Made by a program: the position numbers and the translations under genes
From: Vezdaea acicularis
Lineage: Eukaryota
DNA length: 64,000 nt
Direction: 5' to 3'
Assembly (NCBI GenBank): GCA_026025075.1
Contig: JAPEUI010000053.1
Location: forward strand, 1 to 64,000
In this document: in pieces, positions 1 to 64,000 of the stretch
Layout of the letters: each line of letters starts with the position of its first letter
How positions within the stretch are numbered: the stretch's first letter is position 1
Notes under the pieces: model-generated
Seen by the model: the letters and a program-made list of their open reading frames with translations, nothing else
The model's database searches: none
Told to the model about the DNA's origin: nothing

Positions 1-1201
1 CCATAGACCATATGAGACAATCTATAACAAGCTTGATAGGATGATCAGAGCTGGGATAAGATATTCTAGTGCTCATGGCCAGGTCAATCTTGCTAGGGAC
101 ACTTTTGTGTTCATGTGTTGATTTTGTAAAGGGATACATCCAGTAGCCAATGAAATAGCAACAGTGCTTAGCGTCGGAATCTGCCGCAACACGCTATTGA
201 TTCCTGCTTAATTTTGCAATCTTGATTACTGCAAGGGCTTAACGAGGTCGCAAAGTGAGCGCGGACCAATCGCAAAATTGTCTAACCCCATGATGAGATC
301 TAAACTATTTCTGCGCCTAGGTTGCATTGCGGAATCAATTGTTAACAAGTGCAGAAGATAATAAAATATACGTTTTAAATGTTAAAGTTATAAATTGTTC
401 AACGTACGGGTGAACAGCCTCACAAGATATCATCGTCGCAATTTGCCAACAGAAGTCTACAATACGCAAACAACCATATATCCATTTGAAAGTTAACTGT
501 ATGGCCCTTGCGCTCAGCGCATTGCTGTATTCTGTGAGGAACGGCGTACACAGTTTATTAGCTATGCTTGTTACACCAGGACGTAGCGTTTTACGTACCT
601 TTTACTAAGAAATCCCGGCCAGAATGAGTTGTTCGCAAAAAAGGACGCCTTTTGCAAACCAAGCATAACAGTGGCAATGCAAAAAGAGAACACATTTCAC
701 GGCAAGCAGCAGGTATATATTAAAATCAAGTAAATAGTGTGATTACTATACTAGCTTCTAGCTTCCGTCAAGATTTTTCGAGCTGAATCACTTGGATCAA
801 GCAACTCGCTTTCATATATTCAAGTCGCAATAACTTTGCTACAATAGAAGATGAGCATTTGTGATTTGTGTGAGAATAATATTAAGCCTCATAGAAGCCG
901 TAAACAAAATCTATTACTTTGTGTACTATCTCTTTGTATCTAATGCTGCTTGACAGCGTTTATGCATTGATATTAGCAAGTAATCCAAAATCTCTTCCTC
1001 AAGTTCATCTCAAGCCTTAATAACAACTTCAATAGGTCTATTCACAGTTTATTGTTTTTTACTTCTTATAACTCTAAATTGTTGCAATGGTGCAATGACT
1101 GTACTAGCTCCTAGCTTCTATCAAGATCTTTAGGATGAATAAGAAGTAGGAGAGCTAGCTTTACTTCAGTTTTACTTCTGCTTTGCCTAGCCTTTTAGCA
1201 T

Positions 1202-1878
1202 TGTCAGAGCACAGGGTATCTTGACACTTTAAGGACAAGGCCTCCTGCTATGAGTTTATGATAAAAAAGTTATATTGTTTCTATCTAGGGAGATATGTTA
1301 TATATACGGGTCATCACGCGCCCGATCATGACTACCCACTCAGGATAATGTAGTAAGCGCTGTCTGTTGCAAGGCAGTTGCATGGCTCATAGCGTTGTGT
1401 AAGGACGGGCACGATAGCTGCCCCTGATTCTGAGAGCGTGGTAGGCCGGCGCCGTCTGCGGCCCGCCTGCGGTGTCACTGCGTGTTTAATAAGCTATGGG
1501 GGTAGGCGGGCCACCGGCGATAGCTAGCAATGTCACAGGGCTGTATAGTGATATAATGAATGGATTGCGGTTATATAAATCGATTCCGAGAACTAGCTAT
1601 AGATCAAGACTATTCGATGCCGCGTCCCTAGTGAACCCGACTCGATATATATATAAGGGGCGCGCTGACTAAGCGTCCCCTGAGCGCCGCCGGCGTCTAA
1701 GCGAGAGCAGCCGTCTAGGGCGCGCCGGTGCGCTCTAGGCGGATGCCGTCGCGTTCTTACACGTCGCTTCTATGAACAGGCGCTATAAGGAGGCTGCTTG
1801 TGTTAGTATACTGCGTACCTGCTCCCTGCCCCTATAGGCCGTTGCCACTTCCTGCTCCTATTCCGTTGTCCTATAACA
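1202..1878 (-). mobile_element. Solo LTR (family A), interrupted by a nested LTR
   Basis: TGTCAG...ATAACA ends with perfect 5-bp TSD AGCAT (1197-1201, 1879-1883). After removing 1398-1766 it aligns end to end with the copies at 2833 and 4072. Strand is inferred from TATA/poly(A)-signal position. Confidence 0.9.
1398..1761. mobile_element. Solo LTR (family B) nested inside the family A LTR
   Basis: TGTAAG...CTTACA inverted termini. TSD CGTTG (1393-1397) / CGTCG (1762-1766), differing by one C/T transition. GC-rich with internal TATATATA. No similarity to family A. Confidence 0.85.
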
Positions 1879-1964
1879 AGCATCTAGCATAAAATCAGGT
1901 GATTTTTAGATCACCTAACATAGACAAACATAGCTAATAGAGCTGCCGCTTTTTTTAAGATAGC

Positions 1965-2055
1965 TCTTCAGCAATCAACTTATTTATTTATCTGAATAAC
2001 TAATATGAAGGCATCCTTGCTCTGCTTTGTCTACTTTTTGCTTTGTCTTGTCTTG
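1965..2055. repeat. ~90-bp diverged inverted repeat, partner at 5385-5476
   Basis: TCTTCAGCAATCAAC...GCTTTGTCTTGTCTTG matches the reverse complement of CAAGACAAGACAAAAGC...GATTGCTAAAGA; many of the differences are transitions. Confidence 0.7.
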
Positions 2056-2832
2056 CCTTGCTCTAGCTACTATCACTGCATCTAGTTTTTGCTTGCAAGT
2101 TTTTGAGTCTTTAAAAGTTAACCCACACGCCTACAGACCTCCGCTCTCTAATAAAGCACTGGTCTGTCCTTATAACAAGTCACTAAGAAAGCTACGGCGG
2201 CTTCTTACAATTATACAATAGATATTATTGATGTAGATAAATATGTAGAGTACGTTATGAAGCATCACATATTCTAATTATAAGATAAAAACGGCAAATA
2301 ATTTAGATACTCAAGTTTTTGAATTAATGACTTGGATATCCATGCTACACCGCTTTTTCTCATGGCTTTGTGGCTATTTTATACCTAATAGAGCATATAT
2401 CCTGCTAAAATTCATCTTCTATAGCTATAGCTTATATTTATGCATATCAAATCTGTCAATATGTCCATTACTGTTAATCAGATTTATCCGTTATGCAATG
2501 ATGCTGGTCAAGCGTTTCTAACTGCCGCAATTCAGCAAGGTATCTTTTATTGGATTGTTAAAGCCAAGAAAACACAATACACAGTGTGTTGTTGTTCTGA
2601 TGAATGTCGTCTGTTCAGGTAGCATGCGGTTTGGCAAAAAAATGGCACTGCAAGAATTAAGACCGTTATAAAATATACATGCTTGCCGGCAGTGCATTAA
2701 GATTAGAAACTAGTAAACAGTGTTGCAGCTGCTTTACCACATCATGAAAACTATATTGCAGTCAATTTAAAAACTACTTCGCAAGCTATCATAACTCACA
2801 AACGTATCAGTTACGGTAATACTCCACCATAT

Positions 2833-3142
2833 TGTCAGAGCACAAAGCGTTCAAATACTTTAAAGATAAAACGTCCTGCTATGGTTTTATGATGACAGAG
2901 TTATATTGTTTCTATCTAAAGAGATACGCTATATATACAAGTCATCACGTGCTTGGTCACAACTGCTTAGTCAGGACAACGCAATAAACGCTGTTTGTTG
3001 TAAGACAATTGCATGCCTCATAGCACTGCCTCTATGGGTAGGCGCTATAAAGAGGCTACTTATGTTAGTATACCGCGTATCTGCTCCCTGCCCCCATAGG
3101 CTGTTATTACTCTCTGCTCTTATCACCTGTTGTTCCACAACA
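2833..3142 (-). mobile_element. Solo LTR (family A) inserted in the MULE transposase
   Basis: TGTCAG...ACAACA ends. Full-length similarity to the 1202 and 4072 copies with many G>A/C>T changes. Degenerate TSD CATAT/GGTAT. Removing it restores the transposase frame (TPPY*QIYRIRE). Confidence 0.85.
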
Positions 3143-3186
3143 GGTATTGACAAATATATCGTATTCGAGAAGTTGCTCAAGCAAAC

Positions 3187-3527
3187 TGTTATAGGACACG
3201 AGGTAGGGGCGTCTGGGCAAGAGGAAGCATCGCCCGGACATAGGGGCTAAAGAGTAGTAGCATCTGGACGCAAGGATAAGGAGCGATTGTATGGCGTCTA
3301 CTAATAGGGGCAGCGCTTGTACGTCATGCGACTGCCCTAAGACGGACAGCGCCTGCTGCGACTAGCAGCGCTGTCTTGTTCAGGCAGTTATGACCGGATG
3401 CCCTTTGCCTTATATATAGATGAATCCCCTAGCTAGATAAATAGAACAACTTCTTCATAAATACCGTTTACTGACAGGACGCTCTGTGCCCTGACATATC
3501 GATGCCAGGATGCCCCGTGTCCTGACA
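3187..3527 (+). mobile_element. Solo LTR (diverged family A relative, opposite orientation)
   Basis: TGTT...CTGACA ends with perfect TSD CAAAC (3182-3186, 3528-3532). Its reverse complement shares blocks (TGTCAGG.CACGGGG, AGGGCAGTCGCATG, CGCTGCCCCTAT) with the 4072 copy. TATATA at ~3411 followed by ATAAATA. Confidence 0.9.
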
Positions 3528-4071
3528 CAAACCTTATAATCAATGGCGTTGATAGTTTTACAAGCTGCCAGCAAATTTTACAGCTATTCAACAATGTAAT
3601 TCAAAACATACTGCCATTTTAGAGACAACAGAAAGTCAATTTTTTTGCTGTTTCATAGCCCCTAAAGCTACAAAATATGCAGCTAGAACTATGCGCTCCT
3701 TTATAGCGGTTGACGGTGCTCATTGCATTAGTACTTATGATGAAGTCTTATTAATGGCCGCGGGCTTAAATGCTAATAACAAAATGCTACTATTAGCTTG
3801 AGCTCTTGTTGATACAGAGAATGAAGACAATTGATGCTGGTTTATGGCTTTATTTGATAATGCATTTCTATCTCTTATTATATCCCAGGCCGTAATTATT
3901 AGCGATCAACATAAAAACTTATTAACAGCTATCTGTCAGCTGTTTCCGGCATGTTTTGCAGCCCGCTGCTGTTAACATATTGCGAACAATATAGCAATAA
4001 GATATTATAAAACTTGTTGGAAATTATTCTGGACTTACGCATATACTAAGACAAGACAATCTTTGACGGAT

Positions 4072-4352
4072 TGTCAGGGCACGGGGTGTCCAGACACTGC
4101 AAGGACAAAGCGTCCTGATATGGGTTTATGATGAAAGAGTTGCATTGTTTCTATCTAGGGGGATACGCTATATATACGGGTCATCACGTGCCCGATCACG
4201 ACTGCCCAGTCAGGACAGCACGGTAAGCGCTGTCTGTTGCAGGGCAGTCGCATGCCTCATAACGCTGCCCCTATGGGCAGGCGCTATAAAAAAGCTGCGT
4301 CTATCAGTATATATCGTATCTGCTTCTGCCCTTATCCCGCTGTCCCACAACA
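4072..4352 (-). mobile_element. Solo LTR (family A), least mutated copy
   Basis: TGTCAGGG...ACAACA ends. TSD CGGAT/CGGAA (4/5). Aligns with the 1202 and 2833 copies. Confidence 0.9.
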
Positions 4353-7300
4353 CGGAAGGTGTAAAAGTGTTACGGCAGCATAATGCTCCTACTGCAGCCT
4401 ATTTAGAGGATATTGACGCCATTACATGAGCTACTGCAGCTTTTTTGGCGCTTTGATATAATCATTCAACTTTTAATCTTGTTGAATCAGTTAACGGACA
4501 TTGGTTGAAAGCTAGAAATCAGCCGGCATTAGGTCTATTAAATACAATATGGCAGATCATGGCTCAAAAAATACTAGAACAGAGTCAATAAGTCATTAAG
4601 AGAGTCTTTTGTGCTTAGTCTCAAAAATATCTTGCTGGACTACTAGCCAAAAATGACTGTTACAATATTGCTTTATATGATATTAATATAGGCACTGTCA
4701 TAAAAGGCGTCAGCAGTTACTCTATTAATCTTACGCAGTATAAATGCTCTTGTGGAAAGTTTACGGAACATCAATCACTTTGTGTGCATGCACTTGTTTT
4801 TTGCACCCGGCAACGTCTAGATTCTTATTATTATATATCAAATATTTACTGTACGGAGATTCATAGGCAACAATATCTAAAACGGCTTATGCCAATTAAT
4901 ATGGCGGCATTATTGGATAACAATATATGCAATCCCTCTATTTATCAACAAGCTGCTAGAAAACCCGCTAAAGCAAGAAAACAGACCACACAACAGGCTA
5001 ATACCAGAACTAGATATCACTGCAGCTATTGCAGGGCCAAAAAGCATATCAGACGGTCACAACAATGTAGGAGGAATAAACAAGAGTTTGCAGAGCTGAA
5101 AATGCTGGCAAAAAATATGTTTATAGGATGCATTAATTAAACAAGCTAATTTTATGGATATTCAAGTCATTAATTGAAAAACTTGAGTATCCAAATCATT
5201 TGCCAATATCAAAAAACTATTTAAAGACAAGCCTACGAGATAACGTTATTAGCAATATATAGAAAAAAAATTTAATCATCAGCTCATTTGAGTTAAACTC
5301 TTAGCGGCGCTCATTTTTTTTAAGTATTATAGCTCTGCTGATAAGCTTTAATCAAAATTATAATAGCTTCTTATAAAAATATAACAAGACAAGACAAAAG
5401 CAAAAATCAAACAAAGCAAAACAAGAATGCTTTTCTACTAGTTATTTATATGAAAAGATGAATTGATTGCTAAAGATGTTATAACACAATTTTATTTAGC
5501 CAAGCAGTTGTTAAAACTATTTCTTGCAAGAATATATTTATTTCTAAACAGATATGAACTTTTTGCTTTGTCTAAAGCTTTAAAAAATTGAAAATTTTAT
5601 TTCAATAGGCTGTTGCAAGTCTGGTGCAATTAAGATTAGCAGCGGCAAAATAAACATATGCGTATGTGTGTCATTTATTATTGGTTTTTAGAAAATAAAT
5701 TTAAATAAAAAACTTCAATAAGACTATTATCATAAAAGAGGAATTTACATGGCATTAATTAACCAACAACCAATAGTGGCAATTAGAATTTTTTGATTTT
5801 TGTAAAAAATCTATTAATAAAAAGCTGAAAGTTATTTTTTAAAGCCAACATAGTAATGATAAATATTGATTTAAAAAATGATAAATAATATAGTAAAAAA
5901 TAAATCACAAATTTTGGTTTGTAGCAAATATTATTATTTATTCCAGTCATTTATTGTTGAATAATATTTATTCTACTTATATATGCCAAAAATTATCTAT
6001 TCTAATCATTTTACAAGGTGAACCATCAATTTGAAGATTTTATTTATTATTAAAAATAATTATAATAAATATAAAACTAGAAAGACAAAATTAACTATTG
6101 GTTTGAATGTTTTTATTTTTGAAAAAAAAAATTTTATATGCTAATCTTGATGTATTTTAGTGTTTCTTGTCTATAAATTTTAAATCTTTAAAAACAAAAT
6201 TTATAAGCCGGTGGATAATTTTATTTTTAGTTAAAATTAATAATAGAATTATTTTTGTTCCACATATGCTGATAGTTAATAAATATTTAATTAATATGCT
6301 TTTAATATGAATATTAAATTAAGCCTGCTAGAGATTTGACATTAAAGAAATTTGAATTAATAGTTACTTATTGAAAATTTATCTATATAATTTTACATTA
6401 TTTATTATATCAATTTACTTCAATATTGCATAATAATATCTATAAAAATGAGCAAGATAGATGCTTTCTGATCTGAAAGCATACTAGATTGAGCAACGTT
6501 TGCATTCCAATTGCAATTTTTCTATATGTTTAATGGATTATAAGAGTAGGCAAACCATTTACAATAGCTAGCAATAGCATTAAACAATGCAAAAGTATAA
6601 ATATAATAATATAGTAGATGATCTAAAATTACATGGATGAATTTTAATATTTCACTACAAGCTGAAACTATTTAATACTCAGTTTTTACCAAGCTTGGCT
6701 TTAATATATATATATTAAAGGTGTATTGATTAAGTGATTTTTACTTTCTGCTAATTTTTTAGCAAAAATAGCCATCTAAAATATGCCGGCATGCTCTAAG
6801 CAGCTACAATTACATTTTTGTAACATTTTTAGCTATTATTAATAGCTTGCATATTTTTATGTTTCTTTAAATATTGTAAAAAATTGCTATTGCTTTTGCA
6901 ATAGCTTGCTAGCGGAGCTATAGCGGCTAGACAAAATGAGTGTTGCTTAGACCCTAGCATAAAAGATGCAATAATTAAATTTCTTTTCTATATATGCCTG
7001 ATGATGCTATTATGATGATTTATTATAAAAAAATATTCTTTATATACTATAGCTAGAATATACAAGACTTTATAGCAATTTTTATTTAATCTATTTGAGT
7101 CTATTATATCTATATCTGCCTATTAAATCAGGTGACTATCATTATACATGCTATATATTATTAAGTCTAGCTATTGTTACCTTATAGCTCATGTATATCT
7201 TGTTGAATGTATGTTTTCTTGCCGCAAGCAGGACGCAGACGTTATACACTTGCTTTGCTGACAGAAAAAAAGCAAAACTTGTGTTCATCTTTATAAATAC

Positions 7301-8311
7301 GCAATAGCATTGCAGGTAAAACATAAATGTCATTGAAAATATCATACCTTTAGGCTTAAGAAAAATTATTTTAATTATTTATATAATCATATAGTAATTT
7401 TTATTGCAAATCAATTTATTGATCTCTAATGCATATACGGAAAATATTTTTAGTATATATAAAACATTAATAGCAATTTTTTTTGTCATTCATTAATACT
7501 ACATATATTTTTTTTATCTTGTGAGAATAAACATTAGCTTTGTCTTTTTTTAAAAAACATGACAGACATACAACGTGTATGTTATGCTTCCAGCAAAAAA
7601 ATGTATGTTCTGCAAGATATATGCAGGCTATAATAGCTGCTGTAGCTATGTTAATAGATATTTTGATATTATTTAATAATTTATATGATAGACATATAAG
7701 ACACTGTACATTTTAGCCATAATAATAATTTAGTCAATGATAAGTTTTTAAAATAACGTCATCAGATTTAATTTTCTTGAATATAAAATATAGTACTCCA
7801 CCATAATCAAAAACAATTTAAATAATTTTTTAGTTGATTAATAAATGATTAATAAATATTATACATATTTTGATGCAATTTAATTGTAATAATTTTGCTT
7901 ATTAAATACATTAAGTTAATCAAATAACATTAAAGCATTCAATTTTATATTTGTTGTGATAAGAACAATAAAATAAATATCAATTTTATGATTGAATAGT
8001 TGCAACATTGTATCAATTGCTTAAAAATTACTTCTTTAAAGAATTGATATTCAAAAAAACAATTAAATAAATATTATATTTTCTTACGTTTACTTATTTT
8101 ATCTAAATTATCTTTTCTTGTTCCACATATAATATGGTACCAAAAATTTTTGATACATCAAATTAAAAAAGCGCACGCTCCACTCTTTCGCTTAAAATCA
8201 AATAAATTCACTACCTCTTGGCTATATCCATGATTGCAATTTTGGCAAACTCAAGCGTGCGGCTATGTTCCACAGAGACTTAATCCTTTCAAATTGTTAC
8301 AACCTGCAGCC

Positions 8312-9134
8312 ATGACCTCTGTTGTTAAACCAGCACCTTTAGTAAAGGAGCTTGCTGCAAATGGTGCACGCCCCTGCCGAATTTGGAGTCTTACTTCTCT
8401 CAAAAGCTAACATTTCCCGATAGATCGTCCAACGAGAGATAAGGCAATTGCGAGCCTTCGAACATATCTGAGCGGCCGGCGAAAATTTGACGAGCTTGAA
8501 CTGCTGAAGTTATGGAAGGGCCTGTTCTTCTGCATGTGGATGAGTGATCGCCCAAGAACACAGCAGAGACTCGCGTTTGATCTCGCTGGGCTCGTAGAAG
8601 TGCTACCAAGTGAAAGTGTGGTCCCATTCCTGGAGGCTTTCTGGAAAACGATGGCCCGGGAATGGAATGGAATCGACGTGCTAAGGTAGGTCTGACTATA
8701 GCACAGCTCAGTATAGGGGCTTGTGTTTGGATTGACTTTGTGTTAGGATGGACAAATTCCTACTTTTGGTGCGGAGCTATACCTATACGACGTTCAAGCT
8801 TCTCGTCCAACGTGGATGGGATGAAGAAGGGGTGAAAGAAATAACGGACCTATTGTCTTCGGTTCCGCTACACCCTACGGACACCAAGATACCGAACGGC
8901 CTTCGATATCACGTCATTGATGTGTACGTCGACGAGCTGCATAGAGCAGACCCCCCGCGAACTTCGAATACACTCTTAGAGAACCTTCTCGAGCCGTTAA
9001 GATATTTGGAGAAAGAGAGCCCAACGAAGAGCGTGAGAGTCAGAGCGAAAGAGGCTCTTGCGGACGAAAGGCGAGAGGATTGGATGTGTCCCATAGAGAA
9101 CAATGATCCGACGACTCAGGGCAATATCTCATAA
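8312..9134 (+). CDS. RRP1: Ribosomal RNA processing protein Rrp1/Nop52 (3 exons; introns 8364-8423 and 8686-8746)
   Basis: Spliced translation LVKELAANDRPTRDKA...LLKLWKGLFFCMWMSDRPRTQQRLA...REWNGIDVLRMDKFLLLVR is the Nop52 family signature. Confidence 0.92.
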
Positions 9135-9342
9135 TATATGGACGACTCAAGAGATGAGTCTATAGGGAGCCTTATGGGACGCTGTCCGGACCAGAGTATA
9201 GTTTCAGAAGACGCCGTTACTGCCATTCCAGGACGCGTGTAAAGGTTTTTCTAAGACCTGAAACATAATTTCATGCATATAAGACCTAGAGTAAGTCTTA
9301 AAACATGGAAGGAGGTGAATATCTCAAGTAACGATTATATTA

Positions 9343-11012
9343 TTACACCATCGTTGAGACGCCTGGAGCCTCATACATATGTCCACTGCGGCTCAAAACC
9401 GTCCCCAATCCTCTATGTACCTCTGCCTGGAAGGGCTCAAACGGGACACTTTCGCCGTCTATGCTAATGTAGCCATCCCCATTCCCTTTACCCTTGGGTA
9501 TCATCCGGTATCCCAAGACCTTTCGGTAGTTCACAGTATCCAACATGAAGAGCTTTCCCGATTCAGCCCCAGTCATGCACTTAATAGCCGCGAGGCGAGA
9601 TATGTCCCCATCTATGCAGACAAGATCCAAGCATCCATCATTAGGTAACGTGGCTGGGAAGAAATTCGTTGATCTAGCCACCAACGACATGTTGCCAGCG
9701 TAGAAGTTCCCCATGTTGTCATAATTCACAAGGTTCCAGCCTTGCGGAAGCGGGTCCATAACCGTCCCATACTTGAGCGCAGGTAAACCAGATCTGGTCT
9801 CAAGCGAGAGTAGTTTTGCATCACTCGAGATGTCTCCTCGTCGAGATTCCACAGGCGCGGTGTTCTTCATTTCTTGTCGATAGTGCTCTCGAATAGTGGA
9901 TTTTCCTTCTATCTCAACCTTGACAGCTACGTCACATGGGTAGACGGTCTTCCCAATAAGCCGAACGAGAACTCCATAAGTAAAGCGCTGGCTCCCCATC
10001 CAGCGCAAGTGGTCAGTTCCAAGATCAGTCTCAGCAACCATACCTATCGATTGGGTGAGAAAGGAAAGTGTTCGCGACGTCCCCTGAGTGATAGATATGA
10101 GATCAAGAGGAGTGATAATTCCTTTCACGGTACAGAGCGCTGCCATGCTCGGACTCTCTGTTCCGTACAAGTTCCAGCTCATAGCATTGCCGGAACCACA
10201 GGGGAGTTGTACCACGGCCACCTTCTCGAGGGCTCGGCGAGCATCTGGTCTTTTGCCAAGGCCATTGAAAACTTCGTGCGGTAGCCCATCTCCTGAACAG
10301 GAGGCAATTACGTCGTACGCCCCGATATCAAGCTTCTCCGCAATCTCAATCGCGTGGCCACGGTATTGTGTCCTCTCCGCATCGACTATACAGCCAGCTG
10401 CAATGAATATTGGCGCCACGTCTCGATCGTACCATTTTTGTGCGCTTCCCTTCCCACCAAAAGGGTTAATCAGACACTTGATCCGTTTTCCTCGTTGCGA
10501 GTCTCCATAAGCACGATTGAGGAGATGATGGATCCAAGTAGCTACCGAGGCACGTTCGTTCTTGTCGATAGGGTAGATGATATTCGAAGCCCGCACCACA
10601 TGTTTGCTCATGGGATAGGCGTAATGAATTGTTATGTCGAAGTCGGAGAGTTTTGCCGATAGGACGTTGAAAAATGGTATTGCTTGAGTAGATTTGGTTT
10701 CTGAAGGTTGTCAGCAATCTAAGTACCTAGGGTCGTGATTCCAGTCACTACTTCTAAAAAGACCGCAACAAGAGCTTGTATTCCTCTTCGCAAGCTTCTC
10801 ATCTAGGAGAACCGTTCGATCAGTAGAGTTTTCATACGAAGCTGTCAATTTTACTAACCGAGTACGATAAGGGAGTCTTTTCCTATTGTGAGGGAAGCAT
10901 TCCGTCCGACCACCAAGGTACTGTCGCTGATGCGAGATTGAGCAGCCTCAGGAGTAGGTTCAGCGAAAGGGTGGCCCTCAGAAGACAGGGTGGAAGCCAT
11001 AGTTGAAGTCAT
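9343..11012 (-). CDS. LCB4: Sphingoid long-chain base (sphingosine) kinase; start at 11012 or 11000; spliced 5' part
   Basis: DAGKc motifs LINPFGGKG, SGDGLPHEVFNGL, LPCGSGNAM, LRWMGSQRF, GYISIDGE. Confidence 0.92.
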
Positions 11013-11596
11013 CCCATAGCGTTTGCACAGGGTTTTCAATCTCTTAGCACCGGAGCAGTCTCCGGTCAACTCGAGGTGCGGGTAGTACCGAATCCAGGGT
11101 CCATTTCCAACTCCTGAATCGATAGGTCCAAAATTAGTCACCTTGGTTCGCATAATACAAATACATCTTTAAATCATTTCTCATAAAGATTGTTAATAGG
11201 TCAAATTGTTCCCTTGAGATCTCCTTTGTGAACGCTTTTATCTACGAGCCTTCTGTGCTCAAAGTCAAGCTAAACGACGATGCACAAGCTCTCATGGTGA
11301 CCTTTGCCTAGACGCGCGCCCTAACTATTGTTTCAAAAACGCCCATGAAAGCCCCCTAGCTCACGTTAAAGAAAAATTCATGGAGGCCATGATGTTCCTA
11401 CACTACTGTACCGCAGAATTACAGCACGCCTAACCAGCTATCTGAAGTCCTGACCCCTTGGGACCAGTCGGGCGACAGAGTCTCTAGCATCTACGATGCT
11501 TGTAATGCTAAAGAAGGAGAAAAGTGGATACGCTGTGATGACCATAGATACAAACCAAACCGCAGCGTTGAATGGGTTCAGTTGCTTGAGATCCAA

Positions 11597-14500
11597 TCAT
11601 TTCGTTTCGCCGACTTTGTTCAGGCCCTTCAACGAGCCTAGACTAAGTGCTAGTCCCTGAGATCGACTCCTGATCCTCACAAAACCGGTTACTGGGCCAT
11701 CGTCACCTTCCTTCTCAATGCTCAGATTGGCTAGAGCATCTTCGCCTGATTCAATGATTAGCAGGTACCATTGTTATGGTTATGAGATTCTTACCGAACA
11801 CACTACGAGCATAAAGGTTGGCACTCAAGAATTGGCAGTCGCCTTGAAGAGATGCTTCAGGGGTTAAGCAGCTCATGTTTGTGCAAGCCATTAATTGTGC
11901 TAAGAATTCCCTGAGGGATTTGGCCTTTGAATTAATGTTGACCTTGTTCTCCCATTCAAATTCAGTCCACATCGTTCGGAACTGCGTTTCTGTGCAGTAG
12001 GCGGGTTGAATGTAGTCCATAATGTCTACATGAACGTCATTGAGGATGACTACATTCGATTCAGTGGAGCTAGAGCCATCGTAAACGACATTACCAAAGA
12101 TGACACCAGTATCCGTTGAGGAGACTTTGATAGTAGATTGGACATTCTGAAAGTCATGAGGACCTAAATTCTGCGTACTAGGTCTCTCTACCACCTTAAG
12201 GTCGCCCAGGGTAGCAAATTCGACGGAAAGGTTCTGAAGTGTTTCCGTAGTTTGATTCACTAGTAAGACGTCCAAGACGATGTCGAATTGGTGGACTTTG
12301 ACGTAAGCTTCTGCGTAGACAGAATCGGAGAACCCGGTTAGTTGAACAACTCGACTGAGTTTTGAAGATAAGTCCTCTATGGCGGAATCCCCGCCCGTAG
12401 CTCGCTCGAGATCGAGCTCAATCTCGTCCGCACTATCGCCGGTCGTCTTTTTGGACAGCTGTCTGATTGAGAAGACATCATCGATCTGTACCGCGCTTTT
12501 CGCCTTCTCCACAGCCTCTTTAGCTGCTCGCTTCCTCTCCTCTACTTGCACCATTGCTCGGAATGCTTTTCGAGTATCATCGAGGAATACCGTTTCCAAT
12601 TCTTTCCTCTGAGCAAACTCGGCTAGTGAGCGAACGCAGGACATGATACGATCCACCGAGTCCTCATCAATTGCGGCCTTGACGAACTGAGATTGGCCAA
12701 CGCGAAGAATTGAGATCATAATAAGCATAGCTTCACCCCTCAACCTGTTCGTTCGTTCTATATCTTTGGAGATTTCAGAATGCCTCATGACAAGCTTTGT
12801 AAGAGTTGATGACAGAACAGAGGCAAGATAGTAATCGCCATCAAGAATTAATTGACGTAACGGAGGCTTTTGTGCAGCTTTGACAGCTTCGAGCTTAGCT
12901 GCATTGGCCGACTGACTGGTTAGGGCGCTTTCCGTGGCATATGTGCCATCCGCAAGCACCTTTCGAGAACCAGACGGCGCGGAAGGTTTTGTATGCCCAT
13001 TCACATGTTCTTTTGGAGGTGTGTGTTCCTCTGGGACTTCCTCTAAAAGTCGCTGCTCCGTCGCTAGGATTGGAATTTCTCCTAAGCTAGTCCGTATCCG
13101 TTTCCAAGCTTCACGAATATCGTTAGATTCCAGTGAGTACTCGCCCACAATCCACAGTGCTCCCCTGTAGACTTTCCCTGCCCTGACTTCACTCAGAGTT
13201 GAGACAAGGCGTTCTACTATAGAAGGCCTTAGCTTTGGAAACTTTTCAACCACTTCTTTGACGAATGAGATGACATCGACAGCCGACGTATTATTGAAAT
13301 CCGCGATAAAGTCCATTAGTAAGTCAACAACGCTAGCTGCTACTTCGGAGAATTTGATGGCGCATTGATGTATCGAGTGAATGAGCAATTGCCGATATTC
13401 ATTATTCTGATCACGCTTCAGCTTGGGAACTATGCGACGATGAAGGTATTGGAAGTCAACTGACCTTTTCATACTCCTGATCTACCGTTTTAGCTAGCTC
13501 TTTCTTTAACAACATAACGACTTCCTCAACATTTTTACTGGATACCATCTCAAGTGCGAGGTTTAATGCTTTTCTCCGTACATCGATATCTGGGCTTGAA
13601 AGAACTCGGAGTATTTCCATCGTAAGGTCGTCAAGAACGCCCTCATTCTTCTGTCTTAGCTTGTCGACTCGGTCAAGAACGATTAGCTTCACGTTGTTAT
13701 CGGACTCTTTGATGCTTAGTTCAATAAATTTAGCCGCAGCTGCTTTGACTGCAACCGGATTGGTAGTAAGGGAAGTAAGTGATGAAGCAGCCTCGTAGAC
13801 AACAGTCGTTGCACCTGCCTCGAGGAGATCGAAGATAAGTTTCAAATATCGGGCCTTTCACTATGATGAGCTTGAACTGCAAATAGAGATATAATTATAG
13901 ACAGACCTTGTGCTGTGAATTCTGCACGGCATCTTTTCGAATAAACTCCAGTTCCACCAGTTGGAGCAACTCGTCCGCACCTGATACGCCATCAAATACA
14001 CCACTAAGGTATTGCAACGACTTTTCATGACTGATGCTCACGAGCGCGGCAAAAGCGTTCCGTTTGCACGTGTTATCGTTTTCAGCTTCCAGGAACGTTA
14101 GGAGCAAGTCAGGCGCGTCAGGAATCATGTTCTCAGAATGTTGATATATCGAAGAGATGGCGAAAACGGCGTTCTTGCGAACGTAGACATGTCTGTGCTC
14201 CAAACATAACCTAGCAGACGATATGAGGGGCTCTATCAATTCTGGCTCCCGACATTTGCACAGCCAGCGTAATGTATTTCCCCTAATATACTCATTCGCG
14301 TGCTGTAAATCATTACGTATGGAATTGCTATGATCTAGTCAGTTACGAGCCCCGATAAAGCATACCTGTACGGGACTATACCAGACGAGGACCATTTCCT
14401 GCTTCAGCTTCCCGCTTGCATCGAGTTTTGGACAGATCTCGTAGTAGAAATAGAGCAGCTTTTTCAAAGCCTTACTCTTTGAAGGCATGACAAAGCGAAT

Positions 14501-14686
14501 AATATGCATGAGCAATTGGGGTAGAGGATCTCCATTAAGCATGGTTGTCAGAATACGCTTCATTGTCTCGACCTTCACATCATCGTTTCCCTTCTCAAGC
14601 TGTGTCCGTAGTTCCTGAAGGGTTGCTTGGTCTGTAGCATTGTCTTGATGGACTAAGATATACACATTGTCGAGGAAAGATGCCAT
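11597..14686 (-). CDS. SEC26: Coatomer subunit beta (beta-COP), multi-exon
   Basis: [69 protein letters not shown]. Last exon ends [17 protein letters not shown]. Confidence 0.96.
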
Positions 14687-15152
14687 GGTGAAACGGAGAG
14701 CGAGCGTGTAACCTATGGATCTGCTCCTTGATTTGAGACTATATGAATAGCCGGGTTCATCTGGAGAACCTGTCGACTGTGAAACTGAAGCGCCCTCAAC
14801 ACCAAAGGGGCCCCTTCAACTAGACTCCAAAATTGCCAAGCTAAACTCATGAATTGGAGCCAGGTGACGTACGAGGGCTCAGACAGCGATGCTGTAGTAA
14901 AGCTCGGTCTGCTTTGTGGGGTTCAGGGCGCCCTCTGGTAAGCTTCATCCAACCATGCTATCTCACCCTCCGTTGGTTTATTCTGCTGGATTGTGGCTTT
15001 AGCGACGCGAAACCCTCGGCACGTGACACCAAGTAATTCTTGTCCAAACCCCCACCAAAATATCGGAGCAACACCCATTAATCTTGTGTTTACAGTTACA
15101 GGATTCCAGAGACATCATATCCAACGCCGAGGAATCGCAACGCTGAAGGGTT

Positions 15153-15954
15153 ATGGCAGGATCGAGTAATACCTTCTATCTCAGATATTAGTGAGCTTGA
15201 CGGCACCTTGCAAACTATAATCCGACGCTTATAATACCTACAGCTCTGGCCATCAGGGTCGATTCGGGCATGAGTTCTTAGGTGAGATTTCATTTCATGC
15301 AGGAACAAGCTTATGCTAAATAATCTAGAATTCGACTTCCGAGTGCTCGATGATGGAAAGAGCGCTTCGATGCGTTATGCCAATAATTCAAACTACCGCA
15401 ACGACTCCCTAATTCGGAAAGAAAGTTCGTTGCCCTGAAGCAAATAGTTTAAATGGAGGCTGATGCTTTCAAAGTGTGCATTAGCTCATCCATGGTTGAC
15501 GAAATAAAGCGAATCATCAAGACAAGCGAGGTCACAAAGTACGGAACGGCATCATCTTATATGGACCGTCTATTGACTTGACCGACAGAGAGAACGATGA
15601 CAAATGGCCGGAGAAGAACAAAGACGGACGCCAAGAGCTTGAGATAGTCATGGGCAATGAGCATATATCTTTCGCTGTGAGTGTATTTCAGAAGGGCGGC
15701 TGCACTTCAGGAAACTGCAATAAGGACTAACGCAAGAGAATTTGCAGACAGCTAAAATAGGGTCCCTCGTGGATGTAACAGACTCCGCAGATCCAGAGGG
15801 CTTGAGAGTCTTTTATTACTTGGTACAAGACCTGAAGGCTCTGGTCTTCTCGCTAATTGCACTACATTTCAAGGTAGGGTGGATCATTGATACGCAGACT
15901 AAACCCAAGATGATGGCCGAACGTTGGCTGACAAAACAGATCAAACCTATATAG
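15153..15954 (+). CDS. mago: Mago nashi, exon junction complex core (7 short exons)
   Basis: Spliced [22 protein letters not shown]...[18 protein letters not shown]...GRQELEI...[10 protein letters not shown]...[32 protein letters not shown]. Confidence 0.96.
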
Positions 15955-16422
15955 GAATTCATGAGCTACCTGTTGTAATTCAGGTAAAGAATGGTGTGGA
16001 GGAGCGCTTTGGAGTTAAGGGTGCAATGGCATTTCATTTGGGAATTTAGGGGCACGTGGTCGCAACTATGTTTGGAACTGGCTTTGAAAAGGTCAAACCC
16101 CCAGAATAGACTTCCATTGCACTACATGGCTAGGAGTTTGCTGGAACATAATACACAGAACCATGTACTCCAGGTCTACGTTGCTCCTATCCGTTGGCGC
16201 TCACGTCAATCTCGCGTGCTTTCCCCGCGAATCGGGATTCGCCTAGATCATTCATCCCAACCATCAGCGCCATCCACTAAATCGCAAAGGTACTGAGCTG
16301 CTTTTCATCTTGAATGTGTCTTAACCCCACCCCTCTCCTTCTCAATCATAAGTCTGCATTCATATCGCCCGCCGATCGTCCATTTGCGGCTTTGATGGGC
16401 TTTCTTCTTGCGTACTTCACCC

Positions 16423-17601
16423 ATGCCGACACCAAGGGACGAGACTCTTCATGCGCCTCTCTTGCATGATGAAGACCCCCGATCGAACCACGCATCATGT
16501 CCTCCTGAGGAGGAAAGAGCAATTTCCCGGAGAGCGCATTCTATGGACGAGTATCCCTCAGAGCCCCTCTCTCGTGCTGTCGTCCAACGAGAAAATACTC
16601 CTTCGGCAGAAACGCATACTTCCGTTGCGCCGGAAAGCGACATCGATGGGATTCGCGAAACGCAGACTCGACACATCGACGTCGATGAGGACAGCATCGG
16701 TGGTGATGCAACGACTCCGACGAGCTTAGCTCTCGATGTTAGGGATGGCGATCAGCGAGTTCCATCTCGTAATGCAATCCTGTCGACCCAATCGCACGCT
16801 ACCACATCCTTGAGTTACGAATTCTCAAATGTCCGAGTACGTGTTCAGTAGAATCTGCTACCATGGCTAACAATTTCTTTGATTCATGATGCGTTGCTAA
16901 CCTTGAAAGCTTCTTCCTACATGCTCGTCATCTTTCCTTCGCTCTGGAAGCAAATTTTGCGGGACTCAGCATTCCGACCACCAAGTTTATGAAGTCCAAG
17001 TCGAACTGAAACATGTTGATATGCGCGAGTCGTTTCTCTGCGGCTACCTTCGCATCCAGGGTTCGTAGAATGGCTTATCGTAGAGAGATTTCCCGACGCT
17101 AATGTGATCTATGCTCAACTTAGGATTAACCGATGCTCATCCGACATTGACAACGTATTTCGAAGGCGAAATGATTGGGACGAAACACTCTTTCCGAACC
17201 CAGCATCCGGAATGGGGTTCAACAGAGAAAACCGACATGCAACATTGGGCTAAATTTTCTGCGTGGCGGCCATTGCAGAAGCAGGCGAAGCGCGCGGACT
17301 TTAGACTCCCAAATTACGCACAAAGAGAGAACGTATTCATGAGGTGGAAGGAGCAATTCTTGGTTCCGGATCACACTGTTCGGACGATATCTGGGGCTAG
17401 CTTTGAGGGCTTTTATTACATATGTTTCAACCAAGTCGCAGGCACAATAAGTGGGATATACTTCCATGCAAAGAGCGAGAAGTCAGTCATTCCGAACGCC
17501 TTGTTAGCCGTGCTGGCCACTGATTATCCTACAGATTCCAACAACTCGACCTTACCCACGTGGATGACAGGGGATGCTATGGCGCGATGGAGTTTCGATG
17601 A
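16423..17601 (+). CDS. GID4: GID complex substrate receptor Gid4/Vid24 family (4 exons)
   Basis: SFLRSGSKFCGTQ, SFLCGYLRIQGLT, LTTYFEGEMIG, FMRWKEQFLVPDH...ISGASFEGFYYICF; last exon FQQLDL...AMEFR*. Confidence 0.9.
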
Positions 17602-18184
17602 TTTTTGTGTCGAGGCAGGAGAAAGCGCTGTAGGCCGTTTGTATGAGTTTACGAAGCGTTTCACCCATCCGGAGGGTCAAATTAGGAGTTTCATTGGAGA
17701 TTGCAGCCGTTGAGCTGGCTCGAGGCCTTTCTTGCGCTGTATTATCTCGTACCGCTCTTGTGGCCTCTCGCTCGCTCACATTACTAACTTGAACAAGCCT
17801 TTTACTTTCATGCATCATTCTTAATCTCTTTTCGGCAGATACTGTAGGCGGTCTTGACAGAAGTAACCTCACTATCTACTTTTCTAGCAGCGAGTTTTGG
17901 AGGCGCCTGGAGAGGGATCTTTAGCCTGAAAAACTCCACCGATTCTTGAATGAATATAAATCCTTTGAAATCTGGCCACTGATTGCTCATCCATTCAAGT
18001 GTAAACTTTGCACGGTGACATGATGTTCAGATCTTGAGACTCTGACTATGGCCTAGGCCAGGGTCTTCTTTCCCCGTTCGGCTATCAGAACTCGAACGCT
18101 TAGTAGCTCACCCTTTACCCTAACACTGACCACTAACAGCTCCATTCGCAAATATTCAGCTGGCCGCCGCGAGATACCTTTACG

Positions 18185-19150
<966 letters not shown>

Positions 19151-19734
19151 TATGTGACTTTCTCCTGGACTGACGGGTATATGTCCAAGCTTCAGCCCCC
19201 AGTGTTAAGTAATAACAAGTGCTCCTTGAGAATGTACCACTATCCTGTCCCAGCATTGGCACAATTGCTAGACGTCGGGCGTTGCTAGCAATTGTGGTGA
19301 TTCTAGATCTGCTCCTGATTTAGATCAACAAAAACTGCCGATTTTGGTTGATTATTAAGGGCACCATCAGTAAATAAGCCTTCGATCCTAAATACGGCAC
19401 GGGAATGTGCAGAGCTTCCCACCTACATCATTCTCACTTTACCAAGATTCATAACTTTATTTATGTGAAACATTCAGAGCACTAAGCTTCAGGCTTATGA
19501 ATGCATCTACACCTCTGAGCATGAAAACGAAAATATTTGCGCGAAAAGGGTGATGCTGGAAACAAGCAAAGACGTCGTTTTCCGCGTGTCGAAGCTGTCC
19601 CAAGCTGCCAAGCGAAATTTTGCGCTCCTCTCTTTAAAACCGTCGACATGGTGATTTGATAGCTGCCTTAGTAGACTTGGCCGCTGGCCGTCTCCAACAA
19701 TGAGGCTACAAGGCCTGCGTCCTTCTCCATTGAC

Positions 19735-22700
19735 ATGGCCTTGAAGTCCAGAGATCTCGTCCTTGGCTTCATTGTCACCTGCGGCGCTTGGACTGTGATC
19801 GCCCACTCGGCCCCTACCTTGCGGTACACAGGATATGCCTTTATTCTAGGTTCTTTAGCTAGTCTTGTGCTAGGCTCAGTTCTTATACTCTGGAATTCTA
19901 GGGGATCCATGATCAATGGCTCAGCGGTGCTTCCAAGACCGAAATCGCTTGCATTTGAATTACCGCATATATGGAATAATGAAATCGCTGCTCTGGAGGC
20001 ACGATCGATATATAGGCGAAGACCTCTTCACCCTCCCTCCTTCATCATATCAGACAACATAGACGGGTTGCTTGATTTAATCACCAAAGATTTTGTGACC
20101 TCATGGTACAAAAGTATCAGCCCTCGCTCGACCTTCGCCAACGAGGTGCATAAGTCTATAAGCACGGCACTTGCAAACATCCTTGATAGGATACTAGAAG
20201 TAGATTTTGTTGAGGTTGCAGTTTCGAAGATTGTTCCGGTAATCACTTTACATCTAAGGGATTGCTATGATGCAGAACGAGCCGTAAGAGGCAAATATTT
20301 GGATCGCAATTTTACTGAATCTGATGAGCTGGATCTTGCAATTGCGGCGAAGTACCGGAACGGCAAGCTTCATGCAGCAGCATCGCTTTCATACTCAGAC
20401 ACGAAGATTCTTCAGCAAGAGCATCTCCGAGGAGTAGTTGAGAAGATTCTACCCGCTGTGTTGCCGGAGGGCCAGAGCAAGAGCCGCGCTGTGAATATTC
20501 TTATTAAGGAAATAGTAGCATGCGCTGTTCTCTTCCCAATCATGCAATTACTCTCAGATCCGGACGCTTGGAATCAGATGTTAGAAAGCTATGTACGTAG
20601 GGTTTTCCCTGCCCACCACAATCTTGAAGACTGACATGAACTAGGGCCGGACGATGCTACAAGATCGGAAAACGGTCAGAAAGCTTAGAGCTGCGCTTGA
20701 CGAACATGCCTCGCCGAGCTCTAAGACGCGGCAACTAACGGCTTTTCCTAGACTTGCTCCACACGATAGTGATCGAAAGTTTGAAAGGTTTATCAGAGCT
20801 GCCCGAACCTGCCCAAATCTCTCCGATGCTAGGCGGTTTAGAAGCGAGATCTCCAGCCAGCTGAAGAGGGGCTCACGCATTGAAGGACAAGATCAGCTAT
20901 ACCTTCGACGCCTTGAGAATGGGAAGAGAACCCTTGATCAGAGAGTGGCGTACTTGTCCACCAGCGGTACCCCACGACGGAAAGTGCCCCTATCGTCGGC
21001 GAACAATGGTGACATTCTCTCTCGGCTGGAACAGGCTACCCTGAGCCAAGTTCTTCACGATGCTTCAGGACTTTCGTACTTCATGGAGTTCATGGATCGT
21101 CAACGAATGATGCCGCTTGTGCAATTCTGGATTGTGGTTGATGGATTTCGTAATCCTCTGGAGAATGTCTTCGCGGAAGACGATGAGTTGCCACCTGCTC
21201 CGCACCAATGGAGTGACTCTGACAGAATGGACATTGCTCAGATAAACGAAGCCTATTTCTCTAAATCGGACTTGCAGGTCTCTGAGCAATCTCGGAGTGC
21301 TGTTAACACGTTTCTAGCAGCTGGGCAGAATGCAACTCCTCAGGAATATCAACTTGCACGAAACGCGATACTCCGTGCTCAAAAACAAGTCGAAGATGAG
21401 ATGGAGAGCAAATTTTACCCTAAGTTTCAGGCCTCTGATCTATTCTACAAATACTTGTCTTCCGACGAGGCATCTTCAGCAACTACTTCTACACCTCTCC
21501 TTGTACGAAGGGCTCCATCTCTTGCAGTCGACGCCGCGAACACCTTAAAACCAAACTTTGCTTCCCGCCCATCGCTAAGAGCACTAGCTATCGCCAGACC
21601 AGAGCTTCGGAAGACAGCTACAGTGTCAGTGGGCGTAGAGTCTTCACCTTCTGTATCAGAGGATCCCTGGAACGCTACTAAACCTTTAGAGGCCCGACCA
21701 TCTACACCATTGTTTGATGATGACTACGACACGGATCCTCTCTCTCGTTCGACTTATAGTGTGGAAACCGAATCTAGTTCTCCTCACCAAGAGCTCGAGC
21801 CAGAATCACATGTTGTTGCCGCAGTTGAGGCAGCTCTCAACGACATTATGGAAACAGACCCTGATGATTCGAAAGACTCCCTACAAGATAGCTCAGATGC
21901 CACTTTAAGATTAGATGGGGATGAAGTTTCTCAAAGGAGCTCTCTTGATCTTAGTCGTATCGAGATCACTGGCCAAGACAATAATAGATTCAAGCCAAGT
22001 ATAGCTTCGCTTGGCCTGGTGAACGCGTCTTCTCGAATCGGCGTCTTCACTGATGATGATCTCTTTCCAGATGAAGAAAAGTTCATTCAAGATGAACGGG
22101 AAGATCCAGAAGAAGAGCAAAACACCAAATTCTCTCAGGATGAGATTCATGAGGCAGCTCCTGGCGATCTTGGGCTAGTAGAAGCTATCTCAGCATTGAC
22201 GATTGATCTTGAAAGACTTGCAGCGCAGGATTCTGTTGTCGAATCATTAACAAGAAAGGCTGAACTCACCAATAACACCGCAGAGCTCCGGATTCTACGG
22301 AAGTCGAAGGCAAGTCTACAGAGAGAGATGCGGCGTAAGGAGCTACAACGCCAGCAGTACATTGTCCAAGAGGGTGACAATAGCCTCTATGGACGCTCGT
22401 CTGTCAGGATCAAGTCAATCGTAGCCGGCAATGACATGGACGGCCACGAGTACGCACTCTATGTTGTTGAAGTCCAGCGGAAAGCTGGAGACCAAATGGC
22501 AGGAGCGACATGGGCCGTCGCGAGACGATATAGCGAGTTTCATGAACTTAACCAGCGTCTTCGCACTAAATACTCCTCAGTACGCCAATTAGAATTTCCT
22601 CGTCGACGTGTGGTGATGAAGCTCCAGCGCGACTTCCTTCAAAAACGTCGAATCGCTCTGGAACGATATCTTCGTGAATTGTTAGTGCTACCTGACGTAT

Positions 22701-23524
22701 GCCGCAGTCGTGACCTTCGAGCTTTCCTATCTCAGCAAGCTATCACATCGCCAGAATCAACCTCTGATTCACAAGGCGAGCGACAGGACATCATCACGCG
22801 TCTGTACAATTCAGTGACTGATGGTATGGAAGATCTTCTCGGTAACATTCCGGTCCTTGATCAGCTATCAGTTGCCGGCCAGAACTTGATATCTGCCGCG
22901 ACGAGTCAGTTGGGAACACCTCTGGATTCCGCTGCTACAATTTCTGAAGAACCTATAACGAATGCCGAGGCTGAGAAAGAACTAAATGCTTTCGAAGACC
23001 GAGAGCTTGAGCCTTTCGTCAAGCCGATCTGCGATATATTCCTTGAGCTTTTCGAGCTTAATCGGCGTAACAATTGGCTACGTGGCCGGGCTGTTGTTGT
23101 GGTGCTACACCAGCTTCTTGGTGGGACGATAGAAAGAAAAGTCCGCGAAGGGGCCAAACAATTTGTTCAAGAGGAAAATGTGATAAAATATCTAGACTAT
23201 TTTAAGGATACTATGTGGCCGAATAGTGTGCTAAAGAGGGAAAGCAAAGTTAGAACAGAAACTGAGAAGAAGAAGGCGAAGACGGAAGCAAGTCTCATGC
23301 TGGCTACGTTGGTACCAGACATGGCAGGAAGTGTAGTCGGCCGAGCGAACGCGCAAGCTGCTGCAAGGCGAATTGCTGCGACTGTTAATAATGAGAGGTT
23401 GAAGTAAGCTAGACCCTCCTGATTAAACTTATGTTGGACCCTAGCTCAAACTCATAGTACCCATCTGGCGTTCACTATTTTGGACCAGATTATGGAGGTG
23501 CTATTTGGGAAGTCGGCTACATAG
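19735..23524 (+). CDS. MDM1: PXA-RGS-PX-PXC sorting nexin (Mdm1/SNX13-14-like), 3 exons
   Basis: N-terminal hydrophobic segments, PXA (DFVTSWYKSIS), RGS-like (SGLSYFMEFMD...VQFW), PX (WAVARRYSEFHELNQRL...FP...LQKRRIALERYL), Nexin_C (NWLRGRAVVVVLHQLLGGTIERK). Confidence 0.88.
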
Positions 23525-23829
23525 GCGACCTTTGAGCGAAGGCGCATGGCGTTTGGTCGATTCATAAGCCTCCCTGTAGGTCTCATCCGCTCGCACTTTG
23601 CCTGACGAAATCCAGCGCAACCCGCGCACATAAGTCTGGGATTATAGTCGCCCTGTGTAGCCCCTGAAATCTCCTTATTGCAGGGGGCCGATTCATGTTC
23701 TAGAGATGGTAAATCATCTTGCTTATTGGCTACACGACCCATGAAGTCTCTCTGTACACCATACCACCACTTAACAGGACTCTCGTTCTACTTATTCCGC
23801 ATTTGGGCTGCGATGAACATGAGGCGGCC

Positions 23830-25068
23830 TTATACGATAGTGCCATCCAATACCCGATAAAATATACCAAAGTTGGTATCTGGCGCAGCTGCATCGGCTT
23901 TTCCATCTCCCTTCTCCATGACAGCAAATATAACGCTTTCCCACCAACCTCCGCTGAACTCTTTTTCCAGTAGTACCTGCTTCCATATCTCTGCCACCTC
24001 GAGCTGCGGGTTGCGAAAAGCTCCACAACCCAACGCTCCTAACACCAATCTTCGGTGATTATTAATCGCCGCTATCCTAAGTGTAGTTCTCATCTTTGCA
24101 ACCATGAGCTCTCGGTCTTGTGGACGCTCGTATCTGGGAGGTGTTGCCTTCGTAGTTCGCGGGTTTCTGACTGCAGCTACACTGATCACACTCATGATAG
24201 GCAGAGCAAGCATCGGCGCCTTGATGAAACCGTGGCCCATTCTCATGCTCTCCCGAAAGACAATGACTGTTGGTGAATATATACCTGCATTATCCGGAAT
24301 GGGATAGAAGCACCTCTTCAACGTGAAGCTCAACGACGAACGATAGCATAGCGCCTCCTCCTGCGCTAGACTCCCTTTCAACCAACCCCCCCCACCATGC
24401 TTTTCACTTGCCATGTTCAGCACCACAGGTGGCTGCTTGTCTAGAGTGGCAGGGTTATGAGATAGCGCAATAGCGGCATCGAACGTATCTGCGTCGATGA
24501 CCCGTACAACACAACCTGTGGCCTTACCGTGAGATAATGGGAGCTGAAAGCCGGGGCAGTATTTCTGGTCGAGATAGGGCATCCTCTTACGCTCGTAGAG
24601 CCTCCCCTCCGCGGGCGCATGAGCGACACATCTTAGTAGCCTAGGCAAGACCTTTTTTGTCTCAGCTGCAACTTTGGCTAGTTCAGACCTTCTGGAGTTT
24701 TGGGGAGGGGCTACTGGGCTCGGTGGACGTGCCGAGGGGTCAAGATGAACCGAGCCATCCTGCGACTCAGGTGAAGCAAACCTAGTGCGTGGAATATCTT
24801 GTGCTATGTTGTCTTCTGCTTCGCCGAGAGAGGATGCGAGGCTTGACTCGGTCAAAAGTATCGGTATCGGCAGTTCTTGTGAGCTTTCATCCTCTTGTAT
24901 CGGGTAATTAAGAGCGTCATCTAGTGTATCGGTAGGTCTTGGAATGATTGGCGTTGGCTTTTCGAAATATCGTGAAGTCTCGCTCGGGTTTGGAGGAGAA
25001 TTCTTGATGAATGCATCCGTTAGCTTCGCCTGGACGAACTTCCGGGGTCCAGGGCCAGCAGATGACAT
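23830..25068 (-). CDS. DUF2263/TIGR02452 macrodomain protein, microbial-type poly(ADP-ribose) glycohydrolase-like
   Basis: VLNMAS...GGGGWLKGSLAQEEALCYRSSL (PARG GGG-x6-8-QEE signature) and LVLGALGCGAFRNP. Intronless, with a disordered N-terminus. Confidence 0.88.
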   Translation of the reverse strand: MSSAGPGPRKFVQAKLTDAFIKNSPPNPSETSRYFEKPTPIIPRPTDTLDDALNYPIQEDESSQELPIPILLTESSLASSLGEAEDNIAQDIPRTRFASPESQDGSVHLDPSARPPSPVAPPQNSRRSELAKVAAETKKVLPRLLRCVAHAPAEGRLYERKRMPYLDQKYCPGFQLPLSHGKATGCVVRVIDADTFDAAIALSHNPATLDKQPPVVLNMASEKHGGGGWLKGSLAQEEALCYRSSLSFTLKRCFYPIPDNAGIYSPTVIVFRESMRMGHGFIKAPMLALPIMSVISVAAVRNPRTTKATPPRYERPQDRELMVAKMRTTLRIAAINNHRRLVLGALGCGAFRNPQLEVAEIWKQVLLEKEFSGGWWESVIFAVMEKGDGKADAAAPDTNFGIFYRVLDGTIV

Positions 25069-26308
25069 TGGGCTAAACGTTGGGTTTTGTGAGCTATATT
25101 GGATAGCGGGTCAGATGCTAAAGATTTTGCGATATCTTGTAAGCAGCTCTATGCCGAACCAATGATCATGGTTCATGATGCATCGAGTGGAAAAAAGCAT
25201 GTTAGTTCTAAATAGGATCGTCAACATCCCATCTTCAGCTTTTGCCAGTTAGACATTGCATGGGCAGAAAACCACATCGCCTTCCATAAGTCCTGAAGCT
25301 GTCTTGGTGCGACTCATCCTCTCAACAGACTATGATAAGCTTGCTCCTGAAAAATAAGTCTTTTACCTGCGTGAAGCTTTACGTGTCTACGAACGGGATC
25401 ATCACGCGAACAGAGTCTGAAATTGCCGAAGTCCTGCTTGACGGCTTCAAGGCTCCTAAGAGCTGAATAAGGTCATTATGTATAGGCTTCGTGCGTGCCC
25501 CTATAATGGGACCCAAGCACCTATAGAAAAGTATAGAATGAGCGGCCTGAACAGGTCTCAAGCCATCGCCAGGCCCTAACCATCGGATAACGCTCGGTAT
25601 AGCAGGAAGAGGATGTCAAGATTGACAGTGTCTCGCCGCAGCTGAACTCGCCCAGAGGTCAAGTGGCATACTGAGCCGCCTCCCAAGCGCGATCTGCTCT
25701 CACCAGCTCGTCTTCTTGCCCAAACAAATGACCAGCCCCCATCGTGTATCTACGCTACGGTTTACCTTGCCAATTTCCCCCTAGTCAGTCCCGCTTTAAG
25801 GGAGCATCACAATGAAGACATAAAAGTATTGCAAAGTCCCCATGCCAGGAGCACCTTCAGGTGAAGTAGTATATACGGGGAAAGAGCAGAATATCTCTTA
25901 TGGATGCTCTCAAATGCTAATCAGTGCCAGTCTCACGGCAAGCACATACAGCGATTCACCTTATGAGTTATTCAGAATATGACCATCAGATGCAAAGAGG
26001 GAAGAAGCTATTATGGACCACACCATGCATTTTATCCCCGTCCTAGGTAAAAAGAGAGTAGTAAGAGGAACACTACCAGTAGTGCAGTAGTCGGCTCCCC
26101 ACGGTATCAATCTGGATGAGCTTGCTTTCTCAGTCAATCAATCAATCTGTGACAGAAGTGTGGGTATCTCGACCCGATTCGCTTGGCGCTAAGATCAGAT
26201 TACATAGGAAAAGGACAAAAGGAAACTGGTGTGTTTAGTCTAGCAAACCGCTGTGATCGTCCCCATTCGCCGCCTCTTCTGGTATCCTACCAAATGCCTC
26301 TCGAGTCA

Positions 26309-29300
26309 CTATAAAGTAGGCGCTGGTTTAATGGTTGGGCCGAACGGCTCTTCTCTCGTCTCGCCCCTCGTTGGGTCTCGTCGGCCTATAAGGCTGCTGT
26401 AGTCGATATCATCATCTTCGAGTTCTTTCCCTCCAAAGCCCTTGGCGCTTGCCGCATCCGAGTCGTAGTCAGCCGTTCGCATTAAGGGAGGTGTCGAGGG
26501 CGCTTGCTCCATCCGTTTTGGAACCTTGTCCCTCCTGCGAGACACACCTTGCTGGCTTATGGAGCTTCCGTGGTCACTGACGTTCGACAGCGAGCGTCGA
26601 GCATCGATTGGACGGCCACGTGGTTCCGGAGTCTGTCGAAGGTTGGTGCTTGGCGGCGTGAGGAGGCCTGAGAGGAAGCTTGGCGTGGGAGGCGCTTTGG
26701 AAGGAGTCTCGCTGGAAGATCGAGCGCCATTACTCGCTGCGATCTCAGAGAGGTTGCCTACTGAGCTCTCACGGCCACGACGCCAGTTGCCCCAAGCTGC
26801 GGCAAGCGGAAGAACCGCAGCAGCAGCTTTTGGCGAGGCGAAGTTAGAGATGCTCGCTAGAGACGGGAAAGTTTGTCCGCCTGCCATTGCCCGCTCGCGT
26901 TCCTGCTGTTCCATTTGCAGATTCGTCTTCAATCTGATCGCAGCATCCTTGACAGCTTCTCGATCATAGGCCGCTTCAGACAGGTGCTTGACGATATCCT
27001 CAAGGTCCGCAATGCGCACGCCGAGAAGTTCGCGCAACCAACCAACCTCAATCTCACGTTCTTGCACCTTCTTAGGTGCGTCACGGTCGACCCCAGCAAG
27101 TTCCTGCTCGAGCTTCTCAATCCGCCCTTCGCGTTCTTGGAGCTGCTCTTGAAGGACCAAGATGGACTCTCGGAGAGCTTGTGGCGATATCTTCTCAGGC
27201 AGTTCCATCTCCTGGGGGACTGGAGCAGAGCCGCCTACTCTTGACGAAGCAGGCGATGAGATTGCGCTGACCTTCTGCGCAGCTTGAGCGGCAGCGCGAG
27301 CGGCACAATTAGAAACTTCAAGCTTCTCCTCGAGATGAGCGACCTTGTCATTGAGATGATCGGTCTTCGCATCAGACAGGCTTAAGCGTTCCATCAGATG
27401 CTGCTCCAATCGCTGCTTATCCTCGAGAGCGTTTCGTAAAGCCCTATCATGCTGCGACTTGATCGACTCCAAATGCAGCTCGTACTTGCGATGCTGCTCT
27501 TTCATCGCTACATCGCCGCTTTCACGTGTATCAGCTATAGCTTTGGCTTTGGCTGCCTCGCTTGCATCGCGGAGAAGCTCGAGATTCTCCCTTGATGTTT
27601 CCGCTTCCATTCTGAAGTGCTCTGTCTCAGCTCTTGCTCTATCCAGCTGACTATCCATCTCGGCACGGATGATGTTGACTTGGTTATTTGCTGCTTCGAT
27701 ATCCGCTTGCATGAGCACACGTGTACGTTGAACTTCATATCGACCAGCTTCTCTAGCTTCGTTGAACTCACGTTCAAACTTAGCAGCAGCACTTTGGTTG
27801 CTAATGCTCTCCTCTCGAAGGTTGTTAACAATAGTTTCGAGGTGGTTGTTTGCCTTCTGTACTTGTTCAACCTGAAATCTCGACTTCATTGCCTCGCGCT
27901 CTTGATTCTCCAATCTTTCAATTTCTCTTTCTAGCCTCTCTCTTGTTCGTGCTTCAGCCTCCAACCGAGCACCCATTATTTCTTGTCGAGACGCATGCTG
28001 TTGATCTTGCTTGCGCCATTGTTCTCGTTCTTGGGCAAATTCGTGTTCGGCCGAAACCATACCCTCCTGCAACTTGTCAAACTTCTCATCCAGACCATCT
28101 CGGATTCTGATACTTTCCTCCAGTCGGGTTTTGAGACTGTCCATCATCTTTCTCAGCTCCTTGTTCTCTGCATCTACAGTCTCGAGCTCGGCTTTCGACT
28201 TGTCACCAGCCAGTCTCGCCTCTCGAAGAGAACCTTCAAGTGCGGCATTCTTAGCAGAGAGATCAGATACTGTCTTCTGCGAATTCTCTTGTGCGCCCTC
28301 AAGAAGTGCAGTGCGCATTTGGACTTGGACCATGCTCTGATGGCGCTTATCGTCGATAGCACGAAGTTTGCGATCCTTCTCTTCGACCAGTTCTCGCTGC
28401 TTAGTCTCTTCCAGCCTGGAAAGTCGTAGTGCTTGCTCAAGCTCCAAGACCTTGCCTTCAGCTTTTCGACAATTCTGGACTTCCTGTTCAGCTCGTAGCT
28501 CTGCGTCCTTATGTAATCTCTCTAAAGTGGATGTTTTGAGCTGAAGCTCCTCCAGGCTGACATGAGGCGAAATCTTGGTGAAAGCAACCTGCTTGGAAAG
28601 GATGTCCTCCATGACAGACCTGATCTCGCCCACGTTGTGCTGCGGTCCAGGCTGTAGCGTGGATACCGCCTCCAAGACGACTGCTTTGATCTTCTCGAAC
28701 TTCTTGTCTTTTCGCGGTGACCACGACCTCTGCTGGAAGCTTTCGTTGATGTTGTCATCTTCATCATCCGCATCGCTATCTTTGCGATCGGCGGATGTGG
28801 TTTGTTCCACGCTGCGGGCTGATGCACGGTGCCCAGTCATCAGAGCGAGAGACTCCTGAATGATAGAGAGCGACTTTTCGAGAGGACCTAGGCGTTGTTG
28901 GAGGATACCGCCGACGACATCGTTGACACGATTATCGAAGTACAAGCTACGTGAATGCAATTTCGCATCCTCCGCAGGAGAATAGGCATCATCCCAATCA
29001 CTTGCAGGAAGATCGCCTGGAGTGTTTAGTCGGTGCACAGGAGAGTCGTAAGCCTTTCCAGGTTTACCAAACGTAAATGGATCACTGTCTAGTGATATAG
29101 ACTGAGACTGAACATCCTGAGGCAAAGCATGATACTGTTGCTGGAAGCGTTGAGGACTTGGGCTTGGTGCATCGCTCCTAATACGCTGTTCAGGCCGTAG
29201 GGTTTGCGCCGGCGTGGGATAGCTGAGCTTGTGCTCATTTTGTCGGGCAGCCTCGCGAGTCCAAGCGGGACCGGTTCTTTCTATACCGAAATCTGAGTCA

Positions 29301-32300
29301 CTGCCATTCAAATGTTTCATGACAGCGTCGACATCGTCCAAGGGATGCTGGTCGACACTCACGTCCCCGCTACTTTCGCGCGAGGTAGCCTTCTGAGATG
29401 CTGGAGGGCTAAGTTCCGGCGAAACAAGTCTACTCGGGTGCGATTCTGCGACAAGAGGATCCTTTATCACTTCTGGTGGCGTGTGACTCGTGGCAAATCT
29501 TGATGCCTCTAAACCCCCCAGCTTGCGAGGCGGCTCCCGAGCTTGAGGTTTCTTAGCTCCCAAGATCGAATCGAAGTCAGCTGCTGGCTGAGCGTTAAAA
29601 GGCTTCACAGCAGGTGTTGGGATATTTGATTTGCCCTTCGTCATCGAGGCCAGGTCTGCAGCTGCAGCTGCAAGTTCGGCTTGCTGGACTGAGAGCTCTC
29701 TCATATCTTCGTCAGAATCCTCGTTACCCTTGTAAACCTTCAATTGAGGGGACTTCATAGGTGGCTGAGAGGTAGGAGAGGTGCCGCTAAATTTTGCAGC
29801 TTCTTCTTGCTTAGCGAATTCCCATGGTGCGTATCCTCTCCCATCATAGTCTGGCGATTCATCCAAAAAGCTCCGTGGTCTAGGACCTATTGGTGGCTTT
29901 ACGCGGACAGACTCAGGGACAACGTCTCGCTCTTCGTCTTGAGGAATGCTGTTCTCTTTGCCGCCAAACTCAGTGTCAAGTCCCTTAGGTAAGTCTTTTG
30001 GTGGGGATGATGCTTGACCAGTCTCAGTAAGGGGATGGGTAGGAACGGCAAATTGGGGGACGTCATCCGCATCCACGTCATTACGGCGTGCTCTTTTCTG
30101 GTTTCCAGCCCGAGCTAATCGACCTTCGAAATCGTACACATCCTCTACGTCTTTCACAGGGTCACTACCTTCGTCTGGACGAATGATTGGGATGGCCTTC
30201 GATTTCTTGGCTGGAGGCACGGCGTCGGTGAAAGTGAAGATCTTTTCTTCTGTGCTGGAAGGCCCTACTGAGCCAGACTTTTCGCTGGCTATGGCATCAC
30301 TGACAGCTGGTTTGAATGCTAGATTGCCTGGAGTGAAAGCCGGAGCGTCAGGTCGAAACGAGGGGGCCGCCGCTGAGAAGTCGAAATTTCCGGACGGCAT
30401 GGATCTTGTTGAACTGCTTGGATTGAACGCCGGTGCTGCAACATTCAGCTTGCTACTATTAAGGCTTCCCAGAGATCCAATACTGATGTTGCTTGGGTGG
30501 GTAGAGTGGTTCGCAGTCTCAACGATAGGTTGAACGCTTTTTGCTGGTTGAAATTGGTTGCCGGAAAAGGAGAAGTTACCTGGTATGAATGACTTAGTTG
30601 GCTCAAAACTAAACTCCTTGGCCTCGACGTTTAGCTTAGAGACTGAGGACGTCGAATGATGACTAGGTCGAGACGGGTTAAGGACAGGCGGCTCGAACGC
30701 CCTCGATTTTGTATCTTGCCAAGGATTACTCATGTTCGATAGAGTATGTCCGTGACCCTGGGTACTAGTATAGAGTCTCCTCTCTGGCGAAGCGGAAAAG
30801 CTCGGGTTTGTGTCTACCTCCGAAATATTTGTCTTCCCACCCTCACTAATATCGTCATGAATCTCCTCCCTAATCCTATCTTCAACCTCCTGTGAGCTAG
30901 AAGGATCGATCTGGTCGCCAGAAGATTCTTGTGGGAGGGTAAGTTCTCTGATAGAGGGCGAAGACTCTGGAGTCATTATCTTATTGTTTTGCGGTGAAGG
31001 TTCGTCTGCAAGTCTTGAGCCGCTTATCTCCACCTGAGAGCCTTGGGTTCCTTTAGTGGCAACTGAAAAATTCTCCTGCGTATCAATTGGAGTGATCCCA
31101 CCGGGAGCTCCTGGCCTAGCGTCGCCAATGCTCGGAAACCTCCAAGCAGCTGCCGAGTCTGACAACGCTTCATTCTCTTCTCCATCAAGCTGTCGCGGTA
31201 TTGACTCCTCTAGATGATATTCTGCTTCATCAATCTCTTTTTGCAAGCTCTCGCTTACATTGTGGCGATGACCTCGAGGGACTGGGGTTGCGATCTCGGC
31301 ATTACTATGCTTGGTCTGGAGGCGGGCTTCTTCCTGGGTTTGGTATTGCTCCTCGTCTTCAGCCTCACGCACATTCTCTAAGCGTGGCGATTGGCTAGTA
31401 TTGAGAAGATTGAGAGGTTGCTGTTGTTGCTGTTGTTGATTTGGTTGATGGTGAAGTTGAGCTTGTATGGCTTGCTGCTGGAGACGCATTTGCGCCATGA
31501 GATCATTCTGTTGTTGGTTATCAAAAGGTGACCCAGGTGACAGAATCGCGCCCATGTTCTGCAGGTTCCCCAAGACTGCAGGCGATCCACCTCTCGCAAG
31601 TCCATGGGAATTGATGAACTGGTGAGGAGACCATATTGCTTGAATGGGAGGGGTCGCTTGATGAGACGCCATCTGGAAAGGCGAGCCGATCTGTTGCTCT
31701 CTACCGGGGAATGACATAGATTGGCGAGAGACGTGGAAGCCTGATGGCATGTGCTTGTGCGATGGCACTGGCGATGCAACAGAACCGACCTGAGAACTTG
31801 TACCTGTGGAGGTCCCAGGTATGAAAGCTGGTGAAAATGTGTTTGCGTGATGAGATGCACTATTACTTGCCGCGGATGATGTTGGAAGTGGTGGCGAAAA
31901 TGGCAAGTGTGGATATTGAGACGATGGTTGTCTGCCCATTGAGGATGCTGCAGGTGACATGGCCGGTGCGGTGTCGTCGTCCCCAAAAGACACACCAAGC
32001 GCACGAAGCTTCTCCTCGTTAAGATAATTGACATAGGCTTCCCATTCCCGGCGGTCTGGTATGCTGACTCTATACTGTCTTTCCTTTCCTTCGGAAGTCA
32101 ACTCGACCGGATCAGGCCAAATGTCCTTGCTTTGAACGAGATCATCCGATGTTACTTGCTTCTTAACGGCATCTTGATGATCAAATCCTTGCGTGTTGAA
32201 ACCTTGAGCATTCCATCGTTCCATCTTCGCTCCGACTTCAGACACCTGGAGGGGCTTGAGGCGTCTTCCCTCATCGAAGGGTAGGCTGACTGCAATGTTT

Positions 32301-32590
32301 TTACCAGCGCAAGTACCCTTGCCCTTGACAGTAGTTTTCTTCTTCGGTTTGATGGGGCTAGATACAGGTGAGCTGGTAGGTGGCGTTGCTGATGCCATGG
32401 TAGTAATTTGGTCCGAAACCTCTCTTGTCGGAAAGTCTGAGACTGTCCGTAAATGAGGAGGCGGAGGTAAGGGCTTGTCCATCGCAGGCGGTGGGTTTCT
32501 TTGGGCAGCCCCTGATGAGCCGGAGACCGAATGCCCACCCGCTACTTGAGCAGCGGGTGAGGACGAATTTGCATATATGGACGCTTGCAT
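26309..32590 (-). CDS. Giant PAM2-motif and long coiled-coil protein (~2090 aa from the first AUG; the frame stays open to 33499)
   Basis: Intronless 7.1-kb ORF with an S/P/Q-rich N-half, PAM2-like motifs at 30329-30640 and a ~600-aa heptad-rich region near the C-terminus. First in-frame ATG at 32590; true start uncertain. Confidence 0.85.
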   Translation of the reverse strand: MQASIYANSSSPAAQVAGGHSVSGSSGAAQRNPPPAMDKPLPPPPHLRTVSDFPTREVSDQITTMASATPPTSSPVSSPIKPKKKTTVKGKGTCAGKNIAVSLPFDEGRRLKPLQVSEVGAKMERWNAQGFNTQGFDHQDAVKKQVTSDDLVQSKDIWPDPVELTSEGKERQYRVSIPDRREWEAYVNYLNEEKLRALGVSFGDDDTAPAMSPAASSMGRQPSSQYPHLPFSPPLPTSSAASNSASHHANTFSPAFIPGTSTGTSSQVGSVASPVPSHKHMPSGFHVSRQSMSFPGREQQIGSPFQMASHQATPPIQAIWSPHQFINSHGLARGGSPAVLGNLQNMGAILSPGSPFDNQQQNDLMAQMRLQQQAIQAQLHHQPNQQQQQQQPLNLLNTSQSPRLENVREAEDEEQYQTQEEARLQTKHSNAEIATPVPRGHRHNVSESLQKEIDEAEYHLEESIPRQLDGEENEALSDSAAAWRFPSIGDARPGAPGGITPIDTQENFSVATKGTQGSQVEISGSRLADEPSPQNNKIMTPESSPSIRELTLPQESSGDQIDPSSSQEVEDRIREEIHDDISEGGKTNISEVDTNPSFSASPERRLYTSTQGHGHTLSNMSNPWQDTKSRAFEPPVLNPSRPSHHSTSSVSKLNVEAKEFSFEPTKSFIPGNFSFSGNQFQPAKSVQPIVETANHSTHPSNISIGSLGSLNSSKLNVAAPAFNPSSSTRSMPSGNFDFSAAAPSFRPDAPAFTPGNLAFKPAVSDAIASEKSGSVGPSSTEEKIFTFTDAVPPAKKSKAIPIIRPDEGSDPVKDVEDVYDFEGRLARAGNQKRARRNDVDADDVPQFAVPTHPLTETGQASSPPKDLPKGLDTEFGGKENSIPQDEERDVVPESVRVKPPIGPRPRSFLDESPDYDGRGYAPWEFAKQEEAAKFSGTSPTSQPPMKSPQLKVYKGNEDSDEDMRELSVQQAELAAAAADLASMTKGKSNIPTPAVKPFNAQPAADFDSILGAKKPQAREPPRKLGGLEASRFATSHTPPEVIKDPLVAESHPSRLVSPELSPPASQKATSRESSGDVSVDQHPLDDVDAVMKHLNGSDSDFGIERTGPAWTREAARQNEHKLSYPTPAQTLRPEQRIRSDAPSPSPQRFQQQYHALPQDVQSQSISLDSDPFTFGKPGKAYDSPVHRLNTPGDLPASDWDDAYSPAEDAKLHSRSLYFDNRVNDVVGGILQQRLGPLEKSLSIIQESLALMTGHRASARSVEQTTSADRKDSDADDEDDNINESFQQRSWSPRKDKKFEKIKAVVLEAVSTLQPGPQHNVGEIRSVMEDILSKQVAFTKISPHVSLEELQLKTSTLERLHKDAELRAEQEVQNCRKAEGKVLELEQALRLSRLEETKQRELVEEKDRKLRAIDDKRHQSMVQVQMRTALLEGAQENSQKTVSDLSAKNAALEGSLREARLAGDKSKAELETVDAENKELRKMMDSLKTRLEESIRIRDGLDEKFDKLQEGMVSAEHEFAQEREQWRKQDQQHASRQEIMGARLEAEARTRERLEREIERLENQEREAMKSRFQVEQVQKANNHLETIVNNLREESISNQSAAAKFEREFNEAREAGRYEVQRTRVLMQADIEAANNQVNIIRAEMDSQLDRARAETEHFRMEAETSRENLELLRDASEAAKAKAIADTRESGDVAMKEQHRKYELHLESIKSQHDRALRNALEDKQRLEQHLMERLSLSDAKTDHLNDKVAHLEEKLEVSNCAARAAAQAAQKVSAISSPASSRVGGSAPVPQEMELPEKISPQALRESILVLQEQLQEREGRIEKLEQELAGVDRDAPKKVQEREIEVGWLRELLGVRIADLEDIVKHLSEAAYDREAVKDAAIRLKTNLQMEQQERERAMAGGQTFPSLASISNFASPKAAAAVLPLAAAWGNWRRGRESSVGNLSEIAASNGARSSSETPSKAPPTPSFLSGLLTPPSTNLRQTPEPRGRPIDARRSLSNVSDHGSSISQQGVSRRRDKVPKRMEQAPSTPPLMRTADYDSDAASAKGFGGKELEDDDIDYSSLIGRRDPTRGETREEPFGPTIKPAPTL

Positions 32591-35500
32591 TGTCCCGATT
32601 AGCGGATGGTCGTCTTTCGGTGACTGAAGGAGGTTCAGAAAATCCCTAGGCTTCAGAGTCTCGTTGCTCTTCCTGGATTTATGTCTCCTCACACCTTTCC
32701 CGGACACAGTCCTGCCAGAACCTCGACCGCTTTCCAGGGATTTGCCAATTTCGAGGCCAAAGTCCTCTATCTTATCCTCATACAAATTGCCGCTGGCTTG
32801 CGACCAGTGATCTTCACCTGCTTCAGTCGACCAGCTTAGGTTTCCTCTCGAAGATAATATTTTGGGAGCACTTTCAGCGGAATCGTCGCTCCACCAATTA
32901 CCTCGTTCTGAGTCAAAATGGCCAGTTAGATACTCCCGCACCCACTCCTTATTATTCCCTTGAATAGGTTCTGCCCTTAGTTGCGATGCAACCCGAGAAC
33001 TCGACGACCGTGGCAAAATTTCAGAAGTGAATGTACTTGATTGAACACGTCCTTCGGAGTAATCGGCAGAGGTGATAGGAGGAAGCAGACTTTCGAACCT
33101 TAGATTGTGTACAGGTAGATCGTCACCAAAATCGTCACTACTGAAAGTGCGCTCGTGGAAATATCTACTTTGTGACGTAGGAGTCGAGCTTGGGGGTGGG
33201 CGTTGGTAGGGAGAACCCCAGCTTGCGGTGTAGTAGAGACTACTGTCCGTCTGCCTGTGTGCTGGTGGAGAGGACGGTACCTCTTGAGCAGCCGCTACGC
33301 CTAATGCCAATGGCAAGGCGGGAAGTCCAGGAGATGAGGATGTGCGAGAGGACCCTGGGTCTGATGTCCTGAAAGTTGTTGCTGACGACCAGGACGTATT
33401 TGGGTCTTGTATACTTGACCAATCGAGTTTGCCGTCTTGCAGCAAGGCAGGAGGGGGCGATGAACGTAGTGTCCGTTGTGCTAAAATAACATGGACAAGT
33501 TACGATTCCATCCTTCTTCGACGAAGATATGCGGAAAGGGAGACACACCTTCCACCTCGAAGAACAGAGCAAGCGATCTTGACGAAGACCGCTCGCTTCA
33601 CGAAGGTCTCTAGGCGCTTTAAAACAAGTCGCCAAAGTGCGATGAGAGTATTCTCCAAAAGAAGACCTTTGCGCAGGCCGGAGCAATGTGACGACGCGAC
33701 GGAAACCCCTCGAAAAGCACCAGAAAAAAAAAGATGTGGTTAAGGAAAGATATGAATGAGCGACATGGTAAGGTCAGGATGGCACGTTCTGCAGAATGGA
33801 AGCATCGGAAGTGCAGACGCAGTTCCGGCGCAGAGATGGAGGTGCTTATGAGGGAAGACGGGGGGAGTTGAGGTTGGCAGTGCTAGGAAATGTTCGGATC
33901 GACGACAATCTCTCGTCAAGTCGCGATGGGTGGACCGACGTGTTTGCACGGAGCAGGAGCGGCGGCTTTTTACTGGCTGCTGGTCTTTTGCCGAGCCACT
34001 TCGCTCCGATTTTGTCCTCTTGTACCAGGGCCGAACCTTGAACGAAACACTGTGCCTACCTGCATTTGACTTGTGATAGCTTGTGCGGTTCCCTTTTAAA
34101 ACGACGTGGAGGTGGCCCTTTCATGATATCCGTCTTATGAATTTTTTCAAGCTTTGTACTCGACTGGGCTCTGAACGAGAAGCGGACAATTACCGTGTAT
34201 TCTTCAAATGCCATTATGATCCTTCGTGGTCCAAATGTATGTTGATGAGCATGAGACCGAAACATCGAGGGATAGCGATCGAATCTTTTATTATACGTAG
34301 AAGAACTCGTCGAAGTCCGATTAATCTATAGTTTCATCCAATCTGAGTTTCTGCCTCCGAAAACCAGTTTTTTGTTTGCATGAAGGAATCTCCAGAATAA
34401 TACGGCAGCCCAAATCGGCGTTGCATCAACCCTGAGATTTTGCCGAGCAAGACCGACATCTCGTACGTGCGACAGACCTCCGATTCATCAACAAAATGCC
34501 TTTCCTCTCAAGATCAGTCATTGCCTTGGGCGTTATTTCGCTCGCGCATGCGTAAGTCGGCGTTCTGTTGATTCCGTGTTGCGGACGCAGCTAATTCGAC
34601 CCATGTGATACAGCTGCTACTCCACCCATGAATTCTCGTCCATAACGCAGTCTTCTCTTCAGCCAAGTCTGACATCCTCTTCTTCCGCTGCATCCAAACT
34701 GCCCCTAGATATAAGGATAGAGACCCTATTATCGGCAGTTTTGATCTGTCTAGGTCTTGTTCTGGAAGCACCGGCCCTGAAGCCAATATCCTGGAGAGTA
34801 TGGGCTGGCTCAATCGAAAGGAGCGGCGACAAGGGCGAAAGCGGACATCCTTTCCAAGGGCTTGAGACCAGAGTCGGCTTTCTGGATATCAGAGTACGTT
34901 CTCACGCGGTCGGCTTGTCGAGTATGTGACAAGAACTTAATTGATACGGGCTTTCGCCTCATACCATTGCTGAACAGCAATGAAGCATGGAGCACTGACA
35001 AGACCGTTGTAGAAAAAACGGAAAGAATTCGCAGAGTGGGTGGCAGAGCAAGAACCTGTCAAGAGTTAGAAGCAAACTACCGGTGCAGGTAAGATGCCGT
35101 ACACTAATTGATCACTTGGGTTTAACTCGTCTTAGAAGTTCTTCGAGGCATAGCATTATAGTCAAACAGAAAATATGACCTTGTTCCACATGGGCTAAAG
35201 ACGCCGCGTGCACAAAGTGACGACAGGGTTATTAATGATACACATTCCCTATCTTGGGATTCTATGACTATAACCTCCCATACTGTAATACCCGTCAACA
35301 GAACGTCCCTGAAATTCTAAGCGCAACTCCTCATCTGGCGCGTCAGCCTTATAGACTGAAACCTCCGCATTTTAGTGACCTTGTCAGCGAAGTCGCCTCT
35401 TGGTCTGATCATGGATATCTCCAGGCATTCTATTAAGTCATGTGTAGACGTCTCTTACGAATTGACTGTTATGACGCTCAAAGGATACACTTGACGACGT

Positions 35501-35947
35501 TGACTTCCTCACCTTTCAGCTATGAAGACCGCTCTCAAAAAGCGGCTTATTGCTCGCGATGCCAGACGCGTCTTCTCGGCAAAGTTGCTATAATCGGAGG
35601 TCGCTGGGGAATGTCCCGACTCGCTTGCGGTCGCCCCTTTCTCCTCTCGTCCCAATCATCGCTAACGCAGGTCCACAATATTCGCCCGGTTCCTTCCCTG
35701 CTCTTTCCTTCCACACTTTGTTTGACACGAACCTCCAGTCCCCAGTCGTCACTCTTTTAGACTCCTTTCATATTTCAACCCATTGTCTCTTCTCCCACCA
35801 TTCCTTACCTTCCTACATCCATTGTCTTCTCTATCCCTGACCGACCTTTCATCCATCTCTCTCTACGTTCTTTACTGAAGCCTTATTAAGCGCTTGCTGT
35901 TTACCTCCGCGTTAGCACTGTCCCTACGACTGAAAAGCATATCCAAC

Positions 35948-37043
35948 ATGCGTCCTGCCACTCTCCTTGCATGTGCCCTTGTGGCTGCCCCAGTGGTCGT
36001 GTCTGCTGCTGGTTCCCTTGGTTTTGCAATCGGCAATAAGAAAGCCGACGGGACGTGCAAAGTCCAATCGGACTACGAGTCCGACTTTGATACCATTGGC
36101 ACCCAAGCCAAGTTGGTCCGAACATACTCGTCGAGTGACTGCAACACTGCCCAGGAAATCCTGCCCGCTTGCAAGAGCAAAGGCTTTCAGGTCATCCTTG
36201 GTGTTTGGTAAGGCCTCCCAATGATTGCTGATGGTTCCTATGAATCGAGAACATGAGAATCTAGAATCCTAATATTTCATCGAACAGGCCCGACACCGAT
36301 GACTCTTTCAACTTGGATAAGAATGCCCTCAAGGCCAATGTACCCCAATTTAAATCACAAGTGTACGCCATTACCGTCGGTTCCGAGACCCTCTATCGTG
36401 GCAACTTTACTGGTGCCGAGCTCGAGAGCAAGATCTCATCCGTGAAGTCTATATTCCCGGACATCAAGGTTGGCACTGCGGACAGCTGGAACAAGTACGC
36501 CGATGGTACCGCTGATCCAGTCATCAAGTCAGCCGATATAATGTAAGTATAGCCCTATAAATTGTTCTTCTGGGGTACTGTCGGACCGTTTTTCTAATAT
36601 TGGATCAGCCTTTGCAACGCCTTCTCCTATTGGCAGGGCCAGGACATCAAGAATGCCACTGCTGACTTCTTCGATGATATCATGCAAGCCCTCGCTAAGG
36701 TTCAGTCCACATCAGGCTCCACAGGTGGTATTGAGTTCTGGGTTGGTGAGACAGGGTATGTCAACCCCATGAACTTTATATAGAATTCACACTAAACCCG
36801 CATAGATGGCCGACCAAGGGAACTGCCTACGAGAGTGCTCAACCTGGCACGGATAATGCGAAAACGTACTACCACTCTGCTGTCTGTGGCATAACTGCTT
36901 GGGGCGTCAATACATTTGTTTTCGAGGCCTTTGACGAGCCATGGAAGCCAGTCAGCATCGGACAAAACGGTGAAGTCGCTGACGAGACCCACTGGGGCGT
37001 ATGGAACGCCGATCGATCAAGCAAGTACGATCTCAGCTGCTAG
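35948..37043 (+). CDS. BGL2: GH17 glucan 1,3-beta-glucosidase/transglucosylase (Bgl2-like), secreted, 4 exons
   Basis: Signal peptide MRPATLLACALVAAP. VILGVWP, AITVGSETLYR, VGTADSWNK, NAFSYWQG, FWVGETGWPT, FEAFDEPWK, ends DLSC*. Confidence 0.93.
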
Positions 37044-37604
37044 ATGCCCAGTTCCCATCAACAAAGGGTATGGTGCCTGAGAAGCTCTCGAACAGCGTAC
37101 GCTACTTCCGTAAGAGCGACTACTGGATGAGCTAGTTGCCTCGAAAGGAAGACGGCTTGGATATATATATAATGCATTGGGACGGGTTGACTGCATTGGA
37201 GTGCGCTTTCGTGTTGTCAATCTTCGCAAACAAGCCGAATTCTCCTTTCGCCTAATAATCATCACGACGCTAAAATTATGGTGGAAGTCGATAGAGAGTC
37301 CGCTGTTGCTGGACGCCTGTAGAATCTTTTTAAAAGGAGTCTACTGCCATTTGTTAATCAGGCGAAACTCCGTACTTTGCATGAGGACTCTTGTGGATGC
37401 CTAAGTGAACACGACACTGCTACATTAAGCAAGGGATATGCATTCAAAGGCATCTATTCGGCGTATCGTGCCTCAAGCTCTGATGAAATCATGCTACTTC
37501 TTCACATCATAACCCATTAGGCCATTCCATGATCCGTAAACCCTATCTAAGCCGCTTCAGCCATGATGAACATGAGAATGACGTCGTAAATTTAGAACTC
37601 ATAT

Positions 37605-38631
37605 CTACAGCTTTTGCATGGCTGCGACATCGGTCGACTGGACGTGATCCTCGGCCTCCTCGATCTTGGCCTGTAGCTCGTCAAGTGATACCTTGTCGTC
37701 CTCTACGACCAGGTTTATCTGCAGCTTTTTGATGCCGAACCCGACTGCCACGAGTTTGCTCGCACCCCAGACCAGACCATCCATCTCGATGCCGCGGACA
37801 GCCGCCTCGAGCTCCTTCATGTCTGTCTCGTCATCTGACCGTACATTAGCGCATGGCTCTTATTTGGATTGGAGAAGATACACACCCCAGGGCTTCACGT
37901 CTAGGGTGACGATACTCTTCGCCGCCGGCTTAGTCTTGCCTTCCTTTTTCTTTTTGTACTCCGCCAGCCGCTCCTCTCTCAGCTTGACTGCTGCTGCATC
38001 TTCCTCCTCATCATCGCTGCCAAACAAGTCCACATCGTCGTCGTCTTCTTCGGCTGCGGCCGGTGCTTTGGCAGGGTTGAGTGTCAACTCGCTCTTCTCT
38101 GGTCCATAGGTCGTGTATGCTTTTGACGGGTCACCGGGGAGCGAGGAAAATTCGGACGTGTAACTACTGATGTGCTTGTACCAGCGGTAGACATGGGGGT
38201 ATTTGGCAGGTGTGGGGGAATCCTTGAAAGTTTTGTAGCACGCGACGTCTGCTTGGGATGGAGCATGGCTACTTCAAATCAGTACGTGCAGCCTAATAGA
38301 GTTGTATCTAGGTTCGATGAAAGAAGCATTATTTCTTCAGAATGCACAGTGTGCGTTTTGGTTGTAGTCATGCGGCGGGGTCTTAAGCCGCCTCATCAAC
38401 ACGGACCAAATATTTCTCTTCATTGAACCAGAAAGCCTCATTGGAAAGTGTGGTGAAGAGGAGATTAGAGTACATACCCAACGATGTAGCTTCGAGTTGT
38501 CAACCAACTGTTCAGTGCTAAGAAAAACTGTCAGAAGGCTTTGTGTGTAGAATGAAGTGTATTACAGTTTAGGATTGTGGAGAGGACTTACTGGCAAGAC
38601 CGGCATCAGACACAAAGTCAGTGAAACCCAT
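37605..38631 (-). CDS. EFB1: Translation elongation factor 1-beta, 4 exons
   Basis: [72 protein letters not shown]. Confidence 0.97.
38333..38428 (-). ncRNA. snR18: Box C/D snoRNA snR18/U18 in EFB1 intron 2
   Basis: Enlarged intron (~210 nt). C-like box AUGAAGA (38423-38417), guide UUGGUCCGUGUU (38409-38398) complementary to LSU rRNA AACACGGACCAA, D'-like AUGA, GC hairpin, D box CUGA (38340-38337). Yeast snR18 is also hosted by the EFB1 intron. Confidence 0.9.
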
Positions 38632-39014
38632 CCTGAAGCTCAATGAAACTAGTCTGCTGATATACTATGGAGTATGAATTTGGGAGCAGATTCAGGGAAA
38701 GTGGGGAAATTTGGCACGTCGAGACTATTTAAATCCCAGTCATTGTAAACACGAATTTTCGTATCAGTGTTAACACGTGATTAGTATCAAAATAGCGCTA
38801 GGCAAGGATTGTAGCATTAAGCCAATCAGCATTGATCTTAAAGATCGCATCTGGAATTCTTTCGGCTTCATTCTAGAATGCGCCAGTGCCATTCCCAGGA
38901 GTTCTATGAGATTCTGGGCTCTGACTCTGAGCTCAAATTATCCCGGACGTGTAAAAACCATCACCTTGTGTCCGATGTTCTCAGGCTGGCCTGATGTGAA
39001 AGCCGTCATCAGCA

Positions 39015-41366
39015 ATGTTAACGTCACGGTCAAGATTGGTTGCCTCACGGCACCTCCGAGCGGCCGCCCATCGCCCTGGCCCATTCGCTGCTGTTTCTAG
39101 ACTCTCTGCCAGACCAAAACTGGTCACAGCACAGCCTCTACTTCGAATATCTTTCTCCCGAAATTATACGAATGGCAGACCGCATCCACCCGGTGGAACA
39201 CATCGTATGAACCTTGGTGGCGAGCCCGAAAAGCCTGCATTGGAGCAGTATGGCGTCGACCTCACAGCTCGAGCTAAAGATGGGAAGCTAGATCCAGTAA
39301 TTGGGAGAGATGCCGAGATCCATCGTACTATTCAAATACTATCGAGGCGAACCAAGAATAACCCTGTCCTTATTGGTGCAGCCGGAACTGGCAAGACTGC
39401 TATCCTCGAGGGGCTTGCGCAACGGATCGTGAGGGGCGACGTTCCGGAGAGCATAAAGAATAAGCGTGTAATATCTTTGGATCTTGGGCAGCTCATTGCT
39501 GGCGCGAAGTTCAGGGGAGATTTTGAGGAACGGTTGAAGGCTGTCCTCAAAGAGGTAGAAGATGCACGAGGCGGAGTCATCTTATTCGTCGATGAGCTTC
39601 ATACCCTCCTAGGCCTTGGAAAGGCTGAGGGAAGTATCGATGCAAGCAACTTGCTAAAGCCCGCTCTTTCTCGAGGCGAACTTCAATGCTGTGGAGCGAC
39701 AACGTTGAACGAGTATAGACAAATTGAGAAAGATGTTGCACTAGCCAGGCGTTTCCAACCCATCCAAGTCGGCGAACCTTCAGTACAAGACACGGTCTCA
39801 ATTCTGAGGGGTATCAAGGAGAGATATGAAGTACACCATGGAGTGCGGATTACGGATGGTGCGCTTGTTGCGGCGGCTACATACTCAAACCGCTATATTA
39901 CGGACCGATACCTGCCCGACAAAGCTATTGATCTTGTCGATGAAGCAGCAAGTGCTCTGAGGCTTCAACAAGAGAGCAAGCCAGACGCTATACAACAGCT
40001 TGATCGCCAGATAATGACCATCCAGATCGAGCTTGAGAGTCTTCGAAAGGAAACCGACGTCACTAGCATTGAGCGGAAAGAGAAGTTGGAACAACATCTG
40101 AAGCAAAAGCAAGCCGAAGCAGAAGAGCTAACGCTAAAGTGGGAGGAAGAAAGGGCAGAGATTGACGCCATCAAAACGACTAAGAAGAATCTTGAAAAGG
40201 CAAGGCTGGAGCTCGACCAAGCGCAACGCGAAGGAAATTTTGCCAAAGCTAGTGAACTGAGATATGCTGTCATACCGAAGCTTGAGGACAAGCTTCCCAA
40301 GGAAGGGGAGAATGCGCCCGGTGCATCAGGCGCTCTACTGCACGATTCGGTCACGGCCGACGACATTGCCTCCGTTGTCTCGCGCTCGACTGGCATCCCT
40401 ATTACAAAACTCATGGCTGGCGAAGTGGAGAAGTTGATACATATGGAGGAAACTCTTCGACAATCAGTCCGTGGCCAGGACGAGGCTCTCACAGCTGTTG
40501 CTAATGCTGTCCGCATGCAAAGAGCAGGATTGAGCGGAGAAAACCGTCCACTTGCAAGTTTCATGCTATTAGGCCCAACTGGGGTAGGAAAGACAGAACT
40601 CTGCAAGAAGATGGCAAGCTTTCTATTCTCGACAGAGTCAGCCGTGCTCAGGTTTGATATGAGCGAGTTCCAAGAGAAGCATACAGTTTCGCGACTTATT
40701 GGCAGTCCAGCCGGCTATGTTGGCTACGAGGATGCGGGCCAGCTCACCGAAGCTGTGAGAAGAAAGCCATACGCGGTCTTGCTCTTTGACGAGTTTGAGA
40801 AGGCTCATCGCGACATTTCCGCTCTCCTCCTCCAGGTTCTTGACGAAGGCTTCTTGACAGATTCACATGGAAACAAAGTTGACTTCAGAAATACAATAAT
40901 TGTGCTGACCTCTAATCTGGGTGCTGAGATTTTAGTCAACGAGAACGCACTCGCCGAGGAGATTGGCGGAAGCGAAAAAATCCCTGAGTCTACCAGAAAA
41001 GCTATTATGGATGTTGTTGGCTCTTGTTATCCTCCAGAGTTCTTGAATCGAATTGACGAGTTCATCATATTCCAGCGTCTCTCGAAATCGGCGCTTCGAG
41101 ACATCGTCGATATTAGGCTGAAAGAATTACAGCAGCGTCTCGATGATAGACGAATCAGACTTGAAGTCGATCAAGAGGTCAAAGGATGGCTTTGTGAGAA
41201 AGGCTATGATCCTCGATACGGCGCTCGCCCGCTTAATCGGTTGATAGCGAAGGAGGTTGGGAACAGGCTTGCCGACAAGATCATAAGAGGTGAACTAAAA
41301 GGTGGGGCTAGCGCGAAGATATCGATTGTTCAAGACAAGATTAGCGTTAGCAGCAACGCGTTGTAA
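39015..41366 (+). CDS. HSP78: Mitochondrial ClpB-type disaggregase Hsp78 (intronless)
   Basis: Arg-rich mitochondrial presequence, no ClpB N-domain. [48 protein letters not shown]. Confidence 0.96.
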
Positions 41367-41441
41367 GAATACCATGTACGTTGGGATGATTAAAATGGGC
41401 GCATTTGCATAGGTATTGGTTATAGCATCGTAGGTGTTCTA

Positions 41442-41679
41442 CAGTGGGGGGTCGTAAGTGTTGTACATTTACGAGACCGCTAATATATGGTATGACTCCC
41501 GGGAATCAAGAACTGCCTGCACTCCATGAGGCATTTATTCAATTGATATATTGAAGACCTCCCCAGGTAATCTGTGAGCTAGGTTTCTTCCGAATGGATT
41601 CGTTAATCGCTGTGCTTTGGGCATGATTAATGGGGGAGGCACAATTTCGCGAATGTACAACACTTACGACCCCTCACTG
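41442..41679. mobile_element. Tc1/mariner (impala/mimp-like) MITE, 238 bp
   Basis: 28-bp TIRs CAGTGGGGGGTCGTAAGTGTTGTACATT (41442-41469) and AATGTACAACACTTACGACCCCTCACTG (41652-41679), 27/28 match. Flanked by TA on both sides. No ORF. Confidence 0.92.
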
Positions 41680-42022
41680 TATACTCATCAGGGTCGTTTG
41701 AGCGGTGAGATTTGTATATTTCCGCTTCTCCACTCATGATACCCGTGTACTCTATGTTAATGTATTTCAAAGCAAATATGCGATTCTAAGAGACAGGCCA
41801 GTCTGAATTTCTTCTCCCTAAATTACTGGTGATCCGTGTACTCCTGAAATGTGACGACATAACCCTTGGCAAAGACCGGCAAAAAAATTCATCCAGTTTG
41901 GGTGGCATTTCTTCTGTTCCTTCGACCAGATTTTGGACTCACGTCATAACTTCAACGCACTTTCGGTATTATACCTTCGATATTTGTTAAAATTGACGTC
42001 GAGTAGAATCTCTATATCCGCC

Positions 42023-45000
42023 ATGCCTCGGCCCTGGAGCAGGGTGCCTGCTGCACCAACCATTATTTCATCATCCCCTACTCCAAGGGGGCGGCCGCAA
42101 AACGATGCAGAAAATCAGGATGAGCTCGACGAGGTTATCATGGCCATCGATGTCAAGAGCAGAGGCGCAGTTGGCTGCAGCTATTATGTTGCTCGAGAGG
42201 AAAAGCTCTATGTCATGGAAGATGTCAAGCTTGGAGGTCTTGAGGTTATTGATACTTGTATAACCCTCTCCTCTCGAGTATCTGACGGGGTTCTGACACA
42301 TGTCAAGTGAAAATACACGTGGAACCTACTGTGATCATTGTGTCTACGAGGGTTGACGAGGATATCGATGAGTATCTTGACCCTGGGAGGAAAGTGCGGG
42401 AGACTTCCACCGATGAAAGTGTGTGCCCTTTCTAATTTTGCTCTCAGATGAACAGCTAACAGGGAGCGCTAAAGACGACCCGTTTCGCCTCCCATATATA
42501 CTCGAAGTCCGCCCATCTCCGGAGTTCAATTATGAAGCTGCAAAACAAAAGCTCCTCAACCTTGATATTCGGTCCCAGCGCGGCCCGGAAATTCTGTTTA
42601 TAACTCCCGGGGACGATGCCATTGATGGTTATGATGACTCCACAGGTGGTGCTAGGCCTGGGCGTCGAGGAAGACTGCTGAGTTTGTCGAGCTGGATTGA
42701 CATAGATAGCCGCATCACAGTGAGAAGCAAAACAGAATATTAGGCTACGATTACTAAGAAGCATTAGGTTGGTTGCGCTGGGGCAGTCCTGACCTACCTG
42801 CAACGAAGGAAGGCCGCAGGCTTTCTGCCAGGGGATGAAGCCGCAAACGAGGCGTTCAGAATTGCAACGATTGAGATGTTTAGTCTCAAGGGTTTCATGT
42901 GAGGCGAATGTATCTTGTGGTTCTAGGACTATTACTAAAAGTGTGGAGGTTTGTAAATGCCGATACACTGTCATCATTGCAAGTGATAGAATCCGAATCT
43001 CATCCCAATTCGCACAACCAAGGCCCTGCAACTTCGGGCTCGAAGGAAGGACTGTCTGTATATGGCCTCTTCCACCATCTAGCACGCACGCCGCAAGGAA
43101 AACAGCGCCTTAGAAAGATGTTTCTTCGTCCAAGCATAAAAATGAGCGTCATCTCCGAGCGCCTTGACGCCGTCAGTATCCTCCTAAGGCCCGATAACGC
43201 TGCGCCACTTGACCTACTGGTGAAGCATCTAAAAAGAGTTAAGAATATTCGAACGGTGATGGTTCAGCTCAGGAAAGGCATTACAAGCTCTGGTGGGAGT
43301 GGAGTAGGGGTCAACCAAGGAGTATGGTATAACATTCAGGCGGTATGAGTTACACTTTGGCCATCGTATACAGCTCACTGATGTTCAAAATGCAGTTTGC
43401 GTTCTCTGCAATTAAGCTAGTTTCAACTTTGAGCGAGCTAAGAGGAGCAGGAACGCTTCTAGTAAGGACAAAGGTCAGCATTACCGAGATCGCTATGAAT
43501 GTAGTGCCCAATAATGAGGTATAGATCTTCGAGAAGTTCGACCAAAGAACACTAAACCATATAGGTACAGTAATCAACGAAACAGTATGCTTAAATGCTC
43601 CAGGAGTCCTTGTTAGTTTCTTACCACTCGAACTAATCGTTAGGTTGACTTTCCGGCCTCTGCTGAGGAGCACAGAGTGATCGTCAAACCTGGAGTAGAT
43701 GAGGAGCTTGATGCCACGAAACATCAGTATAATGGCCTGGGTAGTCTCTTGTCAGGCGTTGTGAAACGCGTCGCAGAGGACATGCCAGGAGGGATAACAG
43801 GCCTCAATGTTATTTACTTTCCTCAGCTTGGCTTCCTCGTACTCGTTCCAAGAGACCCTGTATCAGGGAAAGGCGTCTATGAAGGTCCTATTGATGATGA
43901 AAACAAATGGGACTATATGTTCAATACAGCAGAGAGTGTCTTTTACAAGTCAGGAATGATGCGGAGACTGGACGAGGAATTTGGAGACATCTTCGGGCTG
44001 ATTTGTGGTATTTCACTTTCGATACACCTTTGCTTCAGGAGCTGATCGGCCCAGATCGGGAGATTGAGATCCTTCTAAAGATTGCCCAGGGTATCCTGGA
44101 GTACGAGGAGCTTCTTAATACCTGCTCAGACCTGTGTGGCGAGCTTGATAGGTACATGATTCTCTGTACAAACCCCCAAGCTATGACTTACATGGCGTGA
44201 CGATAGTCTACTCGCGCTCGCTCAAGGCGCCAAGGCTTACGGCCTGACCAGACCTCGAGTGAGTAGGGATAATATAATCCAAATCATGGGGGGCCGGTAA
44301 GTAGGCGGTCGTCGCATGAAATTCTACACCATCTTATTTTTCAGTCATCCGCTCCAGGCACTTACAGTCCCGTCATATGTCGCTAATGATTGCTACCTTG
44401 TTGGCGGAGATGGCGGTGGAGATGATGTGGGGATGCCTGAACCTCAATATAAGTCACCAGGGACGAGCGCCGTTGCACCGAGTTCAACTTGGGCCCCTGA
44501 GAGTCCGAGCATGCTCATCATGACCGGCCCTAATTACTCGGGCAAGAGTGTATATCTAAAACAGGTGATAAAAGCTTCAAATCACGCTAAGAATCCACGA
44601 CTGATGACACTTAGAATGCTCTAGTAGTGTACATGGCCCATGTTGGCTGGTAAGTTTAGCCTTTATCCCAGGAAACCCCTTGTTTACCGAGCACACTGAC
44701 GCTCCATAAGCTTCGTAGCCGCCGATAGTGCTCATGTCGGGCTCACGGATAAGATCCTCACCCGAATAGCCACCCGAGAGTCGGTCTCTAAAGTGCAAAG
44801 CTCCTTCATGATAGACCTTCAACAAATCGCGCTTGCGATCAACATCGCCACTGTCCGGAGTCTAGTCCTGATAGATGAGTTCGGCAAGGGGACTGATTCC
44901 TGCGATGGAGCCGGTCTTGCCTGTGGCGTTTTCGAGTACTTTCTCAGCTTAGGAGACAAACGTCCGAAGGTCCTTGGCGCCACTCACTTCCACGAAATAT

Positions 45001-45453
45001 TTGAGAACGGGTTCCTCCAGCCCCGGCCGCACCTGTCATTCGGGCATATGGAGATCCGGATCGACAAGGAGGCGGAAGGGGTTGAGAATCAGATTACTTA
45101 TCTATACAATTTTCGGGATGGTCGTAGCATTTCTAGCTTTGGGACCGCTTGCGCGGCTATGAATGGGATAGATAAAGTTATAGTGGAACGAGCTAACGAC
45201 TTGATCCTGTTATCTGCAAAGGGAGAGGATCTCGTCGCGATTTGTGCGCAGGTTACTGACGGTGAGGTAGAGGACCTTGAGAACGCAGTCAGTAGACAGA
45301 GTCAAAGGCAACAAGAGGGCTGGTCAATGCTAATCGGATCAATAGAGCAATATCGCGAGGCAATTTTTACAAGACATCCCAAATCCTGATGAAGGTGATG
45401 AGAGGGTCGGAGAGGTGAAGGACTGGCTCCAATCGATGTTGGCACCAGCTTAG
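42023..45453 (+). CDS. MSH5: Meiotic MutS homolog Msh5 (14 exons by manual splicing; start uncertain)
   Basis: [85 protein letters not shown]. The frame can be traced intact across 13 GT-AG introns. Confidence 0.92.
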
Positions 45454-45727
45454 GCTTCTTTCCATAGCTATCCACAACGGAGGTTCTAGATTGAGCGAAC
45501 GTGAGCCAGAGCAACCGGGGCTCTCCTAAAGGGAATACACATGATTCAGCACAAGGAATGCTTTTTCTCTAAACGACCGTCGGCAGCCATTGAGCCCAGC
45601 TCAAGCTCTGCCCATTCATGATGCTCAAACAAAATCCACCCATCATCGTCCTTATTCTAGCCAATGAACGCCCATGTCTATGCAGTCTCGTTTTCTTCGT
45701 TCTTACGGCGTCAACTCATCCTCATTC

Positions 45728-47453
45728 TCACAGTGTCAACTTATAGTCCCTCCTCAGCGCGTCCGGCAAGACGCCCACCGCAAGTGACGCTGCATTTCTC
45801 TCCCTCGCCTGAGCCGGAAAATCCTTTAGTGCCTTCCTTAGCGCTACCAGCGCTGCGCTACCATAGAACTCTAGGATCCGCTTCTCATAGCCCTCAATCA
45901 TAGCCTTCAGCACTTCATAGTGTGTCTTCTCCGCCCGTTCCGGGCCCAGGTTGACGATGCATGCTAGGCTCGCCCAATAGTGGCGGTTTGGGTACGGTGC
46001 CTTGAGGTTCTGGCTCTTGGAGAAGTTGCGCAGCGCGATAGCGGCGTAACCGGCTCCCAAACCAGTCATTCGTTCCGAGTGCCGCTGCTCGCTCACAAAG
46101 GGACCGAGTTTCGATTCGCGCCACCAGCCGAGTCGGTCTTTGCCTTGACTAGTATTCTCAAAGCCGTGGATGCCCCAGAGGACGGGGCAGACGACACGGA
46201 ACTTCGCGATCAGGATGTCGATAAGAGTATGCCCCTCCCACAGGTAGTCTGGGCTTGAGAAGATCTGTACGCAAACGATGCCGACGGGGTCAGCGGCTTT
46301 GGGCGTCACACCTGCTTCTGAGATAAATTGGTTGATGATAGCTTTAGCGAAGATGTTGAGGAGATAGAGAAACACGCTTGGGAGGGGAGTGGACTGTCCG
46401 TTTGCATTTTGCGTTGGCGGGAGAGTGGGGATATAGTTGCGTGGGTCGATCATGGGAGTCGACGTTGCGCCGACAGCTTTTTTGAAGATGGTGTTGATGA
46501 CGCTTACCTATATCAATTAGATTAGATTCTGCTTACTAACGCGCGGGGAGGGTCTGGAGGGATGAAAGTGAAGATGGCTGATGAGGATTTGTGCTTTCAG
46601 GAGTGCTGCTAAGTAGGAACCATGGTCTTACAGGGGCTTTGTTTGCGCCGCGCCCTTCCGTCAGTTGGCCGACGCTTTTGCGGATTTCTCGACGCATCTC
46701 GCCAAGTTGTTTCTTCAGGTTGGGCTCTTGTCTCGCAAGGCCGAGCATATCGTGCCGTAGTTGTTTTAGTCGGCGGTGCACTTCTACGTAATGTTGTTGC
46801 TTACCGTCAAATCCGTCAGTGATTGATGCTTCTTTCCCTACATTCGGTACTCGTTGAGTCGGGTTTGTCGGTGTTGCAGCGGCTGGTATCTGCGTATGTC
46901 TTTTTTGCTCTTCCCGTGCCCTTGCTGCCGCTGCCGCCGCCTCTTCTTGTTCTTTTTGCTTTTGAAGAGAATGCTGTTTGTGCCTTTCTGCTGCTGCTCG
47001 AGCAGCATCCTGCTGCTGTCGTTCAGTTTCCTCCCTTCGTTGCCGTGCGTCTGCTTCGGCCTTGACCCTTGCGTCTTCCTCTGCTTTCCTTCTCTCTGCC
47101 TCGACTCTTTGCGCTTCCGCAATCAATCTTCTCTTCTCAGCAACCTCTCGCTCCGCCTTTTCTCGTCGCGCTTGCTCGAGCTTGACACGCTCAGCTTCGG
47201 CATGTCGTGCCCTCTCATTCTCAATCTCTAACTCGACCGTCTCACGTATAATGTCAGCTCGTTGGCGTATCTGCTCATGACGTGCTGCTGCTGCTGCTAA
47301 GGCCTTTAAGTGAGCTGCCTCAGACTCGCGGGCTTTGTGTTCGAGTTGCAGATAAAAGTCATGGTCGACACTCCTGCGCAGACGCCCTTTGTCGATAAGG
47401 ATGGATAAGGTGGTATCGCGAGAGCCCAGCGACCTCCGAAAAGCTGGAGCCAT
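45728..47453 (-). CDS. GLE1: mRNA export factor Gle1-like (2 exons; intron ~46509-46632)
   Basis: E/R/A-rich coiled coil, then RKSVGQLT, YLLNIFAKAIINQFISEA, AKFRVVCPVLWG, GRLGW-like DRLGWWR, ERMTGLGAGYAAI (fungal GLE1 domain). Confidence 0.85.
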
Positions 47454-49452
47454 AGCTGCGGTTGATATATGAGAATGTAGATGTTAACGCTGAAGCCTCT
47501 TAGGAGACTACGATCCCTTCATTCAATTGTAGAAAGAACAAGGGGCAGTCTGACTACGTACGGAAGCTTTGAGCACGTTTGCCCTTCTTGATGAGCAGGG
47601 ATATGCGTACGAGCGAGTGATGAAAGCAAGACTGAGGCCTTTCGGTAGTTCAAATGTGCGCCCTAATAATATGGTACACCGTCGAACGAAAGATGATGCG
47701 TGGTTGATGAGGATGGACCGCGTTGCAGGTGGGGCGTCCTGAAGGTAGCTAAGAAGGTGGCTGGTCGCGGGAAGAGCCGCTCTCGCTTAAGAGGCTTGAA
47801 TTGTCCTTTAACACTCGAATGGCAGCATTGTCTCTCTCGATCTTCACAACTGGACAACGTCATCCCATGTGCTAGACATGGGTTTTGCAACGTTGAAGGC
47901 TGATGAAGTTTGCAGAGTACAATTCCGGGAGAGCGTTGCTTCTTTACAGATTTGTCCATAAGTTTTGGAGGTGGAGCAAGCGGGGTCACATATCAACCAA
48001 GGTTTTGGTGGGATTTTTGCAAATAGTCACTCATATTGACGACTTGGAGACATTACGTTACCCTTTGGTAGACCTGAATCATCTCCTTTCTGTGGCGAGG
48101 CCGGAAAACTGTTCAGGAGGTAGGGAGGATTGGCATCGACGGTGCACTGCGCGCATGGAGACGAGAGCTCTATCTGACAGCGTTTCTGAACATGCAGGGA
48201 CTCCACGCCCATGCTGCGGTTGCATTCCTGCAATGGCATGCATATGATAGTCTCTGACCGTCGCCTCCCACTGCCCACGAGACGGAGCATATCTGACGGA
48301 CCATTTCGTGCTCAACACCGTGAAGATGTCCTGCACGCTGGACGCTTCACCCATTTTCGTCTCGCATGTTTGACGAAGTTTGACAGCGGAAGAGGGCCAC
48401 CAAAGCCAGGCGCTAACACATCGCTCCAGCCAATCGAGTCCGGCGCACCGACAACATTCTGCCCTCTCCCCCGTTCTGTCGGAGCGGCCTCTGTTCGGTG
48501 CGTCCTTCTTACCCTCCCCACTCTCTGCTTCATCATCCTCGACCTTCAACCTTCCTTCTCTCCGCCGTCCTTTCTGCTCTCCTCTTCACCCTCATTTGAA
48601 CATCGTCGGCTCTGCCTGCTGTGCCGCAAAGTTCTCCTTCTTCCGCCGGCTCAGTCCCGTACTACCGCCCTCTCTCGCAACGGCAAGGCAGACGTCACAC
48701 CCACTCCTTGTAGCAACGCCTGCTCTTCCCGACTTACACAACGCTCGGTCCTTATCACCAAACACTCTTCATCCCTTCCTTCCTGGCCAACGAAGCTCAT
48801 AACGATCCTTCTCCGCATCGCAACGACAAGTGCTGCACACACAGTAGCTACGTTCTGAACCGACTCTCCTCACTATCGAGAGCAACAGGCGCGTCCGCCG
48901 AATCTACATCCGAGCTTCATCACCAGATCGACATTTTCTGGCCTCTTGGAGATTTGATTGACGAAGTCTCCGTTTCCCTCCTTAGCCACCGCCCTCACTC
49001 CAGGTGGCACGGCGCTCCCGTATTGGACCAAATAGAATTCCTTTCTCAGCATCCGTTCGATCCTGCTTCCATACAGCGAGGCTCCCTAGCTCGTCCTTGA
49101 CTGCCATTGGTGACAGATTGATTAACAGCGCCTTCCCCGTAGATTTGACGCACGTTGGCGTTCGAAGGCCAACTCTCGCTCTTCTACCTTCCAAATCGCC
49201 AGGCTCAGTCTGCTTAAAGACATTTCTCTTGCTCGGTGCTCAAGGTTCAGCAATCCCATCCCTTATGAGCTTTTTGGACGACTTGTACAATAAAAACGGT
49301 TAAATTACTGCGTCTTGTCCCACAACTTTTGTGGAAGTCATACCTGGCTCACCATCTCGTGCTTGTGGCCTGCCTTGATCTCCGTTCATCCAGTGGTTTC
49401 CAAAGGTCTCTGGTCTGCTCGTTGTACTAGTTCAGGATAAATTCAAAGCATT

Positions 49453-52400
49453 ATGGACCAACAAGGTCACAATGGTCCTCAGGGGCCAGGGGGAAGGAGA
49501 CTCCACATTGCCCATCGAAGAAGCCCTTCCGAACTCACCCCTTTAATGAGTAAGTCTGGATTTTGAACTTCTCCTCGATTTCATCGTAACATGCAATGTT
49601 GCAGCAGTCTGCCTGCGAGGGCATTCCTTTTTTGGGGCGCCTGCTTATGCGTGTCATCTTTCTAGGTCAACAACTTGCTCTCCAGCAGCAATTAGATCTA
49701 ATTCAACAACAGCAAAGCCAGATCCAGCATTACATGAATTTAGGAATCGTTAACCCAAATCAACATCTGAACCCTGCAAGCGCATACAATACAATGCAAG
49801 GCCAGCTACCAAATATGTCACCACAAGGGAATAACTTCCAGTTCCCTCAACAATTTGGACAGCCTCAACAGGCACAATTGAATGTACCCATGATACAGCC
49901 ACAGTCAAGCCAGGCTGGCCACCGACGCGGTCAGTCGATGGGTATGGGCCCTCCACCAGCTCCATCATCGGGAGCCTCCGGTTCCACCTTTGGAGACTTT
50001 AGTCAACAGAATCCATCTGGTATACAGAATAGGGAAAATGGTAATCCCCGTGGCGGCCGAGGTGCACATGGAGGTCCGCCAAGCGGGGGTCATCAGCGAC
50101 GCCACTCTCTAGCTATAACGGAGGCGAAAAGAGCAGCCGAGTTGGCCCAACAAAAGAGGACCACTTCCGGGTTCCAGTTTCCTATCCCTAGGGCTACAGG
50201 AGCCACCTCTACAAGCGGTACTCGCGAAGAGAGCGTTGAGACAGATGATAAAGACGATCAAAGTCAGCAGCAAGGTTCAGGAGGCGGTCTCGCTCAAGCA
50301 GGTATCACCTCTCGCAGCGGAAATAGAGGCGCGCTTCATGGACGAAGCCAGAGTATGGCGGTAGGCTCAGCTGGGCGTGGCCAAGGCCAAGGCAGAGGAC
50401 CTGCAGGATTCCAGTTTCCAGCGCCAGTCGATAGCGCAGGAGCGGGCCAAACAGGCCAGCAGGATATTGCTCGACGAGGTAGTGCTGGTGGACACGCGAG
50501 AAATTCTTCCAGGAACTTTGATGGAAACTGGAGGCAGCAAAGCAGCCAAGATGCAGCGGCCATGGGCCAGTTCAATCAGAGTCAGACCAGTAATAATGGT
50601 GGGTTTCAACCAGGTCACCGCAATCGGACGTCAATGGCACAATCTATTGGCTCCATTGGGGCATTTCAATACCAAAGTCAGCCACAATTAGTCCAGCTGC
50701 CTCAGGGTGGGATGCTTCTGCAACCACAGCAGCTGTTCCCGGGGCAGCAGCTCAATCAGATGCAACTCAACCAACTACAAGCTTTGCAAGCGGCCCAGAT
50801 GAATGGCCAGCAAATGTCTGGTCTCCAGGGCAGTCAGCATGCGCCTGGCCTTTCTGCCCAGCAGCAACAGCAGCAACAGCAGCAGCAACGGAAAACCCTA
50901 TTCACCCCCTACTTGCCGCAGGCTAATCTCCCTGCTTTACTAGCTGATGGCCAGCTCGTTGCTGGTATCCTCCGAGTCAATAAGAAGAACAGGAGTGATG
51001 CCTATGTCACAACACAGGACGAGACCCTTGACGCAGATATCTTCATCTGTGGTAGCAAGGACCGGAACAGAGCTCTGGAAGGTGATCTCGTAGCTGTCGA
51101 GTTGTTGGACGTTGACGAAGTCTGGGGGCAGAAGCGTGAAAAGGAAGAGAAGAAGAAGCGCAAGGATATCACTGATACGAGGACTGGAGGCAGCCAATCT
51201 AATGATAGGTCAAATCGAAATGAGTCCAGTACCAACGGCGATAACCAGGGTAGCAATGAAGGTGGCCTTCGAAGGCGCGGCAGTCTGCGTCAGCGACCTA
51301 CCCAAAAGAAGAACGATGATGTTGAGGTGGAGGGTCAAAGTCTTTTACTTGTAGAGGAAGAGGAGGTGAATGACGAACAGAAGCCTCTCTACGCTGGCCA
51401 CATCGTTGCTGTCATCGAGCGTGTGGCAGGGCAGATGTTCTCTGGCACGCTTGGCCTCCTTCGTCCAAGCAGCCAGGCCACCAAGGAAAAGCAAGAAGCC
51501 GAACGCCAAGCACGCGAAGGCAACTCTGGTCGCCATCAGCCTGAGCGCCAGCAGGAAAAGCCAAAGATCGTTTGGTTTAAGCCAACAGATAAGCGGGTAC
51601 CTCTGATTGCCATCCCTACCGAGCAAGCACCTCGGGACTTCGTCGAGAAACACCAGGATTATGCTAACCGTATCTTTGTCGCTTGTATCAAACGATGGCC
51701 CATTACATCTCTCCATCCCTTCGGTACTCTAGTTGAGATGCTCGGCGAGATGGGAGACCTTAAAGTGGAGACTGATGCCCTTCTGCGCGATAACAACTTT
51801 GGTCCTGATGAATTCTCGGATGCGGTTACTAAGAATGTTGGTTTTGATGAGTGGTCCGTGGCGTCTGAGGGGGAAACTGCTCTCCAGACCCGTCGGGACC
51901 TTCGACATGAGAAGACTTTCACGATTGACCCTAACGGAGCTAAGGAGCTCGACGATGCTGTTCATCTCAAGCTCGAAGAAGAGGGCAAGGTTGAGATTGG
52001 TGTCCATATTGCTGATGTAGCGCACTTCATCAAGGCCGGCTCTCTCGTCGACCGCGAGGCTAAAAAACGAGGAACTGCCGTATATTTGGTTGACCGTGCT
52101 GTTGACATGCTTCCTCCGAAACTGTCAGCGGAAGTCTGCTCGTTGAGCCCTGGACAAGAGCGCTTCACCGTAAGCGTTATCTTCAAAGCCGATATGGATA
52201 CCGGAAAGATTGACGACGATCAAACTTGGATTGGGAAAGCTGTGATCAAAAGCTCTGGCAAACTCTCTTACAAGGATGTCGATGCAGTGATACAAGGAGA
52301 CAGCGTCGATCTTGAAGGTGCTGCCATTGAGGATATCAAGGTGCTCCACTCCCTTACCTCCAAATTTCGCCAAGCGCGCTTTGGCTCTCGCGTCGAAAGT

Positions 52401-53886
52401 ATTCCTCCCCTTCGATTACTCTATCAGCTAGATGATGAGAATATTCCCGTGGAGCACAACATCTTCAATTCATCTCCAGCGCATGAGCTGGTCGAAGAAC
52501 TAATGTATAAGGCAAATGCTTTCGTCGCCCGAAAAATTGCTACCGGCCTTCCCGAGAAGGCTTTGTTACGTCGCCAAGCATCCCCTAACCCACGACGCTT
52601 GAAGACCTTCGCTGACAGAATGACGAGAATCGGCTACGAAATCGATACTACAAGCAGTGGCACACTGCAGAGCAGTCTCTTCAAAGTTGAAGACCCAAAT
52701 ATGCGCAAGGTAAATCTTGGTGGTTCCTATATGTAGCAGCGCGTGGTTTGCTAACGTTCAATCAATAGGGCATGGAAACATTGCTTGTGAAAGCCATGCA
52801 GCGTGCAAAGTACTTCGTGGCCGGCAAGACTCCTAATTACTTGCATCATCACTATGCACTCAATCTTCCATTATACACTCATTTCACCAACCCATCGCGG
52901 CGCTATGCGGACATTATCGTCCACCGCCAGCTGGAAGCTGTTCTTTCCAACGGTGCTATTGAGTTCACTGAGGACGCCGACAACCTCCTTAAGACGGCCG
53001 AATCTTGCAACACCAAGAAAGATTCTGCGAAGAATGCGCAAGAACAGAGTGTCCATATCGAATCTTGCAGAGTCATGGATAAGAAGCGCCAGGAAGTTGG
53101 GGGTGATCTCATCAGCGAAGCCATCGTTCTGTGCGTTTACGAGTCCGCTTTCGATGTCCTGATTCCTGAGTATGGCTTTGAGAAGCGAGTTCATTGTGAT
53201 CAGCTGCCATTGAAGAAGGCTGAATTTGATAAGAACAAGCGCGTGCTGGAGCTCTACTGGGAGAAAGGTGTGCCATCTTCAGCCTATGTTCCCGAAGATG
53301 AACGCCCGAAGGCTGGTGCATCTCAACGCCAGTCCCATGCCGCAGCTGCAGCTCGCGAACAGGCGGCCGCTGACCAAGCAGCCAAAGAGCGAGAAGAGGC
53401 TCAACGACGTCAAACGGATACTGGTACGATGTCGACCGACGATGTCGACGCGTTGTTCGATGACGACGATGACGATGAGGATACGGCTTCGGAAATCACC
53501 GAGCTTACGGCTGGCGTGTCTTTGAACTTGCCTGCCGGTGCTGACCGCCCTACTCAGAGTATGCCCCCGTCTCCGACAAAGAATTCCCCCGAGTCGAACC
53601 AAGCTCCTCATCGCACTCGCTCCGATCCCAAATTGGCTGCGAGCGCCTCCGACTCGCCAGAGTCGGCCCTTTCCGTCAAAGAGAAGTACTTGAAGCTGTT
53701 CACTCTGAGAGAGATTGATGGCTACTACATCCAGGACGTCACGGAAATGACAAGGGTTCCCGTCATCTTGAAGACCGATCTCACTAAGAGCCCGCCGTAA
53801 GTTCTTGACCCTCTTACGATTCTAGCAGCAACTAACGCTCTTATAGTTGTCTAACTATTCGTTCCCTGAACCCGTACGCGATGTAA
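49453..53886 (+). CDS. SSD1: Ssd1/Sts5/GUL-1 RNA-binding protein, RNase II family (4 exons)
   Basis: RRLHIAHRRSPSE, Q-rich N-terminus with HxRxxS sites and FQFP docking motifs, RKTLFTPYLPQ, GILRVNKKNRSDAY, KPKIVWFKPTDKRVPLIAIP, YTHFTNPSRRYADI, ends TIRSLNPYAM*. Confidence 0.96.
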
Positions 53887-55351
53887 AATTGCGATACATA
53901 AGGCCAAGAATCGCGCTCTAGTCCGCTCATACTTAAAAAGTCCGATCCTGTGAAACCGGCCTATCCACTCGTTCCAGTCTAGGTTTCCTTACTCATTAGT
54001 TTGTTTTTATAAAATTACATTTAGGCACATAGTTTGTGCACTAAGCAGTACTTGGGGGAGATAGATTGCCACTGGCACCTGTGTTAGACTCTAAAGATTG
54101 ATGGGAGTGGGGCAAAGTCAAGTTGACTGCATTGCTTGGGAAGATTTCGTGACCATGGCTGGGGGTTGAAAGCTCGATAGCGCATATCTCGGCGGCAATG
54201 GCTATACGAAATGCTGTAACTATCTATTACTTTTGCGCCTGCTTCTTTTTCATATAGCCTCAATACAGAGAGATATTTTATCATCGGCTTTCATTCTTGG
54301 GGCTCCGCTTTTTTCGCCGCTGCTCTCGGACTTCCAAGCCTCCTTGACTGGTCTGTGGTCGTATTATGCGTACGTATATCTTACCCCCTTTTGCCCGGGC
54401 TTTAGCCCTTCGCCGTCTCCCGCGGAAATCCTTCAATCATTCAGATTTTGTGAATGTATTCGCACTGCTACACCTAGAAACATGTGTGCCCGACCCTCCA
54501 GGTAACCAATGAGAGTTCCTGTTCAAACCCCCAGCGCTTCTGGAAGCACACCACTACTCCATCCTGACCCACGAACTTCACCCACGACTAGCTCGCCCAC
54601 CGCTCCACTCCCATCCGCTCCAACCCTCCTCCCAGTGACGAAAATGATTACCTACCTCATTCTATCGCATAATGCCATGTTCCATCGACGTTAGCTCCGG
54701 CGCCGCGCAAGGAGGTGCTGGCAGGGGGGAAAGTCTTGGTGCTGTCGGCCTTGGTCTGGGTGTTCTAGCGGCTTGATACGCCACCTTTTCTTCATTTTTA
54801 CGTGTCGTGTGGGGTTGGATAGGGCGGAGTGAGTGCTGGCGAGCTGGGATCAGGGGGAAGGTGGGGTGAAGTAAGGTCCTGGAGCGACGGGAGAGGAAAG
54901 AGAAGTGAAAAGGTCGTCCGCGGTGGGGCAAGTAGGACTGCAGCTGTGCTTCTACGGGAGGTACTGGGTTCACGGCGTCACTTCCCTTAGTGGTCGTTCG
55001 TAGATGCGGCGGGAGAAGGTGAGGGGAACGGTGAGGGGGATGGATTGTTGGGGGAAAAAGGGGGGGGGGTGAGAGGGCACATGGTCGGGTGTTTTGTTGT
55101 GGAGGTTAATTTGTGGGAATCAGCGGAAGAAGGAACACGAGGCCGCAGATCGAACGGCCGGGGAGAAGAATAGGCCAGAATCTTTTGAAAGATATTAGCA
55201 GAGCGGGAAGATGGCGCGGTACAACCAAGGCCTGGGAATATCACGCATTAAGAGGAAAAATATGACACCGTATGGAAGAAAAAAAGCATGAAAATAGAAA
55301 TAATTAAGTTCTGGTAGATATCACAAGCCCATTACATACAACGGCGCCGCC

Positions 55352-56857
55352 CTACCGCTTGCTTATCCGCTTACCCGCACGTTCCAAGAGCGGCTTGATA
55401 CCATATTTTTTCCTCCTCGCCTTGCTATCGCTCCGACTCCGGATCGTCGAAGGCGGATCCAGCTCCACCGTGCTGATCGAGACGCCGCTGCTCGACGACA
55501 CAAAAGAGAACTGACTAGGCGTCGTAGTGGGACGAATATCGGGCACTAGGCCGAGGTTGCTGATGATCTCGCGCACGTTCGGCACGACGCGCAGGCAGTG
55601 CGGTTCGCGGGTCCAGTGCTGCTCCTGGATCGGACACGCCGGCTCTAAGCCGAGTTCGATGCGGTGGTGACGCTCCTGTTGGCGTGTCTCGAGCTGGCGG
55701 ATGGCACCGGCGAGGGAATAATTGTCGTCGTCCCACCCCGTGCCCAAGACATCGTGAGCGACGATTCGGCAGACGTGGGCGCGGTAATCTTTCGTCGAGA
55801 TGGAGACGAAGCCGCTGTAGGGATGGGTGAGAGCTTCTGGGAGGTCGACTTCGCCCCATTCGCCGTTACGAAGGAGCCGGTCCTGGCCGGCAGCGTCAAG
55901 GACCGCGATCTCTTCGTCGACTGACTTGATCACTTGGGCGTAGCCCTCAGCGATAAGAGGGAAGATCGTTCCGAGTAACATTGTGTTTTGGAACGCGAGC
56001 GTCATAACCAGGTAGCATTGTGGGCAGTGAGAAACCGACCTTGCCACCTGGAAAGCGGAGCGGAGAGAGTTAAGACAATGAGGGAAAGGCAAAGTAGGCG
56101 CCAAGAAGGATGTCTGGAGACTGGAGAGCGTCGTATACAGCGAAGAAAGACAGTTACAGGTTGCCGGAACGCCAGCAGATATGAGCGTGGGCAGCGCTCG
56201 TTCTGGAGTGTGCTCAGCAACGCTGTTTTGGGTTGTTAGAATCAGCAACTTTCAGCGTTATGGTCAAAAGTGTCTCTTACGAGGTCCAGGCGTCTACAAA
56301 CAACTCTGGTGGGTCGCCCCAGTCGATGCCTACCCCCAGATCGCAGACATTCTGGAACGGCGATTTGTACTGGACATCGAAACTAGTCGTCGGACTGGCG
56401 GTGTAGGAGTCAAACTCGTACACCGGCTGAGACACAGGTGAGGACTCGTACGTCGTGAACTCGAAATTGGAAGTGAATGGATCTTGCCACTTCAAATCCA
56501 GTCGGGGTCCGCAGATGCTGTGCTCCGCGAGTCCTTTCGGCAGGTACTCATGAATCATTGGCGCTTCATCGGTGGTTCTTCGCCGCTTTCGGGGCCGGCC
56601 CATGGGTTTCTGGAGTGAATAATTACACAAGATATCGTCACGGCGACACCGCACGCAGCCATCCTGCTCTCCGGAGCATTTCAATTTTCGCGATCCTAAA
56701 GCAGTATTAGCTGGATGTACGACGGAAGATCTGATCTGCTGGAATGAGGTGACTTCATACGGCACTCATCGCAGGCAGCGTGTCTCTTCACTTCGCCTGG
56801 TTCTGTTGGAGTTCGAGGCATCGTCGACTCGGAAGCTGCACTATTGGTTCGTGACAT
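55352..56857 (-). CDS. Zn(II)2Cys6 fungal transcription factor (3 exons)
   Basis: Spliced ACDECRSRKLKCSGEQDGCVRCRRDDILCNY followed by basic PMGRPRKRRR. C-terminal CNCLSSLY...HCPQC...FQNTMLLGT region. Confidence 0.88.
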
Positions 56858-58705
56858 GGCTCAAGGATGGCGAAACGCTCCGACTTATATCCCCGATAAG
56901 GGGAGAAGGGCAATGCGTAAAGCGGACGCGTCGCATGCAGCAGCCTCCACCTGGTTCTTCCTGGTCGGCCCACCTGTGGTCCCTCCTTGGCCGTGCTGTG
57001 CTATCAAGCTTTCTCTATCTCGCGGGCCTAGCCGCTCCGTATTATATGGAGAAGCAGCCCCGATCGCACACTGAAGAAGAGCACGAGGTCGGGCGACGTG
57101 TTCTCGTCGAGACGGAGGCGTATATGGATCTGGAAGTGTCCGGATAGGCAAGATGGGCTCTAGCGTGCGTCAAGTGCGGTAGGAGGACGAGGCAGCTCAC
57201 TAAAAGCAATGACCATGGCGCAGTTGTTGATATGGGGACACCCTTGGAGGAAAGCGATATGGCGATCCCCTGCTGAATAATATGGTAAATGCGTTAGGTA
57301 AAGGACCTGGTTGGAGGGAGCTGGTCCGACGGCAGCGGGAAAGAGGGAGGGGAGGATTTGCCGGTAAATGGGGCACGCAGCACTCCGGGTCGGCCAGTCG
57401 TATCGCGGCGGACGATGCAGTCGACGCAGAGCTTGGAAGCGGTGCAGCTCTTTGTACTGTTATGACGGGACCGTCCTGCGTCTCGACCCGCCCTTGGAAT
57501 CTTCCTGTCCGCGGTCGAGAGGGGGGGACTTGCGCATGGTCCGAACCAATCATGCGCGCCCCGAACGGCACGAAAAGCAAAGCGCCAGAGACACCGAGCG
57601 GTGATGATAATAGCCCAGCGGTGGCTAGCTGCACCATCGACCCCTCGCCATGCAGATCGCTCGAACGGCCATGGGCGAGGGGCGAGGGGCAACGTGCGAT
57701 GCGCGAGGGGGCGACAGATGGATGGGGAAATGGGGAGGGGGGTCCGGAGTGCAGTCGGCGCAACCAGGAGGCATCCATCGACACGTAGAGCTTAGTCGCT
57801 CAACGGATCTCGAGGGCGACGATGCAGGCAGAGGCGGGGAACCGCCCGCCAGATGGTGGTCGTCGCGCGGTAGATTAGAGGGATTGCCACGGTCGTGTTG
57901 GCCAGGGGCAGGGCACTCAGTGGACGTGGACATTGGACGACGCTCCTGGGCCATGGAGATCGTCGAGCGATGGGACGCGGCCCTTGGGCTGGGGCCGTCG
58001 TGGCGTTTGGCTGACGGGGCTGCTGGATGGTGGGTGAAGGGGGATGACTAATGTGTGGTGCGTCGTCAATCGTCGTTGGGATCTGCCCATCGGACGAATT
58101 AGTAAGGCCGAGGGCGAGGAGGACGCGCACAAGCGAGCAAGCGAGACAGCCATCGCAGCCGCCGCCCGTGACGAGAACGTGGTAACGAGCGAGCGAGCGA
58201 AGCCGTGCCCCAAGGGCGGCGCTGCCGTAGTGCATTTCCCATGCCGACGTTTGTGCTGACGGCATCTTCCGTCTCGTCGACCAGGGGCAGGAAGTGAATT
58301 TGAGTCGGTCGGCCGGCGCTTGACCCCTTCCGTATTCTGGCCTGATCTTGCCCTTGCCCTTACCCTTGCCCTGGCCCCTGCCCTCCCATCCCGCCGACAT
58401 CCCGTTTCATGAGTTTGCCGACATTGGTCCAGCGTGCACGAGCGTGGCTGCGGCGGTGTCTGTCTGGAGGGAGGGCATGTGCCTGGCGTCGACGCGGGAG
58501 AAACGTCGCACGGAGTCGGCAAGATTAACCGCCGACCCGCCGCGACGGTTCCTAGTGTGTGCTAGCGCGGTGTAGGGCCACCGCCCCGCGGCACAGCGCC
58601 AAGCCCGTTGGCGCAGATCCTCGAACGTAAGCAGTCTTGTTAAGAAAAAAAAGTCCGCGCCCACAAACCAGTATCGGCCCTGTATCTCTCCCTCTCTCTC
58701 GCGCA

Positions 58706-58733
58706 TACACACGCACGCACGCACACACACACC
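58706..58733. repeat. (CA)n/(CGCA)n microsatellite immediately upstream of the ERB1 ATG
   Basis: ACACACGCACGCACGCACACACACACCAC. Confidence 0.7.
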
Positions 58734-58745
58734 ACCCATCCCATC

Positions 58746-61310
58746 ATGGCTCCGATCCAATTGCCGGTGGGCAAGCGGAAGGGTGCGCCATCTCACGAGG
58801 CTGACGATATAGCCACTTCCTCGGACGAAGAGTTCGACGGGGACCTGCTCGACGGCGCGCTGTCTGGCAGCGACGCGGAGTCAAACGACGAGGGAAGCAG
58901 CTTAGATGAAGACGACGAGAGCGATGAGAGTCACGAGAGCAACGACAGCGACGATGGCGACGAAGGCGAAGGCGGAAGTGACTTTGGCGGCCAGCACCAC
59001 ACGGCAGATGACGACGCCCTGGATAGCGATGAGATCCCGTCCGACAGGGGAGCGGACCTGAACGGACACCCTAGAACGTCAATGCGCGGATCTAGAAAAT
59101 TTCTATCGAAAAGCAATGGGGGGCTAGTGCAGATCAGTGGGGGCACGCTGCAAGGGCGGGAAGCATCTCTCCCCTCACGCGGAGATGAGCCAGTCACGGC
59201 TGCACGAGGGGACGCACGAGGTGGGGATGCACGAGGAGATGCACGGGGGGACGCACGAGGAGATGCACGAGATGCCGCAGATGCACCAAACTTTTCTGAC
59301 GCCAGCTCGGACGTACGCTATACAGTCACGACTGATGCAAATGGCAACCCGCGATATCTCTACGACGAGATCTCTCCCGTCTATGACTCTGACGATTCCG
59401 ACGCCCCTCGGACGACAAATACTATTGGCAACATCCCCTTATCTTTCTACGACTCCTACCCCCACGTTGGGTATGACATTGACGGGAAGAAGGTCATGCG
59501 CCCGGCCAAGGGTGAAGCCCTAGATGCGTTGCTCGACAGCATCGAAGTGCCGAAGGGCTGGACGGGCCTCACGGACCCCGCAACTGGGAAGCCGCTAGAA
59601 CTCAGCCAGGAAGAGCTAGAAGTTCTGCGAAGAATCCAAGCAAATGAGATCCCCGAGGAAGGCTACGACCCGTACCCGGCTACCGTCGAATACTTCACGA
59701 GCAAGACGGAACAGATGCCCCTGAGCGCCGCGCCGGAGCCAAAGCGGAGATTTGTGCCTTCGAAACATGAGGCGAAGCGGGTGATGAAGATTGTTCGTGC
59801 CATACGGGAGGGTCGGATCTTGCCTTACAGACCTCCTGTAGAAGATGAGGAAGATGAGACGGCGCCGAAGAGATATGACATCTGGGCAAACGAGGCACCG
59901 CGGCCGGACCACCTGATGCACATCCCTGCGCCAAAACTTCCTATACCATCATATGACCAATCGTACAATCCGCCGCGGGAGTATCTACCGAGTGAACAGG
60001 AGAAGAAGGCCTGGCGGGAGACCGAGGAGGAAGAGCGTGAGAAGGAGTACCTCCCTACGAGATACGACTCCTTGCGAAAAGTGCCGGGATACGACCGCTT
60101 TACGAAAGAACGCTTCGAAAGATGCCTGGACCTGTATCTTGCGCCTAGGATACGGAGGAACAAGCTGAACATCGACCCCGACTCCCTCCTCCCCAAACTC
60201 CCCAGCCCAGACGAGCTCCGCCCCTTCCCCACCACCTGCGCGACGATCTACCGCGGCCACGAAGGTCGTGTAAGAAGCCTCGCCATCGACCCATCAGGCG
60301 TCTACCTCGCAACCGGCGGCGATGATGGCACTGTACGTCTCTGGGACCTTCTCACCGGCCGCCAACTATGGAGCTTGCGCCTGGACGCTGACGAAGCCAT
60401 CAACGTCGTCCGCTGGCGCCCCACCGCGGACGCCTTCATCCTGGCCGCGGCCGCCGGCCCTCACATTTTCTTCGTCGTCCCCCCGATCGTCGACCCCGCC
60501 GTCGAAGACGCCAGTCACGCAATCCTCGACACAGGCTTTGGCTACGCGGCCCAGACCAAAACATTCACCACCACCTCCTCCACCCCATCCAAGGAACCCC
60601 CGGCAACCTGGATGCGCCCCTCCTCAGCACTGGCTGACGCCGGCGCCCTCCTACGCGTCACCGTACGCGCCCCCATCAAAGTCCTCTCCTGGCACCGCCG
60701 CGGCGACTACCTCACCTCGTGCTCTCCCTCTGGCCAGACCTCCTCGGTGGGGATGCACACGCTCTCGAAACACCTCTCTCAGCTCCCTTTCCGCCGCCTC
60801 AAGGGCCTCGCCCAATCCGTGCTCTTCCACCCCTCCAAACCCATCCTCTTCGTCGCCACCCAGCAGACCGTCCGCAGCTATGACCTACAACGCCAGCAAC
60901 TCCTCCAGATCGTCCAGCCCGGCGCCCGCTGGATCTCCTCCATCGCCCTCCACCCCGCCGGCGACAACCTCCTCGTCGGCAGCTACGACCGCCGCCTCCT
61001 CTGGCACGACCTCGACCTCTCCCCCAAACCCTACAAGACCCTCCGTTACCACGCCAAGGCCATCCGCGCCGTCGCCTTCCATCAGGGCGCGTACCCCCTC
61101 TTTGCGGATGCGAGCGATGACGGCACCCTCCAGGTCTTTCACGGCAAGGTCGTCGCTGACGCCATGCAGAATGCTAGTATCGTCCCCCTGAAGGTCCTCA
61201 AGGGGCACAAAGTCACGGGTTTATTGGGCGTGCTGGACCTGTGCTGGCATCCCAGGGAGCCCTGGCTAGTGAGCGCTGGCGGGGATGGCTGCGCGAGATT
61301 GTGGACGTGA
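58746..61310 (+). CDS. ERB1: Ribosome biogenesis protein Erb1/Bop1 (intronless)
   Basis: Acidic N-terminus, [61 protein letters not shown]40 repeats. Confidence 0.97.
59202..59273 (+). repeat. In-frame ~12-bp tandem repeat in ERB1 (ARGD/ARGGD x5, plus ARD)
   Basis: GCACGAGG(G/A)GA(C/T) units encoding [24 protein letters not shown]. Confidence 0.85.
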
Positions 61311-62391
61311 AGGTGTGTGTCAGGGGCTTTTGTAATTGTTGGGGCGGCGGTGATTACAGGAGAGCCAGGTTGCGGTAGAACAGCGTAGCAAAATAAAGTA
61401 ACACACTTCAAACCCCCTTCTCCCCCCTTCTTTCGCTCACACGACGCATGTTTCAGCACGGACGCACACTCCTCCCATAACCCCTCCCTGAACGCAACAT
61501 CTCTCACCCCCTTCATCACCACACCCACCTAAAATTCTATTGACCCACGCAGAAACAATCGGCACATCTACCCCCCCCTCCGGGCAGCAGACCACCTTCT
61601 GTGCTATCCCTTCCTCCTCCCTCCCTCTTCGCTCAACATAAGCCTGAGTTGTACCAGCACCACCAATCCCCCCCACAATCCCTCGCCGTCTTGCTCTGCT
61701 CTGCCCTACTCTGCCGTATCCCGCCTAAGCTACCCCCACCATTGCCCAAGTCCTCATTTCGGAGGGATAAGGGACGTTGGGGATGGCCTCGATGTTCTGA
61801 CTGCGCGTAAGATGTGGATGAGGGGAGTGGCACTGCGCGAGGGAGGTTGAGGAGACTGGTGGATTGTTTTGTTGAGGGTTTGGTCTGGGTGGTGGGAAGA
61901 GGGGGGGGCAGTAAAGTGATGGAATGGGGTAGGATGGTGATGGTTGAGGGGGTGAGATCGGTTGAGAAGAGGCGGGGGGACGGTTAGTAGTCCATGCTTG
62001 GATATTGAGAGGATAGCACCAGAGAGGGGAGGGGGGGTGATCGTGGAGCCAAGGCGCGACAAGCTGGTTTGTTGGGCTGGCGCCGATAAGGGGGTGGAAG
62101 GGGGCTCAGAGATCGACACTTCGAGTGGGGCTTAGGCTTTTGATGAGGTCGGTGTTTGATAGTGTTTGATAGTGGTAATGCGGAGGAGCACATGGAGATG
62201 GACAGAGAGATTGAGGGATCATCAAGGGATGATGCATAAAAAAAGAAGACTGGCACGTACGGGGAAGTGTGGGATACTTGGGAGACAGAGTGAGAGAGCA
62301 CAGCCCGCATAGAAAGCCTATAGCTTGAGACTATAGGGCACTTGGAGCTTCAGCCCGCGTAAAACGATCTGGCCCCCACTGTGACTAGTCC

Positions 62392-64000
62392 CTAAAGTTT
62401 GACACTCCTGATCAAGCCCTTTTTGATCCCCGTTGCCTCGCCCCCATACCCGCCCCTCCCCTCACCACCCCTGTACACCTGCCTCACGCTGCCGAGCTTC
62501 TTCTTCTTCTCCTCAAACTTCTTGCGCTTCTTCACTCTCGGGTTCCTCACGTCTTTCTTCCGCTTCGGCGCGAGGCCCTTGTTCTTCTCGATCGTATACC
62601 CGATCGCGCGTTTCTCGCCGTCAGCCACGCCTGGCTCGGGGATGAACACCTTGCCCGCTTTGTCGGCTTCGGCCATGGCATCAAAGACGGCTTGTTTCTG
62701 CGCTTTCTTGTTCTTGGAGGATCGCGCCACGAGGTCATAATACTCGTCTTCGTCATCTTTCACCTCATTGGCTACCCGTTTGTCTTCGTCGTCGCTCTCG
62801 CCGCCCAGGTCTCGCCCTCCATTCTTCTTGCCTCTCCGCTCGGCCTCAGCATTGAGACGGGCCATGCGATCTTTGTGTCGTTCGCGATAGGGAATGTCTG
62901 TGTCTCCGCCGGCGTCTCGGCCCGCTTCGGAGCGTCTGTTGGCTTTCTGGGCGATCTGAGAGGTGTAGAACCGGAGAGACTTCTTCTTGGCTGCTTTGGC
63001 GGCCGCCTCGTGTGGAAGAAGGGAATTAGAGTCGTCGTAGTCTGAGGGAATATCCGTGGTGGTGAGAGCATTCGTAGAGGCCGGGCGAGATACTTTCTTG
63101 GGTTGGGAGACGCTGGCTGTGAGCTCTGCGAGCTCCTTGTTCATCTTCGAGATCCGCTCTTGGCGCAGGGCTTCTGCTTCTGCCTGGGCAGCGGCCTGCT
63201 CTCGAGCTAGTTTGGCTAATCTCCTCTCCTTTTTGCTCATCCGTATTTTGGGAGTGGGAGCATCTACTACCATATGACCATCGTCTCGCTCTGTGTGTCC
63301 GTTCTCAGTCATAGCCGACTGGCGGCCATTCTGAGAGTGCTGCTCCATAGTCTCTGGAACATTGAGACCTTTGACTTTGTTCCAAAGTTCTCGGCACTCT
63401 ACTAAAGTCCCCATGATGGCGTGATCTCGAAGCTCAGTAGCAGACATGCCCTTCACACTACCATCTTCGCCTTTGGTTGTGGACGTGAACAAAGCAAAGT
63501 ACATGCTTAAAGATCCTAGATATGCCGTTAATGCTTGGTACTTTGTGACAGCAATTGGCGTCTGTTGTTCTTCATCGTCGGCCGGAGGCGATGGAAGCCC
63601 CCCCATAGCTGTCGCTGCTTTTGCTGATAGGACAAGATTCTGATACACTGGTTGCAGCTCCACAAATTCCTTTGCCAGGGGCTCAAACTCGGGATATCTC
63701 ATGTTCAATATTCGTGTCCGTTCTTCTGTGCTCATAGACTCAGTAATCTCTAACTCGGGTAAGATTTCTGTAACGACCCCTCCTGCTGCATTGCCACCAT
63801 CGATATCATTATCTTTGCCCGAGTTTATAAACTCAACTTCGTCGAACCCAAAGTCCGCCTCGGTCATGCCTTGCAAGTGCTTTTGTTGTAGTCGCAGCGC
63901 TTCAGTCTCTTCTTCCAAAGCATCTTGCTCCGTCTCAATTACGTCTGCATTGTAATAGTCTTGCCTTGATATGCCCCACCCTTCCTCGATATCCTCATCT
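62392..64000 (-). CDS. SAS10: SSU processome protein Sas10/Utp3, 5'-truncated by the window edge
   Basis: Sas10 C-terminal domain KRAIGYTIEKNKGLAPKRKKDVRNPRVKKRKKFE...GYGGEATGIK..LIRSVKL*. GWG...DYYNAD near the edge; the frame is open to 64000. Confidence 0.94.
   Translation of the reverse strand, partial: DEDIEEGWGISRQDYYNADVIETEQDALEEETEALRLQQKHLQGMTEADFGFDEVEFINSGKDNDIDGGNAAGGVVTEILPELEITESMSTEERTRILNMRYPEFEPLAKEFVELQPVYQNLVLSAKAATAMGGLPSPPADDEEQQTPIAVTKYQALTAYLGSLSMYFALFTSTTKGEDGSVKGMSATELRDHAIMGTLVECRELWNKVKGLNVPETMEQHSQNGRQSAMTENGHTERDDGHMVVDAPTPKIRMSKKERRLAKLAREQAAAQAEAEALRQERISKMNKELAELTASVSQPKKVSRPASTNALTTTDIPSDYDDSNSLLPHEAAAKAAKKKSLRFYTSQIAQKANRRSEAGRDAGGDTDIPYRERHKDRMARLNAEAERRGKKNGGRDLGGESDDEDKRVANEVKDDEDEYYDLVARSSKNKKAQKQAVFDAMAEADKAGKVFIPEPGVADGEKRAIGYTIEKNKGLAPKRKKDVRNPRVKKRKKFEEKKKKLGSVRQVYRGGEGRGGYGGEATGIKKGLIRSVKL

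What the first reader, a model, noticed from the sequence alone, without database searches (positions are those of the whole stretch)
26309..32590. Giant PAM2 + coiled-coil protein: candidate ascomycete counterpart of the Upa2 mRNA-transport scaffold
Seen: three clustered PAM2-like peptides, SKLNVEAKEFSF (30640-30605), SKLNVAAPAFNP (30454-30419) and SFRPDAPAFTP (30361-30329). They sit in a disordered region followed by a very long coiled coil and a Trp motif (AAAWGNWRR) near the C-terminus of a ~2100-aa protein. Established: PAM2 (LNxxAxxFxP) binds the MLLE domain of poly(A)-binding protein. Ustilago Upa2 is a similarly sized multi-PAM2/coiled-coil/GWW scaffold for endosomal mRNA transport, a machinery to my knowledge regarded as largely absent from ascomycetes. 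Inference: this protein, which would probably be auto-annotated as myosin-like, may be a PABP-binding mRNP transport scaffold in filamentous ascomycetes.
Basis: partly seen in the sequence, partly recalled or inferred. Interest (0 to 1): 0.75.

Follow-up and report, generated by a model that had tools for sequence, protein, structure and literature searches.

The report
PxdA orthologue with conserved PAM2 motifs
This giant fungal gene is the counterpart of Aspergillus PxdA, the protein that lets cargo hitch rides on moving endosomes, and its conserved PAM2 peptides suggest how it could grab poly(A)-binding protein and so carry mRNA.

Summary
All three PAM2-like peptides and the Trp motif sit at the stated coordinates in one 2396-codon minus-strand frame (33499-26309). 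The motifs far exceed chance and are conserved across the family.

The protein is not an orphan. It is the orthologue of Aspergillus nidulans PxdA (AN1156), the early-endosome coiled-coil tether for peroxisome hitchhiking (35% identity over 1536 residues, collinear end to end). PxdA itself carries the same PAM2 triplet plus a fourth motif.

By published criteria the motifs are canonical PAM2 (Pab1-MLLE type), not PAM2L. An April 2026 preprint shows that PxdA is required for endosomal hitchhiking of SsdA/FabM mRNPs and leaves the physical link open. A July 2026 preprint mentions "PAM2L motifs" in PxdA in one sentence.

Direct Pab1 binding remains untested here because the complex predictor was unavailable. 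Homology to Upa2 is not shown: a C-terminal profile found only 296 clusters, a sharply bounded family. The Trp motif is neither C-terminal nor GWW.

The parts
26309..33499 (-). Open frame of the PxdA orthologue: 2396 codons from stop to stop, stop codon at 26309-26311. The 5' end and start codon are unresolved. The first in-frame ATG, at 32590, would drop conserved sequence.
   Evidence: BLASTP against A. nidulans AN1156.2 (P0291): 35% identity over 1536 aa, E = 0. Collinear feature map.
32591..33499 (-).
   Evidence: N-terminal alignment with 13 orthologues, consensus of A1, map.
31940..32347 (-). Conserved, probably folded N-terminal module (residues 385-520; KKKxxWxGK ... YRVSIPDRREWEAYV ... 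EEKLRALGVS). Function unknown.
   Evidence: Alignment blocks. AlphaFold2 model: mean pLDDT 74.1, pTM 0.36, beta-hairpin plus four helices. No Foldseek match in the PDB at E <= 0.001.
30605..30640 (-). PAM2 motif 1, SKLNVEAKEFSF. Family consensus S-x-S-K-L-N-V-x-A-[K/P]-E-F-K-F-x-P.
   Evidence: The corresponding motif in PxdA is SSLNVEAKEFAP at residue 829.
30419..30454 (-). PAM2 motif 2, SKLNVAAPAFNP. Family consensus [L/F]-N-V-x-A-P-x-F-x-P. This is the best Pfam PAM2 stretch.
   Evidence: In PxdA: GRLNVAAPSFTP at residue 876. Median spacing from motif 1 is 58 residues.
30329..30361 (-). PAM2-like motif 3, SFRPDAPAFTP. Family consensus F-[R/K]-P-D-A-P-x-F-x-P, with Leu replaced by Phe and Asn by Arg/Lys.
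   Evidence: In PxdA this position holds ASLNVAAPEFNP at residue 913.
29585..29614 (-). Degenerate relic of PAM2-like motif 4 (PAVKPFNAQP). The family consensus here is S-L-S-A-x-A-K-P-F-E-F-x-P.
   Evidence: In PxdA: SALSASAKPFSF at residue 1108.
30173..30205 (-). Conserved basic block KSKAIPIIRPD downstream of the PAM2 triplet, followed by a KRAR-type basic patch. Function unknown.
28754..29044 (-). Conserved module before the coiled coil: SPVHRLN, SDWDD, FFDxxVNDxVGGxLxxRLxPLE, SDADDEDD.
27254..28564 (-). Long coiled coil (residues 1646-2082). It corresponds to most of PxdA CC1-3.
   Evidence: 437-residue proline-free stretch, 56-76% E/K/R/Q/L/A, hydrophobic period 3.5. Aligns to PxdA at about residues 1494-1928. 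The PxdA CC1-3 construct spans aa 1466-2116 (PMC4748578).
26882..27184 (-). Highly conserved three-helix module (residues 2106-2206: ISPQALRES..., WLRELLGVR, AAIRLKTNLQMEQQERER). It contains R2189 (codon 26933-26935), the equivalent of PxdA R2044, whose change to Pro detaches PxdA from endosomes.
   Evidence: AlphaFold2 helices at 12-42, 47-79 and 86-112 of the segment, pLDDT 85-96. R2189 is invariant in A1. R lies at position 2045 of P0291. The R2044P phenotype is from PMC8101442.
26777..26803 (-). Trp motif AAAWGNWRR. It is a conserved short motif in a low-confidence (probably disordered) stretch just after the three-helix module, and it lies inside the PxdA region that suffices for endosome binding.
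   Evidence: Present in 363 of 387 stored full-length family proteins. pLDDT is about 47-52.
26333..26677 (-). C-terminal tail (PxdA UR2 equivalent) with conserved FLSGLLTPP (26651-26677), TPPLxR..YD.DA and a terminal PFGP (26333-26347).
   Evidence: The primer-derived PxdA C-terminus DGPFGPQIA matches P0291.

Best explanation
The gene encodes the orthologue of Aspergillus nidulans PxdA, a roughly 2300-aa protein.

Its C-terminal part is a long coiled coil, a conserved three-helix module and a Trp motif. This part anchors the protein on motile early endosomes. That role is shown for PxdA and inferred here by orthology.

Its long disordered N-terminal region carries a conserved triplet of canonical PAM2 peptides. 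In most relatives there is also a fourth PAM2-like motif, which is degenerate in this window.

The most likely working is as follows. [quoted passage not shown] A PxdA coiled-coil dimer or oligomer would then present several Pab1 sites and tether polyadenylated mRNPs to PxdA-marked endosomes. Such mRNPs include those holding the Ssd1-type protein SsdA/GUL1. The coiled-coil region separately serves peroxisome hitchhiking.

What is shown: orthology, motif presence, motif conservation, and PAM2 rather than PAM2L type. What comes from the literature: PxdA is on endosomes and is needed for SsdA/FabM mRNP motility. What is inferred: direct PAM2-MLLE binding, and that this binding is the bridge to mRNPs.
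For: Orthology:
- P0291, named 'AN1156.2 [Aspergillus nidulans FGSC A4]', has 2236 aa, the gene number and length published for PxdA (PMC4748578).
- Primer sequences printed in PMC8101442 translate to DGPFGPQIA and LQERVAHL. These occur at the C-terminus of P0291 and 333 residues before it.
- The published mutant residue S201 is exact in P0291. Q846, Q1201 and R2044 are found at +1.
- The window protein aligns to P0291 at 35% identity over 1536 aa, E = 0. All 26 mapped features are collinear.
- The R2044 equivalent (R2189) is invariant in 52 sequences.

Motifs:
- 303 of 306 stored family proteins have at least 1 core PAM2, and 264 of 306 have at least 2. Shuffles average 0.0044 per protein.
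- Among 114 full-length representatives of 50%-identity clusters, 109 have at least 1 core motif, 82 have at least 2, and all 114 have at least 1 loose motif.
- The median spacing between the first two motifs is 58 residues, IQR 53-63.
- PxdA has SSLNVEAKEFAP, GRLNVAAPSFTP, ASLNVAAPEFNP and SALSASAKPFSF.
- PAM2 is the recurrent Pfam hit: 13 of 21 members. The excised window region scores 26 bits against a 20-bit cut-off.

Motif type:
- The consensus xxLNxxAxEFxP with FxP spacing defines PAM2. PAM2L is acidic with FxxP or [DE][DE]FxY. Pab1 MLLE binds PAM2 but not PAM2L (PMC9249222; PMC11572963).
- [DE][DE]FxY occurs in only 4 of 306 family proteins, and in neither the window protein nor PxdA.

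Function:
- pxdA deletion nearly abolishes movement of SsdA puncta. These puncta co-move with FabM, and the authors leave open whether the link is direct (10.64898/2026.04.14.718127).
- PxdA lacking aa 1-1465 still supports peroxisome motility. The PAM2 region is therefore free for another task.
Against:
- On full-length proteins the Pfam PAM2 model stays below its cut-off for 20 of 21 members and for the window protein.
- Motif 1 ends in Phe rather than Pro. Motif 2 lacks the Glu. Motif 3 has Phe/Arg in place of Leu/Asn. Motif 4 is degenerate in this window.
[quoted passage not shown] Binding to Pab1 would therefore not prove that it is the operative tether.
- The only reported PxdA pull-down analysed one excised 75-100 kDa band and named DipA, not FabM (PMC8101442).
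- 5 of 114 cluster representatives lack a core motif: Teloschistaceae lichens and the Aureobasidium group.
Confidence: 0.65

Rival explanations
1. The protein is a true evolutionary orthologue of basidiomycete Upa2, not just an analogue. On this view one ancestral multi-PAM2 endosomal scaffold diverged beyond easy recognition in the two phyla.
For: - Size and layout match the published Upa2 description: 2121 aa, a central PAM2 triplet within aa 834-1216, an important N-terminal region at 339-599, a C-terminal coiled coil at 1712-2121, and a Trp-containing motif needed for endosomes (10.1101/455378).
- PxdA has its PAM2 triplet at 829-924, a conserved N-terminal module at about 381-498, a coiled coil from about 1494, and a Trp motif at 2087-2095.
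- The two families have complementary ranges. Upa2 is reported only in Basidiomycota (10.1101/467787) and PxdA only in Pezizomycotina (PMC10295486).
Against: - A profile of the best-conserved PxdA region (the C-terminal 183 residues) found only 296 clusters at E <= 0.001 in 1.84 billion representatives. Of these, 264 were below 1e-30, and all 150 listed scored at least 228 bits with PxdA-like placement. There is no broad tail of weak relatives such as many basidiomycete Upa2 clusters would give. Ranks 151-296 were not visible.
- Published BLAST with PxdA found no U. maydis homologue.
- The Upa2 GWW lies at the very C-terminus, whereas here W-G-x-W lies about 156-164 residues from the end.
- PxdA has no PAM2 near its N-terminus.
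Confidence: 0.13
2. The PAM2-like peptides are real short linear motifs but bind a partner other than Pab1. Candidates are another hitchhiking component such as DipA, or an unknown receptor. The likeness to PAM2 would then be coincidental.
For: - Sub-threshold Pfam scores on full-length proteins.
- Motifs 3 and 4 depart from the Leu-Asn core, and A-P-x-F-x-P units recur in tandem in some Dothideomycetes, e.g. P0092 and P0097.
- DipA is the only partner reported so far (PMC8101442).
Against: - Motifs 1 and 2 keep Leu/Phe, Asn, Ala and Phe, with FxP or FxF spacing, at 95-100% across the family.
- Leu and Phe are the published determinants of MLLE binding.
Confidence: 0.15
3. It is a myosin-like or generic structural coiled-coil protein, as the automatic names say (myosin class II heavy chain, CEP250, SbcC ATPase).
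For: Source names, and the long coiled coil.
Against: Pfam finds no motor, ATPase or any other domain at E <= 10 apart from PAM2. The characterised orthologue is an endosome-bound tether.
Confidence: 0.01

Closest known systems
PxdA (AN1156) of Aspergillus nidulans, Pfam PF26916 family; early-endosome linker for peroxisome, Woronin-body and SsdA-mRNP hitchhiking
   Same: - Full-length collinear homology.
- Same architecture: long uncharacterised N-terminal region, coiled coil of about 600 aa, short tail.
- The arginine whose mutation releases PxdA from endosomes is conserved.
- Same PAM2 triplet and same Trp motif.
   Different: - Only 35% identical.
- The fourth PAM2-like motif is degenerate in the window protein.
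- Motif 3 is the F-R-P-D-A-P type rather than L-N-V.
- The start codon is not defined.
- Nothing is known experimentally for this organism.
Upa2 (UMAG_10350) of Ustilago maydis, multi-PAM2 scaffold of endosomal mRNA transport
   Same: By the published description, Upa2 is about 2100-2300 aa, largely disordered, and has a central triplet of PAM2 motifs at a similar position. It also has a C-terminal coiled coil, a Trp-containing motif needed for endosomes, and a location on motile early endosomes with Pab1-containing mRNPs.
   Different: - No sequence homology has been demonstrated.
- GWW lies at the very C-terminus in Upa2, whereas here it is an internal W-G-x-W.
- Upa2 has an extra N-terminal PAM2.
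- Endosomal localisation of Upa2 depends on mRNA and Rrm4, whereas PxdA binds endosomes through its coiled-coil region.
- PxdA also carries peroxisomes.
Canonical PAM2 proteins (PAIP1/2, ataxin-2, eRF3, Tob, GW182, Upa1), Pfam PF07145
   Same: Motifs 1 and 2 fit xxLNxxAxEFxP at 5 of 6 consensus positions, lie in a disordered region, and have FxP spacing.
   Different: - There are three to four motifs per chain, which the Upa2 paper calls exceptional.
- Full-length proteins score under the Pfam cut-off.
- Binding has not been measured.
PAM2L motifs of Upa1 (bind Rrm4 MLLE3)
   Same: Both are short Phe-containing peptides in an endosomal adaptor. The July 2026 preprint uses this label for PxdA.
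   Different: The window and PxdA motifs lack the acidic run and the FxxP / [DE][DE]FxY core. Rrm4 is reported absent from ascomycetes.

Membership tests
PxdA / PF26916 | Full-length sequence homology to A. nidulans AN1156 | tested here: met
   BLASTP gives 35% identity over 1536 aa, E = 0. 26 features map collinearly. P0291 was identified by its source name and length, two primer-derived peptides, and 4 mutant residues (1 exact, 3 at +1).
PxdA / PF26916 | Match to the Pfam model PF26916 | tested here: inconclusive
   The local Pfam copy lacks the model. The precomputed PF26916 label is on the near-identical protein P0003 and on all 120 listed hits.
PxdA / PF26916 | Architecture: long N-terminal uncharacterised region, tandem coiled coil of about 600 aa, short C-terminal region | tested here: met
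   against the description in PMC4748578.
PxdA / PF26916 | Conserved Arg (PxdA R2044) within the conserved hydrophilic patch of CC3 | tested here: met
   R2189 in AAIRLKTNLQMEQQERER is invariant in 52 sequences. R lies at 2045 in P0291. The patch is described in PMC10295486.
PxdA / PF26916 | Localises to early endosomes and is needed for peroxisome or mRNP hitchhiking | not testable with these tools
   Known only for A. nidulans.
PAM2 motif (PF07145) | Consensus xxLNxxAxEFxP with Leu and Phe as key residues and FxP spacing | tested here: met
   Motif 1 keeps L, N, A, E and F (P replaced by F). Motif 2 keeps L, N, A, F and P (E replaced by A). Motif 3 keeps only A, F and P. The criteria are from PMC9249222.
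PAM2 motif (PF07145) | Score at or above the Pfam gathering cut-off (20 bits) | tested here: inconclusive
   The whole protein scores 14.2 bits. The excised 117-aa region scores 26.0 bits. PxdA scores 19.9 bits, and 1 of 21 members passes.
PAM2 motif (PF07145) | Binds the MLLE domain of poly(A)-binding protein | not testable with these tools
PAM2L motif (Rrm4-binding) | Acidic N-terminal half with an FxxP / [DE][DE]FxY core | tested here: not met
   [DE][DE]FxY occurs in 4 of 306 family proteins, is not conserved, and is absent from the window protein and PxdA.
Upa2 | Sequence homology to UMAG_10350 | tested here: inconclusive
   No Upa2 sequence was obtainable. The C-terminal profile search shows a sharply bounded family of 296 clusters, with ranks 151-296 unseen. 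Published BLAST was negative.
Upa2 | GWW motif at the very C-terminus | tested here: not met
   AAAWGNWRR lies at residues 2233-2241 of 2396. The C-terminus ends ...PFGPTIKPAPTL.
Upa2 | Several PAM2 motifs including a central triplet, plus a C-terminal coiled coil | tested here: met
   against the description.
Myosin class II heavy chain | Myosin motor (head) domain | tested here: not met
   Pfam at E <= 10 returns only PAM2.

The most novel reading that the evidence does not exclude
Endosomal mRNA transport was not lost in filamentous ascomycetes. On this reading PxdA is the diverged descendant, or at least the exact functional replacement, of the Upa2-type multi-PAM2 scaffold. Its canonical PAM2 triplet binds the Pab1/FabM MLLE domain directly. 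That supplies the 'missing bridge' between PxdA-marked endosomes and SsdA/Pab1 mRNPs. The adaptor gene and its cargo RNA-binding-protein gene (pxdA and ssdA) are kept close together in the genome from Eurotiomycetes to this distant lineage.
Probability: 0.15. Interest if true: 0.8.

Novelty: new member of a known kind. Interest (0 to 1): 0.5.

Why it matters
PxdA was long seen as a peroxisome-specific linker, and its 1465-residue N-terminal region is still called uncharacterised. A 2026 preprint shows that mRNPs also need PxdA to ride on endosomes and asks what connects them.

A family-wide conserved set of canonical PAM2 peptides gives a concrete, cheap-to-test answer. It predicts a clean separation of function: the PAM2 region for mRNPs, the coiled coil for peroxisomes and endosomes.

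It also corrects the label PAM2L. That matters because PAM2L-binding Rrm4 is absent from ascomycetes, whereas Pab1 is present.

For this window alone the result is an ordinary annotation: an orthologue of a known gene that databases misname as myosin.

Tried and rejected
- Own genome: none held, so the organism's own Pab1 could not be fetched.
- Stand-in MLLE: a metagenome scan with a degenerate pattern for GKITGMLLE gave 119 loci. L009 (Pfam MLLE 103.6 bits) and 35 others were aligned as A3.
Nothing was folded.
- RNA evidence for the 5' end: no RNA holder was listed.
- First exon: a scan of ATG, donor and acceptor combinations up to 900 nt upstream gave only poor donors, or a model (MES|IQDP...) that skips conserved residues. 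Left unresolved.
They might bear on whether FabM co-purifies with PxdA.
- Third primer tag: the sequence said to mark the start of PxdA delta1-816 translates to QQVPVP, which is not in P0291. My first guess that it matched the PRGHRHN block was wrong and was dropped.
- N-terminal module: the model is only moderately confident and Foldseek against the PDB found nothing.
- PDB sequence searches with the C-terminal profile and with the PAM2 region: nothing below E = 0.07.
- ESM Atlas with PF26916 left out: the C-terminal part gave short unnamed clusters, commonest phylum Basidiomycota, at scores 0.89-0.91, with no ids to test. The central part gave nothing above 0.82. These are leads only.
- Earlier findings of this scan: none.
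- A direct Upa2 comparison was impossible because no tool yielded a Upa2 sequence.

Full report
**Observation.** The minus strand holds one uninterrupted frame from 33499 to 26309 (2396 codons). They exceed chance: the protein has 2 core (LNxxAxxFx[P/F/Y]) and 4 loose matches, and none of 5000 shuffles reached either count. Pfam's PAM2 model scores 14.2 bits on the whole frame, against a cut-off of 20. On the excised 117-residue region it scores 26.0 bits with two stretches. The surrounding sequence is rich in S/T/P/G/N/Q. A 437-residue proline-free stretch with a 3.5-residue hydrophobic period (residues 1646-2082) follows.

**Gene start.** One correction is needed. The gene therefore starts further 5'. 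I found no in-frame ATG and no convincing first exon, and no RNA run was listed.

**Identity.**
- A search with the whole protein returned 974 relatives among 7998 scored candidates. All 120 listed carry the precomputed family PF26916, many are named 'Myosin class II heavy chain' by UniRef, and all named ones are Pezizomycotina.
- A search restricted to the conserved C-terminal 146 residues brought in a Eurotiales member, P0173.
- Searching with P0173 returned P0291, 'AN1156.2 [Aspergillus nidulans FGSC A4]', 2236 aa. AN1156 and 2236 aa are the published gene number and length of PxdA (PMC4748578, passages).
- Two primers printed in PMC8101442 translate to DGPFGPQIA and LQERVAHL. These are the C-terminus of P0291 and a site 333 residues before it.
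- The published mutant residue S201 is exact in P0291. Q846, Q1201 and R2044 sit at +1.
- A third primer tag did not match and was dropped.
- The window protein aligns to P0291 at 35% identity over 1536 residues, E = 0. 26 landmarks map collinearly from YYT(A/T)xWGSPY to the terminal PFGP.
- I conclude that the gene is the PxdA orthologue (about 0.97).

**What PxdA is known to do.**
- It is an early-endosome-associated linker required for peroxisome hitchhiking. The coiled-coil construct aa 1466-2116 is necessary and sufficient for endosome localisation and peroxisome motility, and the N-terminal 1465 residues are an 'uncharacterized region'.
- R2044P in CC3 releases it from endosomes, and DipA is a partner.
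- It is reported only in Pezizomycotina, and BLAST found no U. maydis homologue (PMC10295486).
- The R2044 equivalent here is R2189, invariant in 52 aligned sequences.
- AlphaFold2 places R2189 in a confident three-helix module (pLDDT 85-96). The Trp motif AAAWGNWRR follows in a low-confidence stretch. The motif is present in 363 of 387 stored full-length family proteins, and it lies within the endosome-binding construct of PxdA.

**The PAM2 motifs across the family.**
- Of 306 stored family proteins, 303 have at least one core motif and 264 at least two. Shuffles give 0.0044 per protein. These 306 are the top hits of three searches, are not independent, and include the near-identical P0003.
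- A more even sample comes from the best 150 hits of a profile search. Among its 114 full-length representatives of 50%-identity clusters, 109 have at least one core motif, 82 at least two, and all 114 at least one loose motif.
- The five without a core motif are Teloschistaceae lichens and the Aureobasidium group.
- Four motif classes recur at fixed spacing, with a median of 58 residues between the first two. They are SKLNVxA[K/P]EFKFxP, [L/F]NVxAPxFxP, F[R/K]PDAPxFxP and SLSAxAKPFEFxP.
- The fourth class is degenerate in the window protein.
- PxdA itself has SSLNVEAKEFAP (829), GRLNVAAPSFTP (876), ASLNVAAPEFNP (913) and SALSASAKPFSF (1108).
- PAM2 is the recurrent Pfam hit, in 13 of 21 diverse members. 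Only one of them passes the cut-off, and PxdA scores 19.9 bits.

**PAM2 or PAM2L?** According to PMC9249222, PAM2 has the consensus xxLNxxAxEFxP, with Leu and Phe as determinants and FxP spacing, and it is bound by the Pab1 MLLE domain. PAM2L is acidic with FxxP spacing and is bound by Rrm4 MLLE3, not by Pab1. PMC11572963 gives the PAM2L core as [DE][DE]FxY. That core occurs in 4 of 306 family proteins, is never conserved, and is absent from the window protein and PxdA. The motifs are therefore of the canonical PAM2 type. Rrm4 is reported as absent from Ascomycota (10.1101/467787), which leaves Pab1 as the expected reader. This last step is inference.

**Prior art.**
[quoted passage not shown] Deletion of pxdA or dipA nearly abolishes their movement.
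[quoted passage not shown] It does not contain the words PAM2 or MLLE. It describes Upa2 as absent from ascomycetes.
- Searches for PxdA with PAM2, with PAM2L and with Upa2 found no other paper making the link.

**Relation to Upa2.**
- The layouts are strikingly alike by the published description and the map.
- Homology, however, is not shown. A profile of the C-terminal 183 residues (11 sequences, A4) found only 296 clusters at E <= 0.001 among 1.84 billion representatives, 264 of them below 1e-30. All 150 listed scored at least 228 bits, so there is no broad weak tail. Ranks 151-296 were not visible.
- The Trp motif differs from GWW in sequence and in position, and PxdA lacks an N-terminal PAM2.
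- No Upa2 sequence could be obtained for a direct test.
- I rate true orthology at about 0.13, and analogy as the safer description.

**Binding test.** No genome of this organism is held. I fetched a fungal-type MLLE stand-in from metagenome contigs and prepared a job with controls. The complex predictor never accepted the job and then closed. Direct binding therefore rests on motif type and conservation alone. [quoted passage not shown]

**Other parts.** A conserved N-terminal module (residues 385-520) folds with moderate confidence into a hairpin plus helices and has no match in the PDB. Conserved blocks before the coiled coil, and the tail, are listed under parts.

**Verdict.** This is a real feature, correctly seen. 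It is a new member of a known family (PxdA). The mechanistic reading, canonical PAM2 binding to the Pab1 MLLE domain as the mRNP bridge, is well supported by sequence, hinted at in print, and still untested.

Noticed in passing
window 49590-53800 (+), against 26309-33499 (-): An Ssd1/SsdA-type gene (CSD, RNB and Dis3L2 C-terminal domains, split over two frames) lies about 16 kb from the PxdA orthologue. In A. nidulans, pxdA is AN1156 and ssdA is AN1158, two locus numbers apart, and SsdA mRNPs need PxdA to move. This may be conserved linkage of the adaptor gene and the cargo RNA-binding-protein gene.
   Followed up: partly
window 33500-34300 (-): The roughly 300 conserved N-terminal codons have no in-frame ATG. 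A good acceptor (ttattttag, about 33482) exists, but no matching donor and ATG combination does. The near-identical database protein P0003 starts at a position that is Leu in the window, i.e. a non-ATG start call.
   Followed up: partly
window 31940-32347 (-): A conserved module of about 135 residues in the 'uncharacterized region' of PxdA (PxdA aa about 381-498) has no Pfam, PDB-sequence or Foldseek match. It is removed in the functional delta1-816 construct.
   Followed up: partly
window 4001-8000: A strongly AT-rich stretch (GC 0.33 and 0.23, against about 0.48 elsewhere). It could be a repeat-degraded element or a gene desert.
   Followed up: no
window 19675-23407 (+): A PXA-RGS-PX-Nexin_C sorting nexin (SNX13/Mdm1 type) is split over two frames by an intron. 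It is another endosome/organelle-contact gene near the PxdA orthologue.
   Followed up: no
window 39000-41366 (+), 45728-47483 (-), 58644-61310 (+): Neighbouring genes are a ClpB/Hsp104-type AAA chaperone, the mRNA-export factor Gle1 (two frames), and Bop1/Erb1. Also present are coatomer beta, a Trm8-type methyltransferase, a microbial-type PARG domain protein, a MutS domain V fragment and Sas10.
   Followed up: no
P0198, P0212, P0217, P0275 and other Aspergillus entries; P0013, P0018, P0021: Several database models fuse the PxdA orthologue to a glycosyl hydrolase family 17 domain (PF00332) at the N-terminus. Others fuse it to MFS or PQ-loop domains. These are probably merged neighbouring genes, and they show how poorly the 5' end of this gene is modelled.
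   Followed up: no
family motif 1, window 30605-30650 (-): The serines just before PAM2 motif 1 (S-x-S-K-L-N) are 92-96% conserved. PxdA has 12 detected phosphosites and binds the phosphatase DipA. Phospho-control of PAM2-MLLE binding is a possibility; that such control exists for other PAM2 proteins is recalled, not checked here.
   Followed up: no
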